In this document: positions 1 through 64,000 of the stretch, piece by piece
Layout of the letters: the number at the start of each line of letters is the position of its first letter
Position numbering within the stretch: position 1 is the first letter of the stretch
Position numbers and translations under genes: made by a program
The notes under the pieces: generated by a model
What the model was told of the DNA's origin: nothing
Databases searched by the model: none
Seen by the model: the letters and a program-made list of their open reading frames with translations, nothing else
NCBI GenBank assembly: GCA_051362555.1
Contig: CM120640.1
Coordinates: forward strand, 23,732,225 to 23,796,224
Length of the DNA stretch: 64,000 nt
Direction: 5' to 3'
Source of the DNA: Lingula anatina
Taxonomy: Eukaryota; Animalia; Brachiopoda

Positions 1-2683
1 TTAAAATCCACTCACTACATATCACCGATATCGTAACCATCTTTCCGCTGCACTGTTATTGCCTTCGTGGCATCTGATAACTGTTCTAAAGTTAGTAGAC
101 AAACATGGAACAGTATCCAGCATGGTCTGTAGACAAGAATCTACTGTTTAAAGCCACTGTACAGGTGGTGGGCAGATGAGAAGCGAGCTTAAGACAGACA
201 GGTTTACACAAGCTGGGACTCTGCTTAATATGTCCTGGTATGAAAGAATAAACTAAAAGCTTACCAGGATGCTGCAGTATGGTGTAATATTAACTTAACA
301 TTAAGCTGTGGAAAAAAAAACCACATGGAGCAACATCCTTGGTGTGTTTATTTTCCTTGAGGATTTATGGAAGATTGACCTCTTGTTTATAATGCTGACC
401 TGGTGGCATGCTTTGTCTCCAAATATCATTTCCCTCATTTCTGTACACACAAAAAAAGAAAGTAATCTAAGTAATCTGATCTTATCATCCAGGTCTTTGC
501 ATTAATTGATTCCAAATAGTTTTAACAGCTGTCATATGGTTTAATGCCAATGATAAGATTAAGAGAACCCTTAATCCTGAGTGATTGATTTCTTGCTACC
601 CCACCCCCTCTACCAATACTGCCCTGATCCTAGAAAAAAAGAAATTTAAGTGTGTATTTTTAGTTGCCTTATCATTTTGCTATTTTTATTAGAAGCTTAA
701 TATGATGTGATATTGTTCCACAGTGGCAAACAATGAACAAACAAGATGTCTAGATGTGACGTCCTGTTTTTTTTTACTCGATATTTGATCATTTTCTTTT
801 TTTTTTTTTTTTTTTCATTGCTGGGCTCACACTTCATAGTTAATCTTTACTTGATAAGAATGTTGAAAGCTTGAGTGTAAAGATAAAACAATTGGGAAAT
901 GTGAGTCCTGTCCTTGTAGTGTTGTATCAATTTTGAAATTCATGCAGAAGTAAGAGCTGGCACCATAGAATTAAATATTTCATTGAATGCAACAATGGTT
1001 TCTACCAGCAAAGTCTCATTTCGGAAATTTTGACTTTTATGATCATCATTGATAAATGAAAATATCATTTGAATGAGTGTATTTAAAAAAATAGATAGAA
1101 AATAAAAATATTTCCAAATATCAATTATGTTGCAGTTTTGCAAATTTATCAGTTGGCATTTCTGCATGAATTGACTGTTTACTGTATCTGTTGTTGTTGT
1201 TATGTCCAGTACTGGACTCACTAGCATAAATTTGTTTTATGTAGATCATTTGAATTTTTTCAAATAAAATATCAATAAAAAGGCGCTTCAGGGGGAGGGA
1301 TTCAATAATTCAAGTTTGTTTCAGAGGAAATATTTTGAACATTTGGCTTAAATATAATATGCTAACTAGTGTAAGTCTAGAAATGCCTCTACAGGGAGGT
1401 TGCAATGGAGGAGATGTGAATTTTTTTTTTTTTTTTAATTGTCGTTATATTACCAAATATCATTGGATGAATTTTGGCAATAATAATTCACATTGAAATC
1501 TTCCCTGTGTTGGTATAAAATGTTTGAATGCTGTGATTGTCCCTTAATAGATAGCGTAGTATAATGATTACAATATCATTATATTGATTTTACTGTCATG
1601 CCATACAATAGATTAAGCAAGGTAAAATATTACAAAAGAAAAACTAGTGCATGGCTGTTACTGTAAATTGAATTTGACCGAATGTAAAAGAAAAGCAAAA
1701 CAACCAAATGATTTAGATTAAATGGAAATTGGAATGAAATCCTTGCACTAGTCTTCATTTTGTCTTATCCAACATGAAGACCTGGAGTCTGTTCTCGGCC
1801 CTATGTTTAGACTGCCAAGATAGCCCACAAGCATATACTCACCTTTCCATGAGATTGCTATCTAGATAACAAATGAAGGAATGTTCAAATATGAAGGAGA
1901 AAATGCCATCTCAATATGGTTGAATTCTCAATTTATTTGCCAAATTATTTGTTTTTCGACAAGTGCAAAATTGGAAGTTATTGTGCATTCCTTTCAGAAA
2001 CAAACTTTTGAACACCCGGAAAATACTTCTCTGTCTCACTTGATTAGATGTGAAATCCAAGATTTCCTGTAAAATACCAGCTGTGATTTCTTGGAGCCTG
2101 GGTGTAAATACAAGGTGGAAGGCTCTGCCAGGACATGTCTCTAGGAATGTTTGGTGAATCATGCTTGGTGGGCTAACATCAATCCTAATCACAAACCAAA
2201 TGTAATAAATCCTTGTTGTGTACAGTTGCATTGCCATGTTTAATTTCCTGCATGGTCGAGTTTCTTGATAAAGAAATCTTTTTCCATTGGTTTCTGTGAG
2301 CAGTGTATTAGTGTCGTTGTCCTTGCACATTTGCAGCTGATCTCTGGGCTCAGCAGAGGTTAGCCACATGATGTTGTAATCCTGATGTTTTTTATTTCAG
2401 CTTATCATTTTTGTACTTAACTTCAGTTTCTGGTTGCAAGTCAAAGCCAAAAAGCATTTATCATTAAAATCTTAATCTGAGCTGTCATAGTATTAAATAT
2501 TTGAACTGTTTTTATTTCTGTAATACTTGCAACCTGGATCTGATAGATCAAAATAGTGACGTCACACAGTGTTGTAAATTTTGCTTTGTCTTTAGCGTAT
2601 GTAATTTTTAAGTTCTCGAATTATTTTTAGTTCTTTGTGTTTTTGATTTTGATTTTTTGTCATTTTTGTTGCACCTTCTATAG

Positions 2684-2992
2684 CCCCCTCTGCCCCTCCA
2701 CAAGATGTCACCGGCGAGATAGAGGGAGCCACTGCTATCATCATCAAATGGAGTCCACCTCCTCTCAATGCCCGGAATGGGCAAATTACGGAATACAAAA
2801 TCCGCTATGTGGAAACCGAAAGTGGCCAACAACTGCAGGAGGCGTCAGTGGTCACTGTGCTTGGAGAAAAAGACAGTGTGGTCATACGCAATCTAAAAAT
2901 TTGGACCAAGTACACAATATGGGTACAAGCAGCCACTAGAGTGGGCCCAGGCCCCAACTCTGTCCCTATTGTAGTTCGAACTGATGAAGCTG
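2684..2992 (+). CDS. Lar: Lar exon: FN3 repeat (PSAPPQDV...VVRTDEA)
   Basis: Acceptor tag at 2681-2683, donor gtatgt at 2993, phase 1-1, FN3 W/Y/L motifs. Confidence 0.92.
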
Positions 2993-5900
2993 GTATGTAC
3001 TAGATATAGTTGCCCCCTGGGTTGTGGCTTGCATTCCTAGTTTGAACTAACACATTAAAACTTAACTAGCTAAGTGGTGGTTGGTTGGTTGGCATTTCTC
3101 CACTGCTTTCTTAAATCTCTTCAGGGTCAAGATTCTGAGTGCCTGTTGATATAGCCTTATTTCTAGATGCCATGTCAAAAAATTCAGAAACATGATTGCT
3201 TGACCTTTTGGTTTGACCTTTTCTGTCTGGTGGACTGGGTACTTCCAGCCTTGCTGTGTGCATGCGGTGGGATGCTCTCTAGGGTGGGTCTGCATGCTCT
3301 TTAATACATAACTGGACTTTTGAACATGGATTGATGTGCTGCCTTGGTATTTCAGCTTATTAATCTCTGTATACTTGATATACCTGAACATCACAGTTAT
3401 TTGCAGACACATGGGCAATCAATAGAGCCTGGCCTAATAGCTTTGAACAATGGAAGTTAATGCTGTTTCAATCGTGGTCAGCATTTGCTTCAAAGCAAGT
3501 GCTTGTTTGTAAAAGAATAAAAAACGATTACTCAGCACATCTGGTTTTCCACAAAGAAAGCTGGTCCTTCAAAAATTAGGCCCGTTACAAGGACTTTGAA
3601 AAAATGCAGAGTTTTTTGTGATCTTTCAAAGCTGAATTGGTAAAGAATATTTGAAACCTTTTGTCTTTCCTTTATCCTTGAAGTAATCTTTAAATGTATT
3701 TTGCAATTGGAAGTTTGCCAAGATTACAGTTTATAGTCATTCACGTAATTGGTTCTGATTTAGCATCAGCCCAAGTGTATTAAATTGGTGGACAAAACAA
3801 GAAATTTATAGTGACTGTCAAAAGTAGTCATCAACCAGTCCTAGACAGTTGGCATTAGAAAAGAAATGGAAAAGTATATCATTTGTCTGATTGAATTACC
3901 AAATTAAGTCAGCTAAGTGAACTTAATTTATTTTCCGGTAGCCTAATATGAAATCAGATAACAAAGTGACATTACTGAGGTAGCAATTTATCTTCACTGC
4001 TAGATCCATAAACTCTGGATATTGATTAGTATAGGGAGTTCAAGTGACCATCAATTAAAGCAAAACTGTTGTGTACTTTGATGAAGTAAATTATTAATGT
4101 TCGCAACCGAGAATGTGAGCGTTGGTTGTGGCAGAATAAGTCTAATTCATGGGAAATTACTCAAGCTGAGTGTCTCCAGTGACTAGAAACTACTTTAGCG
4201 GCTAGAGGGTTTGTGTGACAAAATATATTGGTTATTCTTATCAAGAAATAAGAGATGAATTAAAGGGGCCCTCCTTGGTGTTATCAGATGAAGCCTTATG
4301 AATATAAGATCATAGGATCTGTAGACATTTAAATTCAGTGCAAGCAGGGAATTTTGTTGGATAAAAGTGACTGTCCCAGTAATTATAGAGATAATATACC
4401 AGTGATAAAGCCAAGAATGCCCATCCTTTTATCATATGCACTGACCATTAACAATGGAAAATGTTTTGATAAAGAATATCTGAGGAGGTTGGTTTTGAGG
4501 AAAGACTGAAAAATTATGAAGTGAATTGTATCCACTATGTTGTTGTTGTTTAACATTTATCACAGCTAGGAAAATAAGTTATCAGTCACTTCAGACACTG
4601 TTTCTGTGATAACGAGCACTTACTCATTCTTGTAGCTTTTATGGAATCCAAATTTGTATTTCTTGTAAATAAAACATGAACACTCCTTGTCTTTATCCTT
4701 CACATTTCCAATTCTGACTTTTCCATTACATCCAAAGTTCCCTCTAGATAGGAGAGAGAAGAGAAGATGGTTAAATGTGTGGCCAACTCTTTTCTCTCTC
4801 TCTTTTTTTTTTTTTTTTTTTTTTTTGTGCATATGAACTCTGCCCTTTGAAATGAAACTTTGTTTAACTTCCTGAAAAGCATGTAAAAATTGAAAGTTCA
4901 GAGTGTAAACCAGCTGATCAGTAGTTAACTGTAAACAACATGAACCACAAGTAGAAGAAAGGACCAGCTTCATGGTATAGAATTTTGGAAGATAAGGGTG
5001 ATAATATCTCGTGTATTAAGCCAGTTTTTCAATTTGAGAGCCTTGTGCACTTCCTTTCTAAAGATTTTAGTGTATGGCTCAAGAAAGCTTCAGGATATTT
5101 ATTCTTTAGCTTAAATAATATTGCTTTCCTCTTTTTTATGTTAGTGGAAGATATGGCCATGTGATAAGCCTAGGGACCCTTCCTGTTTTCTTTTGGAATT
5201 GGATACATAATATAGCTGAAACCCAGGGTGCTGTAGTCAAGTAGTAACCCCAAAACTAAAGCTTTGTATCCCAAAATTACCTATTCCAATCTTCTCTCCA
5301 TCAGAGACTAGAATCAGACATCAGTGAATTCCATACCTGTGACTGTCTGCTAGATGACTACAGTTATGTGCTTTCACTGGAGTTCCACCTTCTAGGCAGT
5401 GTTATGCCAGGCTTGAAACTATGACTGGTCATCTAGTGCAGGATCCATAATAAGCTTGTTGGGGATGGGTTGGATTGTAGTTAAGAATTAATGAAGTATC
5501 TGGAGTATAACTTCATTTGGCAGTCTGGAGTAGGGTTAGAGGTGTGGAATGTTATAGCAAGAGCTTTATGTTAATTATTTTTGTCCAATTTTTATACAGG
5601 CTTAGAGTGAAACGTGGAAAACTAACGTTATAACACGTGAAACATTTGATGCCTGTCGTGAAAATCAGATTGGAAAAAAACTGTTGCTAGTTGATCTTTT
5701 CTCCAAATAATAATGTCAAAAAGTAGTTTCAGTTTAATGCACAGCAAACAATACAAAAAGGTAGGAAAATGATAAATACCAAGCTTAATTGTCAGTTCAT
5801 ACTCCATTAGACCTTGAGCAGTACTTGAGGACATATTTGTATGAACATTGAAATATGGGAAGAAAATCGATAGCAAGAATGTGCAAGTTGTAATTGCAGC

Positions 5901-8900
5901 GTCCCAGAGGAAGGCAATATTATCTCTCCCTGTCTGCTAGTTTAATGGACCTAGTTTCTCCCACTTTTTGTTACATGTCAAGAATGTATACAGCAATGCT
6001 AGCTTGAAAATGTCAGGAAAAATGACACTTTGGTTTTTAAAAAAATAGCTAGGAATATTGGTAAGGTCTTAGAAATGTACTCTCCAACAATAAAGCACCG
6101 GAAAAACCTGTGGTTGTGACATTTACCAGGGCAAATTGAGTGGAGTAAACGAGGTTTCTTTTAACATATAACAGATGTAGCTTTTGATTAGAAAACTCTT
6201 GGTGCTTTCCCAGACCCAGTGCGGTTTTTGCAGGATTATTGATGCAGAAATGCGCAGGAAAGTTTTGTTGTCATAATTGTTAAAAACTTGCAATGAACAT
6301 TTTGTAAGATGGAGTAATCATGAGACCAAAACTTAGGACCAAAGAACCATTCACTGGATGTTGAATCACAATTATCAAATGAGCCACACTTGTTTTTGCA
6401 TGTTTATGAATTGCCTAATACAAAAAGTTCTCTGTTACCAAAAAAAATTGAATTCTTCTTTAATGTCAATACCAAAAGCAAAAGATTGATCATTTGTATT
6501 TGTGCATTGAAACACTTATATAGAAAACAGAACCTGAAACTTCCTTTTCCTGGTTTCATATGCCCTCTTCTGCATTCACGGTTTTCTAGTCGTTTATCAA
6601 AAACACAATATCCGTCTTTGAACTGGTGGCTCTACTAGCTACAGTCAAGGGAGGAAATGAGAGCTTAATGTCGACGATAGGATTGAATTGGAGATTCAGG
6701 AAAATCATTTTGTGCAGCCTACTAATACTATGCCATTGTCTAGACCTCGCAAAGTTTTGGGTTTTATGCTGTAGTCAGGTTGCATACTAACAGTATAATT
6801 AATGAGAAAGATATGAGTTGGGTTAATGGCTTTTGACCAAGCATGGTGCTTTTTTATAGGGTTTTATTTATTGCATGATAGACATCTGTATTTTATCATT
6901 GCAGGTTTATTTCCAAGTTGACAATTTTTAAAATGGCATTACCAAGAACAATGTAATAAACTAATAAAATAAACTTTGAGTGTTAGCTACTAATAGCGAA
7001 AAGAATTCAATTGTTATTTTTTATGAATTTTATGGAGTACAGTTACAACAAATACTATTGGATTATTATAATAACCAAGGAAAAATAAAAAACAGTTTCA
7101 CAATAATCTAAAAAATTATGTAAATTTTTTGCTTAAATTCATATCTCGGTTAGGAAATAAAAGCTGTAATCTGTACCTTTATATGCTTTTATTTAATCTG
7201 TCATTCTAGTCCCAGGCAGGCCTGAGCGGGTTAGAGTGGAAACTGTCAACTCCACTGCCATCCGGGTGAGATGGAGCTCACCGGCTCCAGACAAACGAAA
7301 TGGCATCATCCGCGCCTATGTAGTGATCTACGGAAAAATAGACATCAGCAGCATGCAGTTAATAGGGAACAGGAAGCGCCATACGGTCAGCGGTGGTCAG
7401 GTGACAGAAACGGTCATCACTGGACTGCAACCAGATTCTTCCTACAAGTTCCAGGTGGCTGCAGTGACTGGGAAGGGAGATGGCATTTATAGCAAGGGGA
7501 AAATTGCTAAGACATTAGGGGCAGGTAAGTGCAAAGATTTCATAGAATTTATATCTATAGATACCTTACTGTTTTTCACCTTAAGCAAAGTCAGATTTAA
7601 CTGATTCATTATTGGTGAATCATAAAGACCCATAAATCTTAGACTCAAAAAAAAAAAAAAAGTTTTTTATGAAAATGAGTACCCAAATAAGAAGGTATAG
7701 ATTGAATAAGTGCTGAGCTGTTGGTAATTGATTCAAGTGCTTGGTAACTCTGCCATCATTAACACCTGGTTCTTGTTGAAGATTTGATTTAAGGGTGACT
7801 AGTTCTTTTATTATAAAGTCCAAAAGAAATGCAGATTGAGTCAAGAAATGGACTATTGATGATTTGCTGTTTATCTCCAAAAATGAGCACAGGAATACAA
7901 GGGGAATTACGATTTGTAATAAACTTTTGATTTCTTTCATAATTTTATGATTTTGAGCAGCATTGAATATATACTGATGGCTTCATTTCAGTCCCAGAAA
8001 GACCACGTTCCTTCAGAGTAAATTTAATCAACGAAGATCCACCCATGGTACAGCTGGTATGGCAGCGACCTAGGAATATCTATGGAGCTCTGCAGGCGTA
8101 TAAGTTGGAGTACGGAAAAGTTGGTTCTGACAAATTTGAGACTATAGCACTTGAAGCTGAACAGTACCAGCGCACAGTAACGTCACTAGGTATGTTTTCA
8201 TGTATACGCACTGGAGGAAAAGTAGAGCAAAAATTTATATCGATGGCATTTGTATGTTGCCCCTGAAAGCATTCATTTCCACTGGTATTTTCACATAATC
8301 AAGAGATCTATAAGCTTGTTAGCCAAGATCATAGAACTTAATCTCCTGGAGTACTGCCGTGAATTAACAGAGCCAGGTGTGCAAGTCTGATTGCCTGTCC
8401 CTTCAGGGTGTTTATTTAAAAAGAAAGAGTTCAAGAGGGGAAATGAAATTGGTTTTACCAACCTGTTGGTTTTTTATGGAGAAGTGATATTTAAAAAAAA
8501 GATACATTTTTGAGTTGTAAATCTTTCGTAACAATAGTGAAGGCAATATGTAACATTCAGCTAGGGCAGTAAGGAAGTGTTAATGTCTTTTCTCTTCCCC
8601 TCTGTAGACAGACTATTAGATCATCATCTAATGTGTCTATTTTAAGTGCCTGCATTAGTTCCAATAACAAGCTCCCTATTAATGTGAAGGCCATTGCAGA
8701 TTCAACAGCTCCATAGTGGGTCACAGATATCACTAGCTGCAGCTTGGATTGTATTTCAGCAAGTCTCTGAAATCCAATAATTTTTTTGTAAAGCAGAACA
8801 TTTCAGGATCTCAACTGTCATTATTGTAACTTTGATGTTATTAAATACATAAATGATGATCAATTTATGGACCATGCTAACAGATATAATGGGACAGTTC

Positions 8901-11900
8901 TGTTGACATTTTGCATAGATTTGATGAATGCCATTGTGTATTATGAAATTAATGGATGTTCTTTCACAATGTGCACCATTGATTATATACATCTATTCTT
9001 GTTTTCTTTACAAGACTGAGGTTAATACTCTCAAAAATTGCCGCCATGTGTTACTAATGGAAAAGTGATGTTTTTCCTCAATTATTATTGCTTAACAGCA
9101 TGTAATTTATTATAGATCTTTCCAAGTCATATAAAAGCTTTTTACTTCAGTTCTGAAATATGTAAATAAATATCCGTTAACTTTATAAATATTGTCATTG
9201 AATTTGAATTGTATGATAATCACTCTAAAATGTATTATACAAATATCATAAATTTATTTTATAGATCGTGGTGCTGAATACGAGTTCCGACTGTCAGCCA
9301 GAAACACTGTCGACTATGGCGAAAAGGCAGTACAGAATATCAAAACACCAGATTCTGGTTAGTATGTCTACTCTGAAGCCCTCTGAATAAAAAAAGCGCT
9401 GGAAAATATGGGATGCGTTTCACATTGATTTCAAGTGAAAACCTCCGATGATAATTGCATTTTTCTCCAAAGACCTCGACTAAATGCATCTTATCACTTC
9501 CTTGTATGTGAACTTTTTCCCCACCAGTTCTACATACTTAACCAATGACAGTGATGCAATTATTATTAAAAGGTGCACTCTCTTTACTTGACTAAGTCTT
9601 ATAATCATATATTATACATTATCATTTTACTTGGCTATAATCCTTTGAAACATGTAAAAGAATATCTGCATTGAATGAGGGAACAGGCAGTGTGATACCA
9701 GCCTTTAGAGTGTGGCCATCACTATAATTGACAAGAGAGATATTATCATGTGCATTCCAGTATTGGGTTAATCTTAAATTTGTTTTCCCTTTTTAGTTTT
9801 TCATTTGGTGCATTACATCTATGTAGTCGTATGATTTGATTCAAGTGGCATTTGATATTTTCAAATTTCGTTAGTATCTGATAAGTTGGTATTTATGAAA
9901 TGTAAGAATTGATCAGGGAGTCCTGCTAATGGACCGAGTAGTCCACAGGTGTGAGATTGGACAAGATCCACTCCAACTCACTGTGGGCATGTAAATAATC
10001 TGTAATAAGAAAGCATTGATGGGACTCTGGAGAGTCCCTTGAATTACCCACATATAGAAAATACAGTAGTGGGGCTGAATGGTGCTGTTTCCAATGTTTG
10101 ATGGATAGAGGTTGAAAATTGAGTGCTGGCATGTAATAATCATGAATGTGAAACAAGGCACTTAGTACTGACTAGCATAATTATAGAAAGGGGAGAGGAA
10201 ATTCTTAAGGGATTGGGGGATGTCCCTCTGAAAGAGTACTAAGTTCAATTAATACATTCTTACCAAGTTCAGAAGTCAGGATTGTTTGATATCTTTAGCC
10301 CTCATTCATATTGTTTTCCCCAATAACTTGTGACATTCCAGTAAACTTGCTGTCTATACCCTCCTTTCTTCCTTCCTTCAGTACCCTATGGATACCCAAT
10401 GAACTTCACCATGAGCGCCAAGACTAGCACAGTGGCTCAGTTGAGCTGGAAGCCACCTCCAGCTGACCAGTGCAACGGCAGGATCATCATGTATGAAATA
10501 GAGTATTACAAGAAGCTGGACGACATCAATTCCTTCTCATTGAACGTATCACAAATGGAGACTGAAGTGTCTGGGTTGGAAACCAACGAAGTCTACTTGT
10601 TTCAAATCAAGGCCTACACCAGCAAAGGACCAGGGCCATGGAGCCCTAAATATCAGTTTAAGACATATAAACAATGTAAGTTTTGTTCCCAGTCAATTCA
10701 GTAAAATAACCCACACCTATATATCCTTTTTTCTTGCCCATCCCCTTCTATCACCTGTAGCCATATTTCTGACTGCTACTTAGTGTGTGTATCAGTGGAA
10801 GTGTGGGTGGAAGTATGGAATGGTGTGCAGTCTTCCTGGATCAAATTGTTAGGTTGAAGAAAATGAAATTCCACAAAACATTCACTCCCCAAAGGATCAT
10901 TTCATAATCTCCAATTATGTTATCTTTGGAAGCAACCCAGTGTAACGGGCAGCCAGGCATCATTGATTTGTTGATAGAGTTGTGTGTTTTTTGCATGGTG
11001 TGTGATGTCAGACAAGATGATATATTGCAGTATGTTATAACCACATGTGCTTTATGCAAAATCCATGTACTGAAATGTGATTAGGCTGCATCAATGTTTA
11101 CCACTTTGAGAGACATTGTGGTACTTCTACATGGAAAAATGTCATATTGAACATGGAGATCGGAGCATGTTTATGTTAATGATTGTGGTACTATTTCAGT
11201 TCAGCATACATATTGATCAGTTCCATTCTATGTTTTATGTTATAATTTTTTTTTTTTTTTTTTACCTTCTGTCAGATGTAAATTTTTACATTTGCAAGTG
11301 AGACAAAACCTCGATACGCTAATAGATAAAGAAAAAAAAAGAAAGAACAGGACTTGATGGTTTTGCCTTTGAAGGTGGTAAAGCCTGTTCTGGTTAATAT
11401 CTGTACAAAACCAGAATATTGGACTCCCAATTATTGGCATTTCTTGGTAGATTCTAGTTATTGGTGTCAGGAGACCTTTAAATTTCTAGTCTGGTTTCTT
11501 TCTAGGTCCCAAGGGGACATAAAAATAGAGGCATCTATTGGAAGCAATTCCTTATTGTTTTAAATTTCATTCTAAAAGTATTTTCTATGACCCTGTTGAT
11601 AAATATGGAATTTTCTTTAAAAACAGTTCATCCATACTACTGACAATTAATACCACATCAGCATATATTAATTTTGTAATTGTTCTTCCTTTGAAATCTT
11701 TTGAGTTCCTTGTGCTCTGAATAAATGTTGCACTTAATTATACTGAAAATGAACATGATTGGATATCTGTATTATGCTCTATCAGGATATTTCATTTGCT
11801 GCTTGCTATTTGTTTTTCTTTTCCATGTTATCTTAATTGTGCTATGTTGAATTTTTTTACACTTCAGTGCCTGCAGCACCCACCAACATTAAACTTCGTC

Positions 11901-14900
11901 GCACATCTCACTCCACTATCCAAGTGACGTGGAATGCCCCCAACTTCCCCATCAAGGGTTATAGAATATTCTATAGCTCTTTCCCCAACAGGGACATGGA
12001 TCTGTGGACCAAAAAGACTATCCCGCCAGTGACTGCCACTGACTTGATTCAGTTAACTGACAGTTGTTACTATGTGCGCGTCCAGGCCCAGTCGCTGGAT
12101 GGAAGATTTGGAAACCTGTCCGATCAAGAAGAAAATTGTGAGCAGCCTCCAGGTAAAATATTCACCCTTCATCCCACCCTCTTTGCTCCACACTCATATA
12201 TTTTAGATGTGAATGGTTTGATTCATGTTGTTCTTATCATGTCTTCAAAATCTATATGATATTTGAAGTTAAATTCACAGACTCTGTCTTCTCCTTGCCC
12301 AGGTATTGGCAAAATGACTGCAGGGGCTGCAGCTTACCATGCTCATGTTTAGATAAGCTATGAATTCACTCAGATATTTGGCATTTTCAACAACTTTCCT
12401 CCCTTTCTGCCTACCAACACTGGGGTTTATCTCGGTATAACATATTTCTACACCAACTACTCTTGGTAATGGGAACCAATCCACAATGTTATTTTCTTAT
12501 GAAACTTGAGATTGCTGGCACATTGTTTGTATGGCATACGCTGATACTGTAACCCAGTGTTTTCTGTAACTCTGTCGGCATAGAACCCAACCATTTTACA
12601 TGTAGCATTCTGGACACCCTATTGTTTGGATTGCCGTGGAGATGTCCCAGTTGTTCCCTTGATGTTTTTATCCAAATTGACAGCATCAGGATTGACTGTA
12701 CTGTACTGTAATTCCCCATCGTTATTTACATGTAGTACATCTGCATCATTCAAGTTGCATGGACTGCATTAGAGCAGTAGCTGCCATTGAAATGTAACCT
12801 ATGTCAAGAGAATTAAAATAATATGTAGGTGGCTATACAGAAGGACAAGTTATAGATAGGAATGTAATGATTAGAGAAAAGTTAAAGAATTTTAAAGATG
12901 CAAAACCTGGTCAGTAATAGTCTCTTCTCTCATGCTCACTCTCGTCTCCATAGAAATCCCCCAGTGTGTCCGCTCCTTCACAGCAGTGGACACTAGCTCT
13001 GATTATGTAGTCTTGGACTGGGACCCTCCACTCACACCAGGTGTGGTGAAGTATAAGGTGAGCAAGATACTGCTGGAACAACTTTGTCTTGCAAGATACA
13101 TATGTATATAGCATTGGTGTTAGGAAACTAGTATTACTGCAGATATTAATACTTGACCAGAATTTCAGGCTTAATATTGTTTTAACTGTTGTGGAATAAA
13201 GTTTATTGAAGAATTTGTGAAACCAAAAGAAAAAGAAAAAAAAAGCTGTGGTATGATAGACATTAACAGTGGTCCCGTCTGTCTCTCCCTATAGATCTTG
13301 TACGAAGGTAGCCAGAGGGACATTCTTGTCCATCCTAGGTCAGAAATAACTGTGCGCAACCAGGAACGGGTCAAAATCAGCGAGCTATTTCCTGAGACTC
13401 GCTACACTTTCAACATCAGCGCTCAGTTCTTAGACGGGTCACTTGGGCCATATGTATACACTTTGGCTGAAACACAGAGAGGAGGTCAGTGGATAGTGCT
13501 TGAGCCAGAAATAATCCTGGCTCCTGAACTGCATCATGCCATAGCAAAAAAAGATTAATATTGCATGAAATGCAGCATCTAATAGACAGAGAGTCCACAA
13601 ATGCCCTGTAATTTTTTTATCAACTGCAGTTATCATATTCTCCCTTGACTAACATTGAGTGACTAATTTGATTGCAATGTTCATTCATGCTGAATGAAAT
13701 AAGGTTTGATCTGGAAATTGTATGAAGTAATTTCATTAGCACTAACTTCAGTTATTCTCTGAACCCCTGGTTGAGCAATCTTGATTATTTATAGCATGCA
13801 GCTACCATAAAGCTTTTATATTTTCAAGAAATATTCTCACAGTACCCACTTGTATTGTCATTTCCTAAGACATAGAGTAGATCTAACCATATTTGCCAGT
13901 TTATTTACTTGGATAATTAAAAACTGACTTGGTGCATTCCTTATATTAAGCTTTCTTTTCTAGTCTTCATGATGCTTTTCTTTTTGCAGAGTACATGGAC
14001 GACATAAAGTACATTTTCGTAAAAAAAGGACGCAATCTGGTCTTACAATGTTTTGCCACTTTCCAAGAAATTCGTCCAGCTAAACAACTTTATTGGAAAT
14101 CAACCTACAAACACCTTGATGAATCTTATATTATCAACCGGGTGGATTCTACAGGAACTCAATTTTTCTCTACTGTCGTCATTAATAAAACTCGCGTCGA
14201 ACATTCAGGCGTCTTTTTGTGCCGGACAAGCGGTCGTATTTTGAAAAAATTCATAGTGAAAGTTCACAGTGGCTCTTATCATCCCCCAAAACCCAAGGGT
14301 GAGCTAAACTTTTCTCTTTCAAGTCTGTTTTCAGTATTTTGTCCTTGTCTTGACTTGACCTGCCCCCTACCTACCATCCCCATCCTACATAACATGCATG
14401 GTATGCTGCCTCGCCTGTCAACCTGAATGTTTTCATATATTGCATGAATCAAAATGTTGCATGGTTTCATATACTTGTTCATTGCATGTGTTCATGTTGT
14501 TTTCAGGAGTTGAGTGTGTAAGCACACTCGGCTCAAAGAATCAATGCAGCTACATTGCAGTGAATCATCAGTATATTTGAAGTGTTCTTTTTTGAGCACA
14601 CTTGGTTTGAAATTATGCAAGAGAATAGTCGCATTATTTGATCACACTTTTTCACTGACTGAAGGTGCAATATTCCCTATATATTTGTAAACAGTAAGAC
14701 TCGCCTACTGATGTATTTCCATTTCAGTGATGTTTGTGTAGGTATAATAATATTATATCAATACCTAATGTGCTCAAACCTTTATGGTGCCATTTTGAAT
14801 GTTGCATGATTTTGCAGACAGTTAGATGTGGAAACCCAAAGTGTGAACAGCAAGACTTCCAAACATTGAAAACTCTAACATTCTGATATAAGTTCATTTT

Positions 14901-17900
14901 AGTTTCAGTTATGGGCATGATCTATAACATTTTAAATGGCATAGCATACATGTACAGCAGTGTATGTTGGAGAACTTTTTGAGACTATTTCAACTTAATC
15001 TAGCTCTTGACAAGTAATGTTTTTCTTACAGTCCTTGAACGTCCACAATTCCGAAAAATGAATGAGGATAAAACCATAGGATTCCAGCTGAAATCTCGTA
15101 GTCGTATCGGCAAGGTGGACTATTACTGGGTTGTTGTGGTGCCCAAGTCCCACTTTGACATCAAGGAACCCAATGAATTTGAAGAGAATGAGGTATGGCT
15201 GTGGATAAGTATACTTTTATAGAACATGAAAGATGATAAATTTATTGTAAAATTGCAGAAGTTCATATAGTTACGTGTATTTTTTTCTTTTGTGTGATCA
15301 GATCTCTCATGCTTCTAAATTAGTTGACTTGCTACCTAGGGTATGATTTGGTCTTCTCCCCTCTCTCACTTCTAAATTAGTTGACTTGCTACCTAGGGTA
15401 TGATTTGGTCTTCTCCTTGGCATTCACCATGACTGTTTTATTTTCCAGCTGCAGAGTGATATCAGTCCAGCCTACATTGCAGCCCAGTTTGAGGGAAATA
15501 ATCTGCCAGACATGTTTTCTTTGAGTGATGGAAACATGTATGGGAATTACAGAAACAAAAGGCTAGATGAGAATGAAGAATATAAAGTCTTTCTACGTGC
15601 AGTGACAACCGAAAATGTGAGTATAGAGTAGCCATAGAGTATAGAGTGAGTATAGCGTAGAGTAGAGTAGCCATAATATAGATCCACATATCAGCTTTAC
15701 CTGTTGACTGTTTCATCTGTTCACTGTTACAGACTTGGATCCAACAAAACTATTTTCACACGAGTATAGAGTGTTTTTGTTTCTTCATTAGATCAAATCA
15801 CAAAAATTGATCAAATGTTGGAAACTGCTCGTATGTATTTAATGGCTGTGTTTCATATTAAAATATGTCAATATTTTGTTACATGAATAAAAGCTTCAGT
15901 GAAGTAATGTCTTATTTATTGGATTTTAGGAGGTCACGTCCAGTGACTACTCTGAGCCATTCAGCCTGAAGAGAGGGGTGCCTCCCAGGAGAAGCCCTCT
16001 GACCCCTGCTGGAGGAGGTTTTATCTGGATTGTGGGGGTAGTTGCAGCAGTCATTCTCCTCATTATCTTCATTGTGATCGTCTTCTTTGTTGTCAGGTAA
16101 GACTCGAGTCTTCAAAGTTAATTACAGTTATGGGACAAACTGTGACGCTTGGTTTGTGATGTCTGTTTTGCATATCCCAAATATGTTGTGATTGCTTGTG
16201 GGAAAGTTTTTTATACTATGCTATGCTGTTGGTGTTTTACAGGAGAAAATCAAAGAGGAAAGAGAAGGCCCCGGAGCCTACCAAAGTATTTGTTGATCCA
16301 ACACCCCCAGGGCCACAACACCCAACAGACCCTGTAGAGATGAGACGGATGAATTTCCAGACACCAGGTACAAGCAGTTATAAACTCATTGTTTCTTTAT
16401 CCATGGTAGACTAAGCATTCAGATTGTCTTTGGTCGATTGCAAACACTGGCTTGCAGTTAAAATACAGTAACATTTAGATTGAATGTAATATAGTCTACT
16501 ATACTAGTTATATTTGTTACAGTAGTGGTTCTCTGGGTGCCAGGCAGCAATGTTAACATCCATATCTATCCGTACACAAACATTGTAAAAGCATTGCAAT
16601 AACTGTAATTTGAAAATCCCTGACATGTGCCCATTCTTTACTGCAGCCATGATCAGCCACCCACCTATCCCAGTAGAACAGCTGGCTGAACACATAGACA
16701 GACTGAAGGCGCAGGACAACCTGAAGTTCTCTCAGGAATACGAGTCAATAGAACCAGGCCAGCAGTTCACATGGGACAACTCCAACTTGGAGGTCAACAA
16801 ACCCAAGAACCGCTACGCCAATGTCATCGCTTATGACCACTCCCGGGTGATCCTTCAGCCTCTAGATGCCATCACAGGCAGTGATTATATTAACGCCAAC
16901 TACATGGATGGGTACAGGAAGCAGAATGCATATATTGCAACCCAGGGTCCACTGCCTGAGACTTTCTGTGACTTCTGGCGTATGGTGTGGGAACAGAGGT
17001 CAGCCACAATTGTGATGATGACAAAACTGGAGGAGAGGTCAAGGGTAAGCTGATGTAGACTAATGTGGAACAAAATCTGAGTGTCCTTGGCTTGTGAAAC
17101 TAAAAGCTTAGACATTGTGTATACCTTGAAAGGTTGATAATTTTAGGCTGAAACAGACAAGAAGATGATAGAAGAACACTAAACAATATTTAAAAATTGA
17201 GCCTTTTCCTTGGCTAATCATCATGAAATCCTCTAAGTAGTTGTAAATTAAGACTAAGGATAGATGCACTTACCTCAATAGATTAGCTAAGTATTGTTTA
17301 TGTATGCCAAAAACAGTCTCACATTCTCTCTTTAATGTCAAATTTTAAATTCTAATTTATTGACCTTTGATTTTTATATAGATCAAGTGTGACCAGTACT
17401 GGCCACTCCGCGGCACAGAGAACTATGGCGTGATGCAGGTGACCATACTGGACATCATGGACCTGGCCACCTACACCATACGCACCTTCCAGCTGTCACG
17501 GCAGGGCTATCCAGAGAAGAGGGAAGTGAAGCAGTTCCAGTTTACAGCCTGGCCAGATCATGGGGTGCCGGATCACCCCACACCTCTACTGATGTTCATG
17601 AGGAGAGTGAAAGCTAGCACACCTCCAGATTCAGGGCCCATGATCACACACTGCAGGTGAGAGGGGCACAGTGATCAGTTCTGTATTTTAGGGTATGAGG
17701 TATTTGATAGCAATTTGAAAGAGGACTTTTTCCTCATGATAAGCCACAAAACGGTGATTTAGTTTAAGCCAAAAGCAGAAGAATGGAGTGGTATTGTTAA
17801 AATCTGGTGAATGATTATGTTATTTTATTGTACAGTTCATCGTCACTGCCCAAGTTTTATATAGTATTTTCTCTCGCCTCTTCCCAGTGCTGGTGTCGGA

Positions 17901-20900
17901 AGAACAGGTGCTTTTATTGTCATAGATGCCATGTTAGAGAGAATACGCCATGAAAGAACTGTCGACATCTATGGTCACGTCACATGCTTAAGAGCACAGA
18001 GAAACTACATGGTGCAAACAGAAGACCAGTATATATTCATTCACGATGCCCTTCTGGAGGCAGTCACCTGTGGAAATACAGAGATTCCTGCCAGGAATTT
18101 GTACGCACATCTCCAGAAACTCACACAGCCAGAGCCAGGGGAGACAGTCACAGGAATGGAATTAGAATTCAAGGCAAGAAGAATTTATTTCTATTCTGAC
18201 ACCTTTCTTTCTTGGTGATTCACAGATAATTGTATATGTTTATAGTGCTATTTAATGTATAAATAGAATGGAAAAGTAACCAGAAAGCAGAAATGAAGAG
18301 GCTATAAGTTGCTAAGCATTACCTTCATTTATTTATATATATTTTGATCATACCAAAAGTGGGTTTGTATTGATATTTCTTGTCCCACTCTTCCAGAGGC
18401 TAGCTCACACCAAGGCCAACCCTTCCAGGTTTGTCAGCGCCAATCTTCCAGTGAACAAATTCAAGAACAGATTAGTCAATATCCTTCCATGTAAGTTGTT
18501 CTCTTGTCATAGTAGAGAGAGAGTTATTTGTTATGTATTCATGATGTATCTTTCCCTGGAGTGAGCAACTCAACTTCCAACAAGTGCGGATTTATTGCTT
18601 AATGGAAAAATCATTGCGCAAGAGCAGTTCCAGTTGAAGCAAGTATCTTGAAGGCATATTGCGTTATTAGTTCATAGTGTGCAAATGGCTGAAGATAATT
18701 ACTGTAGTTGATTTCTATCTAAAGCTGAAAATAGGTACCTGATACCTGTCACATACACGCAAATATAGATCCGTGATTGAGACATAAATGTCATATCCTC
18801 TGTGGTTTAATTGTAATAGATGTGAAAATAAACCAATTGTATTTACCAATGGCAGGAAGTTGTCAGATTATCGATCATCAAAGAGAAATCATTTATTTGT
18901 GAGAAGAAATTGTTTAGATATATGATTAATCTCTCTGGTTACGTGATAATGATGGTCAATAAAGTGGTATATAAAAAGCAAATTTCTTTTTCCATCCAGA
19001 TGAAAACACCAGGGTGTGTCTCCAGCCAATCCGAGGGGTTGACGGCTCAGATTATATTAATGCAAGCTATATTGATGTAAGCATAATCACATTCACCATA
19101 TGAAATAGCATTCTGTGTGGGAAACTTCATAATCATGGATGGGATAAGATCCCAGGTTCTGTGAGGACACCCAGTCATTATGTACTAAATGACTGATCAC
19201 AGTATGGTACAAAAAATGGCAAACTATTGATTGTTCGTGTGGCATTGATTTAGAGATCAATAGCTTTGGCAAAATGCACGTAAATGTCTCTTAAATGATG
19301 ATGATTGCCATGTTTTATGTGTACTTTAAAAGGTCTGAGAGAATGGGTTTAAAGCCAGTATATACCCATGGTAGAATGGATAGATAGATTCAGCAAGTTC
19401 ATTCAAGTAAATACAGATTGTATTTAATCGAGGGCTAATATAAGGCTCATAGTTTCATAAAGTCAGATTCAAATATAAAATTACTACTAAGCAGAACATG
19501 GTTTCCATATTATATTAAAAGTCTAGATAAAACATGGTAAGCAAAAAGATGGTGCAAGAACATGGTTAGCAAAATGATGGGGTGTAGTAATTTCAAAGAA
19601 AAAAAACTAGTAGGTATATTTTGATGGGTATTGATGGATATTTATATATTTATGTTCAAAATGAACAGGTCACCTTGAAGTGTTATATTTTTACATTATG
19701 TTGTCTTCTGTTGCAGGGTTATAGGTACCGAGGTGCCTACATTGCCACACAGGGTCCCTTGGGAGAAACCACAGAGGACTTCTGGAGAATGCTGTGGGAG
19801 CATAACTCTACAATCATTGTCATGTTGACAAAACTCAGAGAAATGGGAAGGGTAAGTTTAGTTTTCTTACTCAGATATGTAGCATGTACATGCTTTCATT
19901 GAAGATATATGTAGTTTAGGAATAAAAAAAAAAGAGAGAGAAAATTGTGAAATAAACACTAAAAATTAATGGAACTTGATATTTTGAACAGCAGTGAAAA
20001 AGATTTTATGTCTAACATTCTTTTAAAAATCTGTCTATGAAAGTACCCCTAAATTCCATCTATATGAAGTTTCCTATTCTGTGTTCCCAGGAGAAATGTC
20101 ACCAGTACTGGCCCAGTGAGAGATCTGCCAGGTATCAGTATTTTGTGGTGGACCCCATGGCGGAGTATAACATGCCTCAGTATATCCTGAGAGAATTCAA
20201 GGTCACAGATGCCAGAGTAAGTTTGATCAATAGCAAACAGGCTTTTTCTCTGGAGAATTTAGAAAATATTGTAGAAGATATTAATGTTGTGAAAGAAAAT
20301 AGTTTGTCTTCAACATACCTGGAAAAGTATGAATGGGACATTAAACAGGACATTGATATACATCATGTAATTATGACCAAATTACTAAAAAAAAAACATA
20401 TAAAGACACTACTCATCAGAAGTACAAAATTGTATTTTCATGTTGACTGTTTGTATTAATATTTTTAACTAACAACTTTTGGAAATTGTAATAATTATTT
20501 ATACTCTCAGTTAAATTTATTATTATTATTATGTTTTATGAGATACATAGTTCTAAATCAAATTTCTGCCCCTCCAGGATGGCCAGTCGCGGACCATCCG
20601 TCAGTTCCAGTTCACAGACTGGCCAGAGCAAGGAGTGCCCAAGTCTGGGGAAGGGTTCATAGACTTCATTGGACAGGTGCACAAGACAAAGGAACAGTTT
20701 GGACAGGATGGACCTATATCAGTGCACTGCAGGTAGGTATTATGAAACTGTGACATGGCTCTGTTAAATAGATGTATTCTCCATCCATTTGTTATTGGAA
20801 GTTATTGGACTTAAAATATTTAAACAATAGAGGACAAAATATTTAAACAATAGAGGACTGTTAGCGGAGGTTATAAAAGGGAATATGGATTTTTCTTTCT

Positions 20901-21565
20901 TCTCCTGGCATTTTCTGTTCCCATCCTTATCCAAGTCCCATTGAATTCATTGACTACCAGTTCACTTGTGCTATTTTTGTATGCAGTAGCAGTATGAAGT
21001 TATGAAGTCAAAATAACTACAATGCATGCAGTGGGAGATAACATGTTAATCCTGTAAAAGTCCATTTTCTGCCAGTATCATCATTTCTGATATCATGACA
21101 TTATTCCTTGCAGTGCTGGCGTGGGTCGCACCGGTGTGTTCATAGCCCTGAGTATAGTCCTGGAGAGGATGAGATATGAGGGCGTGGTGGATCTCTTCCA
21201 GACAGTCAGAATGCTGAGAACACAGAGGCCAGCCATGGTACAGACAGAGGTGAGTTCTCCTGGCCTGTTCTCACATTTTCTTTTCGTTATGGGTGCTCTT
21301 CTAGTAAATAATGTACTGTGAATTGAGGAGCCAGATGTTAGGTTATGCTTTGTGCTTTTATCTTTTTATTTTAGTCTAAGAAAATAACCTTAAGTCACTA
21401 TACGGTTTAATATTTGAGGACTTTCCATAAACAGCAGTAGGATAGACCATTTATACCTCTACATGTTGATTGATCAGAGTTTGTCTTTATTTGCAGGACC
21501 AATATCAATTCTGCTACCGTGCTGCACTGGAGTATTTGGGCTCATTTGACCACTATGCAAATTGA
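2684..21565 (+). CDS. Lar: LAR-family (type IIa) receptor-type tyrosine-protein phosphatase, 5'-partial, 23 exons in window
   Basis: Exons traced at AG/GT boundaries with consistent phases: 2684-2992, 7210-7524, 7992-8189, 9265-9357, 10382-10675, 11868-12152, 12954-13057, 13295-13484, 13990-14298 (Ig, probably alternative), 15032-15192, 15449-15616, 15930-16096, 16243-16367, 16647-17044, 17382-17656, 17888-18173, 18397-18490, 19000-19076, 19717-19851, 20091-20216, 20578-20732, 21114-21249, 21497-21565. Encodes FN3 repeats, a TM helix, D1 ([17 protein letters not shown]), D2 ([17 protein letters not shown]) and the C-terminus [11 protein letters not shown], all typical of PTPRF/PTPRD/PTPRS/Drosophila Lar. 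Confidence 0.96.
7210..7524 (+). CDS. Lar: Lar exon: FN3 repeat (VPGRPERV...KTLGA)
   Basis: ctag acceptor and gtaagt donor; resembles vertebrate LAR FN5 (NSTAI.V.W, TGKGDG..SK). Confidence 0.93.
7992..8189 (+). CDS. Lar: Lar exon: N-half of FN3 repeat
   Basis: ttcag acceptor, gtatgt donor; [10 protein letters not shown]...TVTSL. Confidence 0.9.
9265..9357 (+). CDS. Lar: Lar exon: C-half of FN3 repeat ([31 protein letters not shown])
   Basis: Not in the ORF track. atag acceptor, gttagt donor, phase 1-1, and it completes the FN3 domain (Y.F.L.A.N..G). Confidence 0.9.
10382..10675 (+). CDS. Lar: Lar exon: FN3 repeat (VPYGYPMNF...KGPGPWSP...YKQ)
   Basis: Polypyrimidine-cag acceptor, gtaagt donor; [11 protein letters not shown] motif. 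Confidence 0.93.
11868..12152 (+). CDS. Lar: Lar exon: FN3 repeat (PAAPTNIKL...EQPP)
   Basis: ttcag acceptor, gtaaaa donor, phase 1-1. Confidence 0.9.
12954..13057 (+). CDS. Lar: Lar exon: N-part of FN3 repeat (EIPQCVRSF...[17 protein letters not shown])
   Basis: catag acceptor, gtgagc donor, phase 1-0; not annotated on this strand in the ORF track. Confidence 0.87.
13295..13484 (+). CDS. Lar: Lar exon: C-part of FN3 repeat (ILYEG...[13 protein letters not shown]...ETQRG)
   Basis: ctatag acceptor, gtcagt donor, phase 0-1. Confidence 0.88.
13990..14298 (+). CDS. Lar: Lar exon encoding one immunoglobulin-like domain (probable cassette exon)
   Basis: ttttttgcag acceptor, gtgagc donor, 309 nt, phase 1-1. 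Ig hallmarks: V..G.NLVLQC, LYWK, STVVI.....HSGVFLC. Confidence 0.8.
14395..14488 (+). promoter_or_regulatory. Cluster of four TGCATG (Rbfox-binding) intronic splicing elements
   Basis: TGCATG at 14395, 14441, 14458 and 14483 (plus 14803), about 100-190 nt downstream of the Ig-exon donor. Confidence 0.6.
15032..15192 (+). CDS. Lar: Lar exon: membrane-proximal ectodomain (YYWVVVVP)
   Basis: ttacag acceptor, gtatgg donor; matches the LAR WFYIVVVP-type segment. Confidence 0.88.
15312..15416. repeat. 48-bp tandem duplication (period 57) in a Lar intron
   Basis: cttctaaattagttgacttgctacctagggtatgatttggtcttctcc at 15312-15359 and 15369-15416. Confidence 0.9.
15449..15616 (+). CDS. Lar: Lar exon: membrane-proximal ectodomain (PAYIAAQF...F.L.DG..YG.Y.NK.L....Y.VFLRA)
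   Basis: ttccag acceptor (a second in-frame cag lies 6 nt downstream), gtgagt donor; conserved RPTP juxtamembrane motif. Confidence 0.88.
15930..16096 (+). CDS. Lar: Lar exon: transmembrane helix ([25 protein letters not shown])
   Basis: ttttag acceptor, gtaaga donor; SSDYSEP motif followed by about 25 hydrophobic residues. Confidence 0.9.
16243..16367 (+). CDS. Lar: Lar exon: cytoplasmic juxtamembrane (RRKSKRK...[15 protein letters not shown])
   Basis: Basic stop-transfer segment and the LAR-diagnostic DPVEMRR.NFQTP motif. Confidence 0.93.
16647..17044 (+). CDS. Lar: Lar exon: wedge and PTP D1 N-part
   Basis: [40 protein letters not shown]. Confidence 0.97.
17382..17656 (+). CDS. Lar: Lar exon: PTP D1 (KCDQYWP...WPDHGVP...HC)
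   Basis: Canonical PTP motifs; atag acceptor, gtgaga donor. Confidence 0.97.
17888..18173 (+). CDS. Lar: Lar exon: PTP D1 C-part and D1-D2 linker (SAGVGRTG...QTEDQY...GMELEFK)
   Basis: cccag acceptor; ends at the non-canonical GC donor AAG|GCAAGA, which is needed to join in frame with RLAH of the next exon. Confidence 0.93.
18397..18490 (+). CDS. Lar: Lar exon: PTP D2 start (RLAH...KNRLVNILP)
   Basis: ttccag acceptor, gtaagt donor. Confidence 0.94.
19000..19076 (+). CDS. Lar: Lar exon: PTP D2 ([26 protein letters not shown])
   Basis: Not in the ORF track; ccag acceptor, gtaagc donor. Confidence 0.94.
19717..19851 (+). CDS. Lar: Lar exon: PTP D2 (GYR...IATQGP...FWRMLWEH...EMGR)
   Basis: ttgcag acceptor, gtaagt donor. 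Confidence 0.95.
20091..20216 (+). CDS. Lar: Lar exon: PTP D2 ([18 protein letters not shown]...VTDAR)
   Basis: cccag acceptor, gtaagt donor. Confidence 0.95.
20578..20732 (+). CDS. Lar: Lar exon: PTP D2 ([21 protein letters not shown]...VHC)
   Basis: ccag acceptor, gtaggt donor; the ORF track shows a different frame here. Confidence 0.95.
21114..21249 (+). CDS. Lar: Lar exon: PTP D2 ([10 protein letters not shown]...AMVQTE)
   Basis: ttgcag acceptor, gtgagt donor. Confidence 0.95.
21497..21565 (+). CDS. Lar: Lar last coding exon ([22 protein letters not shown])
   Basis: ttgcag acceptor, TGA at 21563-21565; LAR-type C-terminus. Confidence 0.95.
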
Positions 21566-23778
21566 ACTGCTGATAGAAAACTCACAACTGACGGGATGTT
21601 TCAATAGTTGGAGAATAGGACAACACACATTAGATATTGAGCCTTTGATTACTATGCAGTCAAGGATTCAAGAGTCTTTGTGATTCCCAAATTGATAAAA
21701 TGTGTGAGGACAATCACTGGTATTGACAGAACCATCACAAAAAATATGATGTACTTGATCTCAGAATGATAGAAATACAGGATTATTAACCAAGCAGAAT
21801 ATTAAAATAGATACCCTCATTGAGATCATGCAGCTTAGTCTGGATTTTAGACCCCCAGTGGATAACAGTACAAGGGATTGATGTACCTCTCGAGACTGCC
21901 ACATATCAGAACATGGAATAAAGAGAGTTAAGTTTCTTTAAAAAGATTATGTCACAAAAAAATGAAAACAAACTTGGAAACTGTAGTTTTTGTTGTTGAA
22001 GAGCCAGTAGAATTTTTTTAGAAAAAAAATGAACAGGGAATCTGCATAGTATATTTCATAAAACCTGGGCTGTGTCTAATTACCTGGAGATATGTGTGTG
22101 TGGTCGCAAGGTTGCAGAGAATGCAATAGCACAAATGTGATGTATATATCTATCTATAAGTATATCCATGTGAACAACATATCTGGTAGTCTGTGCAACA
22201 TGTGCCAAGAAAATGCACTGAGGTTGAGACTGAAGGACTGAGTTATACATTACAAGTTGGACTGAGTTATACCTTACGAATGGAGGTTCACAGATTGATT
22301 TATCAAGATGTTATTTTCTCATTTAAACTCCTACACGCCCAATGGGACGTATATGTAGCAAATGCATTTGAATTTGTAGGTAAATTGATTGAAGAGCAGT
22401 GTCAACTGGCCATTGCAAATCTCCCCATTGTGGAGGATTTGCAGTACAGAGTGAAGAGATCCCCAAAAATTCTCATTTACAATGCTGAGTCCTTTGCTAC
22501 AATATGGGATACAGCCTAAATGTTGATGGCCATGTTGCCTTGAAGCCCCAGTCATCATTACTGTGGTGTATCTATTGTAAATCCTGTAGATGGGGCATGT
22601 GTGTTGAGTAGTGACATTTTAGACTGCTGTAGTAGTAACCATAAAACTTTCTATCCACCTGAGCAAAACGGACCATGTGTTGGTTAATGAATATAGAAGT
22701 GGCATTATTTGGAGGGATTTTCTCAGAGAAGATCTAGATAATTAGGTTCTGAGGATTTTGTAGTATTTTCTTTTCACAAAGGTGCTGCCAGTGTAACTTT
22801 AAATTGAGTAGAACATGTAACAGTTTCATAACCACCACTTCATCATATCAAGAGTACATAGCAATTCATTATATACTGTAATGTAACAAAACAATACCCT
22901 ATTATTCTGCATGTTATGTTATATTGTTAAACTGTGTTGCTTATAGGTGGGAGGGGGATATGAAATGCAGGTTAAAAACCTTGTAAATGAATGATTTCTG
23001 TTCCCAGATGGTAATTCTCACTTGTCAACGTATGTAATTTTATGTATCTTGGGGGTTTGCATTTGGTGCAACAACTGATCTAGTAACTGAGCTCAAATTG
23101 TAAAGTTTTTTTTATAAAAACATTGGTGTAAGTAAAATATATTTACCGAGGCTAACTCTTCAAAATACATTCATTGAAAGGAAATAATAATAAGCACACA
23201 TATGATATTGCAAATCGTATTATTCTGAACCAGTAATGTAGGAATATTTTTTAAGCATGGCATCACTATTGCTTCAATATTGCTGCACACTTTGGTGGCC
23301 GCCTTTGTCTTAGGGTTTAAAAGAGGGAGTAAATGGTTCAACAGTATTAAAACCCCTTTGTACATGTTCAGTTTTCAGATTGTATTATCATGAATTTAAA
23401 AGAATCTGTAATATTCCTTTGATTTAATATTATTTTGTACATTGTAATGGTAGGGAGAATAATGAGATGTATATGTACATAAATGTCCCATTTGCTTCAG
23501 CTGCTTTGCCCAAAGTTTTTTATACAAAGCTCTTTGTATTGTAATATTTAAGTTTTTACATGTTGAGAATATGAATAATATTAGTGTGCTTTGTGTATAT
23601 ATATCGAGATTGCATATTGAAGGTTGTCAGTTTCGGTATTTTATGTTGCCATGGTCACAAAAACTAATGAATATTTGTATTTTCTTTGTATGGTGTTAGC
23701 GTTCAGTGTTTTTCAGTGGTGTAACATTAGATCCATACTATGATGTAGTGGTTCAGCTCCAGCTGGTTCAATTTTGTA

Positions 23779-23784
23779 AATAAA
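23779..23784 (+). promoter_or_regulatory. Candidate polyadenylation signal of Lar (3' UTR about 2.2 kb)
   Basis: AATAAA preceded by TGTA and followed by a T-rich tract; coincides with the end of the CpG-depleted zone. Confidence 0.5.
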
Positions 23785-26596
23785 CTGGACATACATTGTA
23801 TTTCACTTGATGAATTTTGTCTTTACTTGTTAAAAACTCAAGTTTTATGTTTATAAATGCTCATACAAAAATTGGTGCCCGAACAAAAATTAGAAAGGAG
23901 CGCAGCCCGACAAGGCAGTTCAATTCTCATTGTTATTTTAATAACAATTTGATTAAAATTAAATAATGGATCTCCACCAAATCGATTCTACGTTCGCCAT
24001 AATCAGACCTTTTATTTCTCAAAATACCTCCATAATTTTATTTTGAGTTAAGTAATGAAGTAACGAAGCAATTAAAAATCTTCTTGGGGTGAGGTAACAC
24101 CGTTTTGCTTTCAACTGACTGTAAACGCCTGGCTAAAGGCTAAATACAGGTCAAGTATGATGATGAGTCTAACTGGACTCTGGTTCAAAAGTTAATTTTT
24201 AATCTCTGGAAATGCGATATTTTTCAGTCTGAATTGTAGAATATCAATTTAATCAATAAAAATGTCTCTTGGTCAGATCCAGGCGTTCTGTCAACCCCTT
24301 GTCTAGCTCACGTTTTCTTCAGTTCAATCAGTTGCATGCGTCCTTCGCTAACACATAATATATCATTTTTGGCTTTATTTAATATATAAGAGTAATACTG
24401 GGTTATTATAATGAATTAAAGTGAACTCTGAATTTCAATAAGACCAACTACACCGACAATTTTATTTCTTGTTTTGTTTTTAATATATATAGTAGTTGCC
24501 ATTCATGAATATTCATGACTGGTCATAACACTGGTCAAGAACCTACATTTTATAATCACATAAAGTACTGAAGCGTGACTCTCACTGGAACCTAATTTAA
24601 TTATGCTCACTCTCACTTGTCCAACCCTAGTGTACAGACCTAGGATGTGTCACTACATCGTGACAGCGTATGACTCAACAGATATGTAAGTGTATTTCTA
24701 TATTACCAATGTAGTTAAAGTTTTTATTGTATATAGCTATTCATTAGCTTTTAAGGTTTCTTTTCCAGTTGACCAGAGTTCTGCAATGAAATAGGAAAAT
24801 CTGAGTTTGTATTTGGGTGTTCCGTAAAAAACAAAAGGGACCAGTAGCAACAAATGTGAAGCGAATCCGAATCACCGATACACGTATACAGCACTTTCGA
24901 CTCTGGTGGGATTTTTGCACAAATTTCTACAGAGCTCTAAAATAAACCAAAAGATCAAGTACTGATATGTTTGTGCTAGGACCTATTGAACAAACTGGTA
25001 TCGTGGGTCCAAGGTTTGATTTAGGTTACAAATCTTGGAGGAAAAGCTTCTAGACTTCGTGAAAGACACCTATAAATTCGCCCTTCGTCTGCATGGTTTC
25101 AACGCTAAGTAGACTCGTTTATTGTAAGTGAATAACTCAAGTTGGGTTCTGCGACAAGTGAAATGGATGGAATTTGCAAAAAAAGATATTAAGTGAGAGT
25201 CTCAGTATATTAAATACAGGCCCTACTCAAGACACATCAAAACCTGTTTAACTTTCTATCCTGCGATAGCATAAAAATGTGTACCTCCCACGAGAGATTT
25301 TGTATATAAGATTAGGCCTACTGAGCAAGGTTTTGTCAGGAGATTCGCTGCAAAATCAATATAGACTAACTTAATTTTTTGTAAGAGTTCGAACACAATG
25401 AGGGCATTATGAAATCACTGTAAACTACGTAGTCACGTCAGGTTCTTCTATCACATTCATATTAAATTTCTATTACATGGATGTTCTATCCCGAGAAAGC
25501 GTTTAGGGTGACAAATTGTGGTAAACATCTTATCAGGCTGTAGAGTCAGTTATATCATTTTCACTTGTTTTCAATCCGAAAAAGAAACAAAAATACCTGA
25601 CCTTGGGTAAAAGGGGAAGCTATGCAATGTGCGAAAAACCCACGCAAAAGTGACTTCTGTTAGGTTTGTACTTGTTCTATTTTCAGGAAACGTTCAGGTG
25701 TAGTAAAACAGATTAAAATGTTTTCTTGTTAATTGAATCTATTCATAGTTTGATGCCTCGCCTGTTAAATCTTCTATTGGCAGTGTCGCCGACCAATGTG
25801 ACAGCTGAGATCACGATAAACACATTCAGCGAAATCAACTGAGAAAACAAAGGTGAATAAAGGACAGATATTTTTGACAAAGAACTACCTGGTGCACACT
25901 AAAAAAATCAAGAGATATACTTACTTGCTTTAGGTAAACGATATTCTCCCTTTTAGACTGAGGTATGTTATAGCACTATATACTGAATATTAAAATATTT
26001 CCATACCTGCACAGGTAGATATCCTTTCAATTAGATTAAAACCCCAATGGCTATCTTTTCTCCTCTTGTTATAAAGTATTCACCCCATATGCTGATTGCG
26101 ATAATTTCGACAAACCCCAACCTGTACTAATCAAATGGGATCCCGGGCTACCGCTTGTGGGGCTCCCATTCCTGTCACAGTAAACATACGAATCCTGTTG
26201 TTTTTTGTTCCGATATAAATAAGAACAATTTGAAGACATCGTGCTGTTTTAAAAATATATTTCTTTACTTGTGTTATGTTACATTGATACTGCGCATTGA
26301 AAAAGAGAATAAAATAGTGCATCATTCACAGAAAAGAATTAAACAATGGGGACTAGGAGGTAATATTAAGGTAATATTAAGGCAGTGTTTTATCAGTGGT
26401 TTAACCATTATTTATGTAGAGCTCCAGTCGCTTCTAACATGGCCTGTAGTTCACGCTCTGTGCTTCATGGTCTAAAAATTGTATGGAGTCTTCATTAGCG
26501 TCTCTTCGCTAAACTTTTTAGTTTGGCGAAGCATTTTATCTTAGGCCATTATCAATAAATGATTGATTGAAACATATATTTGCGTTTGGCCACACT

Positions 26597-27258
26597 TTAC
26601 AGAGACGTAAAATGTGTCGCTGTGCTGACATTACCGACACTTGTGGATGGAGTTGCACCACTTAGACCGTTCTCTACGCTTCCGCTAAGTTCGTGGAAAT
26701 CTTCCTTATTGGCTTTGTGCTGGTCCCATATTCCCTTTACCTCCTGTATGAGAGGAACGCTGATGATAAATGTTGCAGCGATTAACGACCAACCCTGAGA
26801 GAGATAGGTCCACCCTGCAAACAGCTCCTTGCTCAGGACCCGAAGCGCCGCCATTATTCCCGGCCAGACGATGACAAGAACGACAGTGAGGATGACGCCA
26901 GCTGAATACGCCGTGATTTTCGCAGGTCGAAACATCTTCAAAAATTCCCCGTGAGATGGTCGAGTGTCCTTGTTTTCCCTTGGTAGATGCCTATAAAGGT
27001 GGACCCAGGGATTGAGCGGGTTGTCGATATTTCGAGTTTTCTCCCATTCTGCGATGACATCTTCCTTTGAGACTCGTCTATTGGTCAGAAGGGCTACAAT
27101 GATGCAGGTAATGCCGCCAGAGCCAATGGAGACACAGTTCCCGACTAGCATGCTGTCCTCTTTACCTGTGTTGATGATAAAGTTGGCCAGTCCTCCCTCG
27201 TGTTGTGAGGATGTTATCAGCCAAGAGGTAATGCCAAGAACACACCCAACAACAGCGC
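26597..27258 (-). CDS. DUR3: DUR3-A last coding exon (ends ...HFTSL*)
   Basis: tttcag acceptor; [14 protein letters not shown]...VIVWP...VPLIQE; stop at 26597-26599. Confidence 0.92.
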
Positions 27259-30200
27259 CTGAAAGCGATCAAAATTACGCAAAGCAATGAAATCATTGAC
27301 TCCAATGGCTGGTGACGACCACTTGTAAGTTTTGGGACTTCGTTGAACAAAATAGGAAAAAAATATATTAATTGCCTTAGCGTTACTACTAATAGATGGC
27401 TTTGTTTCTACTTTTTGCCAATAAATAAAATATGTATACACCTTGTAGCACTTTTCAAGTCTACCGTATATTTTTACCTGATATCATTCCTGCAGCATTC
27501 ATCCTAGACCACGTGATAGCCAGACTGATTGGTATAACGACGGAACCAATCAGTACGCCGGTGAACAGGAAAACCCAGCTGAGGTTCAACTGGACGCCGT
27601 CACAGAACAGAATCCATGGAATTGTGAACGCAGAAACCCAAAGAATACACCAATTTTTGTAGTTCAGCAGTTGGGCCAAGTACTCCCGATACATCCCATG
27701 GACTGGACACTTGTTGTATGGTTTGACTCCCAGTTCGTGCTTGCTGCGTGCCGCAAGGGCGTCTTGCTGACAGATTTTACACAGGTTGACAGGAATGCAG
27801 GAACACTCGTTAATCCTATGCTTTCCACATAACATACAGTTTTCAGCAGGAAGATTTTTTCTGGAAATGTGTTCAGAATACGTGATAGTTAACATTTTTT
27901 TCTTTCAAATACTTGCAGAATTCGGACAATCAATATAACGCATGCAAGTCTATCAACTTTGTATTGCATTTGCCGAAAATTCATACCACATTTAAACAGA
28001 GGTTAAAACTTAATTAATATCCGTTGCAAACGAATAACAGCCATTTGATTGTATGATAGTTTGTACCTGATGATAACGAAAGTTACTCGTCTTTTGGAAC
28101 CACATTTTCCAGCCATCAACTACTTTGATTCACTACCATTTGGATAATTTTACAACTCTGTCATTCTTTGCTAGTGGTTACAAAATGTTGAATTTGACCG
28201 AAAATTTCAAACTTTCTCTGGGAAGCTGTAATTTTGCGATGTGATAGCTACACCATCACAGTTTATCATTTCATAAAAAGGGAAACAGCAGCTGCCCTTT
28301 TTAGGGCACACAGGAGAGTTGAACAGCTATACCCACCAAATCCAAGACGCGTTACCCTGGGTAATATATTTTGCACAAACTAATGAAAGTCTAATGGAAT
28401 GTTTTCAGTTTTAGTTTAAATCATAAGGGGGTGTTGTCTCAGTGCTTCAAAACTGGTTTTGAAGAATTTAATCCACATTTCATAATTAATAAAAATGGTG
28501 AATATGTGGGTCATGGTAACGTTATTGACGCGGGTCGAAAACTTTTTATAATCATGTAAATAATAACAATATTTTTGCTATTATCCATACACACTTCATT
28601 CATGAGGGGCACACCACTTTCACATGCTTTTAAAATGGAATTGACAAACACAGAGGAATAATTCACATATTTTATTTACTGTAACTCTGTCATATGGGAC
28701 ACACACTGAACAAAGTTGATCTAAAGAATGTTCCAGATTGTAGTTTTTTATCAGAACTATTATTTTTTTATTATTATTTTAACACAATAAAGTTCAGTTA
28801 AATACAAAATTTAACAAAATGAAGTTCAGTGTAACACAAAGTTCATAATTATAACATTCTTCCTGACATATGTAGACCAATGGTGATATCTGTTCTGTGC
28901 TCACTAAGGCATCCACTCTTGGGATTCTGAAAAAAAATCACACAAAGAATCTGTTAACTCTGATAACGAACAATGGATAACCTAAGATCACAAATAGTTT
29001 ATTGCTTATTCAAACAAAGTACAGTGCATTATGAGTGGCAAACACGCATTACTGAGACACATTTTCTTCACCCATTTTCGGTGCTTCATTGCGTAACGTA
29101 AGTGTTGCTAGTAATCCATTATTGCTGTTTTTACAGACGGTTAAATTTTAAACGCACGGAATACAGTGTAGCAGCTTAATTTAAGACAAAACTAAAAAAA
29201 AGTAATTCAATTTCGATGATTGAGTTTTCGAGAACAAGAGAACATGAATACGGTATCACCGCGTCACCATGTTCAATATGACCTTTAGTCCCCCATGTGA
29301 AACAGACGCAAAACGAAAGTTCAGACGAAGTCACCCTACTTATAGAATGGTAAAAATCAATCGGTACACAAATATGTTGAAACAATTGAAGAAAAATGAA
29401 ACGAAACTCATTATTTCTCACCTTCATACAAAGAAGATCCCAATAAACAATCCTGTGACGGTTAAATCGAGGGAATTACACCTGTGCCCTGCATCCTATC
29501 TCGACAGCGTCATTGCGTTATGCGTTATCAGAATGGGCCACCCGCCAGTTTGAGCTGGTTTTTTTAGTGTGCAAAAGAAGCCATTCGTGTGTAAGACGTC
29601 ATCAGTTAGTGAGTATGGAAGAAGATCGCTATCGATGTATAATTTTCACGCGGCATTTTAAAGTCGTCTGATAAAAATCGATCTCTGAAGTTTCAGCGTT
29701 GCGAACGTTATATTGGGACGCGGTGAAGAAAAATCGACCTTGCTGAGCAATAAATGTGAAATTCTTCAGAAAACTGATATTATCTTGGATTTCGTGACAC
29801 AAACTAACCGACATACTACTTTGGACGATTGAACAGTTTTAATACGGAAAGATAGGATTAGATGAAATTTTCATCGGGGTGGGACACCGCATGTATCGTA
29901 AGTTAAGCTAATTTTGTGATCATTTTTCAGTGACTTCAAATAAATTTTTATTTAAATAACAATTTGCACATTCTGTTTATTATATCTTCTTGCAGTAGAT
30001 GTATTTCCTGCTTCAATAATCCATTCAAACCCTAAACAAACTGTTCTTAAATAGAGGTAGGGTCAAAATTCCACAAAAAAGGACGCCATTTTGAGGGTTA
30101 TTTCGATATATTTTCTGCTTTTTCTATTTTTTTGCTTTTATAACAACATCCTCCTTGCTCATGCAGCTTCTTTGATTTGTTATTGAAACATACACAACGA

Positions 30201-32963
30201 TGTCATGAGAATTTGGTTGGCTATCTAAATTTAAATAACATTCTTGTTATGGCCCCCCTGCAGTGCACCACTAGCAAAGAATGACTGAACTACATGTGCA
30301 GCGAAGGTCTTTGCCTATATATGCTAGATTTAGAAAATAAAACAGTCCAGTGCGTCTAACCTGAATGGGTTGATGTACGTCTTGTAAATATCGTAGATAA
30401 TCAGAGATGCTACAGCGATAACTTCTGCGGAACCCGTGGACATCACCGCCATTAGAATGAGCAGCAAGATGATGTATTCTCCAGAGGTGCCGAGAAGCTT
30501 TTGTGCCACAAGGGGCGGAACCAGGCCTAAAAAGACAAGTTTTCTACATGTACGTTGGCTTGACAATTGGGAGATATATTTTCACTTAAACCAGCATTCG
30601 AGGCATCCTTCTTAAATTTTCTAAGCATTACACTCCAATCTGAGTAACTTTTTTCTAATCAAAAGAACACGTTTTATTTTCTATGTTAAAGAAAAATGCA
30701 CAAGTCAGTCTTTCTTTTTTTCCTATTTTCCCTTTTAACCCACCTTTGTCCACTTCTGTTGGCGAGAGCATCGTTTGGCCGGACTCGGCAGCTAAGGCCA
30801 GATAGGCAAGCCCCATGGTTGTCGCCATGGTCAAAGGTATCGCGAACCACGTCAACCCTCCAGAAATAAACCCCCAGACTCCCTGAAGAGGCTTTGCTGC
30901 AATACTGCTCTGCCAGTAGGCCTGGTCGCAGAAGACTGTGCCAAAATTCCCAACGATATTAATTACACCAAACATAAGTCCACCGCTTGAGAAAAATGTC
31001 AAATAACTTCCCTCGGCGTTTCCCGGTGGCCCATTGATACAACTTAATAAATCGTACATCTTTGACGCACTTCCAATTGGGTTTTTCTCATTGCCGTACG
31101 GATTGTAATACACTTCCACAACAAGAATTAACACCAATGAAAAGATGAGTGTTGTGTTGAAGTAGGACACGTAGAACGTTGCTCCCAGTCCACCAATAAG
31201 AGTGTACCCTCCAACGATCACCGCCATGATCATACAGGCCATCTCCATGTTGAGGCCTTGAACTAAACTGGTGAGGACTGCAGTGCCAGACAGCAACAAG
31301 GACGCCATAATAACTAGATTGGTCAAACAAGCAAATACGCAGTATGTTATGTGCGTGGCCTTTCCAAAACGAACCTTGATAACCTGTAAACAGAAAAGAA
31401 TATTTATTTAAAGTAACTAGTCATCAGATTTCGGTATAGTTTCATTGATATATCCATAATTACCCATTTAGCTTCTAAGTATTATTTTTTGAAAAACACT
31501 TTGGTCGTGTAAAACGTGACTTACCTGTAAGAATGTTTTCGCGCCCGGAGCTTTAGTTTTCAGTTCAATAGAGAGGATAGCGAAGAGAACGATTTGGATT
31601 GTAGCTCCTGCTGCATACCAGAATGGTCCGCTGATACCATACTGAAAACCATAATATTCAAAACAATAATGATAATAGTAAAACATTATAATTCTCGCGC
31701 ACTAAGGGTATAACTAAATGTTTATCATACTTACGTAATGATACAAAACGTCATCTTCAGCACGCAATGAACGCAGTTCATTTGCGTCTTTTATATTACA
31801 TAGTTAACGTTTTCGTTTTTTCAGTGATGGTTTTGAAGATGGCTACCAGTAATTAAGTTTAATAAATTAAGTTTTAGCATAATCATACTTTGTATTCAAA
31901 TATTTAAGACATTTTTACCTTGCTGGCTACAGTAGCTGACTGTAGAAGGGTAGTAGACCAGGTCCATTGCGATACGATAGTTGTAGCAGTAAGCCCAATA
32001 GAAACCTGCGATAAAAGATATGAGTAAGCTTTTCCCTATATGCGAGATTTTATCCCTTCATGGTTTAATGTTTTTGTATCTAAAGTAGTCTGGATCTTTG
32101 CAGCTGTGATATAAGACCCTCACCTTCTTCCACGGTTTCCTAATTACTAATTTATCCCCTGTAAAATATGTTTAGTTCGCATTCAAGTTTCTAGATTTTA
32201 AAAAGAAATAAATAAGGCATTTGATAGTGATTATATTCAAGACTGTCGGGCTTTCAATCTGGACTATAACATACAAACATTATACAATAGCCGTGTTTTT
32301 AACTATTGTGAATCACGTAACCAATAGATTATTTAATATAATTTTTCACACGTTTTATATCTGACAGCAAGGTTATCAAATAAATGCGACTTACATTTCC
32401 ACCTGCGTCGAATGCTGTATCTAGGTTATCTGCATCGTGGTATACATATTTCCTCACAAGGTTAAACGCCATGGCAACAAGGACTGCGAATAATCCGAAT
32501 CCTAGGATGAGCCCCACTGCCTTGCCAAGTTCCACCGTGGGAACAATTCCTTGGCTTTTAAACAGATATTCAAAGATAAATATCAATATGAATATATAGC
32601 ACTGGGGAGATTTGGTGAAAACAGTCGTCCAAAATATATGAGAAATGAACACGATTTTTAACAGATAAAAATAAAATAGAAAAATCATCAAATAAAATGA
32701 ATGTATCACATTTGAGCGGTAGCGGAGGGTTTAACGAGGACATACGTTACTGACTTTATGTGCGGCTGAGTACGATGAAGTGATGCAATAATAACTCAAG
32801 TAGCGTATAATTTTACAACGTACCTTACTGTCCCGTTGATGGTGGCGTTTACACCACACCTAGCGAATGGGTTGCTGCCGTAGAGCTGGGCTTCCCCTGG
32901 CTTCAGGCTGGCAAACACCACAATCACGCCCAGTAAAACGCAGCTGGGTAGACGTAAACCCAT
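26597..32963 (-). CDS. DUR3: DUR3-like urea transporter (sodium:solute symporter superfamily), copy A, 784 aa
   Basis: Exons 5'->3': 32963-32824, 32554-32395, 32005-31919, 31641-31525, 31383-30744, 30526-30361, 27860-27478, 27258-26597 (2355 nt, phases consistent). DUR3-type motifs: [73 protein letters not shown]...YDIY.TYINP. Confidence 0.92.
27478..27860 (-). CDS. DUR3: DUR3-A coding exon 7 (Cys/His-rich insert plus TM helices)
   Basis: 383 nt, phase 2-1, same length in copy B. Confidence 0.9.
30361..30526 (-). CDS. DUR3: DUR3-A coding exon 6
   Basis: [13 protein letters not shown]...[14 protein letters not shown]...YINPFR. Confidence 0.92.
30744..31383 (-). CDS. DUR3: DUR3-A coding exon 5
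   Basis: VIKVRFGK...[14 protein letters not shown]...EVDK; 640 nt. Confidence 0.93.
31525..31641 (-). CDS. DUR3: DUR3-A coding exon 4
   Basis: [16 protein letters not shown]...APGAKTFLQ. Confidence 0.92.
31919..32005 (-). CDS. DUR3: DUR3-A coding exon 3
   Basis: [29 protein letters not shown]; not in the ORF track. Confidence 0.9.
32395..32554 (-). CDS. DUR3: DUR3-A coding exon 2
   Basis: [25 protein letters not shown]...FDAGGN; GT-AG boundaries. Confidence 0.9.
32824..32963 (-). CDS. DUR3: DUR3-A coding exon 1 (signal-peptide-like N-terminus)
   Basis: ATG at 32963 inside an exon with an acceptor at 32981-32980; donor gtacgt; same 140-nt length in copy B. Confidence 0.8.
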
Positions 32964-34427
32964 TTCCTTGGATAGTAAACTGCGAAAAAAAATTCGAATG
33001 GATAAGAAAATACTCTCGATAATACAATGAAAATCCATTTGATACTTCTGAGTTTACAATATTTGGTTGTTTTTGTTTTTTTTACTTTACGGCACAGTCA
33101 CAAAATTGGCGCTTAACGATAAATGATGGATAATTATTTTTATACAGTCTGACAGTACTTAAAATTAACTTCCCATTTGCATATTAATAAATTTATAAAG
33201 AAATTAACAAAAACAACAGTGCCATGTACATATTTCACAATGTAAAGCATGCTCTCTTATCTTCTATCAGTACAATTTATGTTATTTATGTTATTGCACT
33301 TGTTTTATTTAAATCTCCTTCCTTCATTTCATGATAATTCTATCAATTTCCTATATTCAAGTCGCGTCTTACAATAAGACAACTTATTTGGTTCTATAAT
33401 GTTTCATGATGAACAGCTCGTCTGTCTATATCCCCCTCTACCTCGAATCCTCACGTCTTAGCAAACATAATTACTAATGAAAATATTCATTCAAGTATAT
33501 TTTTTTGCGACTGACCAGAAAACCCATCACTTCTCATTTTTACAATCCATAGATTCCATTGTTTAAGTTGCCCTCTTCAGCCTTCTCCTCCACATCTTGA
33601 CAATCTCTGTAAACGGCCAGTCTCAGTTTAAAACCAATCTGCACTACCTAAAATTCCCCAACTCGATTTCCGGTGACTATTCCCTTTGAAACCTGCTTGG
33701 AAGCTAGGATCCAATATAATGTTATGTTGGATTCTAGCTGGAACTTATTGAATCTACCGCTTATGTGTGTACACTTCGTTTCTTTCCGTCATTTTTTAAC
33801 CGCAAATTTACCCAACATTATGCATGATCATGTGGATTTTTTGGGGATATCAATTGCTTATTTTCGTTTAGAACAGTTGCATTGATTATTCAATTTAACT
33901 TCTTATGTTCACACATTATCTCTATTTGCCTATTTTAAATCCATTTCTTCGTTCGTTTTTTTTTCCTGTGTTAATACGAGGCGTAAATGACAGTACAATA
34001 ATTCAAGACAAAACAATTATATAAATAAAGTTATAGCTATAGATGTTAAAAAAATACAAAAAAAAAAAAAAATCCAGAGGATTGTTTTCGTATCCTATTT
34101 ACATTAGTCAACAGAGTTGTTGACAGGTCAACCAGACCACCCCCCACAGCCACAATCTCCCAGTTAAAGACTGACCACGCCACGTACTGCTTCTTTTGAC
34201 CGTGATTAATGCTAAAGGTCAATATCATCCAATGCTTAATCGAGTTTACAGTGCTATACTCGTAGCTGGTTTGACAAAGTAAACAACATCCCTATTCACC
34301 CAATCTAACCAAGGTGTACTGTTTTTCTAAATCTCCCTATAACGATCATGATACAGTGAAATGGATCACAAGTATACCTACATGTACTTCTCCTTTGGTT
34401 TCCGCTCCTTCTCCTCGCTACTGGTAC

Positions 34428-34435
34428 TTTATATA
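34428..34435 (-). promoter_or_regulatory. Possible TATA box upstream of DUR3-A
   Basis: TATATAAA on the minus strand about 1.5 kb upstream of the ATG exon, with a possible donor (AG|GTATAC) at 34378/34377. Weak evidence. Confidence 0.25.
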
Positions 34436-36261
34436 AGTGTGGTTGTAGGCAGTTATAGGATGTAATTACAAAAAAAAGTTTCAAAACACGAAATACCGGT
34501 TACGTAGGATGGATTCTGCAGTCAAAAGTTAAAAAGAGATAACAGTTAAATAGGGAAACGGATTACGGTGCCAGAGGAAAACCACAACATCCTACATGAA
34601 AAGTCAGCAGTCAATGGAAGAGTTGTTTACATTTGATTGTACAGCAGAATATTCAAGAGCTGTAAATATTTGAACAGAACAGTGCATACATGCACCCTGA
34701 AGGGTTCTAGACAACCTCAACATTTAGTAAAAATGTCATCACTGTTTAGTCCCCCTGACAACTATTTCAGATTCTTCAATCAACAGATAATTTACTATTG
34801 TTCTCCTGTGGTTAATAATTAGATTTTTCCATCATCTCGCCTCTTTCGGGTAGTGAGACAACTATTGGTATAGCATTACCGACAATTATCAAAATATCTA
34901 AAAACTAGCGAACCGGTGTTTAATTGTTAATGCATTACTAATGAACCAAAGAAAGGTCCCATAGGCCATTCAGATTACTAGTGCGTGAGCATCAATAGAA
35001 ATGATGGGGTCTCTCGCTAACTGCAGGAGTATTGACCAAATGCAAGCACTGTTCATCTTAGCTGCCACCTCAGGTGGTGGCGATGACAAGACCTGTGTTC
35101 TTATTCCATAAGGACAGTGACCTGACAGAACTTAAATATCGGAGAACGAACAATAACCCTGATTTTAGCTGTAGTAGATAGAAGAGAGGACGACAGTGAC
35201 ATGAACAGCAAGATTTATCATCAGCACGCCTGAAATCACCTCTGCCACGCGAGGGAAGTTTATCATGATTGATTATTAAAAAGGGGGTTGAAAAAGAGAT
35301 AAGATGAAAAACATCCTAGGTGGGTCTTAAACCTCTTCCCAACAGTCGGTCTTATCAGTGACGAATTTGGATGAATAACATATGAGGCAAGTGTTTCACC
35401 TGCTTCAGCCTACGCATGTAAGGACATCCATTGCCCTCATGATGTCGGACGCCCTGTAGGATGCGTAAGTCGGCGCTCCGTCCACGACAGGGCTTTCTTT
35501 GACATCGTATACCGTCAAAACACCAACACATTTTTATCAATGATTTAAGACATTAAATACTTGATTTAGTCGTATATTGGAGGGAACCATGGGTTCTAGA
35601 AATTCTAAATTGTTCATTACACGACGTCCTGCTTGATTTAGACAGGGAATTATATGGCTGCCTGAACACAGTGGGGAGGGAACGGTGACACGGTATGGCA
35701 ATTGAGTAATAACCCAAATGTTTCACCATTCAAATACGTATCAGGTGCAAACGGGTCACATTCTAGCTTATATTATTTCAATCTTTGTTATAGTTACCGT
35801 GGAGATCAAATCTTCCTCTCGACTCCCTCCCCCCGCCGCCCTGCCCCGTCCTACGTGTGTCTTTGGAAAACACAGTACATGCAAGTGAAACTCACAGCTA
35901 TCAAAAATGAAGCACGCGAGGACTCTTCTTTTAAACACCAACTGGATAGTATTAAATAAAGTGTACGTCGATACAGCGGATACATACATACATATGCTTA
36001 CCATATCTTCAGGTTCAGCGCCAATCACATCTTAAAACACATACGACAACTTACCATAAACAATCCCTTCAACTAAAATGCCCCAAACACGGAGAGCTTC
36101 TCTGTGAGGAATGTCCACCAAGACGCGGCATGCAAGTACACCGGCGCCCGCTGGCTACAATGCTCTCTGCCTGGGAGATTACGCGACACCTCGTGCATGC
36201 GTACAGGTTTAAAATGACGATGCTTGGATACCTGTTGACAGTGATGGAGGAGGCAGGACTT

Positions 36262-36285
36262 GGGGGAGGGGGGGGGGGGGGGGGG
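36262..36285. repeat. Poly-G tract (G-quadruplex-capable)
   Basis: gggggaggg(g)n, 24 nt. Confidence 0.85.
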
Positions 36286-37070
36286 CTCAACTCGATTTCT
36301 TGGGAGCACACCGAGGTCGAGGTCTGCTGAAAGTTAGCTTACTGTTGCTTTCAGGGTATTTGGCAGTGGTTATTATAGGAAACCATTCAGTTGTTCAGAA
36401 TGCATTGTGAAGCCTTTGTCACAGATCTCGTTAGCGTTATATCAAGACAAACTAGGACACGTTGTTAACTTGGGGCTATAAGTGACGCAAAGGTAAACAG
36501 GTAATTTGGTTAGTAGTCAGGTGACAAGTTTTTCGATTTTCTTTTTACCGTATTGAGTGAGTGCATGTACTGAGCGAATGAAAGTGTGTGTGTAGCGCCT
36601 GTACACGTGTGTGTTCACTTGTCTTTTTGTGAGTTTGAAATATCAGCATAGATTGTATTTTTGGACAACCTTTATTGATGTCACTGATGCCCAAAGGCAC
36701 GTCATATTATCTGCTTACCCCCACCCATAAAGTGACATTTAATTGAAATGAAAATAAAAGTAATGCATTTAACTGTGTAGCTTTTAGTCTTCAAAATGTT
36801 TTTTTTTACATTTAATTAGTCGTTTGTAACTCAATAGAAGGATGTTCATTTGGTACTAAAATTACCTCATGGACCCTAAGAACAGTCAGAAATCTTTCTT
36901 TTTCGCTCTTTTACATATTCAGCCTCTTTTTAATGCGTTGAATGGAGCCCTTTGACAAGATCTGAGTTTGGAGGATCCTCTGGAAATTAGATGCAGCCTT
37001 AAATAGTGCTTATAAGTTGAGATTTAGTCTTCAAATTAATGCATGACCCAATCCTCACACATAAAACCGT

Positions 37071-37085
37071 TTTATTCAGTTTATT
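37071..37085 (-). promoter_or_regulatory. Candidate twin polyadenylation signals of DUR3-B
   Basis: Two AATAAA on the minus strand (37071-37076 and 37080-37085), about 830 nt past the stop codon. Confidence 0.35.
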
Positions 37086-37909
37086 CATGTGCCGTAACTT
37101 CTAACACCACAATAAACTGCTACATGACATTCAACAAGAAAGTAGGTAATGGTAGCACAGTCTTACATTCAGCCATAACACCTGTGTAATACACATGTCT
37201 ACATGTAATGAGTGACATTACTTCAAGCACCTTGTGGAAACCTGTCTGCGAATAGAGTGAAAATTACGACCGAATTACATTAGTAAAGGCAGACAGATAT
37301 CTTATCCTTTTTTTTATTATTTCTGTGCAAACATTTTTTGTAATACCTAATTAAATACGTGATTTAAGGGGAATCAGTTTGATTCAGATGACAAACTCCC
37401 ACACTTCCAATTCTCTTTATTATCCCTGTATTAACATATCGCACGCAAAACGGCATACAAAATACTCATGTCTTAAACACGTGTAGTATCGAAAATATTG
37501 TTAAAAAGACGTAAGATTTTATTGGCCATTCAAATTGAGTTCTATTATGAGATATATTTTTGTTGACTGGTCATTCAAAATGGATTCCGTTGCGAGATTT
37601 GATTAAACTATAAAAATTGGAGAAAACATTTAAGGGATATGATAACTATGACTTTAATTGTAAGTATATACAAAATGTTCGTTAGATTCCCAAAATGTTA
37701 GTTAGATTCAAGACTCCCAAGTAGACAATATGTTTTGTGCGTTACACTAAGTTTACCGTATTTAGCACAGAACTTTAGTGTCTGTTTTTTTTCCTTATCA
37801 ATCGCACCAATTCACAAAGGCCCGTCACCGTAAATTCTTCATCAAAACAGATGTTTGTCTAAGTTTTACAGAGATGCACCCTGCATTTTTTTTTTTTTTA
37901 TTATTATTA

Positions 37910-38544
37910 TTAAAATACACTTTCGTTTTCATTTGGTCTTATGGCACGAAGACCGTTCTCTACGTTCCCGTTGGTGGCGTTTGCATCTCTCTTATTGGCC
38001 TTGTGTTGTGCCCATATCCCTTTCACTTCCTGCACAAGAGGGACGACGATGATAAAGGTGGCAGCGATTAACGACCAACCCTGAGAGAGATAGGTCCACC
38101 CTGCAAACAGCTCCTTGCTCAGGACCCGAAGCGCTGCCATTATCCCCGGCCAGATGATCACGAGGACTACAGTGAGGATGACGCCGGTTGAATACGCCGT
38201 GATTTTCGCCGGTCGGAACATCTTAAGAAATTCATCGTGAGATGGCCGATCTCCTTTGCTGCGCCTTGGTATATGTTTGTACAAATGGATCCAGGGATTG
38301 AGCGGGTTGTCGATATTACGAGTTTTCTCCCATTCTGCGATGATGTCTGCTTTTGTGACCCGTCTGTTTGTCAGGAAAGCGACAATGATGCAGGTAATGC
38401 CGCCAGAGCTGATGGAGACGCAATTTCCTACTAGCATGCTGTCCTCTTTGCCGGTGTTGACGATGAAGTTGCCCAGTCCTCCCTCGTGATACGAAGCAGT
38501 TACCAGCCAAGAGGTAATGCCAAGAACACAGCCGACAATAGCAC
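37910..38544 (-). CDS. DUR3: DUR3-B last coding exon (ends ...NESVF*)
   Basis: ccttcag acceptor; stop at 37910-37912. Confidence 0.92.
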
Positions 38545-41500
38545 CTGAAGGTTATTAAAATTACGCAAACCAATGAAACCACAACCTCCTGTAGAGCACA
38601 TCATGTCAAATGACGCATGACGAATCTTTCGATCATGTTGCGATTAATCGCGCAAATACCTGCTTACTAAAATTCATACCACCACCAAACGGATTCATGT
38701 AACGTCTTGCACATCCTTATAATTATTACGAGAGTTTTTCTCTGGTTTTTAGTGAAAATTATGAAAAATACACACATCTAGATGCATTTTAAAGTCAATG
38801 TTCTTTTTACCTGATATCATTCCTGCAGCATTCATCCTAGACCACGTGATAGCCAGACTGATTGGTATAACGACGGAACCAATCAGTACGCCGGTGAACA
38901 GGAAAACCCAGCTGAGGTTCAACTGGACGCCGTCACAGAACAGTATCCATGGGATAGTGATGGCCGAAACCCAAAGAATACACCAATTTTTGTAGTTCAG
39001 CAGTTGGGCCAAGTACTCCCGATACATCCCATGGACTGGACACTTGTTGTATGGTTTGACTCCCAGCTCGTGCTTGCTGCGTGCTGCCTCGGCGTCTTCG
39101 TGACACATCTTACACAGGTTGACAGGAATGCAGGTGCACTCGTTGACCCTGTGCTTTCCACACAGCATACAGTGATCGTCGGGCAAGTCTTTTCTGGAAA
39201 TTTGTTCAAAACGCCGGGTAGTTATCTTGTTTGAACTATACTTTATATTGCACGTACATTACATTTATCGAGAATGTGCTTGCATTTCTTTTATCTAAAA
39301 AACAGGTTAATTAAACTGAATTAAACTGACAACAATCTTAAGCTACTTCATTGCTATGTTTTACAATTTTTTTTAAACAATTAATTTGATTCACCTCATG
39401 ACCACCAAAATGGCATTTATACATGCATACTACTTGAGGGTCAGCTAGCCACCATTTTTGAATGTGTTTAGATTAAAATTTGGTGTGTAAAAAAAGAGGA
39501 AAGAAAACACAGTACAAGCATTGTCTAACCTGAATGGATTAATATACATCTTGTAGATATCGTAGATAATCAGAGATGCTACAGCGATGACTTCTGCGGA
39601 ACCCGTGGACATCACCGCCATCAGAATGAGCAGTAAGATAACGTACTCTCCAGAGGTGCCGAGAAGCTTTTGGGCTACAAGGGGCGGAACCAGGCCTAAA
39701 AAGACATGCCTGTGTTATTGGACAGAGTATATTGAGCATTTGTATTTCATGATAATCAAATACATAATTGCACATAAACTGCACGTAGTTTAAGGCCGCC
39801 CTTCCTGGTTTTCTGAAATATGATGAGATTAAATGTACCTTCTCAATTACTAGATATTGTCAAGTTTGATTTTTTCTATCATTGTCCATGGCTGTTGCTT
39901 AACTTTGATATAAAAAGAAAAGTACAATACGCGTTTTCATTTTAAATAATGATTGTGCTTATTAATGACCAATTCAAACAGAATTTCATAATGCTTTGCA
40001 CAAAAAAAAACCCCTCGGCGTACCTTTGTCCACTTCTATTGGCGACAGCAAGGTGTGGCCGGACTCGGCAGCTAAGGCCAGATAAGCAAGCCCCATGGTT
40101 GTCGCCATGGTCAGTGGTATCGCAAACCAAGTCAACCCTCCAGAAATAAATCCCCAGACTCCCTGAAGAGGCTTGGCTGCAATACTGCTCTGCCAGTAGG
40201 CCTGGTCGCAGAAGACTGTGCCAAAATTCCCGACGATATTAATCACGCCAAACATAAGTCCACCGCTTGAGAAAAAAGTCAAATAACTTCCCTCGGCGTT
40301 TCCCGGTGGCCCATTAATACAGCTCAGCCATTCATACATCTTTGAAGGGCTTCCGATTGGGTTTTTCTCATTGCCGTACGGATTGTAATACACTTCCACG
40401 ACGAGGATTAATACTAATGAAAAGATGAGTGTTGTGTTGAAGTAGGACACGTAGAACGTTGCTCCCAGTCCACCAATGAGCGTGTATCCTCCTACTATCA
40501 ATGCCATGATCATACAGGCCATCTCCATGTTGAGGCCTTGAACTAAACTGGTGAGGACTGCAGTGCCAGACAGCAATAAAGAGGCAGTTACGACCAGATT
40601 GGTAAAGCAAGCAAATACACAGTATGTAATATGTGTAGCCTTTCCAAAACGAGCTTTGATGACCTGTTGATGAAAAAATTGCATTATGTGATCATTCATT
40701 ATAAGTTATTAAGTACGCAGTATACTTGTTAAATATATATCTGGCCTTTTTGACTTTGTCTTCTTAAACTTATGAGCTACATGTACAGTATGTTCCAGTG
40801 GACACTTGCACGCGCCTTACCTGTAGGAATGTTTTAGCACCAGGAGCTTTCGTTTTGAGTTCGATAGAGAGGATGGCGAAAAGAATGATTTGGATTGTAG
40901 CACCCGCAGCATACCAGAATGGTCCGCTGATACCATACTGAAAAACACAGCAATGTAAAAGAAATAACCATTGACTCATCATTATCTCGTAAACAAAGCC
41001 ATGTTGTTTTTCTCGTCATAGTTGCCTAAACAATTTTGCCAACTTCCAAGTAAGGGAATCGGCACTTGAAGTATGTTGAAAGCATAGGCTTGATGTTCCA
41101 CGGAAACCCTTTATTATTTTTTTTACTTTTTAATGGTTTTTTTAAATAATTTTACAGGTTTTCCAATACTAAGTTTGCTTTGCTTTGCTTTGCTTTGCTT
41201 TGCTTATGTAATGCACTTTGTGATTCTTCGTGTACCTATAAACATAGTTACCTTGCTGGCTACAGTAGCTGACTGTAGAAGTGTAGTAGACCAGGTCCAT
41301 TGCGAGACGATAGTCGTGGCAGTAAGTCCAATGGAAACCTGCAATTAAAGATATTGAACAGGTACTTTGCACCAACGACAGTTCCGAGATCTTTCTAAAG
41401 GTTCTGTAGTTTAGGCCAGCGACAAGAGAGATTCCTTTACCCCTAGCCTTAAGTTATATATTTTAATCAAGTTTCTTGATATATAATGTACCTGTATAAG

Positions 41501-42340
41501 AAGTGATGCTGGACATAAAAATTCTCGATCGCGATACAATTTAATCTCGTACAATGCTAAAACTTAGTCAGTCTGGTTTAAATTGCTATCTTAAACTCCA
41601 TAAAACTTACCTCAAAATTATATGTTGAATCAAAGGCGTAAATATCGTGAATGGCACAAAGGGGTTTGCCTAATTAAGTCATTTTAGTTCCCAAAATAGA
41701 CAAAAAAGATAAAAATACAGCTTATCCAAAAATTGAGACTCACTTTTCCACCTGCGTCGAAGGCCGTGTCTAAATTATCTGCATCATGGTATACATATTT
41801 CCTCACAAGATTAAACGCCATGGCAACAAGGACTGCGAATAATCCAAATCCTAGGATGAGCCCCACTGCCTTGCCAAGTTCCACCGTGGGTACAATACCT
41901 TGGCTATGAGACGGAAATTACAACGTACATATATGTGTACATAATGTAGTTTTATGTTATAATTGGCATTGGAGGGTTCTGATGAAAACAATCTATCAAT
42001 TAGTCAGATTCTCATAAAAGAGAAAAAACTTAGAAATCACTGTCACATAGCAATTATTACCAATTGATAAATGAAAAAAATACAGATCAATTAATGAACA
42101 AACGTGCTATTAACGTTAGTCCTTCGTGTCATGAATTCAATCTGTTTTAAAACTATAATTTAACCTGAAATAGTTTTTAACTAAAATCCAGAGCTATTAC
42201 CTTATTGTCCCATTAAAAGTGGTGTTAATGTTACACTCAGCGAATGGGTTACTGCCGTAGAGCTCAGCGCCCCCTGGCGTAAAGAAGATGGACACCACTG
42301 TCACGCCCAGCAGAACGCTGCTGACCAGACGCAAACACAT
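37910..42340 (-). CDS. DUR3: DUR3-like urea transporter, copy B (tandem paralogue), 775 aa
   Basis: Exons 5'->3': 42340-42201, 41903-41744, 41338-41252, 40937-40821, 40663-40024, 39695-39530, 39193-38811, 38544-37910 (2328 nt). Exon lengths and phases are identical to copy A except for the last exon; no frameshift or premature stop seen. Confidence 0.92.
38811..39193 (-). CDS. DUR3: DUR3-B coding exon 7
   Basis: 383 nt with the Cys/His-rich insert. Confidence 0.9.
39530..39695 (-). CDS. DUR3: DUR3-B coding exon 6
   Basis: 166 nt, homologous to 30361-30526. Confidence 0.92.
40024..40663 (-). CDS. DUR3: DUR3-B coding exon 5
   Basis: 640 nt, homologous to 30744-31383. Confidence 0.93.
40821..40937 (-). 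CDS. DUR3: DUR3-B coding exon 4
   Basis: 117 nt, [16 protein letters not shown]. Confidence 0.92.
41252..41338 (-). CDS. DUR3: DUR3-B coding exon 3
   Basis: 87 nt, [12 protein letters not shown] motif. Confidence 0.9.
41744..41903 (-). CDS. DUR3: DUR3-B coding exon 2
   Basis: 160 nt, homologous to 32395-32554. Confidence 0.9.
42201..42340 (-). CDS. DUR3: DUR3-B coding exon 1
   Basis: [46 protein letters not shown]; donor gtaata. Confidence 0.8.
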
Positions 42341-44768
42341 TTCTATGGCTGGTACTCTGCAATAGATCAACATTTTGTCATTTGTTGACTTTGCGTGAAT
42401 GAGATGACGTAATTTCGGGAACATTTTGTTACTGGTAAATGATAACAGAGTACTGTGAATTTTAAATAATAAAGAAATCCAACAAAAATAAAATAAAAAT
42501 GATATCCTGATTTTGTGACTCAATTAGAACTGACGTGTTTCCTGACAGTACTTCGATAGATGAATATCATATGTGACAATTTGCACACACAGTGTAGATG
42601 CACATCAATACTACGCTTAGTTCATAGTAAACAAAAACAGTGAATTTGTAATACAATCCCGGTCAGTTAAACTGAAACACGAAATGCAGCAGCGTCTCTG
42701 TGCACAACAGTGTTACTCAAAAATGTATCAGGTATTAAGCAATTTATATTCCAATATTGTGATAATAAATTTTGACAAGCAATGTCGGTAATACAAACAA
42801 ACCAGTAAAACAGTTAAATTTAACATTCACAACTTGACCCCTTTCACTCTTATGCATTAACCTCGAGAGTTGTCCTATAGATAGATATAATCCTTAACAA
42901 ATAAACATTAAAACTATAATTTTATGATTTTTTAATTCTAACCCTTTACATTTTGGAAAAGTACTCGTGTAGATATTTTACTGAGCAATTTGCCATCTGA
43001 ACAAGTTAAGTTCAAACAATGTGGCACGCTTAGAACAAAGAGCTAGGGAGTTATAATCTTTTTCTTAAAAATATACCTTTAAAATTAAAATAAAATATAA
43101 AATATGTTTACCTCGGTTGCCTGATATTGTTGTCTATCTTGAGTTTGTAAATGTAACCTTAGATGGACACTTTCGACTTGAAAATAAACGGATTATTTGG
43201 AAAGGATTGGAATTGCCTCTACTCTTTAATTTGAAGCCTTGACAACAGATTGATTATTTTTTAATGACCACTTAAATTGGGTCAAGTTCTAGTGGTCAGC
43301 TGGTCACTGGCTGGTGCACACATGTACTCAGATTGGCAAGCCTATGGTCATTTCCGAGGTAAATTGAAACGATACAATATACTGAAGTGATGCTTTCCAT
43401 TTCCATGTAGCTTGAGTGCTTAATATTTATATATCGCAATGGAATTGCAGTTATTATATTTGAAGTTTTCAAAAATATTTCCACTAATATTTCTTCCAAA
43501 CTACCGTATGACTTGATATTTGTTGGCAGCATAAATATCGATTAAAAATTTTGATAGAGAAAAAGAACTGATCCCAGACAGTTTTGTCTTTGAGAGGGAT
43601 ATCAATAGCGTCACTGAGTGTAATGCCAAGATCAGCACTGCTGAGACGATGTACCCCCGAGGATGTTATCATGATGTTACATCACCAACCATAACATAAT
43701 GGCAATTACTTTCAGAGGACAGTTATGGCAGTGATTTTCATGGATCTTCTTCAGTTGAGGTCTCGATGGTTTTTATTTGGAGATGGTGCATCAGACTCAA
43801 AATAGTTTAGCAAAACACAAATCAGCCACAATTAAAAGTCCTAAATCCAAGATGCCCGCAATAAAAATAAGCAATCCATAATATGGTCAAATGGCAGGAA
43901 CTGCATGTCTTCTGTACATGATAAAAAATCAATTTTTGTTCATTTTGCAATAACAATTAGGTTAGTAGTAATAGCAGTTAAACTCATTTAATGGAGGTAA
44001 TGAAGGATTTATGTATAAACTTTCTCTAAAAAGTTTGAAATAGTTACTTGGCTGCATATTCAATAAGTTAATCTATCAGCAGATCCCACGCCAACAGATC
44101 ACCTTTAAACGATTGAATGAAAATTGCGAATGGCGGAATGAATTTTTTAAAATTTCATTTAGTGGTTTCGACGCTTGGTCCTGGCAGACGCAATTCTACC
44201 GAGTTAAAGCAAGGGCTGCATTCACGAACGTCTGCGTTGGTCCAAATCTGGCATTACTACCACAATTGAAACACCCAGGCACATCGGTCTACTTCCTTTA
44301 TTTTCCTCTTCACTGCCATTATATTAATAACGATTTTATGCATTAAAAGAAAACATACCTTTCACCAATGGTATTCATTTAACCAGGTAAAGTTATGGTT
44401 TCTAAAAATTGAAGTCAAAAAGTGCAATTTTCAAAAATAAAACTGGAGGGTGCTGCGATTTTTGTCCAGACAAAGAATCTGCCTATTAAATCACAGCCCT
44501 GACCAAGAGGATTCTAAAACCACTCCACGCTTGTGCAGGCAATCACACTTGTCAAGAACAAATCTTTTTAACGTTACGCAAGAGGGCCAATTTGACATCC
44601 ATTGTTATTTAACCCCCTCCCGTCCATTGTCATTAGACTCCGATACAAGAATTTTATTGCCTCCACCTTTGTCTCTGTTGGTTTGTACACTCTTGCCAAA
44701 AATGATGGAATATTCCAAAAGAAAGTTGCATCTACGATTTCAATAAGTTCAAACTAAGACAAAACATA

Positions 44769-45000
44769 GGGGAGACCCGGGGTTAGTTGACCCCCCCTCC
44801 CCACCCCCATCAATTCTCTTTAATAAAATCACTTTAAGATGCCAAATTATTTCATTTGAACTCACTGCCGACGCTTTCTTAGCACTATTGGATACGGTCA
44901 CTTTACAAATGATGTGATCAATTCTTTTACCCCATAGTTACTTTGTCATAAATTGATGGGTGCCAACTTACCCCGGGATCCAACTAGCCCTGGTCTCTCC
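44769..45000. mobile_element. MITE, Tc1/mariner-pogo type (TA target duplication)
   Basis: Imperfect TIRs GGGGAGACCCGGGGTTAGTTG ... CAACTAGCCCTGGTCTCTCC, flanked by TA at 44767-44768 and 45001-45002; no ORF. Confidence 0.7.
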
Positions 45001-45705
45001 TAATTTACAACCAGCTAATTGGTGTTTTATTATTATTATTATTATTATATGTTCAACGTTCAAATTGCAGTATTTTGGGAGATTTTATTTTTGTTTTGGT
45101 ACATGCTGGTGCTCAAATATAAATTTCTTAAACTACACGTACATGTACCACTAATTTATAGAGAAAAGCAAATGTCATGCTCAAAATCGCAGTGAAAAAA
45201 AGCAATGAAAAAAAGCAGTCACCAAGCACACCTTGGCCCAGATCACGAATCAGAAGCCTGCTTTTGACTGAACCTCTGAATGCTCGGGTTTTGTGCCTTT
45301 TTCGCCACGGTTCCTCAGAATAGATGCTGAATACACTACTGAATACACTTCTCATAGGGTATACGACCCTTCCAGCCTGTAATTTTAGGGGGACGACAAT
45401 TGCTTTGTGCGAGACTCACAGAGATTAAACATTCCTCTTGGGTCACATGGGGCTGCTTTATTGCTTTGTGTGATGCGAATGATTTAAAAGACAGCCTCTC
45501 TAGTGATTCCAACGCAAACAGCACCATCCTTTTGTTTTCGTAAATTGAACGATGTTTATTGGTCAATGCTACAACCAGTTATATCGAAAGTTTTTTGACA
45601 ATAATCACGGAGAACTCTGATATCAAAATTATATCTCTCATTTCTAAAATTTTTCATTATTTTAGAAAGAGGGCAAGTTAACACGTCAGCTTAGCCTTGC
45701 CTAGC

Positions 45706-45856
45706 TTATGGACGGGTCTTTGTAAAATTTACAGGATTGGTCAGAAATGGGCTAACTTAAGACCGTTTAGATTTTGGTGGGGATCCACTAATAAATTCAT
45801 CATAAGAATTAAGTTGCCTGGGCAGAGGTCTTCGCTCCCTTGATGCTTTTCTGGTT
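45706..45856 (+). mobile_element. Degenerate 3' fragment of the Helentron/HINE-like family seen at 52464-52712
   Basis: ttatggacgg...tttggtggggatcc...gcctgggcagaggtcttcgctc...tgcttttctggtt aligns by eye with 52547-52712. Confidence 0.55.
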
Positions 45857-47262
45857 GTCTTCATATTTTTACACAAAATTAAACACCCGTTTTTCTGTTC
45901 CTAATGTAAAACATGTAAAAGATATGCACTGTGTACTTTAACATGTAGTGTTCTTTCCTTTCTTTTGGTGGCGCGCATATTTGAGTACACCTCGTTCACC
46001 TGAAGTATTTCACCTCTCTCCTCTTACCTTCCAAAATTTTCAATGTTAATTGCGTTCTAAAATTCGTTTGAGATTATCTGTATTTATTTCGTAGGCTTTT
46101 CATGACCGAGAAAGCATTTGCTTGATTTATAACGTTATAGTTTGGCTTTGGGACATAAACCCTACAAAAATCTCTGCACAAGGAAGTTACGGGAGGCAAA
46201 GTAGGCGACTGACGAAATATTAGCTTTGATTTACTTACATGCATCACTTCAGGCACTCTCCGACCATAGAGCATATTATGTACTTTCCGTGATTAGCATC
46301 GTATTTATTTCATTTTACTCATACTTGACTTTGTTATGACAAACAGCCCATTTGCTAAATTGTGAAACTAACAGCCTATCTGTTACATTTATATTCTGTG
46401 CTCAAATGGTTAAATATATCAACTGTAATATATAACGCACATTCCGCTACCTATGTTTCTTATTCGCACTCTTCTTTCTGTGACCCGGTACATATTTGAT
46501 GTGATTTATCATGCACAATCAACATATAATATTTCTGTTTGCGCTTTATTTTCTGTGGCTAGAAGCACAGTTGCTGTGATCTTCATGTAAAAATTTGTCA
46601 AATTTTAGGTTCGTACTCTACTGTACTTGAGTGCTACGTGAGATCACCCTTAGTATAACTCATTCGATACAATCCTTTATTATTTTTCATACAATACAAT
46701 ATGCACACATATTGACTAGTTAAAAGAGTTTACAGCACGCGTTTGCTAATACTGTATTGCACATTTGTATATATATATGTGTGTGTGTGTGTGTGTAAGC
46801 GTAAAGCAAATTCACTAAACAATGATAAAGCTACTCGCATTTTTAATCGCCCCCGACCCCCCTTCATCAAAATAGAAATCTAATGATAACGGTACATTTC
46901 TACGTGTGGAATTCTACGATATAGCACGTGAAGACTTGAGGAGCATACCACGGATTTGCACATGTTACCGTATATATATCACATCTTATCATATGTGCTT
47001 TTACATAAAAGTGATGATAATTTGACCGAATTTCGGCCGAGAAAAATCAATTTGTTAACCGAATGCTAATTCATATGGTTTATAAGGTTCGAAGCGCTAG
47101 TTTTAATTGCTTCGAGATTCAGGCTTTGTAAATCACAATTGCCGTTTGTGACTGGAGTATCCGAAACAGCCATTCGAAGTAATCAGTGCCTGTACGAACT
47201 TGACTTTTCGTTGCCGTTCGTGATCATGAACCCCCATGATAACTTAAACTGCGATTTCATGG

Positions 47263-47267
<5 letters not shown>

Positions 47268-47310
<43 letters not shown>
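47268..47310. repeat. (AT)n microsatellite
   Basis: Seen directly. Confidence 0.95.
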
Positions 47311-47311
<1 letters not shown>

Positions 47312-50138
47312 CTACGAGCCAACAACACGTTATGATCTGCGAACAATTTGAATATGCCAGGGTCTTTTGCTGTTTACATACGGGTTTTTTCCTTGACCAA
47401 GAATCAATTCAGAAGTTATCCGCTCTAAAAAATCTCCGGTACATGCGAATGTGCGGTTGGGGGAGGGGGGAGACTTGCGGTTCGCAGTTTATAATGCGTT
47501 GTTCGCAGCAGTTAATTTTACAATCGGACCCGATACGCGGTTCAAAATCACCAACAGCTTTCTTGTTTTTAAGGCCTGTGATCCTAAGGAGAATGATCTG
47601 GTAATGTCCTTAGAATCTTCATAGCATGCCTGTTACAAAAATATGTGCATGTTTACCAGGGTACACCTGCAGTAAAACTAACCTTGAGCTTAATGCTTGG
47701 AATATAAGAAAAGATATAACAAATATAAAAAAAGCCTATCCAACTAGTAAACAAAGCAGAGGAGGTAGCGTGAGGAGAACCGCCGAGGTCTACTTCTTGG
47801 CGTTACAGCACAGGTAACCTTTTATGGGCCGCGCTTGAGTATAAATGATGGTCAATCTATCCAATACACAAACGAATACAACTCCTTGAACTATCCTACC
47901 GCTGAAAATAGCCTGGCTGCCGTTTGGATTGGTGGTCAAATATGCAAATAAAAGCCAGATAAATAACAAGGAAATAAATAAAATGATATCTGTGATGGAG
48001 AACAAGTTTTTTATATTGACAGTAGGGATCAAAGTTATTCTTTATTTGTAATTAGTCCAGATGATAATACAAATGCTGTGGGGTCTGTTCATATTGTCAT
48101 CCATGCAGGACAAGACACGATGCTGTTACATGTTATTGCTGTCAAATACCACGAAGTATAAAATGGCGAGGCGCTAAGAATGCTGCTGCTGCTTTTGTGT
48201 GCGGTCATCATCTTTTCTTGTAGTATCTTTAGTGATTCGATTTTTATACGCATCAGATAAAGACGCTCAAACGACAATTATAGGGTATCTGAAAAAAATT
48301 ATGACAAGTCCTATCCCCAAGTTTCCATACAGCTTCAGCTGTGGTGTAAAATCAGTCAGTAGAACCGATCGACCCTTACACTATTTTAAACCTCCCTCAT
48401 CCCGAGTAGGTAGTACTATTTTTTTACCGAGATCAAGAACTTACACAATACACTGTAAAGACTGCTTGATATTTGGCAGTTAAGGCCACTTTATTTATGC
48501 TAAAATCAAATGAGTTTTTAAATTTTAACTTTTACTAATTGTTCCGTTATTCAAAATATAAATCCATGAACGAATTTGTAGGGTTCGAAAAAGGCCTGTT
48601 GATCAGTACCTGTGTGTAGCATTTAATTCTCTTTTATATTTTCCTATATCATTTACGATAATTTCATGATCAAACTCAAGATTGCTATAACGCAAAGTTT
48701 TTCTCTCTTGCAGTGAACCCATGTGCAAGCTAATTTTAGGTATACGGGTATAAACAATCTCTCTGTCCAAAATGAGTTCCATCTTAACTGTGATAATACA
48801 AAACCTTGCCGTTAATTTTTTTATTATTTCATGTCAGAACAATATTTGCCCAAGATCTCAATAGCATAGTATTCTAGTCACTTATGTAAACACCCTATAT
48901 ATCAGAGAATCTATCAAAACATTTCCTTATGTAACTATTTGGATCAGCAGCTGTTACCTGTAATCACCCGTTGCCCTTTCCAACCACTTGAACAGTGCTA
49001 TGCCCTTGTCAGTTAACCTGTGCCATCAACGAAAAACAATTTATTTACTCGTACATGTTTTAGGGTACTTAAACTAGAATTTTGATTGATGGAGCTTTGG
49101 ATTTTTTTCATTGATGGCTTCAAGGTCAAACAACTGAATTTCTAAAGATAATTAGCCATATTTATTTTCCTCAAAACATTCATATATGATATTCAAGCTT
49201 ACCCTATGGTATAAAACAAATTGTAAATGGCCGCTTCTTCAAGCAAATTGCCATGAGATAGGCAGGCTATATTCAGCAATTATACCACATACTTGTAACA
49301 TCGCAATGTGGTATTACCGCTGTCATACTGGATTTATTTACACGTTATTTTTTGCTCTATGGGTGTAACAAAGCGTTTTACATTTCAGACACCTTAGTAT
49401 TATTTCCTTTCGTTAGGTAACTTACAACACGGTGAATATTTTATGCAACAACACCTATAATGTATGAACATCAGTACCCCCTCCTTGTCCCTTGATATGC
49501 TGACATGACCCTAAAATCTGCTTTTATTACTGGACCAGTTATTGGAGAGTAAACAACCATCCTTCATTTGGCGAAATACACATGTACCTGTCGCTCAGTC
49601 ACTGATACTGAAACTGAGAAACAGAAAAAAACAGAAACTATCTTTTTTCTCTCTTTCCCTAAATGCCATGATCGGGGTAACGTGCGTAAGGGTTATTTGC
49701 AAACAAGCACTGTTGTTCGTCTTGAAAAGCAGGTCATTAGTCATATCTCCCTTTCAGGCCAATTTACTGCTTTACATCGTGTTCAAAATCATTTCTTTAC
49801 TAATGAATATCAATATTTCATTCAGATATATATTTACAGTATAACTTCCTTGTTCCTCTGAACAGGCGTATGACTGGAAACGTAAATCATTTTGAGAATT
49901 TTCCGATTATTTCATTTCTATATGTACGTACATACATGTATTTTATATGAAATAAGAGGGCACTTAAAATTGATTACATAACTTATATTAATTTTTGAGC
50001 TTTAACATCAAAATCTAGTTATAAAGGAAACCGGTTGGTGTGTTACTACTAGCCGATTCTAAATCGTAAACCCCCTTCAGCGATAATGAAATGGAATGAA
50101 GTTAGAAGAAGTTCTTGTCAAGATACGCTAAAGCAAAC

Positions 50139-50473
50139 AATAAAAACTCCAAAAACATTCGATGTCTCGAAGTTGAATTATTTATACAATGTAATAAGCA
50201 AACAAAATTATCTATCATACTGGCAAATTTATTCACTCGCGATATGTTAATATTTTTCGGCTTTTAATATATACAATAACGCCATGCTCATTCTGATGCT
50301 TAAATATAAAATTAAGCATTTTTATCGGCCGGTTGAAAAAAAGACAATTGCTGAAATTTGTAAGCGACACATAATTTTACCATACCTTTATCTAAAAATA
50401 TGCCGCTTATTACACTGGATAAATAATTCAACTTCGAGACACCGTAAACATCGAATGTTTTTGGAGTTTTATT
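50139..50473. mobile_element. Foldback/MITE-like element with ~60-70-bp inverted repeats
   Basis: 50139-50199 is the reverse complement of 50405-50473 apart from a ~9-bp indel and a few substitutions; termini and TSD not resolved. Confidence 0.6.
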
Positions 50474-50949
50474 TGGTACAGAAATTATGAAATGTTGATA
50501 CACAAACCGCCCTGTTTGTTTTTTTTAAATCCAAAATAACTGAAGCATTTACATATTATTGTATTATTCTTCAAAATGCAATTTCTTCGTTATTTGAGAT
50601 ATTACTAGAAAAGAAACAGACTCCTATCCAATATGAGAAATCGGATCCACATACAAGACCTGAACGAGTCACTATACACACATTTGCAGTAGCAAGGGCG
50701 TCTCTCATGCATCCTAAAAAAAGAAAATGTCGTCTTTTACTTACAGTGATTTGATGGTATCTAGACAGTAAAATGTATCTTGATGGTAACTTGTTGGTAA
50801 CTTGATGTGTTATTCTCTATCGGTTTCTGTGTACTGAGCCGTACTTCTTTGTTTCTCCCACTATATCTATCATACACCTGTTTTGACCCAGATATGAACA
50901 TAGGAGCTAAAACGGGAAGAGGGACCTGCTTTGCCAAACCCTTACTTTA

Positions 50950-51863
50950 AGTCTCGGTCACAACCGGACGCACGAATTTCAGGATCGTACGTCCCCTGCG
51001 ATTTTTGGGTGTTGCGAAGGCCGTGGAGGTCGTAGAGGTAGAGGAAGATCTGCCTTGCGAGTCGCAAGGGCCACATGAGATGTCCTTTCAAGCAGGGATG
51101 CTAATTGCAAGGAGCGATGGCCGTGGAAATTATACTCGTTTCTTGCGTTTGTCTTGCTTCCTGTGTACGTGGCACACACTCACCACTTACGAAGGGAATG
51201 CAACGTACGGCGAAAGTAGTGCCCTTTTGCGTCAGTTTTGCTTCACACTTGCCTCACACATTTGTGGTAACGTACTGACGGCGTACGCCAGTTTTGCTTC
51301 CTGTTCTCCTCTTCTTTCTTCTTCCTCCTCCCCTTTTTCTACTATGTAAGCTTTTTTCTCTTGTCTTTTGGAGGCATATTAGACACTAAATTGATCAAAA
51401 ATTTGAAAATTTTGAAAATTGTTGTACACTTTACACAGTCAACGTTCATTGTAAAGACACAAGCGTGCGTCGTGAGCACGCCTTTTATACACAAGTCGTG
51501 GACGTGACGCACGTGCGACGCATTCCCGGTGTGCTCTCGACTTTGTTCGTTAGTTGTGAGGGCGTGCGCCTTACTCAACACGAAAAGGGCACTTGTTCCT
51601 TCATTGCTTGCGACGTGTGTCTTGCACAACGCGCGTCTCTCTTGCTAACTCCGTGAGAGGGGAGCAAGTTACGCTTGCAGCCTCGCTGTTCGCAGGCTAT
51701 TTGTAGAATCTTTTGGACATGTCCAATGTCCTCCGTACGTGCTTACGGGCTGTCTGCGAACTCGAAATTGCGTAAGAAGGACTTGCGTGGGACGTGAGAT
51801 TCTGCACAAAATTTGGACGCAAACAGCCTGTAAGAGCCCGTACGGCCGGTTGTGACCGAGGCT
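50950..51863. mobile_element. Non-autonomous PIF/Harbinger-type DNA transposon (914 bp)
   Basis: 25-bp TIRs AGTCTCGGTCACAACCGGACGCACG / CGTACGGCCGGTTGTGACCGAGGCT with 3 mismatches; 3-bp TSD TTA at 50947-50949 and 51864-51866; CpG-rich interior with no intact transposase. Confidence 0.8.
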
Positions 51864-52463
51864 TTAATTCGATGATGAAAACATGTAAAAGCCTGATGAT
51901 AATTATCTGTATTTCGGGTAGCCTGATCGACATTAGTCTCTATGCCAGTTCTGGGTACATTACAATTGATATTACATATAGTCAAACATGTAGAGTCGTG
52001 TTTGCAAAGCTGAAGTGAGAATCGTTATTAAAAAAATTTAAAAACAATTACAAAAATAAGTTAAGCTAGCACCGAGAGTTATTGTACAAAAGCATAAATG
52101 AAATTTGTGTTAATATATTACTTTTAAATCATTTTTGTCATACTTCTATTTTTTAAAACATTTGACCAAGGTGGTTTTATTTTATTTGGTCGTGTAGGAA
52201 CCCAAATTAATATTGACAACGTTAAATTCATACTGCTGCGCTTACGTATTTTTCGAGATCATCATTACTATGGACATCAACATGTTTATGGGTTATTCAT
52301 CTTTGACTGGGTTTCGCAGTAATTAAATCAATTTTGTCTTGAACGGAGCTAAACGGATCAGGATAATGAGGGATTGGTCTGGATATTTATATCAACATTT
52401 TTCTCTTCATTACCAAGGTAAACCATGTCCAAACTGTTTACAGAATTACCACCTGCAGCCAAG

Positions 52464-52712
52464 TTTTTTACCTCCGCCAAGGAGGTTATGTTTTCACCCC
52501 TGTTTGTCTGTTTGTTTGTTTGTTTGTCATCAACATAACTCAAAAAGTTATGGACCGATTTTGATGAAATATTCAGGAACTGTCAGAAGAGGGCCAAGGA
52601 AGAGATGATTAGTTTTTGGTGGTGATCCGGATCAATAATCAATCAATAATCAATAATAATCAAAAATCGATGCCTTGGCGGAGGTCTGCGCTCTCTGAGT
52701 GCTTTTCTTGTT
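52464..52712 (+). mobile_element. Non-autonomous Helentron (HINE/DINE-1-like) element
   Basis: Subterminal inverted repeats ACCTCCGCCAAGG (52470-52482) and CCTTGGCGGAGGT (52673-52685), an internal (GTTT/GTCT)n microsatellite, a 3' mini-hairpin GCGCTC-TCT-GAGTGC (52688-52702), and T-rich ends with no TSD. Confidence 0.75.
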
Positions 52713-54751
52713 TTGAGTTCTAAATTTCTAGATTTTGAATCATCGTCGTTATAGAGATAGATACTGGTGAATTTCACTCGTGACAGTAAAATTCAGAAAT
52801 TGAGAACTCGAAAACGTCGTGATATCCTCAATGATTTTGGATAGTGTAGGCCTATACCTTGGTGTTTTGGGATAATTGATGCAATTTCTACGAAAATACC
52901 GTGTCATATAGAAGTCCATTGTAGGTCTTGAATATTTTAATGTGTCCAAGACACGGACTATATTGTTAATTTTAAAACTTGCACCACTTTGCGGTCTTTG
53001 ACCTTTATAGCTTCCAACAGATGTATCAATTATCTGCCATACCTATTAAAAATAAAACGTGCACAGAGCAGAGATACCAAAGATGACAATGATTCCAGCA
53101 GACAAAAAACGTATACCGCGGCTGGCGCGCCAACAGTAGGATAATTGCACTTGTATTTCGCTTGTATTTTCATACGCTTCGAAGCGCCAGTCAGCTACAA
53201 CTACTCGTCGTCCACTGTGTGCGACATACAAGAGCAAATTTTTGCCCTCTTGTATGTTGCATACAGTAACTAGTACATATCCTTCTGCTACCATTTTGTC
53301 ATGGTCAAATACGCTAAGCGGAAGGATCCGTGACAGTAAGTAAAACGATTTCAAAATCCTGCACAGAGATGATTCCGTGATCAAACTGTGTTTGGAAACT
53401 CGGGTGTTCAACACAGATGGTATTAGGGTTCTTCCCTTCAAACATCACAGCGGCAAGATTGTTGGTTGTTGGTTGGAGCAAGATTGAATGGCTCAACCTC
53501 CATTGTACTCAGGTAGGAGTAGTTCACGTCGTACCTTTCAATCTTGACTGCGATGTGAATATTATTCCAATTTACCGATGTTGCAACCATTTCTCAATCA
53601 AAACTCTCGCCTGCCGTATGTATGGGTAGAAAAGGTAGGATGGCCATGGGATTTTGCACATGCCCAATCACTGACCCATTTGTGACCCATATATATGGAC
53701 CTCATGAAAAAAGTCCCAATTGTATTATTTTACAGTTATAAGCAAAACAAATCACTACCGAAAAATAAAATTTATGAATTAGTTAATGCATCAACTTTAG
53801 ATAGGAAATTTGACAATCAGATGCTCTGTGTGCTACTCCACAACGTGGGAACACCAGCAAGGATGTGATGCCTATGGTCTCCTCACTTAGGACTCAGGAG
53901 GGACTATGTAGGCATTGACGGCCCTTTTTAAACCTGGACAGAAACAACTCAGGCTTATTTGTCTGTCTAATTTTATAAAACTAATGTCCACGGAATATCA
54001 CAGGAATTTTCATTGCAATTTCAGCATTTTAGCGAGTCGGCTAGGTTACTTTTCTGCGTAGTGAAGATGCCTCTTATACATTAATGCCAACGCATGACTT
54101 CACTTAGTCGCCTATATATCCCCCAGTATAGATAGTTTGATATCTGAGAATGCATATTGCGCCAGCTGCAGTTGTTAGAAGCCATATTAAATATTATATG
54201 CCTAGTAGCAAGAATACCAGCAAAAGAAACTGCTGCCAGGTAATTTAAGTCTCCCTAGCTGTTGAAATCACTTTCAACAAATTCAAATTGTTGACAGGTG
54301 AGCATACTATGATAAAGAGGTAGGGGGAGAAAATGCTACACATTAATAGTCCAAAATAGTGAAGATATTTATCAAAAATCCCTTAAGGTACTCGAAAGTT
54401 ATTAATTACATTTACTGATAATATACAATCAACATAATGTGCCTTTTGAAAATTTTAACATTTTCCCTTCATATCTGATAGTCCACTAAGTACACGTATT
54501 TTTATGATATTTTAGAATAGATAGTTCTATCAAACCAGTAACCGGACTGAAAAATTAATTAACGTTACATCATTATTGTATGTAGTAAAGTAAAAATGTT
54601 CGCAAGTAAAAATTGTTAGTCTCTTGAAATTTGGGTGGACTGTCTCCCATTGTTACAATTTTTAAAAACTATCATAATTATGCGACAAATTCGAATTTAA
54701 TTTTTAATTCTCCTGCATTGAGTTCTAGTATACGTTCAAATAAACACACGG

Positions 54752-54797
54752 GCGTGCGTGCGCTCGCGCGCGCGCGCACGCACGCACGCACATATAT
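54752..54797. repeat. Alternating purine-pyrimidine tract (GCGT)n-(CG)n-(CACG)n-(TA)n
   Basis: Seen directly; largely self-complementary. Confidence 0.85.
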
Positions 54798-55412
54798 AGA
54801 GAGAGACGAAGAAATTATTAATGGGATTGTTGGTCTGACAGCTTTTACAATTTTTTTCTACTCTTTACCTCCTTAGGTAAAGTTTATAGATCGATTAATA
54901 TTAATATTTCTCATATATACTATATTTTTGCGTGTGTTTTATTTAAATTTACGCCATGCATGTGTTGCAAAAACATGTTAAAAGCAAAAATAATTTAGCT
55001 GCGATGTTTATAAAAAACAACCTTGTTAGTCATTTTCTTATATGGCTATAATAAACTGCATCTTAGAATTCGTCACGAAAAATACTGAAAAGAACTTCAC
55101 CCATCAATAGACTAATTTCACATAGTCGATCGATGGTTGCTGTTGATTTTTTAAGAACAGATATGTTATACGATGTGAAGACCACTTACTGCTTCATTTT
55201 CTCTATTAAAAAGTTACGAGCTACTATTTTATCTCACAGTGCAGAGTAATAGGAGGATGTGGAGCGATCAAGGATGCACTCATATACGAAGGTGATCATT
55301 GCGTTATTGACTTGGCGAATTTAAGATACTCTCATTTTCACGTTGCCCTCAAGGCAACTTCTATAACACTCATAGCACCCATAAACACAACTATGGTGGC
55401 CCCTATTGGATA

Positions 55413-55516
55413 TTTCGACTTTTCGAGTTTTCGAGTTTTGGACTTTTTGAGTTTTCGACTTTTCGAGTTTTTGACTTTTCGAGTTTTCGAGTTTTTGACT
55501 TTTCGAGTTTTCGACT
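55413..55516. repeat. Subterminal tandem array, 13 x 8 bp (TTTCGAST consensus)
   Basis: Counted directly; an inverted array of 6 units lies at 59498-59545. Confidence 0.9.
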
Positions 55517-58000
55517 TTTTTTACCAGTCATATGGCAACTGGGAAGATATTCAGAACGGAGCGCGTGCGCTGAGATGACGTCGCAGTCGAAATTTTGTAA
55601 ATTGCGTAACCTTCGCGGAAGTTCAAGAATTGCACTTTATTCCCTGCATAAGTACCTTGTGAAAATTAAGACATGGTAGCAGAGTTTATTATGTGTATCA
55701 TTATGTGTGATTTACCTAGATGTAAGAAGCAATGAATGAGGTAGATCTCGACGAAGTCGGCCAACTGGTCACTTTTTGGCCATAGCAACACTAACATTTT
55801 TGGATGTCTCATGTCACAGAAACTGTGCAACTTACGTCAATGGAAGGTGGCTTTTTGCATGAGAAAATTGACTATCAAGTTTCATTAAAATCTAATCTGG
55901 CAACATTTTTACCAGTCGGAAAACTGGCATCGTGATACCAGATGTCAGTGTTATTTGTTTATCAAGATAAGAGTACCCTAGGTTCTAGATTTCGGTATTG
56001 CCAGCTCGATCTTGATTTCATATATAACCCATATCAGCCATACCAGGCATTTAGTAAAAGCGACTGCATCACAAGGTATATTTAACAAGCTAGCTTTTAC
56101 GTTGCTCTGACACTCAGGGTAGACAAGAGCAACTAATAGTTAAAATGTACTTCCTGTTTTGAGAATACAGATAAGAAACATACGATGTTTGTATAAAAAT
56201 AATAATGAAAAATGAAAAAAAAACTCCGATATTAGGCCTACTTATCATTATTACCTATTAATTACTTATAACTTATTTTGTCTTTTGTCAACTTTTTAAC
56301 AATTATCGCAAGTGTATACTTATATTAAGAAAATCTATGCTAATTGGTATTTGCCTCAGTGAGACTTGTATGGAGTGACAAATGAAAGAAAAAACAACTA
56401 TGTACATGTACATATATATGTGGTAATTTATTAGCAACAAAATGGGCATTTAGACCATTATGCCCATGAAATGTACAAAAGAATTTATTGCACATTTCAG
56501 GCATGCAACCACTTCTTAAATGCTTGTACCAATTTCAACATTTAATTTAAATTTAAAATTAAAATAATCATATTATAATAGTAACTTCTAGCAGATGTAT
56601 CTTAAATCAAGTTTTTCTAGCAAAGATTTATCTGTCTAGACCGGAGCGCACCCTCAGCTAAATACTATTTTAATTTTACAGCAGGTAAATACTATTTTAA
56701 TTTTACAGTAACATTACAATAACCTTGATGTTCTCAGCAGATGAGATACTAATATTAAATACTTTTTAATCAGTTGAATTTAAATTGCACTTTCCATCTT
56801 TATTTATATCAGGCTTTATCTTTGGTAATAAAAAAGCAAAAAATCCACGCTGCCACCAGACAATGGCTACACACTAATATATGCATACATGATTTTAGCA
56901 TATAAAATACCCCAAACTAAATATATAATTGTACAGTAACATCAAGGCACATTTGACATTCAACCATTTGAAATTAAACAACAGACACAAAAAATACATA
57001 AAATGTCCATCTCTTGTCTCTTCTTAACAGCAAACAGTATGCATTCCTTATATTTCCTTTTAATAAGAAGTATGTGGCCCTTGCAATGCTGTTATCTGAA
57101 AAATGAAACAAAGCTAATTTTAAAAATTATTTCACACAAATTCATATTTGAATGTTTCAAAGGTTTCATATTCCAAAGCAACTTTCCTCATTAAAATTAC
57201 TTTCTTAATCATCCACCTTTACATATATATGCAATTTCTATACTACTGTATTTCATACCTTGGCTGTCAGACCATAGCAGAATCCATAGTTTATACAAGG
57301 TATGTGGGCAGTCAGCTGTTAAGGTGTTGTTATGGTTAAGACTTAATTAAGAGTTTTATAAAAGTTGTTGAAGACCTCTCACTTCCTGTCTCTTTTCATT
57401 TACTGAAAAATATAAATAGCACATTAGTAATCTGTCTTATCTAAATAAAATACAACCGATTAAACACCTGTAATAATAAAATCTTCATTTTACTCCGACA
57501 ATTAAGAAGGTTCTATAGATAGTGTGTAACTCTACCCTTGACAAATCATAGCATTCGTTGAAAAATTGAGAAGTTCAGATCATGATGAAAAGTAGGCCAA
57601 AGGTCAACTTCAAGGTCTCAGTGAGATTGCCAGAATATGACCTCCTATACAAGTTTAAAAGTAACTATGGGCGTATCTCTGCCAGTTTTCGAGACATAAG
57701 GGATAGAAATTTTGCAAAGTTGGTTCAAAAATATATTTTCATTCATTTTCATTTGTGTCTTTATTATAAAGAATAAAACTGTAAGGCATTCTTAGTTTTG
57801 CTGTACCACTCAATGAGAAAATCACAATTAAAAAAATATTAATTAAAAAATACAGTATGTGTAAAATTCACAATTGTCTGTGATTTTTCATTGAAAATAC
57901 CTAGTCCATTTGATTTTTATAAAATGTCGTTCATTTTTTAAAGTAATTTCGACTTGCCCCATTAAGAACATACAATTTTGTTGTTGAAGACATATCTTTG

Positions 58001-58320
58001 TAAAAGTGTGCAACCCAAAGCAAAGAATTTTCAAACCCAAAATAATTCTGTAGAAAGACCTAATGAAATACGAATATAATAAAATCAAATCAAAGCCTAT
58101 GCTCAAAGATTGTCATCTAGATTGAATCATCTATTATTGATATTTCAATCTAAAAGTGTGCAACCCAAAGCATTCATATTGTCTAACCCAAAATAATTAT
58201 GTGGACACATCCACTGAAATTTTAAGGAAATCAGCTTTGACATCAAGATTGGGTCATTTATTATTGACATGTCAATCTAAAAGTGTGCAACCCAAAGCAT
58301 TCAAATTTTGTAGCCTGAAA
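58001..58320. repeat. Degenerate tandem repeat, three copies of AAAAGTGTGCAACCCAAAGCA spaced 127-150 bp
   Basis: Motif at 58002, 58152 and 58279, with partly similar flanking sequence. Confidence 0.7.
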
Positions 58321-58321
58321 A

Positions 58322-58510
58322 AAGTCTGTGGTAGCACCATCTGATTGTATCATTTATTATTACCGTTTAGTTAATTAAATTTTGAAATGAAAATCCAAAT
58401 ACAGCAGTTATGTAAGAAGTCTGTGGTAGCACCATCTGATTGTATCATTTATTATTAACGTTCAGTTAATTAAATTTTGTAATGAAAATCCAAATATAGC
58501 AGTTATGTAA
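58322..58510. repeat. 95-bp tandem duplication
   Basis: aagtctgtggtagcaccatctgattgtatc...cagttatgtaa at 58322 and 58417, few mismatches. Confidence 0.9.
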
Positions 58511-58773
58511 ACAGTTTCGTTATTATTGTTCCTCGTGATTTCTTGGAAATAAAGCCTGTTCAGCAGATTTCTCAAACTATGCCAACCTAAAAATGGGCAA
58601 CAAAGTAGAATTTAAATTTTGTTTAGGCCTCAGGGGCCGAAACGGCCGTAGGGCATTTTTTAATAAAATGGAGAGAAAAGTCTAATTTATTCGTGTCCTT
58701 GATTTTATATACCAGCTCCCCACGGGCCGCCCATGGGTGGAGCACTTTTTCATGGTGTATTGACTTCATTCTC

Positions 58774-58775
<2 letters not shown>

Positions 58776-58804
<29 letters not shown>
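58776..58804. repeat. (AT)n microsatellite
   Basis: Seen directly. Confidence 0.95.
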
Positions 58805-58806
<2 letters not shown>

Positions 58807-59112
58807 AAAATAACTCTATATATTAATATAAACCTTGGAAATTTTAACTTAAAGGCCATACATTTATAACCTACATATATTTAGCCATCAAACATGTCCT
58901 ACTGCTAAACACATCCAGGCTAAAAGGGTGTACCATGCTTAGGTGCAAAACATGCTTATAGAGGAGCTAAATGCGTTGAAAAAATCAGACAAAGCAGGCA
59001 CTTGGATGTTTTTACAGTGTATGTTATAATTGTGTACCTGTGTTTTGTACCAAAAATAAAAACATTTCAGGTCATTTTAATGTCTTTTTATGCAAGAATG
59101 TTGTCCAACAAC

Positions 59113-59376
59113 TGGGGTTGATACATTGTTATCTGACATTGTTCAAATCCAGTGTTAATCCAACGTCTTGTCAACGTTGAAGCTCAACATTGTTTCAACG
59201 TTGAAACAACATAATTTCCCGCTGGGTGGGGTTTATATAACATTGTTTTCTGACGTTGATACAACGTTGTTATCTGAGGTTGACACAACTTTCAAATCCA
59301 ATGTTTATCCAATGTCTTCTCAACGTTATGGTTCAACGTTGTTTCAACGTTAAAACAACATAATTTGCCCGCTGGG
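59113..59376. mobile_element. Two tandem right-hand ends of a CAACGTTG-rich MITE (CMC/EnSpm-like, ...CCCGCTGGG terminus)
   Basis: Repeat unit of about 150 bp rich in CAACGTTG palindromes, each copy ending acataattt(g)cccgctggg (59226 and 59376). The superfamily assignment is from recall. Confidence 0.45.
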
Positions 59377-60268
59377 TCAGTTGCTGTGTATCCAGCTTTA
59401 AAATAATATCTAATAAGATTTTTCATTGTTTAAGTCGCTTGCTTTCCGCGTGCCAAATGTGTTAAAGTTCCGCAGCAAAAAGTCGTCCGCAGAAAAAAGT
59501 TGAAAAGTCGAAAACTCGAAAAGTCGCAAACTCGAAAAGTCGAAATATCCAATAGGGGCCACCATACACAACCCTATACATGCATTTTCCACATAAAAAT
59601 AATGCAAGTCTTCCTCAGTCTAAGATATCAGTGACTAGAGGTTTTTTTATGACCTCAGTTGGTAAGGAAAAGCATTATATTCGATTGACAATTTTAAAAG
59701 ACCAATTGAAACGTATACTTTAAGATACATATGAAACATAAGATCAAGAAAAAGCTTCGAGATGGCTGTGACCAATACAAGACCTTTTCGTGTTCGGTTG
59801 GTTCCACACCTTCGGCTTTGGTTTAAGAAAGAATGGGGGCGTAAGTGACCCCAAATGGAATGAATAATTTGCAAATATTTGTTGGTACTATGAAGGTGAA
59901 TAGTTCATGGGGGGCTTATCATGTTTCATATGTCATTTCTCATATCCAAAGTACTGTTCCAATGTTTTTTCAAGATCCAGGTTCAAAGTCATAGAGATTC
60001 AACTCTAAAAACCCGAATGAAGGGCGTGAAAATATTCATTCCAATTTTCATGTTTGTTCCTTCCCATTTTCAAACGACTTTTGCTGCAAATTCTCGATTA
60101 TCTATAGATAAAATGGGTATACCTATAGCAAATTTCCCAGGCGGTTTTGGTAGGTGTTTCTTTGCAAATGAAGAGAAAATTGCAGAAAGTTCAAATTGCA
60201 GAAAGTTTTACACTTTAAAGATCTGACGCCTACCATATACCTTTTTAGTCTCAATTCAAATCCTCCTG

Positions 60269-60302
<34 letters not shown>

Positions 60303-61453
60303 GGCGGGGTGAAATGTATGGTGAATTATTATCTAATAAGAATACACATATTCTGGAAAAGGCAACAACTTTGGGAAATGTAACAACAAAACATTAGCCA
60401 TCAGATAATGTGTATTAATTGCCTCATCACTTCACCAATCCACTCGCGATTGAGAAAAAAATCTTTCGGGTGCGCTATAAATGACCTAAACATATAAATC
60501 AACATGAAGGAAATACTGGGGTCTGTTTATGATTTACTTTATGTTTCGACGGCCATGTACTATATCCTTATCATTTTTTGCACAGGTGCATCATGCATAA
60601 CTAACATAAAAAGATTTACAAGCTGTGTTACCACACACACAACCACCGATCTTCCCTCGAAGCAGTCAGCAGCCGCAGCTGCTTTGACCACAGTATTTCA
60701 CGCGCGATGAAAACGCGGAATGTGATCTGTTTTAAGGTTCTCTTAAAAAAACTGTTTTGAGCAGTCCTGTGTCTGTTTTTGCCAAGGTGTTGGCATAGTT
60801 ACTTCACGGTCAGTCGTGATGTTACGGGGGTCGAATTACTTTGCATCTATAACGGGGTCTTGTCCGAGAATCACCTGGCAGTTCGTTATCTAGACATCAA
60901 TCCTTAAGAGCCTAAAGGCCGTAGAGGCTGCAAGTTCACGATTAATTAAAAAATCCCCACTTGTATTAAGGTAACTTCACTCTGTGTGAACATACCAACC
61001 TTATCAGCTCATGGTAAAATACCGGTAGCTTTGATGTTCTAAGAAATAAATAACCGTGCAGCAATTTCAATTTTAATATTAAAATAGTGGTCACAGTATT
61101 CACCCTCAACCCGGAAACTTACCGATGACGCAAATGCAACCGTGTGTAATTTATTTTAATTCATTATAGGTCACTTGGAGAGTTTATCGGGTCTATTACT
61201 TTACCTTGAAGTGCACGTTTGAAGATAACGGTTTACCCACCCGTAAACTTAATGACTTGTGACAACCGAAACCTGGCCTCGGCTGATTAAGAGATAGCAC
61301 TTTGTTACCTGAGATGCTTACCTGTTGCATAACAGATAAATCCCATGAGAAACATGATTTCTACTGTTTGATAAACATTACATTTTTGCATTCTGAAGCA
61401 TCTTGTCCAACCTAAAAATTGAGAGAATAACGCATTTTGGCAACCTAAACTGC

Positions 61454-61485
<32 letters not shown>

Positions 61486-62255
61486 AGAATCTGATAATCG
61501 CCCGCCCTTAGTTGCAGTCTGAGTATCAAGCATAAAATACTCAATAGAAACTCCTATCGGAATCTCAACCGGCAAAATCGCAGTTTCTTCAGGTATAGCT
61601 CTACTGCATTTGTACCAGCAGAGATTTCGAGGGTGTATTATAAACCCCCGACTCTACAAATACCAAATCGGAGTGAAATGTATAAACGCACCATTTCAAA
61701 AAGGAATACATTATTAAGTCACTTGCAATTAGGCCGTGTGGAGACTGTTGCGTCTTACACGTTATGTATGATTTACTATTAAGCACCTTTTGATATGGCT
61801 TTGAGCGATTATTAAGAACAAAATCTAATTTTTTAGTGTTGTTAATGAGCCTGTAATATACTCAGATTGGTAAAAAGAATATAATTTATACCTTTGCTAG
61901 CGTTTGTTTGCTTTGTGAAATTCATTTTTTTATAAATTGCATGTTCATTTTGTTTAATATTATTTTTCAGCCATGTGATGTAAACTTCTTTGAAGATAAA
62001 AATCCTACTTACATCACAGTGATCAAAAATAGATAACAAATAAAATATCCAATTAAATTTTTTGAACGTTTACAAATTTCCTGTACACAAGCTGATAAAA
62101 CAGAAATGGAAAATTGTTCTTTTTCCTAAAAAAAAAAACTTTCGTCCAAAATGATACGATGTAGTGCAGTATTAATCTTAAAACCTTTACATTAATAACA
62201 TATTCTATCAAAATTATGCCTTTTCATGTCATATCGTCAAACGTTCATTTATATA

Positions 62256-62430
62256 CAGGGGCGGATCCAGGATTAATTGAAGGGGGGAGGTGCGCGGATG
62301 CGAAGCCGACCTTACCTCCCCCCCCCCCCCCCCCCCCCCCCCTTGGCGTGGGGTTCGGGGCCCGCTGAAGGGCCCCGAAATTTCTTGGTAATTTAGAGGG
62401 CGAACGGTGCCATTTGGTACGGTTTAGAAC
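62256..62430 (+). mobile_element. 5' end of a CAGGGGCGGATCCAGG-type MITE (hAT-like), truncated
   Basis: Terminus CAGGGGCGGATCCAGGA followed by G/C runs and a GGGGCCC...GGGCCCC hairpin; no matching right TIR seen. Confidence 0.45.
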
Positions 62431-62754
62431 TATGATTCAGCTAATCCAAATACTAATTGCAAGAGGGAGACCATTGGTGCGATTTTTTTCAGAAATTGAA
62501 GGGGGATCACTGCTGTGGATATCGTTTGGGGGATTTTCAAACCCATGGAGTGTACTTTTAAGGTTGTAATTTTTGTAGTTACTTTTAAAACAATAACTCA
62601 TTATTTGTTATCATTTATTTAAAAATTTAAAAAAATCAAGTTTGATTTCATAGATATTAGTTCTCTCGTTAACAAATGTTTTTAACACATGCAAAATAAT
62701 GAACGTTTTGATAACAGGGTTATATATATTGGTTAGACCATCAACAAGTGTTAA

Positions 62755-63695
62755 AGGCTGGGTCACACTGCGCTTGCAACCTTTTGGCAACCTCTTTGCA
62801 ACCACAAAATCTGGTGGTCGCTTGCGATCACTTTGCGACCTAATTTGCATATTTTGATCGGCAAGCAGTTGCTAACCGGTTGCAACAAGGTTACAGTATG
62901 GTATCTGCAACCTCTTACAGACAATCTTCAAGTCAGAGGTTACCAGTCGCACACCGTTAGGCGAGCGATAAACAACCTGTCAGCAACCACTTGGAGACTG
63001 AAAACCGGTTGCAGGACTGTAGCGATCGCTTGCCAACTGGTAGCAGCAAGGTTGCACAGACTATATATATTTTATAAGTTGTGACGATAGCTGCCTTCTC
63101 GTAAATTTCCCTCTCGGATGACAACAGAGGGAATATTTTAAACATTATACAACGATTGGATCCGTTCCGTAGCAGCTTCAAATGATTTAATATTTTGAAT
63201 ATTAAAGTATGATTCTGCTATGAGATTCTGTTATAACGTCACAGTCGATTTCTGTACTACCAATATTGTCAAACTTACAATAATAAATAAGAAATATATT
63301 TGTACTATATATTGGCATTTATATCAAACCAGTGGTGTAATAAAACACATATTTGGATGTTTTTTCAGCCTTATTAATGTAATAATAGGCATGCATAGTT
63401 TCTTTTTTCAATACTTGGTATCTTTGAGGTCGCAAGGCCTGTGCAGTTACGGTCACACTGAACATAAAACCTCCTTGCGACTTGCAACTGTCACCGGTTG
63501 CAGAAAGGTGGGCGACAAGTTGCAACAACTCGCAAAGTGGTCTCCAAATGAACGCTGGGTTACTATCCGGTCGCGCCGGTTTTCGGTGCAGCACCGAAAA
63601 CCTCCTGGCGACCGAAAAGCCTATTTGTGGTATCCAACCGGTTGCTAAAAGGTCGCCGACTGCTTAGCAACTGATTTGCGACCGATTGTGTGGTT
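62755..63695. mobile_element. Harbinger-like non-autonomous element with GCAACC/GCGACC-rich arms
   Basis: TAA|AGGCTGGGTCACAC left end resembles the TIR at 50950; dense GCAACC/GGTTGC/GGTCGC motifs at 62770-63060 and 63425-63690; right TIR degenerate. Confidence 0.45.
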
Positions 63696-64000
63696 TTCCC
63701 TTTGTCTTTGTAGCCCCAAGCGTTACACTTACAATACAACATCTTTAAATAGTGAAGGATCCTGCGCGTCATCAATTTGTTTCCGTCCTTGTGGTACGAA
63801 TTCTAAGTACTGGGAGGAAGTTAATTTGTATTTATTTGACCTTCTTTATATTGGTGACACTGTTTTACTGTTATAAAAATGCCTGACAATTAAATTTATT
63901 GTAAAAAGTATGAATCAAACTTTGCTATTTACTTTTTTTCTCTGCGCCCGCCTATTTGCTTAATTTTTCTTCCATTGTGACTTGGCAAATTATGACTTGG

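Follow-up and report, generated by a model that had tools for sequence, protein, structure and literature searches.

Introduction

The LAR family (type IIa/R2A), to which Drosophila Lar and PTPRF, PTPRD and PTPRS belong, combines three N-terminal Ig domains with FN3 repeats, a transmembrane helix and tandem PTP domains, and the accessible parts of two reviews give the number of FN3 domains as five to nine (PMC10815196, PMC8711739). The splice variation described there consists of mini-exons (meA-D), each adding at most 16 aa, and of differences in FN3 number (PMC8711739, PMC10815196). Binding of glycosaminoglycans (GAG) is placed in Ig1 in the available portion of one of these reviews (PMC10815196), and the available portion of a study of PTPRS presents Fn9 as a second GAG site that is linked to clustering and inhibition (PMC12363564).

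The motif recognized by Rbfox proteins is (U)GCAUG, and binding downstream of an exon usually raises its inclusion, according to the accessible text of PMC11874969. The accessible parts of two further sources report that the Rbfox motif and a role in muscle are conserved in Drosophila (10.1101/2021.05.09.443278) and that Drosophila Lar acts at muscle costameres (PMC9140312). For the brachiopod Lingula anatina, the genome paper describes shuffling of EGF domains and a heterozygosity of 1.6%, and its accessible main text mentions neither tyrosine phosphatase nor immunoglobulin (PMC4595640).

Here we analyzed a stretch of 64,000 nucleotides of the L. anatina genome (the window), for which the original prediction had proposed an additional Ig-domain cassette exon in a LAR phosphatase. 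The Ig exon of Lingula Lar is real and unannotated, and it is probably regulated.

Results

The Lar gene and the place of the Ig exon

The window was found to contain FN3 repeats, a transmembrane helix and tandem PTP domains of Lar (Table 1), and a 132-aa piece of D1 is 100% identical to Lar of L. anatina (P0021), so that the predicted host gene proved correct. RefSeq isoform X1 (P0142), which maps to the window with 21 introns, has three I-set/Ig_3, nine fn3 and two Y_phosphatase stretches in Pfam, and its membrane-proximal domain gives a weak match to Fn3_PTPRU. The exons of the three N-terminal Ig domains lie upstream of the window. Identity between the window and RefSeq Lar is 98-100% per exon; since only a few residues differ, the window probably represents another haplotype. 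In the PTP region, the best fit to the RefSeq protein suggests a GC-AG intron at position 18173, with gcaaga as its donor. Elsewhere in the window, the minus strand carries a tandem pair of paralogues from the sodium:solute symporter family (PF00474), with near-identical exon layout, at ~26600-33050 and 37900-42500.

The insertion point of the Ig aligns with the start of a human PTPRS Fn9 construct (residue 1117, by our reading of a primer in the accessible part of PMC12363564), which places the Ig between the equivalents of Fn8 and Fn9. The proposed position behind the FN3 array is inexact in one respect: the "membrane-proximal region" that follows is itself FN3-like and corresponds to Fn9. 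All five RefSeq isoforms of Lingula Lar lack the Ig exon, and three of them (X3-X5) skip a whole FN3 module.

Table 1. Features of the Lar locus, in window coordinates
Feature	Position	Strand	Details	Basis
Part of the Lar gene in the window	2684..21565	+	FN3 repeats 4-9, membrane-proximal domain, transmembrane helix, PTP D1 and D2	tblastn, junctions, Pfam
Preceding FN3 repeat (vertebrate Fn8 equivalent)	12954..13484	+	exons 12954-13057 and 13295-13484; itself skippable	RNA, RefSeq
Polypyrimidine tract and AG acceptor	13970..13989	+	7.3 bits, rank 2 of 76 AG in the intron
Ig-domain exon	13990..14298	+	309 nt, phase 1-1	sequence, Pfam, RNA depth
GT donor (gtgagc), candidate	14299..14304	+	9.0 bits, rank 1 of 86 GT in the intron	sequence score
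In-frame donor read-through to TGA stop (14424-14426)	14299..14426	+	~41 extra residues	reads in RNA run X1 only
Four TGCATG (Rbfox-type) elements	14395..14488	+	14395, 14441, 14458, 14483	motif count
Membrane-proximal FN3-like domain (Fn9 equivalent) and transmembrane helix, exons	15032..16096	+		RNA, alignment, Pfam, junctions

Sequence of the exon and its Ig domain

Length, phase, splice sites and peptide of the exon all agreed with the original prediction, including the acceptor ttttttgcag before 13990 and the donor gtgagc after 14298. When the sites within 13485-15031 were ranked with a matrix built from the 21 introns of the Lar gene itself (Table 1), the scores of both sites fell in the range of constitutive Lar sites. 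The exon comprises 102 full codons and has no stop in the coding frame vs five in each of the other two frames; at intron composition the chance of such a stop-free run is 8e-4. Its symmetrical phase matches other module boundaries in the ectodomain of Lar, and its GC3 is 0.38 vs 0.45-0.69 in nine of ten other exon stretches.

The predicted Ig domain was recovered with Pfam ig (PF00047) at E 9.5e-7 and 29.5 bits (cut-off 21.8), and the peptide scored 26.5 bits with an Ig profile built from the collected proteins. Among the six-frame ORFs of the window, the exon was the sole significant match to the Ig profile made in this analysis (E 9e-7; next 0.18), and no further hidden Ig exons were detected by this search. 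The B- and F-strand cysteines (Cys20, Cys77) and the C-strand tryptophan (Trp35) are present, the tyrosine-corner position is occupied by Phe (H-S-G-V-F-L-C), and the peptide carries one N-glycosylation sequon and ends in a Pro/Lys linker. Ten atlas neighbours, among the matches listed, were all Ig clusters (0.92-0.94). Single-sequence AlphaFold2 returned an all-beta model of low confidence (pLDDT 46.6), so that the assignment of the Ig fold rests on the profile and motif evidence. The domain is strongly basic (net charge +11, pI 9.9), a charge that was matched by 11 of the 300 Ig domains compared.

Skipping and expression of the exon

RNA was taken from seven of the nine runs found under the Lingula species label (X1-X7; tissues not given), with ~6 in 100 reads examined per run and 25 in 100 for X7. 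Six of the seven runs contained reads of the skip joint 13484>15032 (X1 1, X2 3, X3 0, X4 16, X5 15, X6 5 and X7 6); the flanking introns are of phase 1 and the product equals the RefSeq protein, which confirms the predicted frame-preserving skip. The inclusion joints 13484>13990 and 14298>15032 were not listed in any of the seven runs at the listing threshold of three reads. Sense-strand depth over the exon core reached 5.3 in run X1 and 5.8 in X3, vs zero in the deep intron of both. It was weak in X2 (~1.3), at background in X4 (~1), close to it in X6 (1.1 vs 1.0) and zero in X7 and in X5, though the upstream exon in X5 had a depth of 21. Relative to the upstream exon, depth amounted to 0.56 in X1, 0.88 in X3, 0 in X5 and 0.11 in X6. 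Of the proposed switchable module, skipping and sample-restricted expression were thus borne out, but an inclusion joint was not found at this threshold.

The two main runs behave differently at the exon ends. In X3, coverage is confined to the exon bins and is zero past the donor; the acceptor bin holds 72 bases, by our arithmetic and the cut convention of the tool equal to four reads of 18 bases, which suggests that four X3 reads enter the exon at its acceptor. The 12 bases in the X3 bin 14954-15032 are wholly accounted for by three reads coming from the 12152 exon, with none left from 14298. In X1, one read begins in the intron upstream of the exon, reads past the donor reach ~14419, and depth is 3.2 just after the donor vs 2.8 just before it; this equality indicates that the 3' end of the exon in X1 is read-through. 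An antisense fragment was present in X2 at 14234-14595. We infer that the exon is probably included as a spliced cassette. The runs with exon signal all come from one study (P1), so that tissue, library and population are confounded. In X1 and X3, the flanking exons had nine listed variant sites (eight synonymous) over 455 nt, and the Ig exon had no such site (P 0.04, computed with the coding rate over its 158 nt of best coverage), which gives modest support for constraint on the exon.

The neighbouring FN3 repeat (12954-13484) is also skipped in frame, through the joint 12152>15032 that equals RefSeq isoform X4; this joint was read 15 times in run X7, twice in X1 and once in X2, and loose ends were seen in X3 and X6. 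Given this skipping, the juxtamembrane ectodomain of Lingula Lar may have three or four possible lengths. Further downstream, a 57-nt tandem duplication lies in the intron at 15303-15416, and reads of runs X1 and X4 match ~40 nt at 15692-15738 with differences and then exit the window, probably being a repeat from another transcript.

A TGCATG cluster downstream of the donor

Four TGCATG elements follow the donor of the Ig exon at distances of 97, 143, 160 and 185 nt, and further copies lie at 14803 (the fifth downstream) and at 13562 (upstream). TGCATG is the top hexamer of the 200-nt stretch behind the donor, with four copies vs 0.07 expected (Poisson P 1e-6); the cluster was spotted post hoc, and correction for 4096 hexamers brings the value to ~0.004. 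It is the densest of the window, every other 200-nt stretch of the plus strand having at most two copies, and the window as a whole is not enriched (50 vs 47 expected). Four more copies (3259, 3291, 6397 and 6872) lie in the 4.2-kb intron that follows the FN3-4 exon, an exon skipped in RefSeq isoform X5; two of them are ~270-300 nt past its donor. No new micro-exon candidate emerged close to the remaining TGCATG sites in introns of the window.

Homologues and origin of the exon

The Ig profile detected no Ig after residue 420, that is beyond the N-terminal three, in any of 186 LAR-like proteins longer than 1200 aa, of which 160 have three Ig domains, 26 are partial with fewer, and five are from Lingula. 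The stated absence of an Ig behind the FN3 repeats of known LARs thus holds for all 181 non-Lingula proteins examined, a set made up mostly of vertebrates and molluscs, with a few arthropods and amphioxus, and with no Lar of another named brachiopod, a phoronid or a nemertean. The collection came from a first search of proteins of up to 2000 aa, to which the longest isoforms of six molluscs, among the matches listed, were added. In the first 121 LAR-like proteins, the 81-residue segment round the Ig junction was in no case longer than 90 residues. A search for a separately clustered isoform bearing the Ig, made with the flanks against proteins of 1108-3527 aa, returned the Lingula cluster alone (one of 279 candidates).

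Among 1.84 billion representatives, relatives of the exon peptide were limited to 17 generic Ig repeats (best E 5e-9, 33% identity), and none exceeded ~33% identity over the domain. A weak, word-indexed search of proteins of 180-2000 aa gave none in 20 candidates. The best sequence matches, VEGFR1 D3 (E 1.8e-6) and Drosophila Dpr-like and nemertean hemicentin-like repeats (27-33% identity), are at the generic level of the Ig superfamily, and none of the VEGFR1 D3, Dpr/DIP-like and Dscam-like domains marks a donor gene. No donor was found in either the protein or the metagenome searches; the one match among 126 metagenome stretches covers 22 residues in a non-Ig ORF and was rejected as chance. 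The lineage-specific exon shuffling proposed in the original prediction is thus no more than a putative origin. We discarded an origin by transposon or duplication: the exon is not flanked by long terminal or direct repeats, and the window contains it only once. A recent internal duplication from Ig1-3 of Lar is unlikely, since the local alignment scores were 27, 48 and 21, with shuffles reaching up to 42.

Discussion

Lingula Lar shares with the LAR family the order of three N-terminal Ig domains, FN3 repeats, transmembrane helix and tandem PTP domains, and likewise varies its ectodomain through skipping of whole FN3 modules (RefSeq X3-X5; accessible part of PMC10815196). What sets it apart is an entire optional Ig placed between the equivalents of Fn8 and Fn9; no such module was encountered in the 186 proteins or in the accessible parts of the reviews cited, and a literature search covering mostly papers outside subscription found no direct precedent for an optional Ig in LAR. 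The exon resembles Rbfox-activated cassette exons in having several UGCAUG within 200 nt downstream, in being skipped by default and in preserving the frame. Activation by Rbfox has been shown in vertebrates, fly and worm, whereas for the Lingula exon it is suggested by the motif and by sample-restricted coverage; in contrast to the Rbfox-activated exons compared, it encodes a whole domain.

We consider it likely that the Ig exon is skipped by default and that it is a cassette of Rbfox-expressing cells, which would add a fourth, basic Ig behind the last canonical FN3 repeat and in front of the FN3-like domain next to the membrane. Default splicing would yield canonical Lar. Where Rbfox is expressed, probably in muscle or neurons, its binding to the TGCATG cluster in the pre-mRNA would promote use of the donor, and the exon would be spliced in without disturbing the frame of the transmembrane helix and the two phosphatase domains. 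On RefSeq isoform X1 the predicted product has 2118 aa, and its flexible ectodomain would be one domain longer.

The same reads might also mark an alternative last exon or a retained downstream intron, in which the acceptor is used and translation past the donor ends at 14424-14426, so that a secreted decoy ectodomain with an Ig cap would result. The X1 reads beyond the donor, at a depth of 3 in a frame that stays open for 41 codons, fit such a transcript, the evidence for use of the acceptor is better than that for the donor, and Rbfox also acts on 3' ends from 3'-UTR binding (accessible part of 10.1101/2021.05.09.443278). However, ten poly(A) hexamer variants are all absent from 14299-15031, X3 has no coverage after the donor, and the X1 read-through may represent two fragments of unspliced RNA. 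Moreover, a terminal exon would not be expected to have a top-ranked phase-1 donor exactly where the domain linker ends. The TGCATG cluster right behind this strong donor is our main reason for preferring a cassette, with the missing poly(A) hexamer as a further one, and we regard a terminal exon as unlikely. We give still less credence to the possibility that the exon is an Ig fragment, inserted recently or already decaying, whose transcripts reflect only leaky splicing or pre-mRNA and which makes no functional protein. The unlisted inclusion joints, the low read numbers, the omission from every RefSeq isoform, the intron-like base composition and the lack of close relatives would agree with decay, but the frame and both cysteines are intact, the splice sites are strong, coverage in two runs is exon-shaped over zero intron background, and the exon has a TGCATG cluster and is free of variants while its flanks have many.

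As to origin only, the exon could be an older, rarely included module of other lophotrochozoan Lar genes that is unannotated there too. Its divergence from every Ig in the databases suggests age, and the annotation of Lingula itself missed it, so that those of other species could have done the same; these were compared by protein models and not by introns, and one search excluded proteins of more than 2000 aa. None of the 181 non-Lingula proteins has the exon, however, although 109 were short enough to have held it, and it is absent from the longest (X1) RefSeq isoforms of Octopus, Mytilus, Mizuhopecten, Pomacea, Littorina and Babylonia. An older module thus appears a minority possibility.

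The presumed GAG site of Ig1 is the loop that follows its C-strand Trp. In Lingula Lar, the first eight residues of this loop contain one Lys/Arg vs 3-4 in 12 other LARs compared. The basic-poor Ig1 loop, the basic charge of the optional Ig and its position next to the Fn9 equivalent make contact with GAG or matrix our best guess for its function, with plain spacing as a fallback. Such contact would likely tune clustering and hence phosphatase activity. A bolder, rather improbable proposal is that Lingula Lar has moved its GAG sensing to a splicing switch, with a newly shuffled, strongly basic Ig beside the Fn9 equivalent whose inclusion is confined to muscle or nerve that expresses Rbfox. If true, each tissue would turn on the proteoglycan switch of Lar for itself, through a module close to the membrane.

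The finding concerns one non-model species and a predicted function, which limits its reach; it corrects the annotation of Lingula Lar by the exon 13990-14298. Throughout the bilaterian proteins examined, LAR-family ectodomains follow one plan of three Ig domains and then FN3 repeats, and an optional Ig with a ready-made signal for tissue splicing would be a clean case of a domain entering a conserved receptor while leaving the default protein undisturbed. The exon may therefore serve as a natural variant for studying how ectodomain length and the Fn9 region contribute to the clustering and activity of LAR phosphatases.
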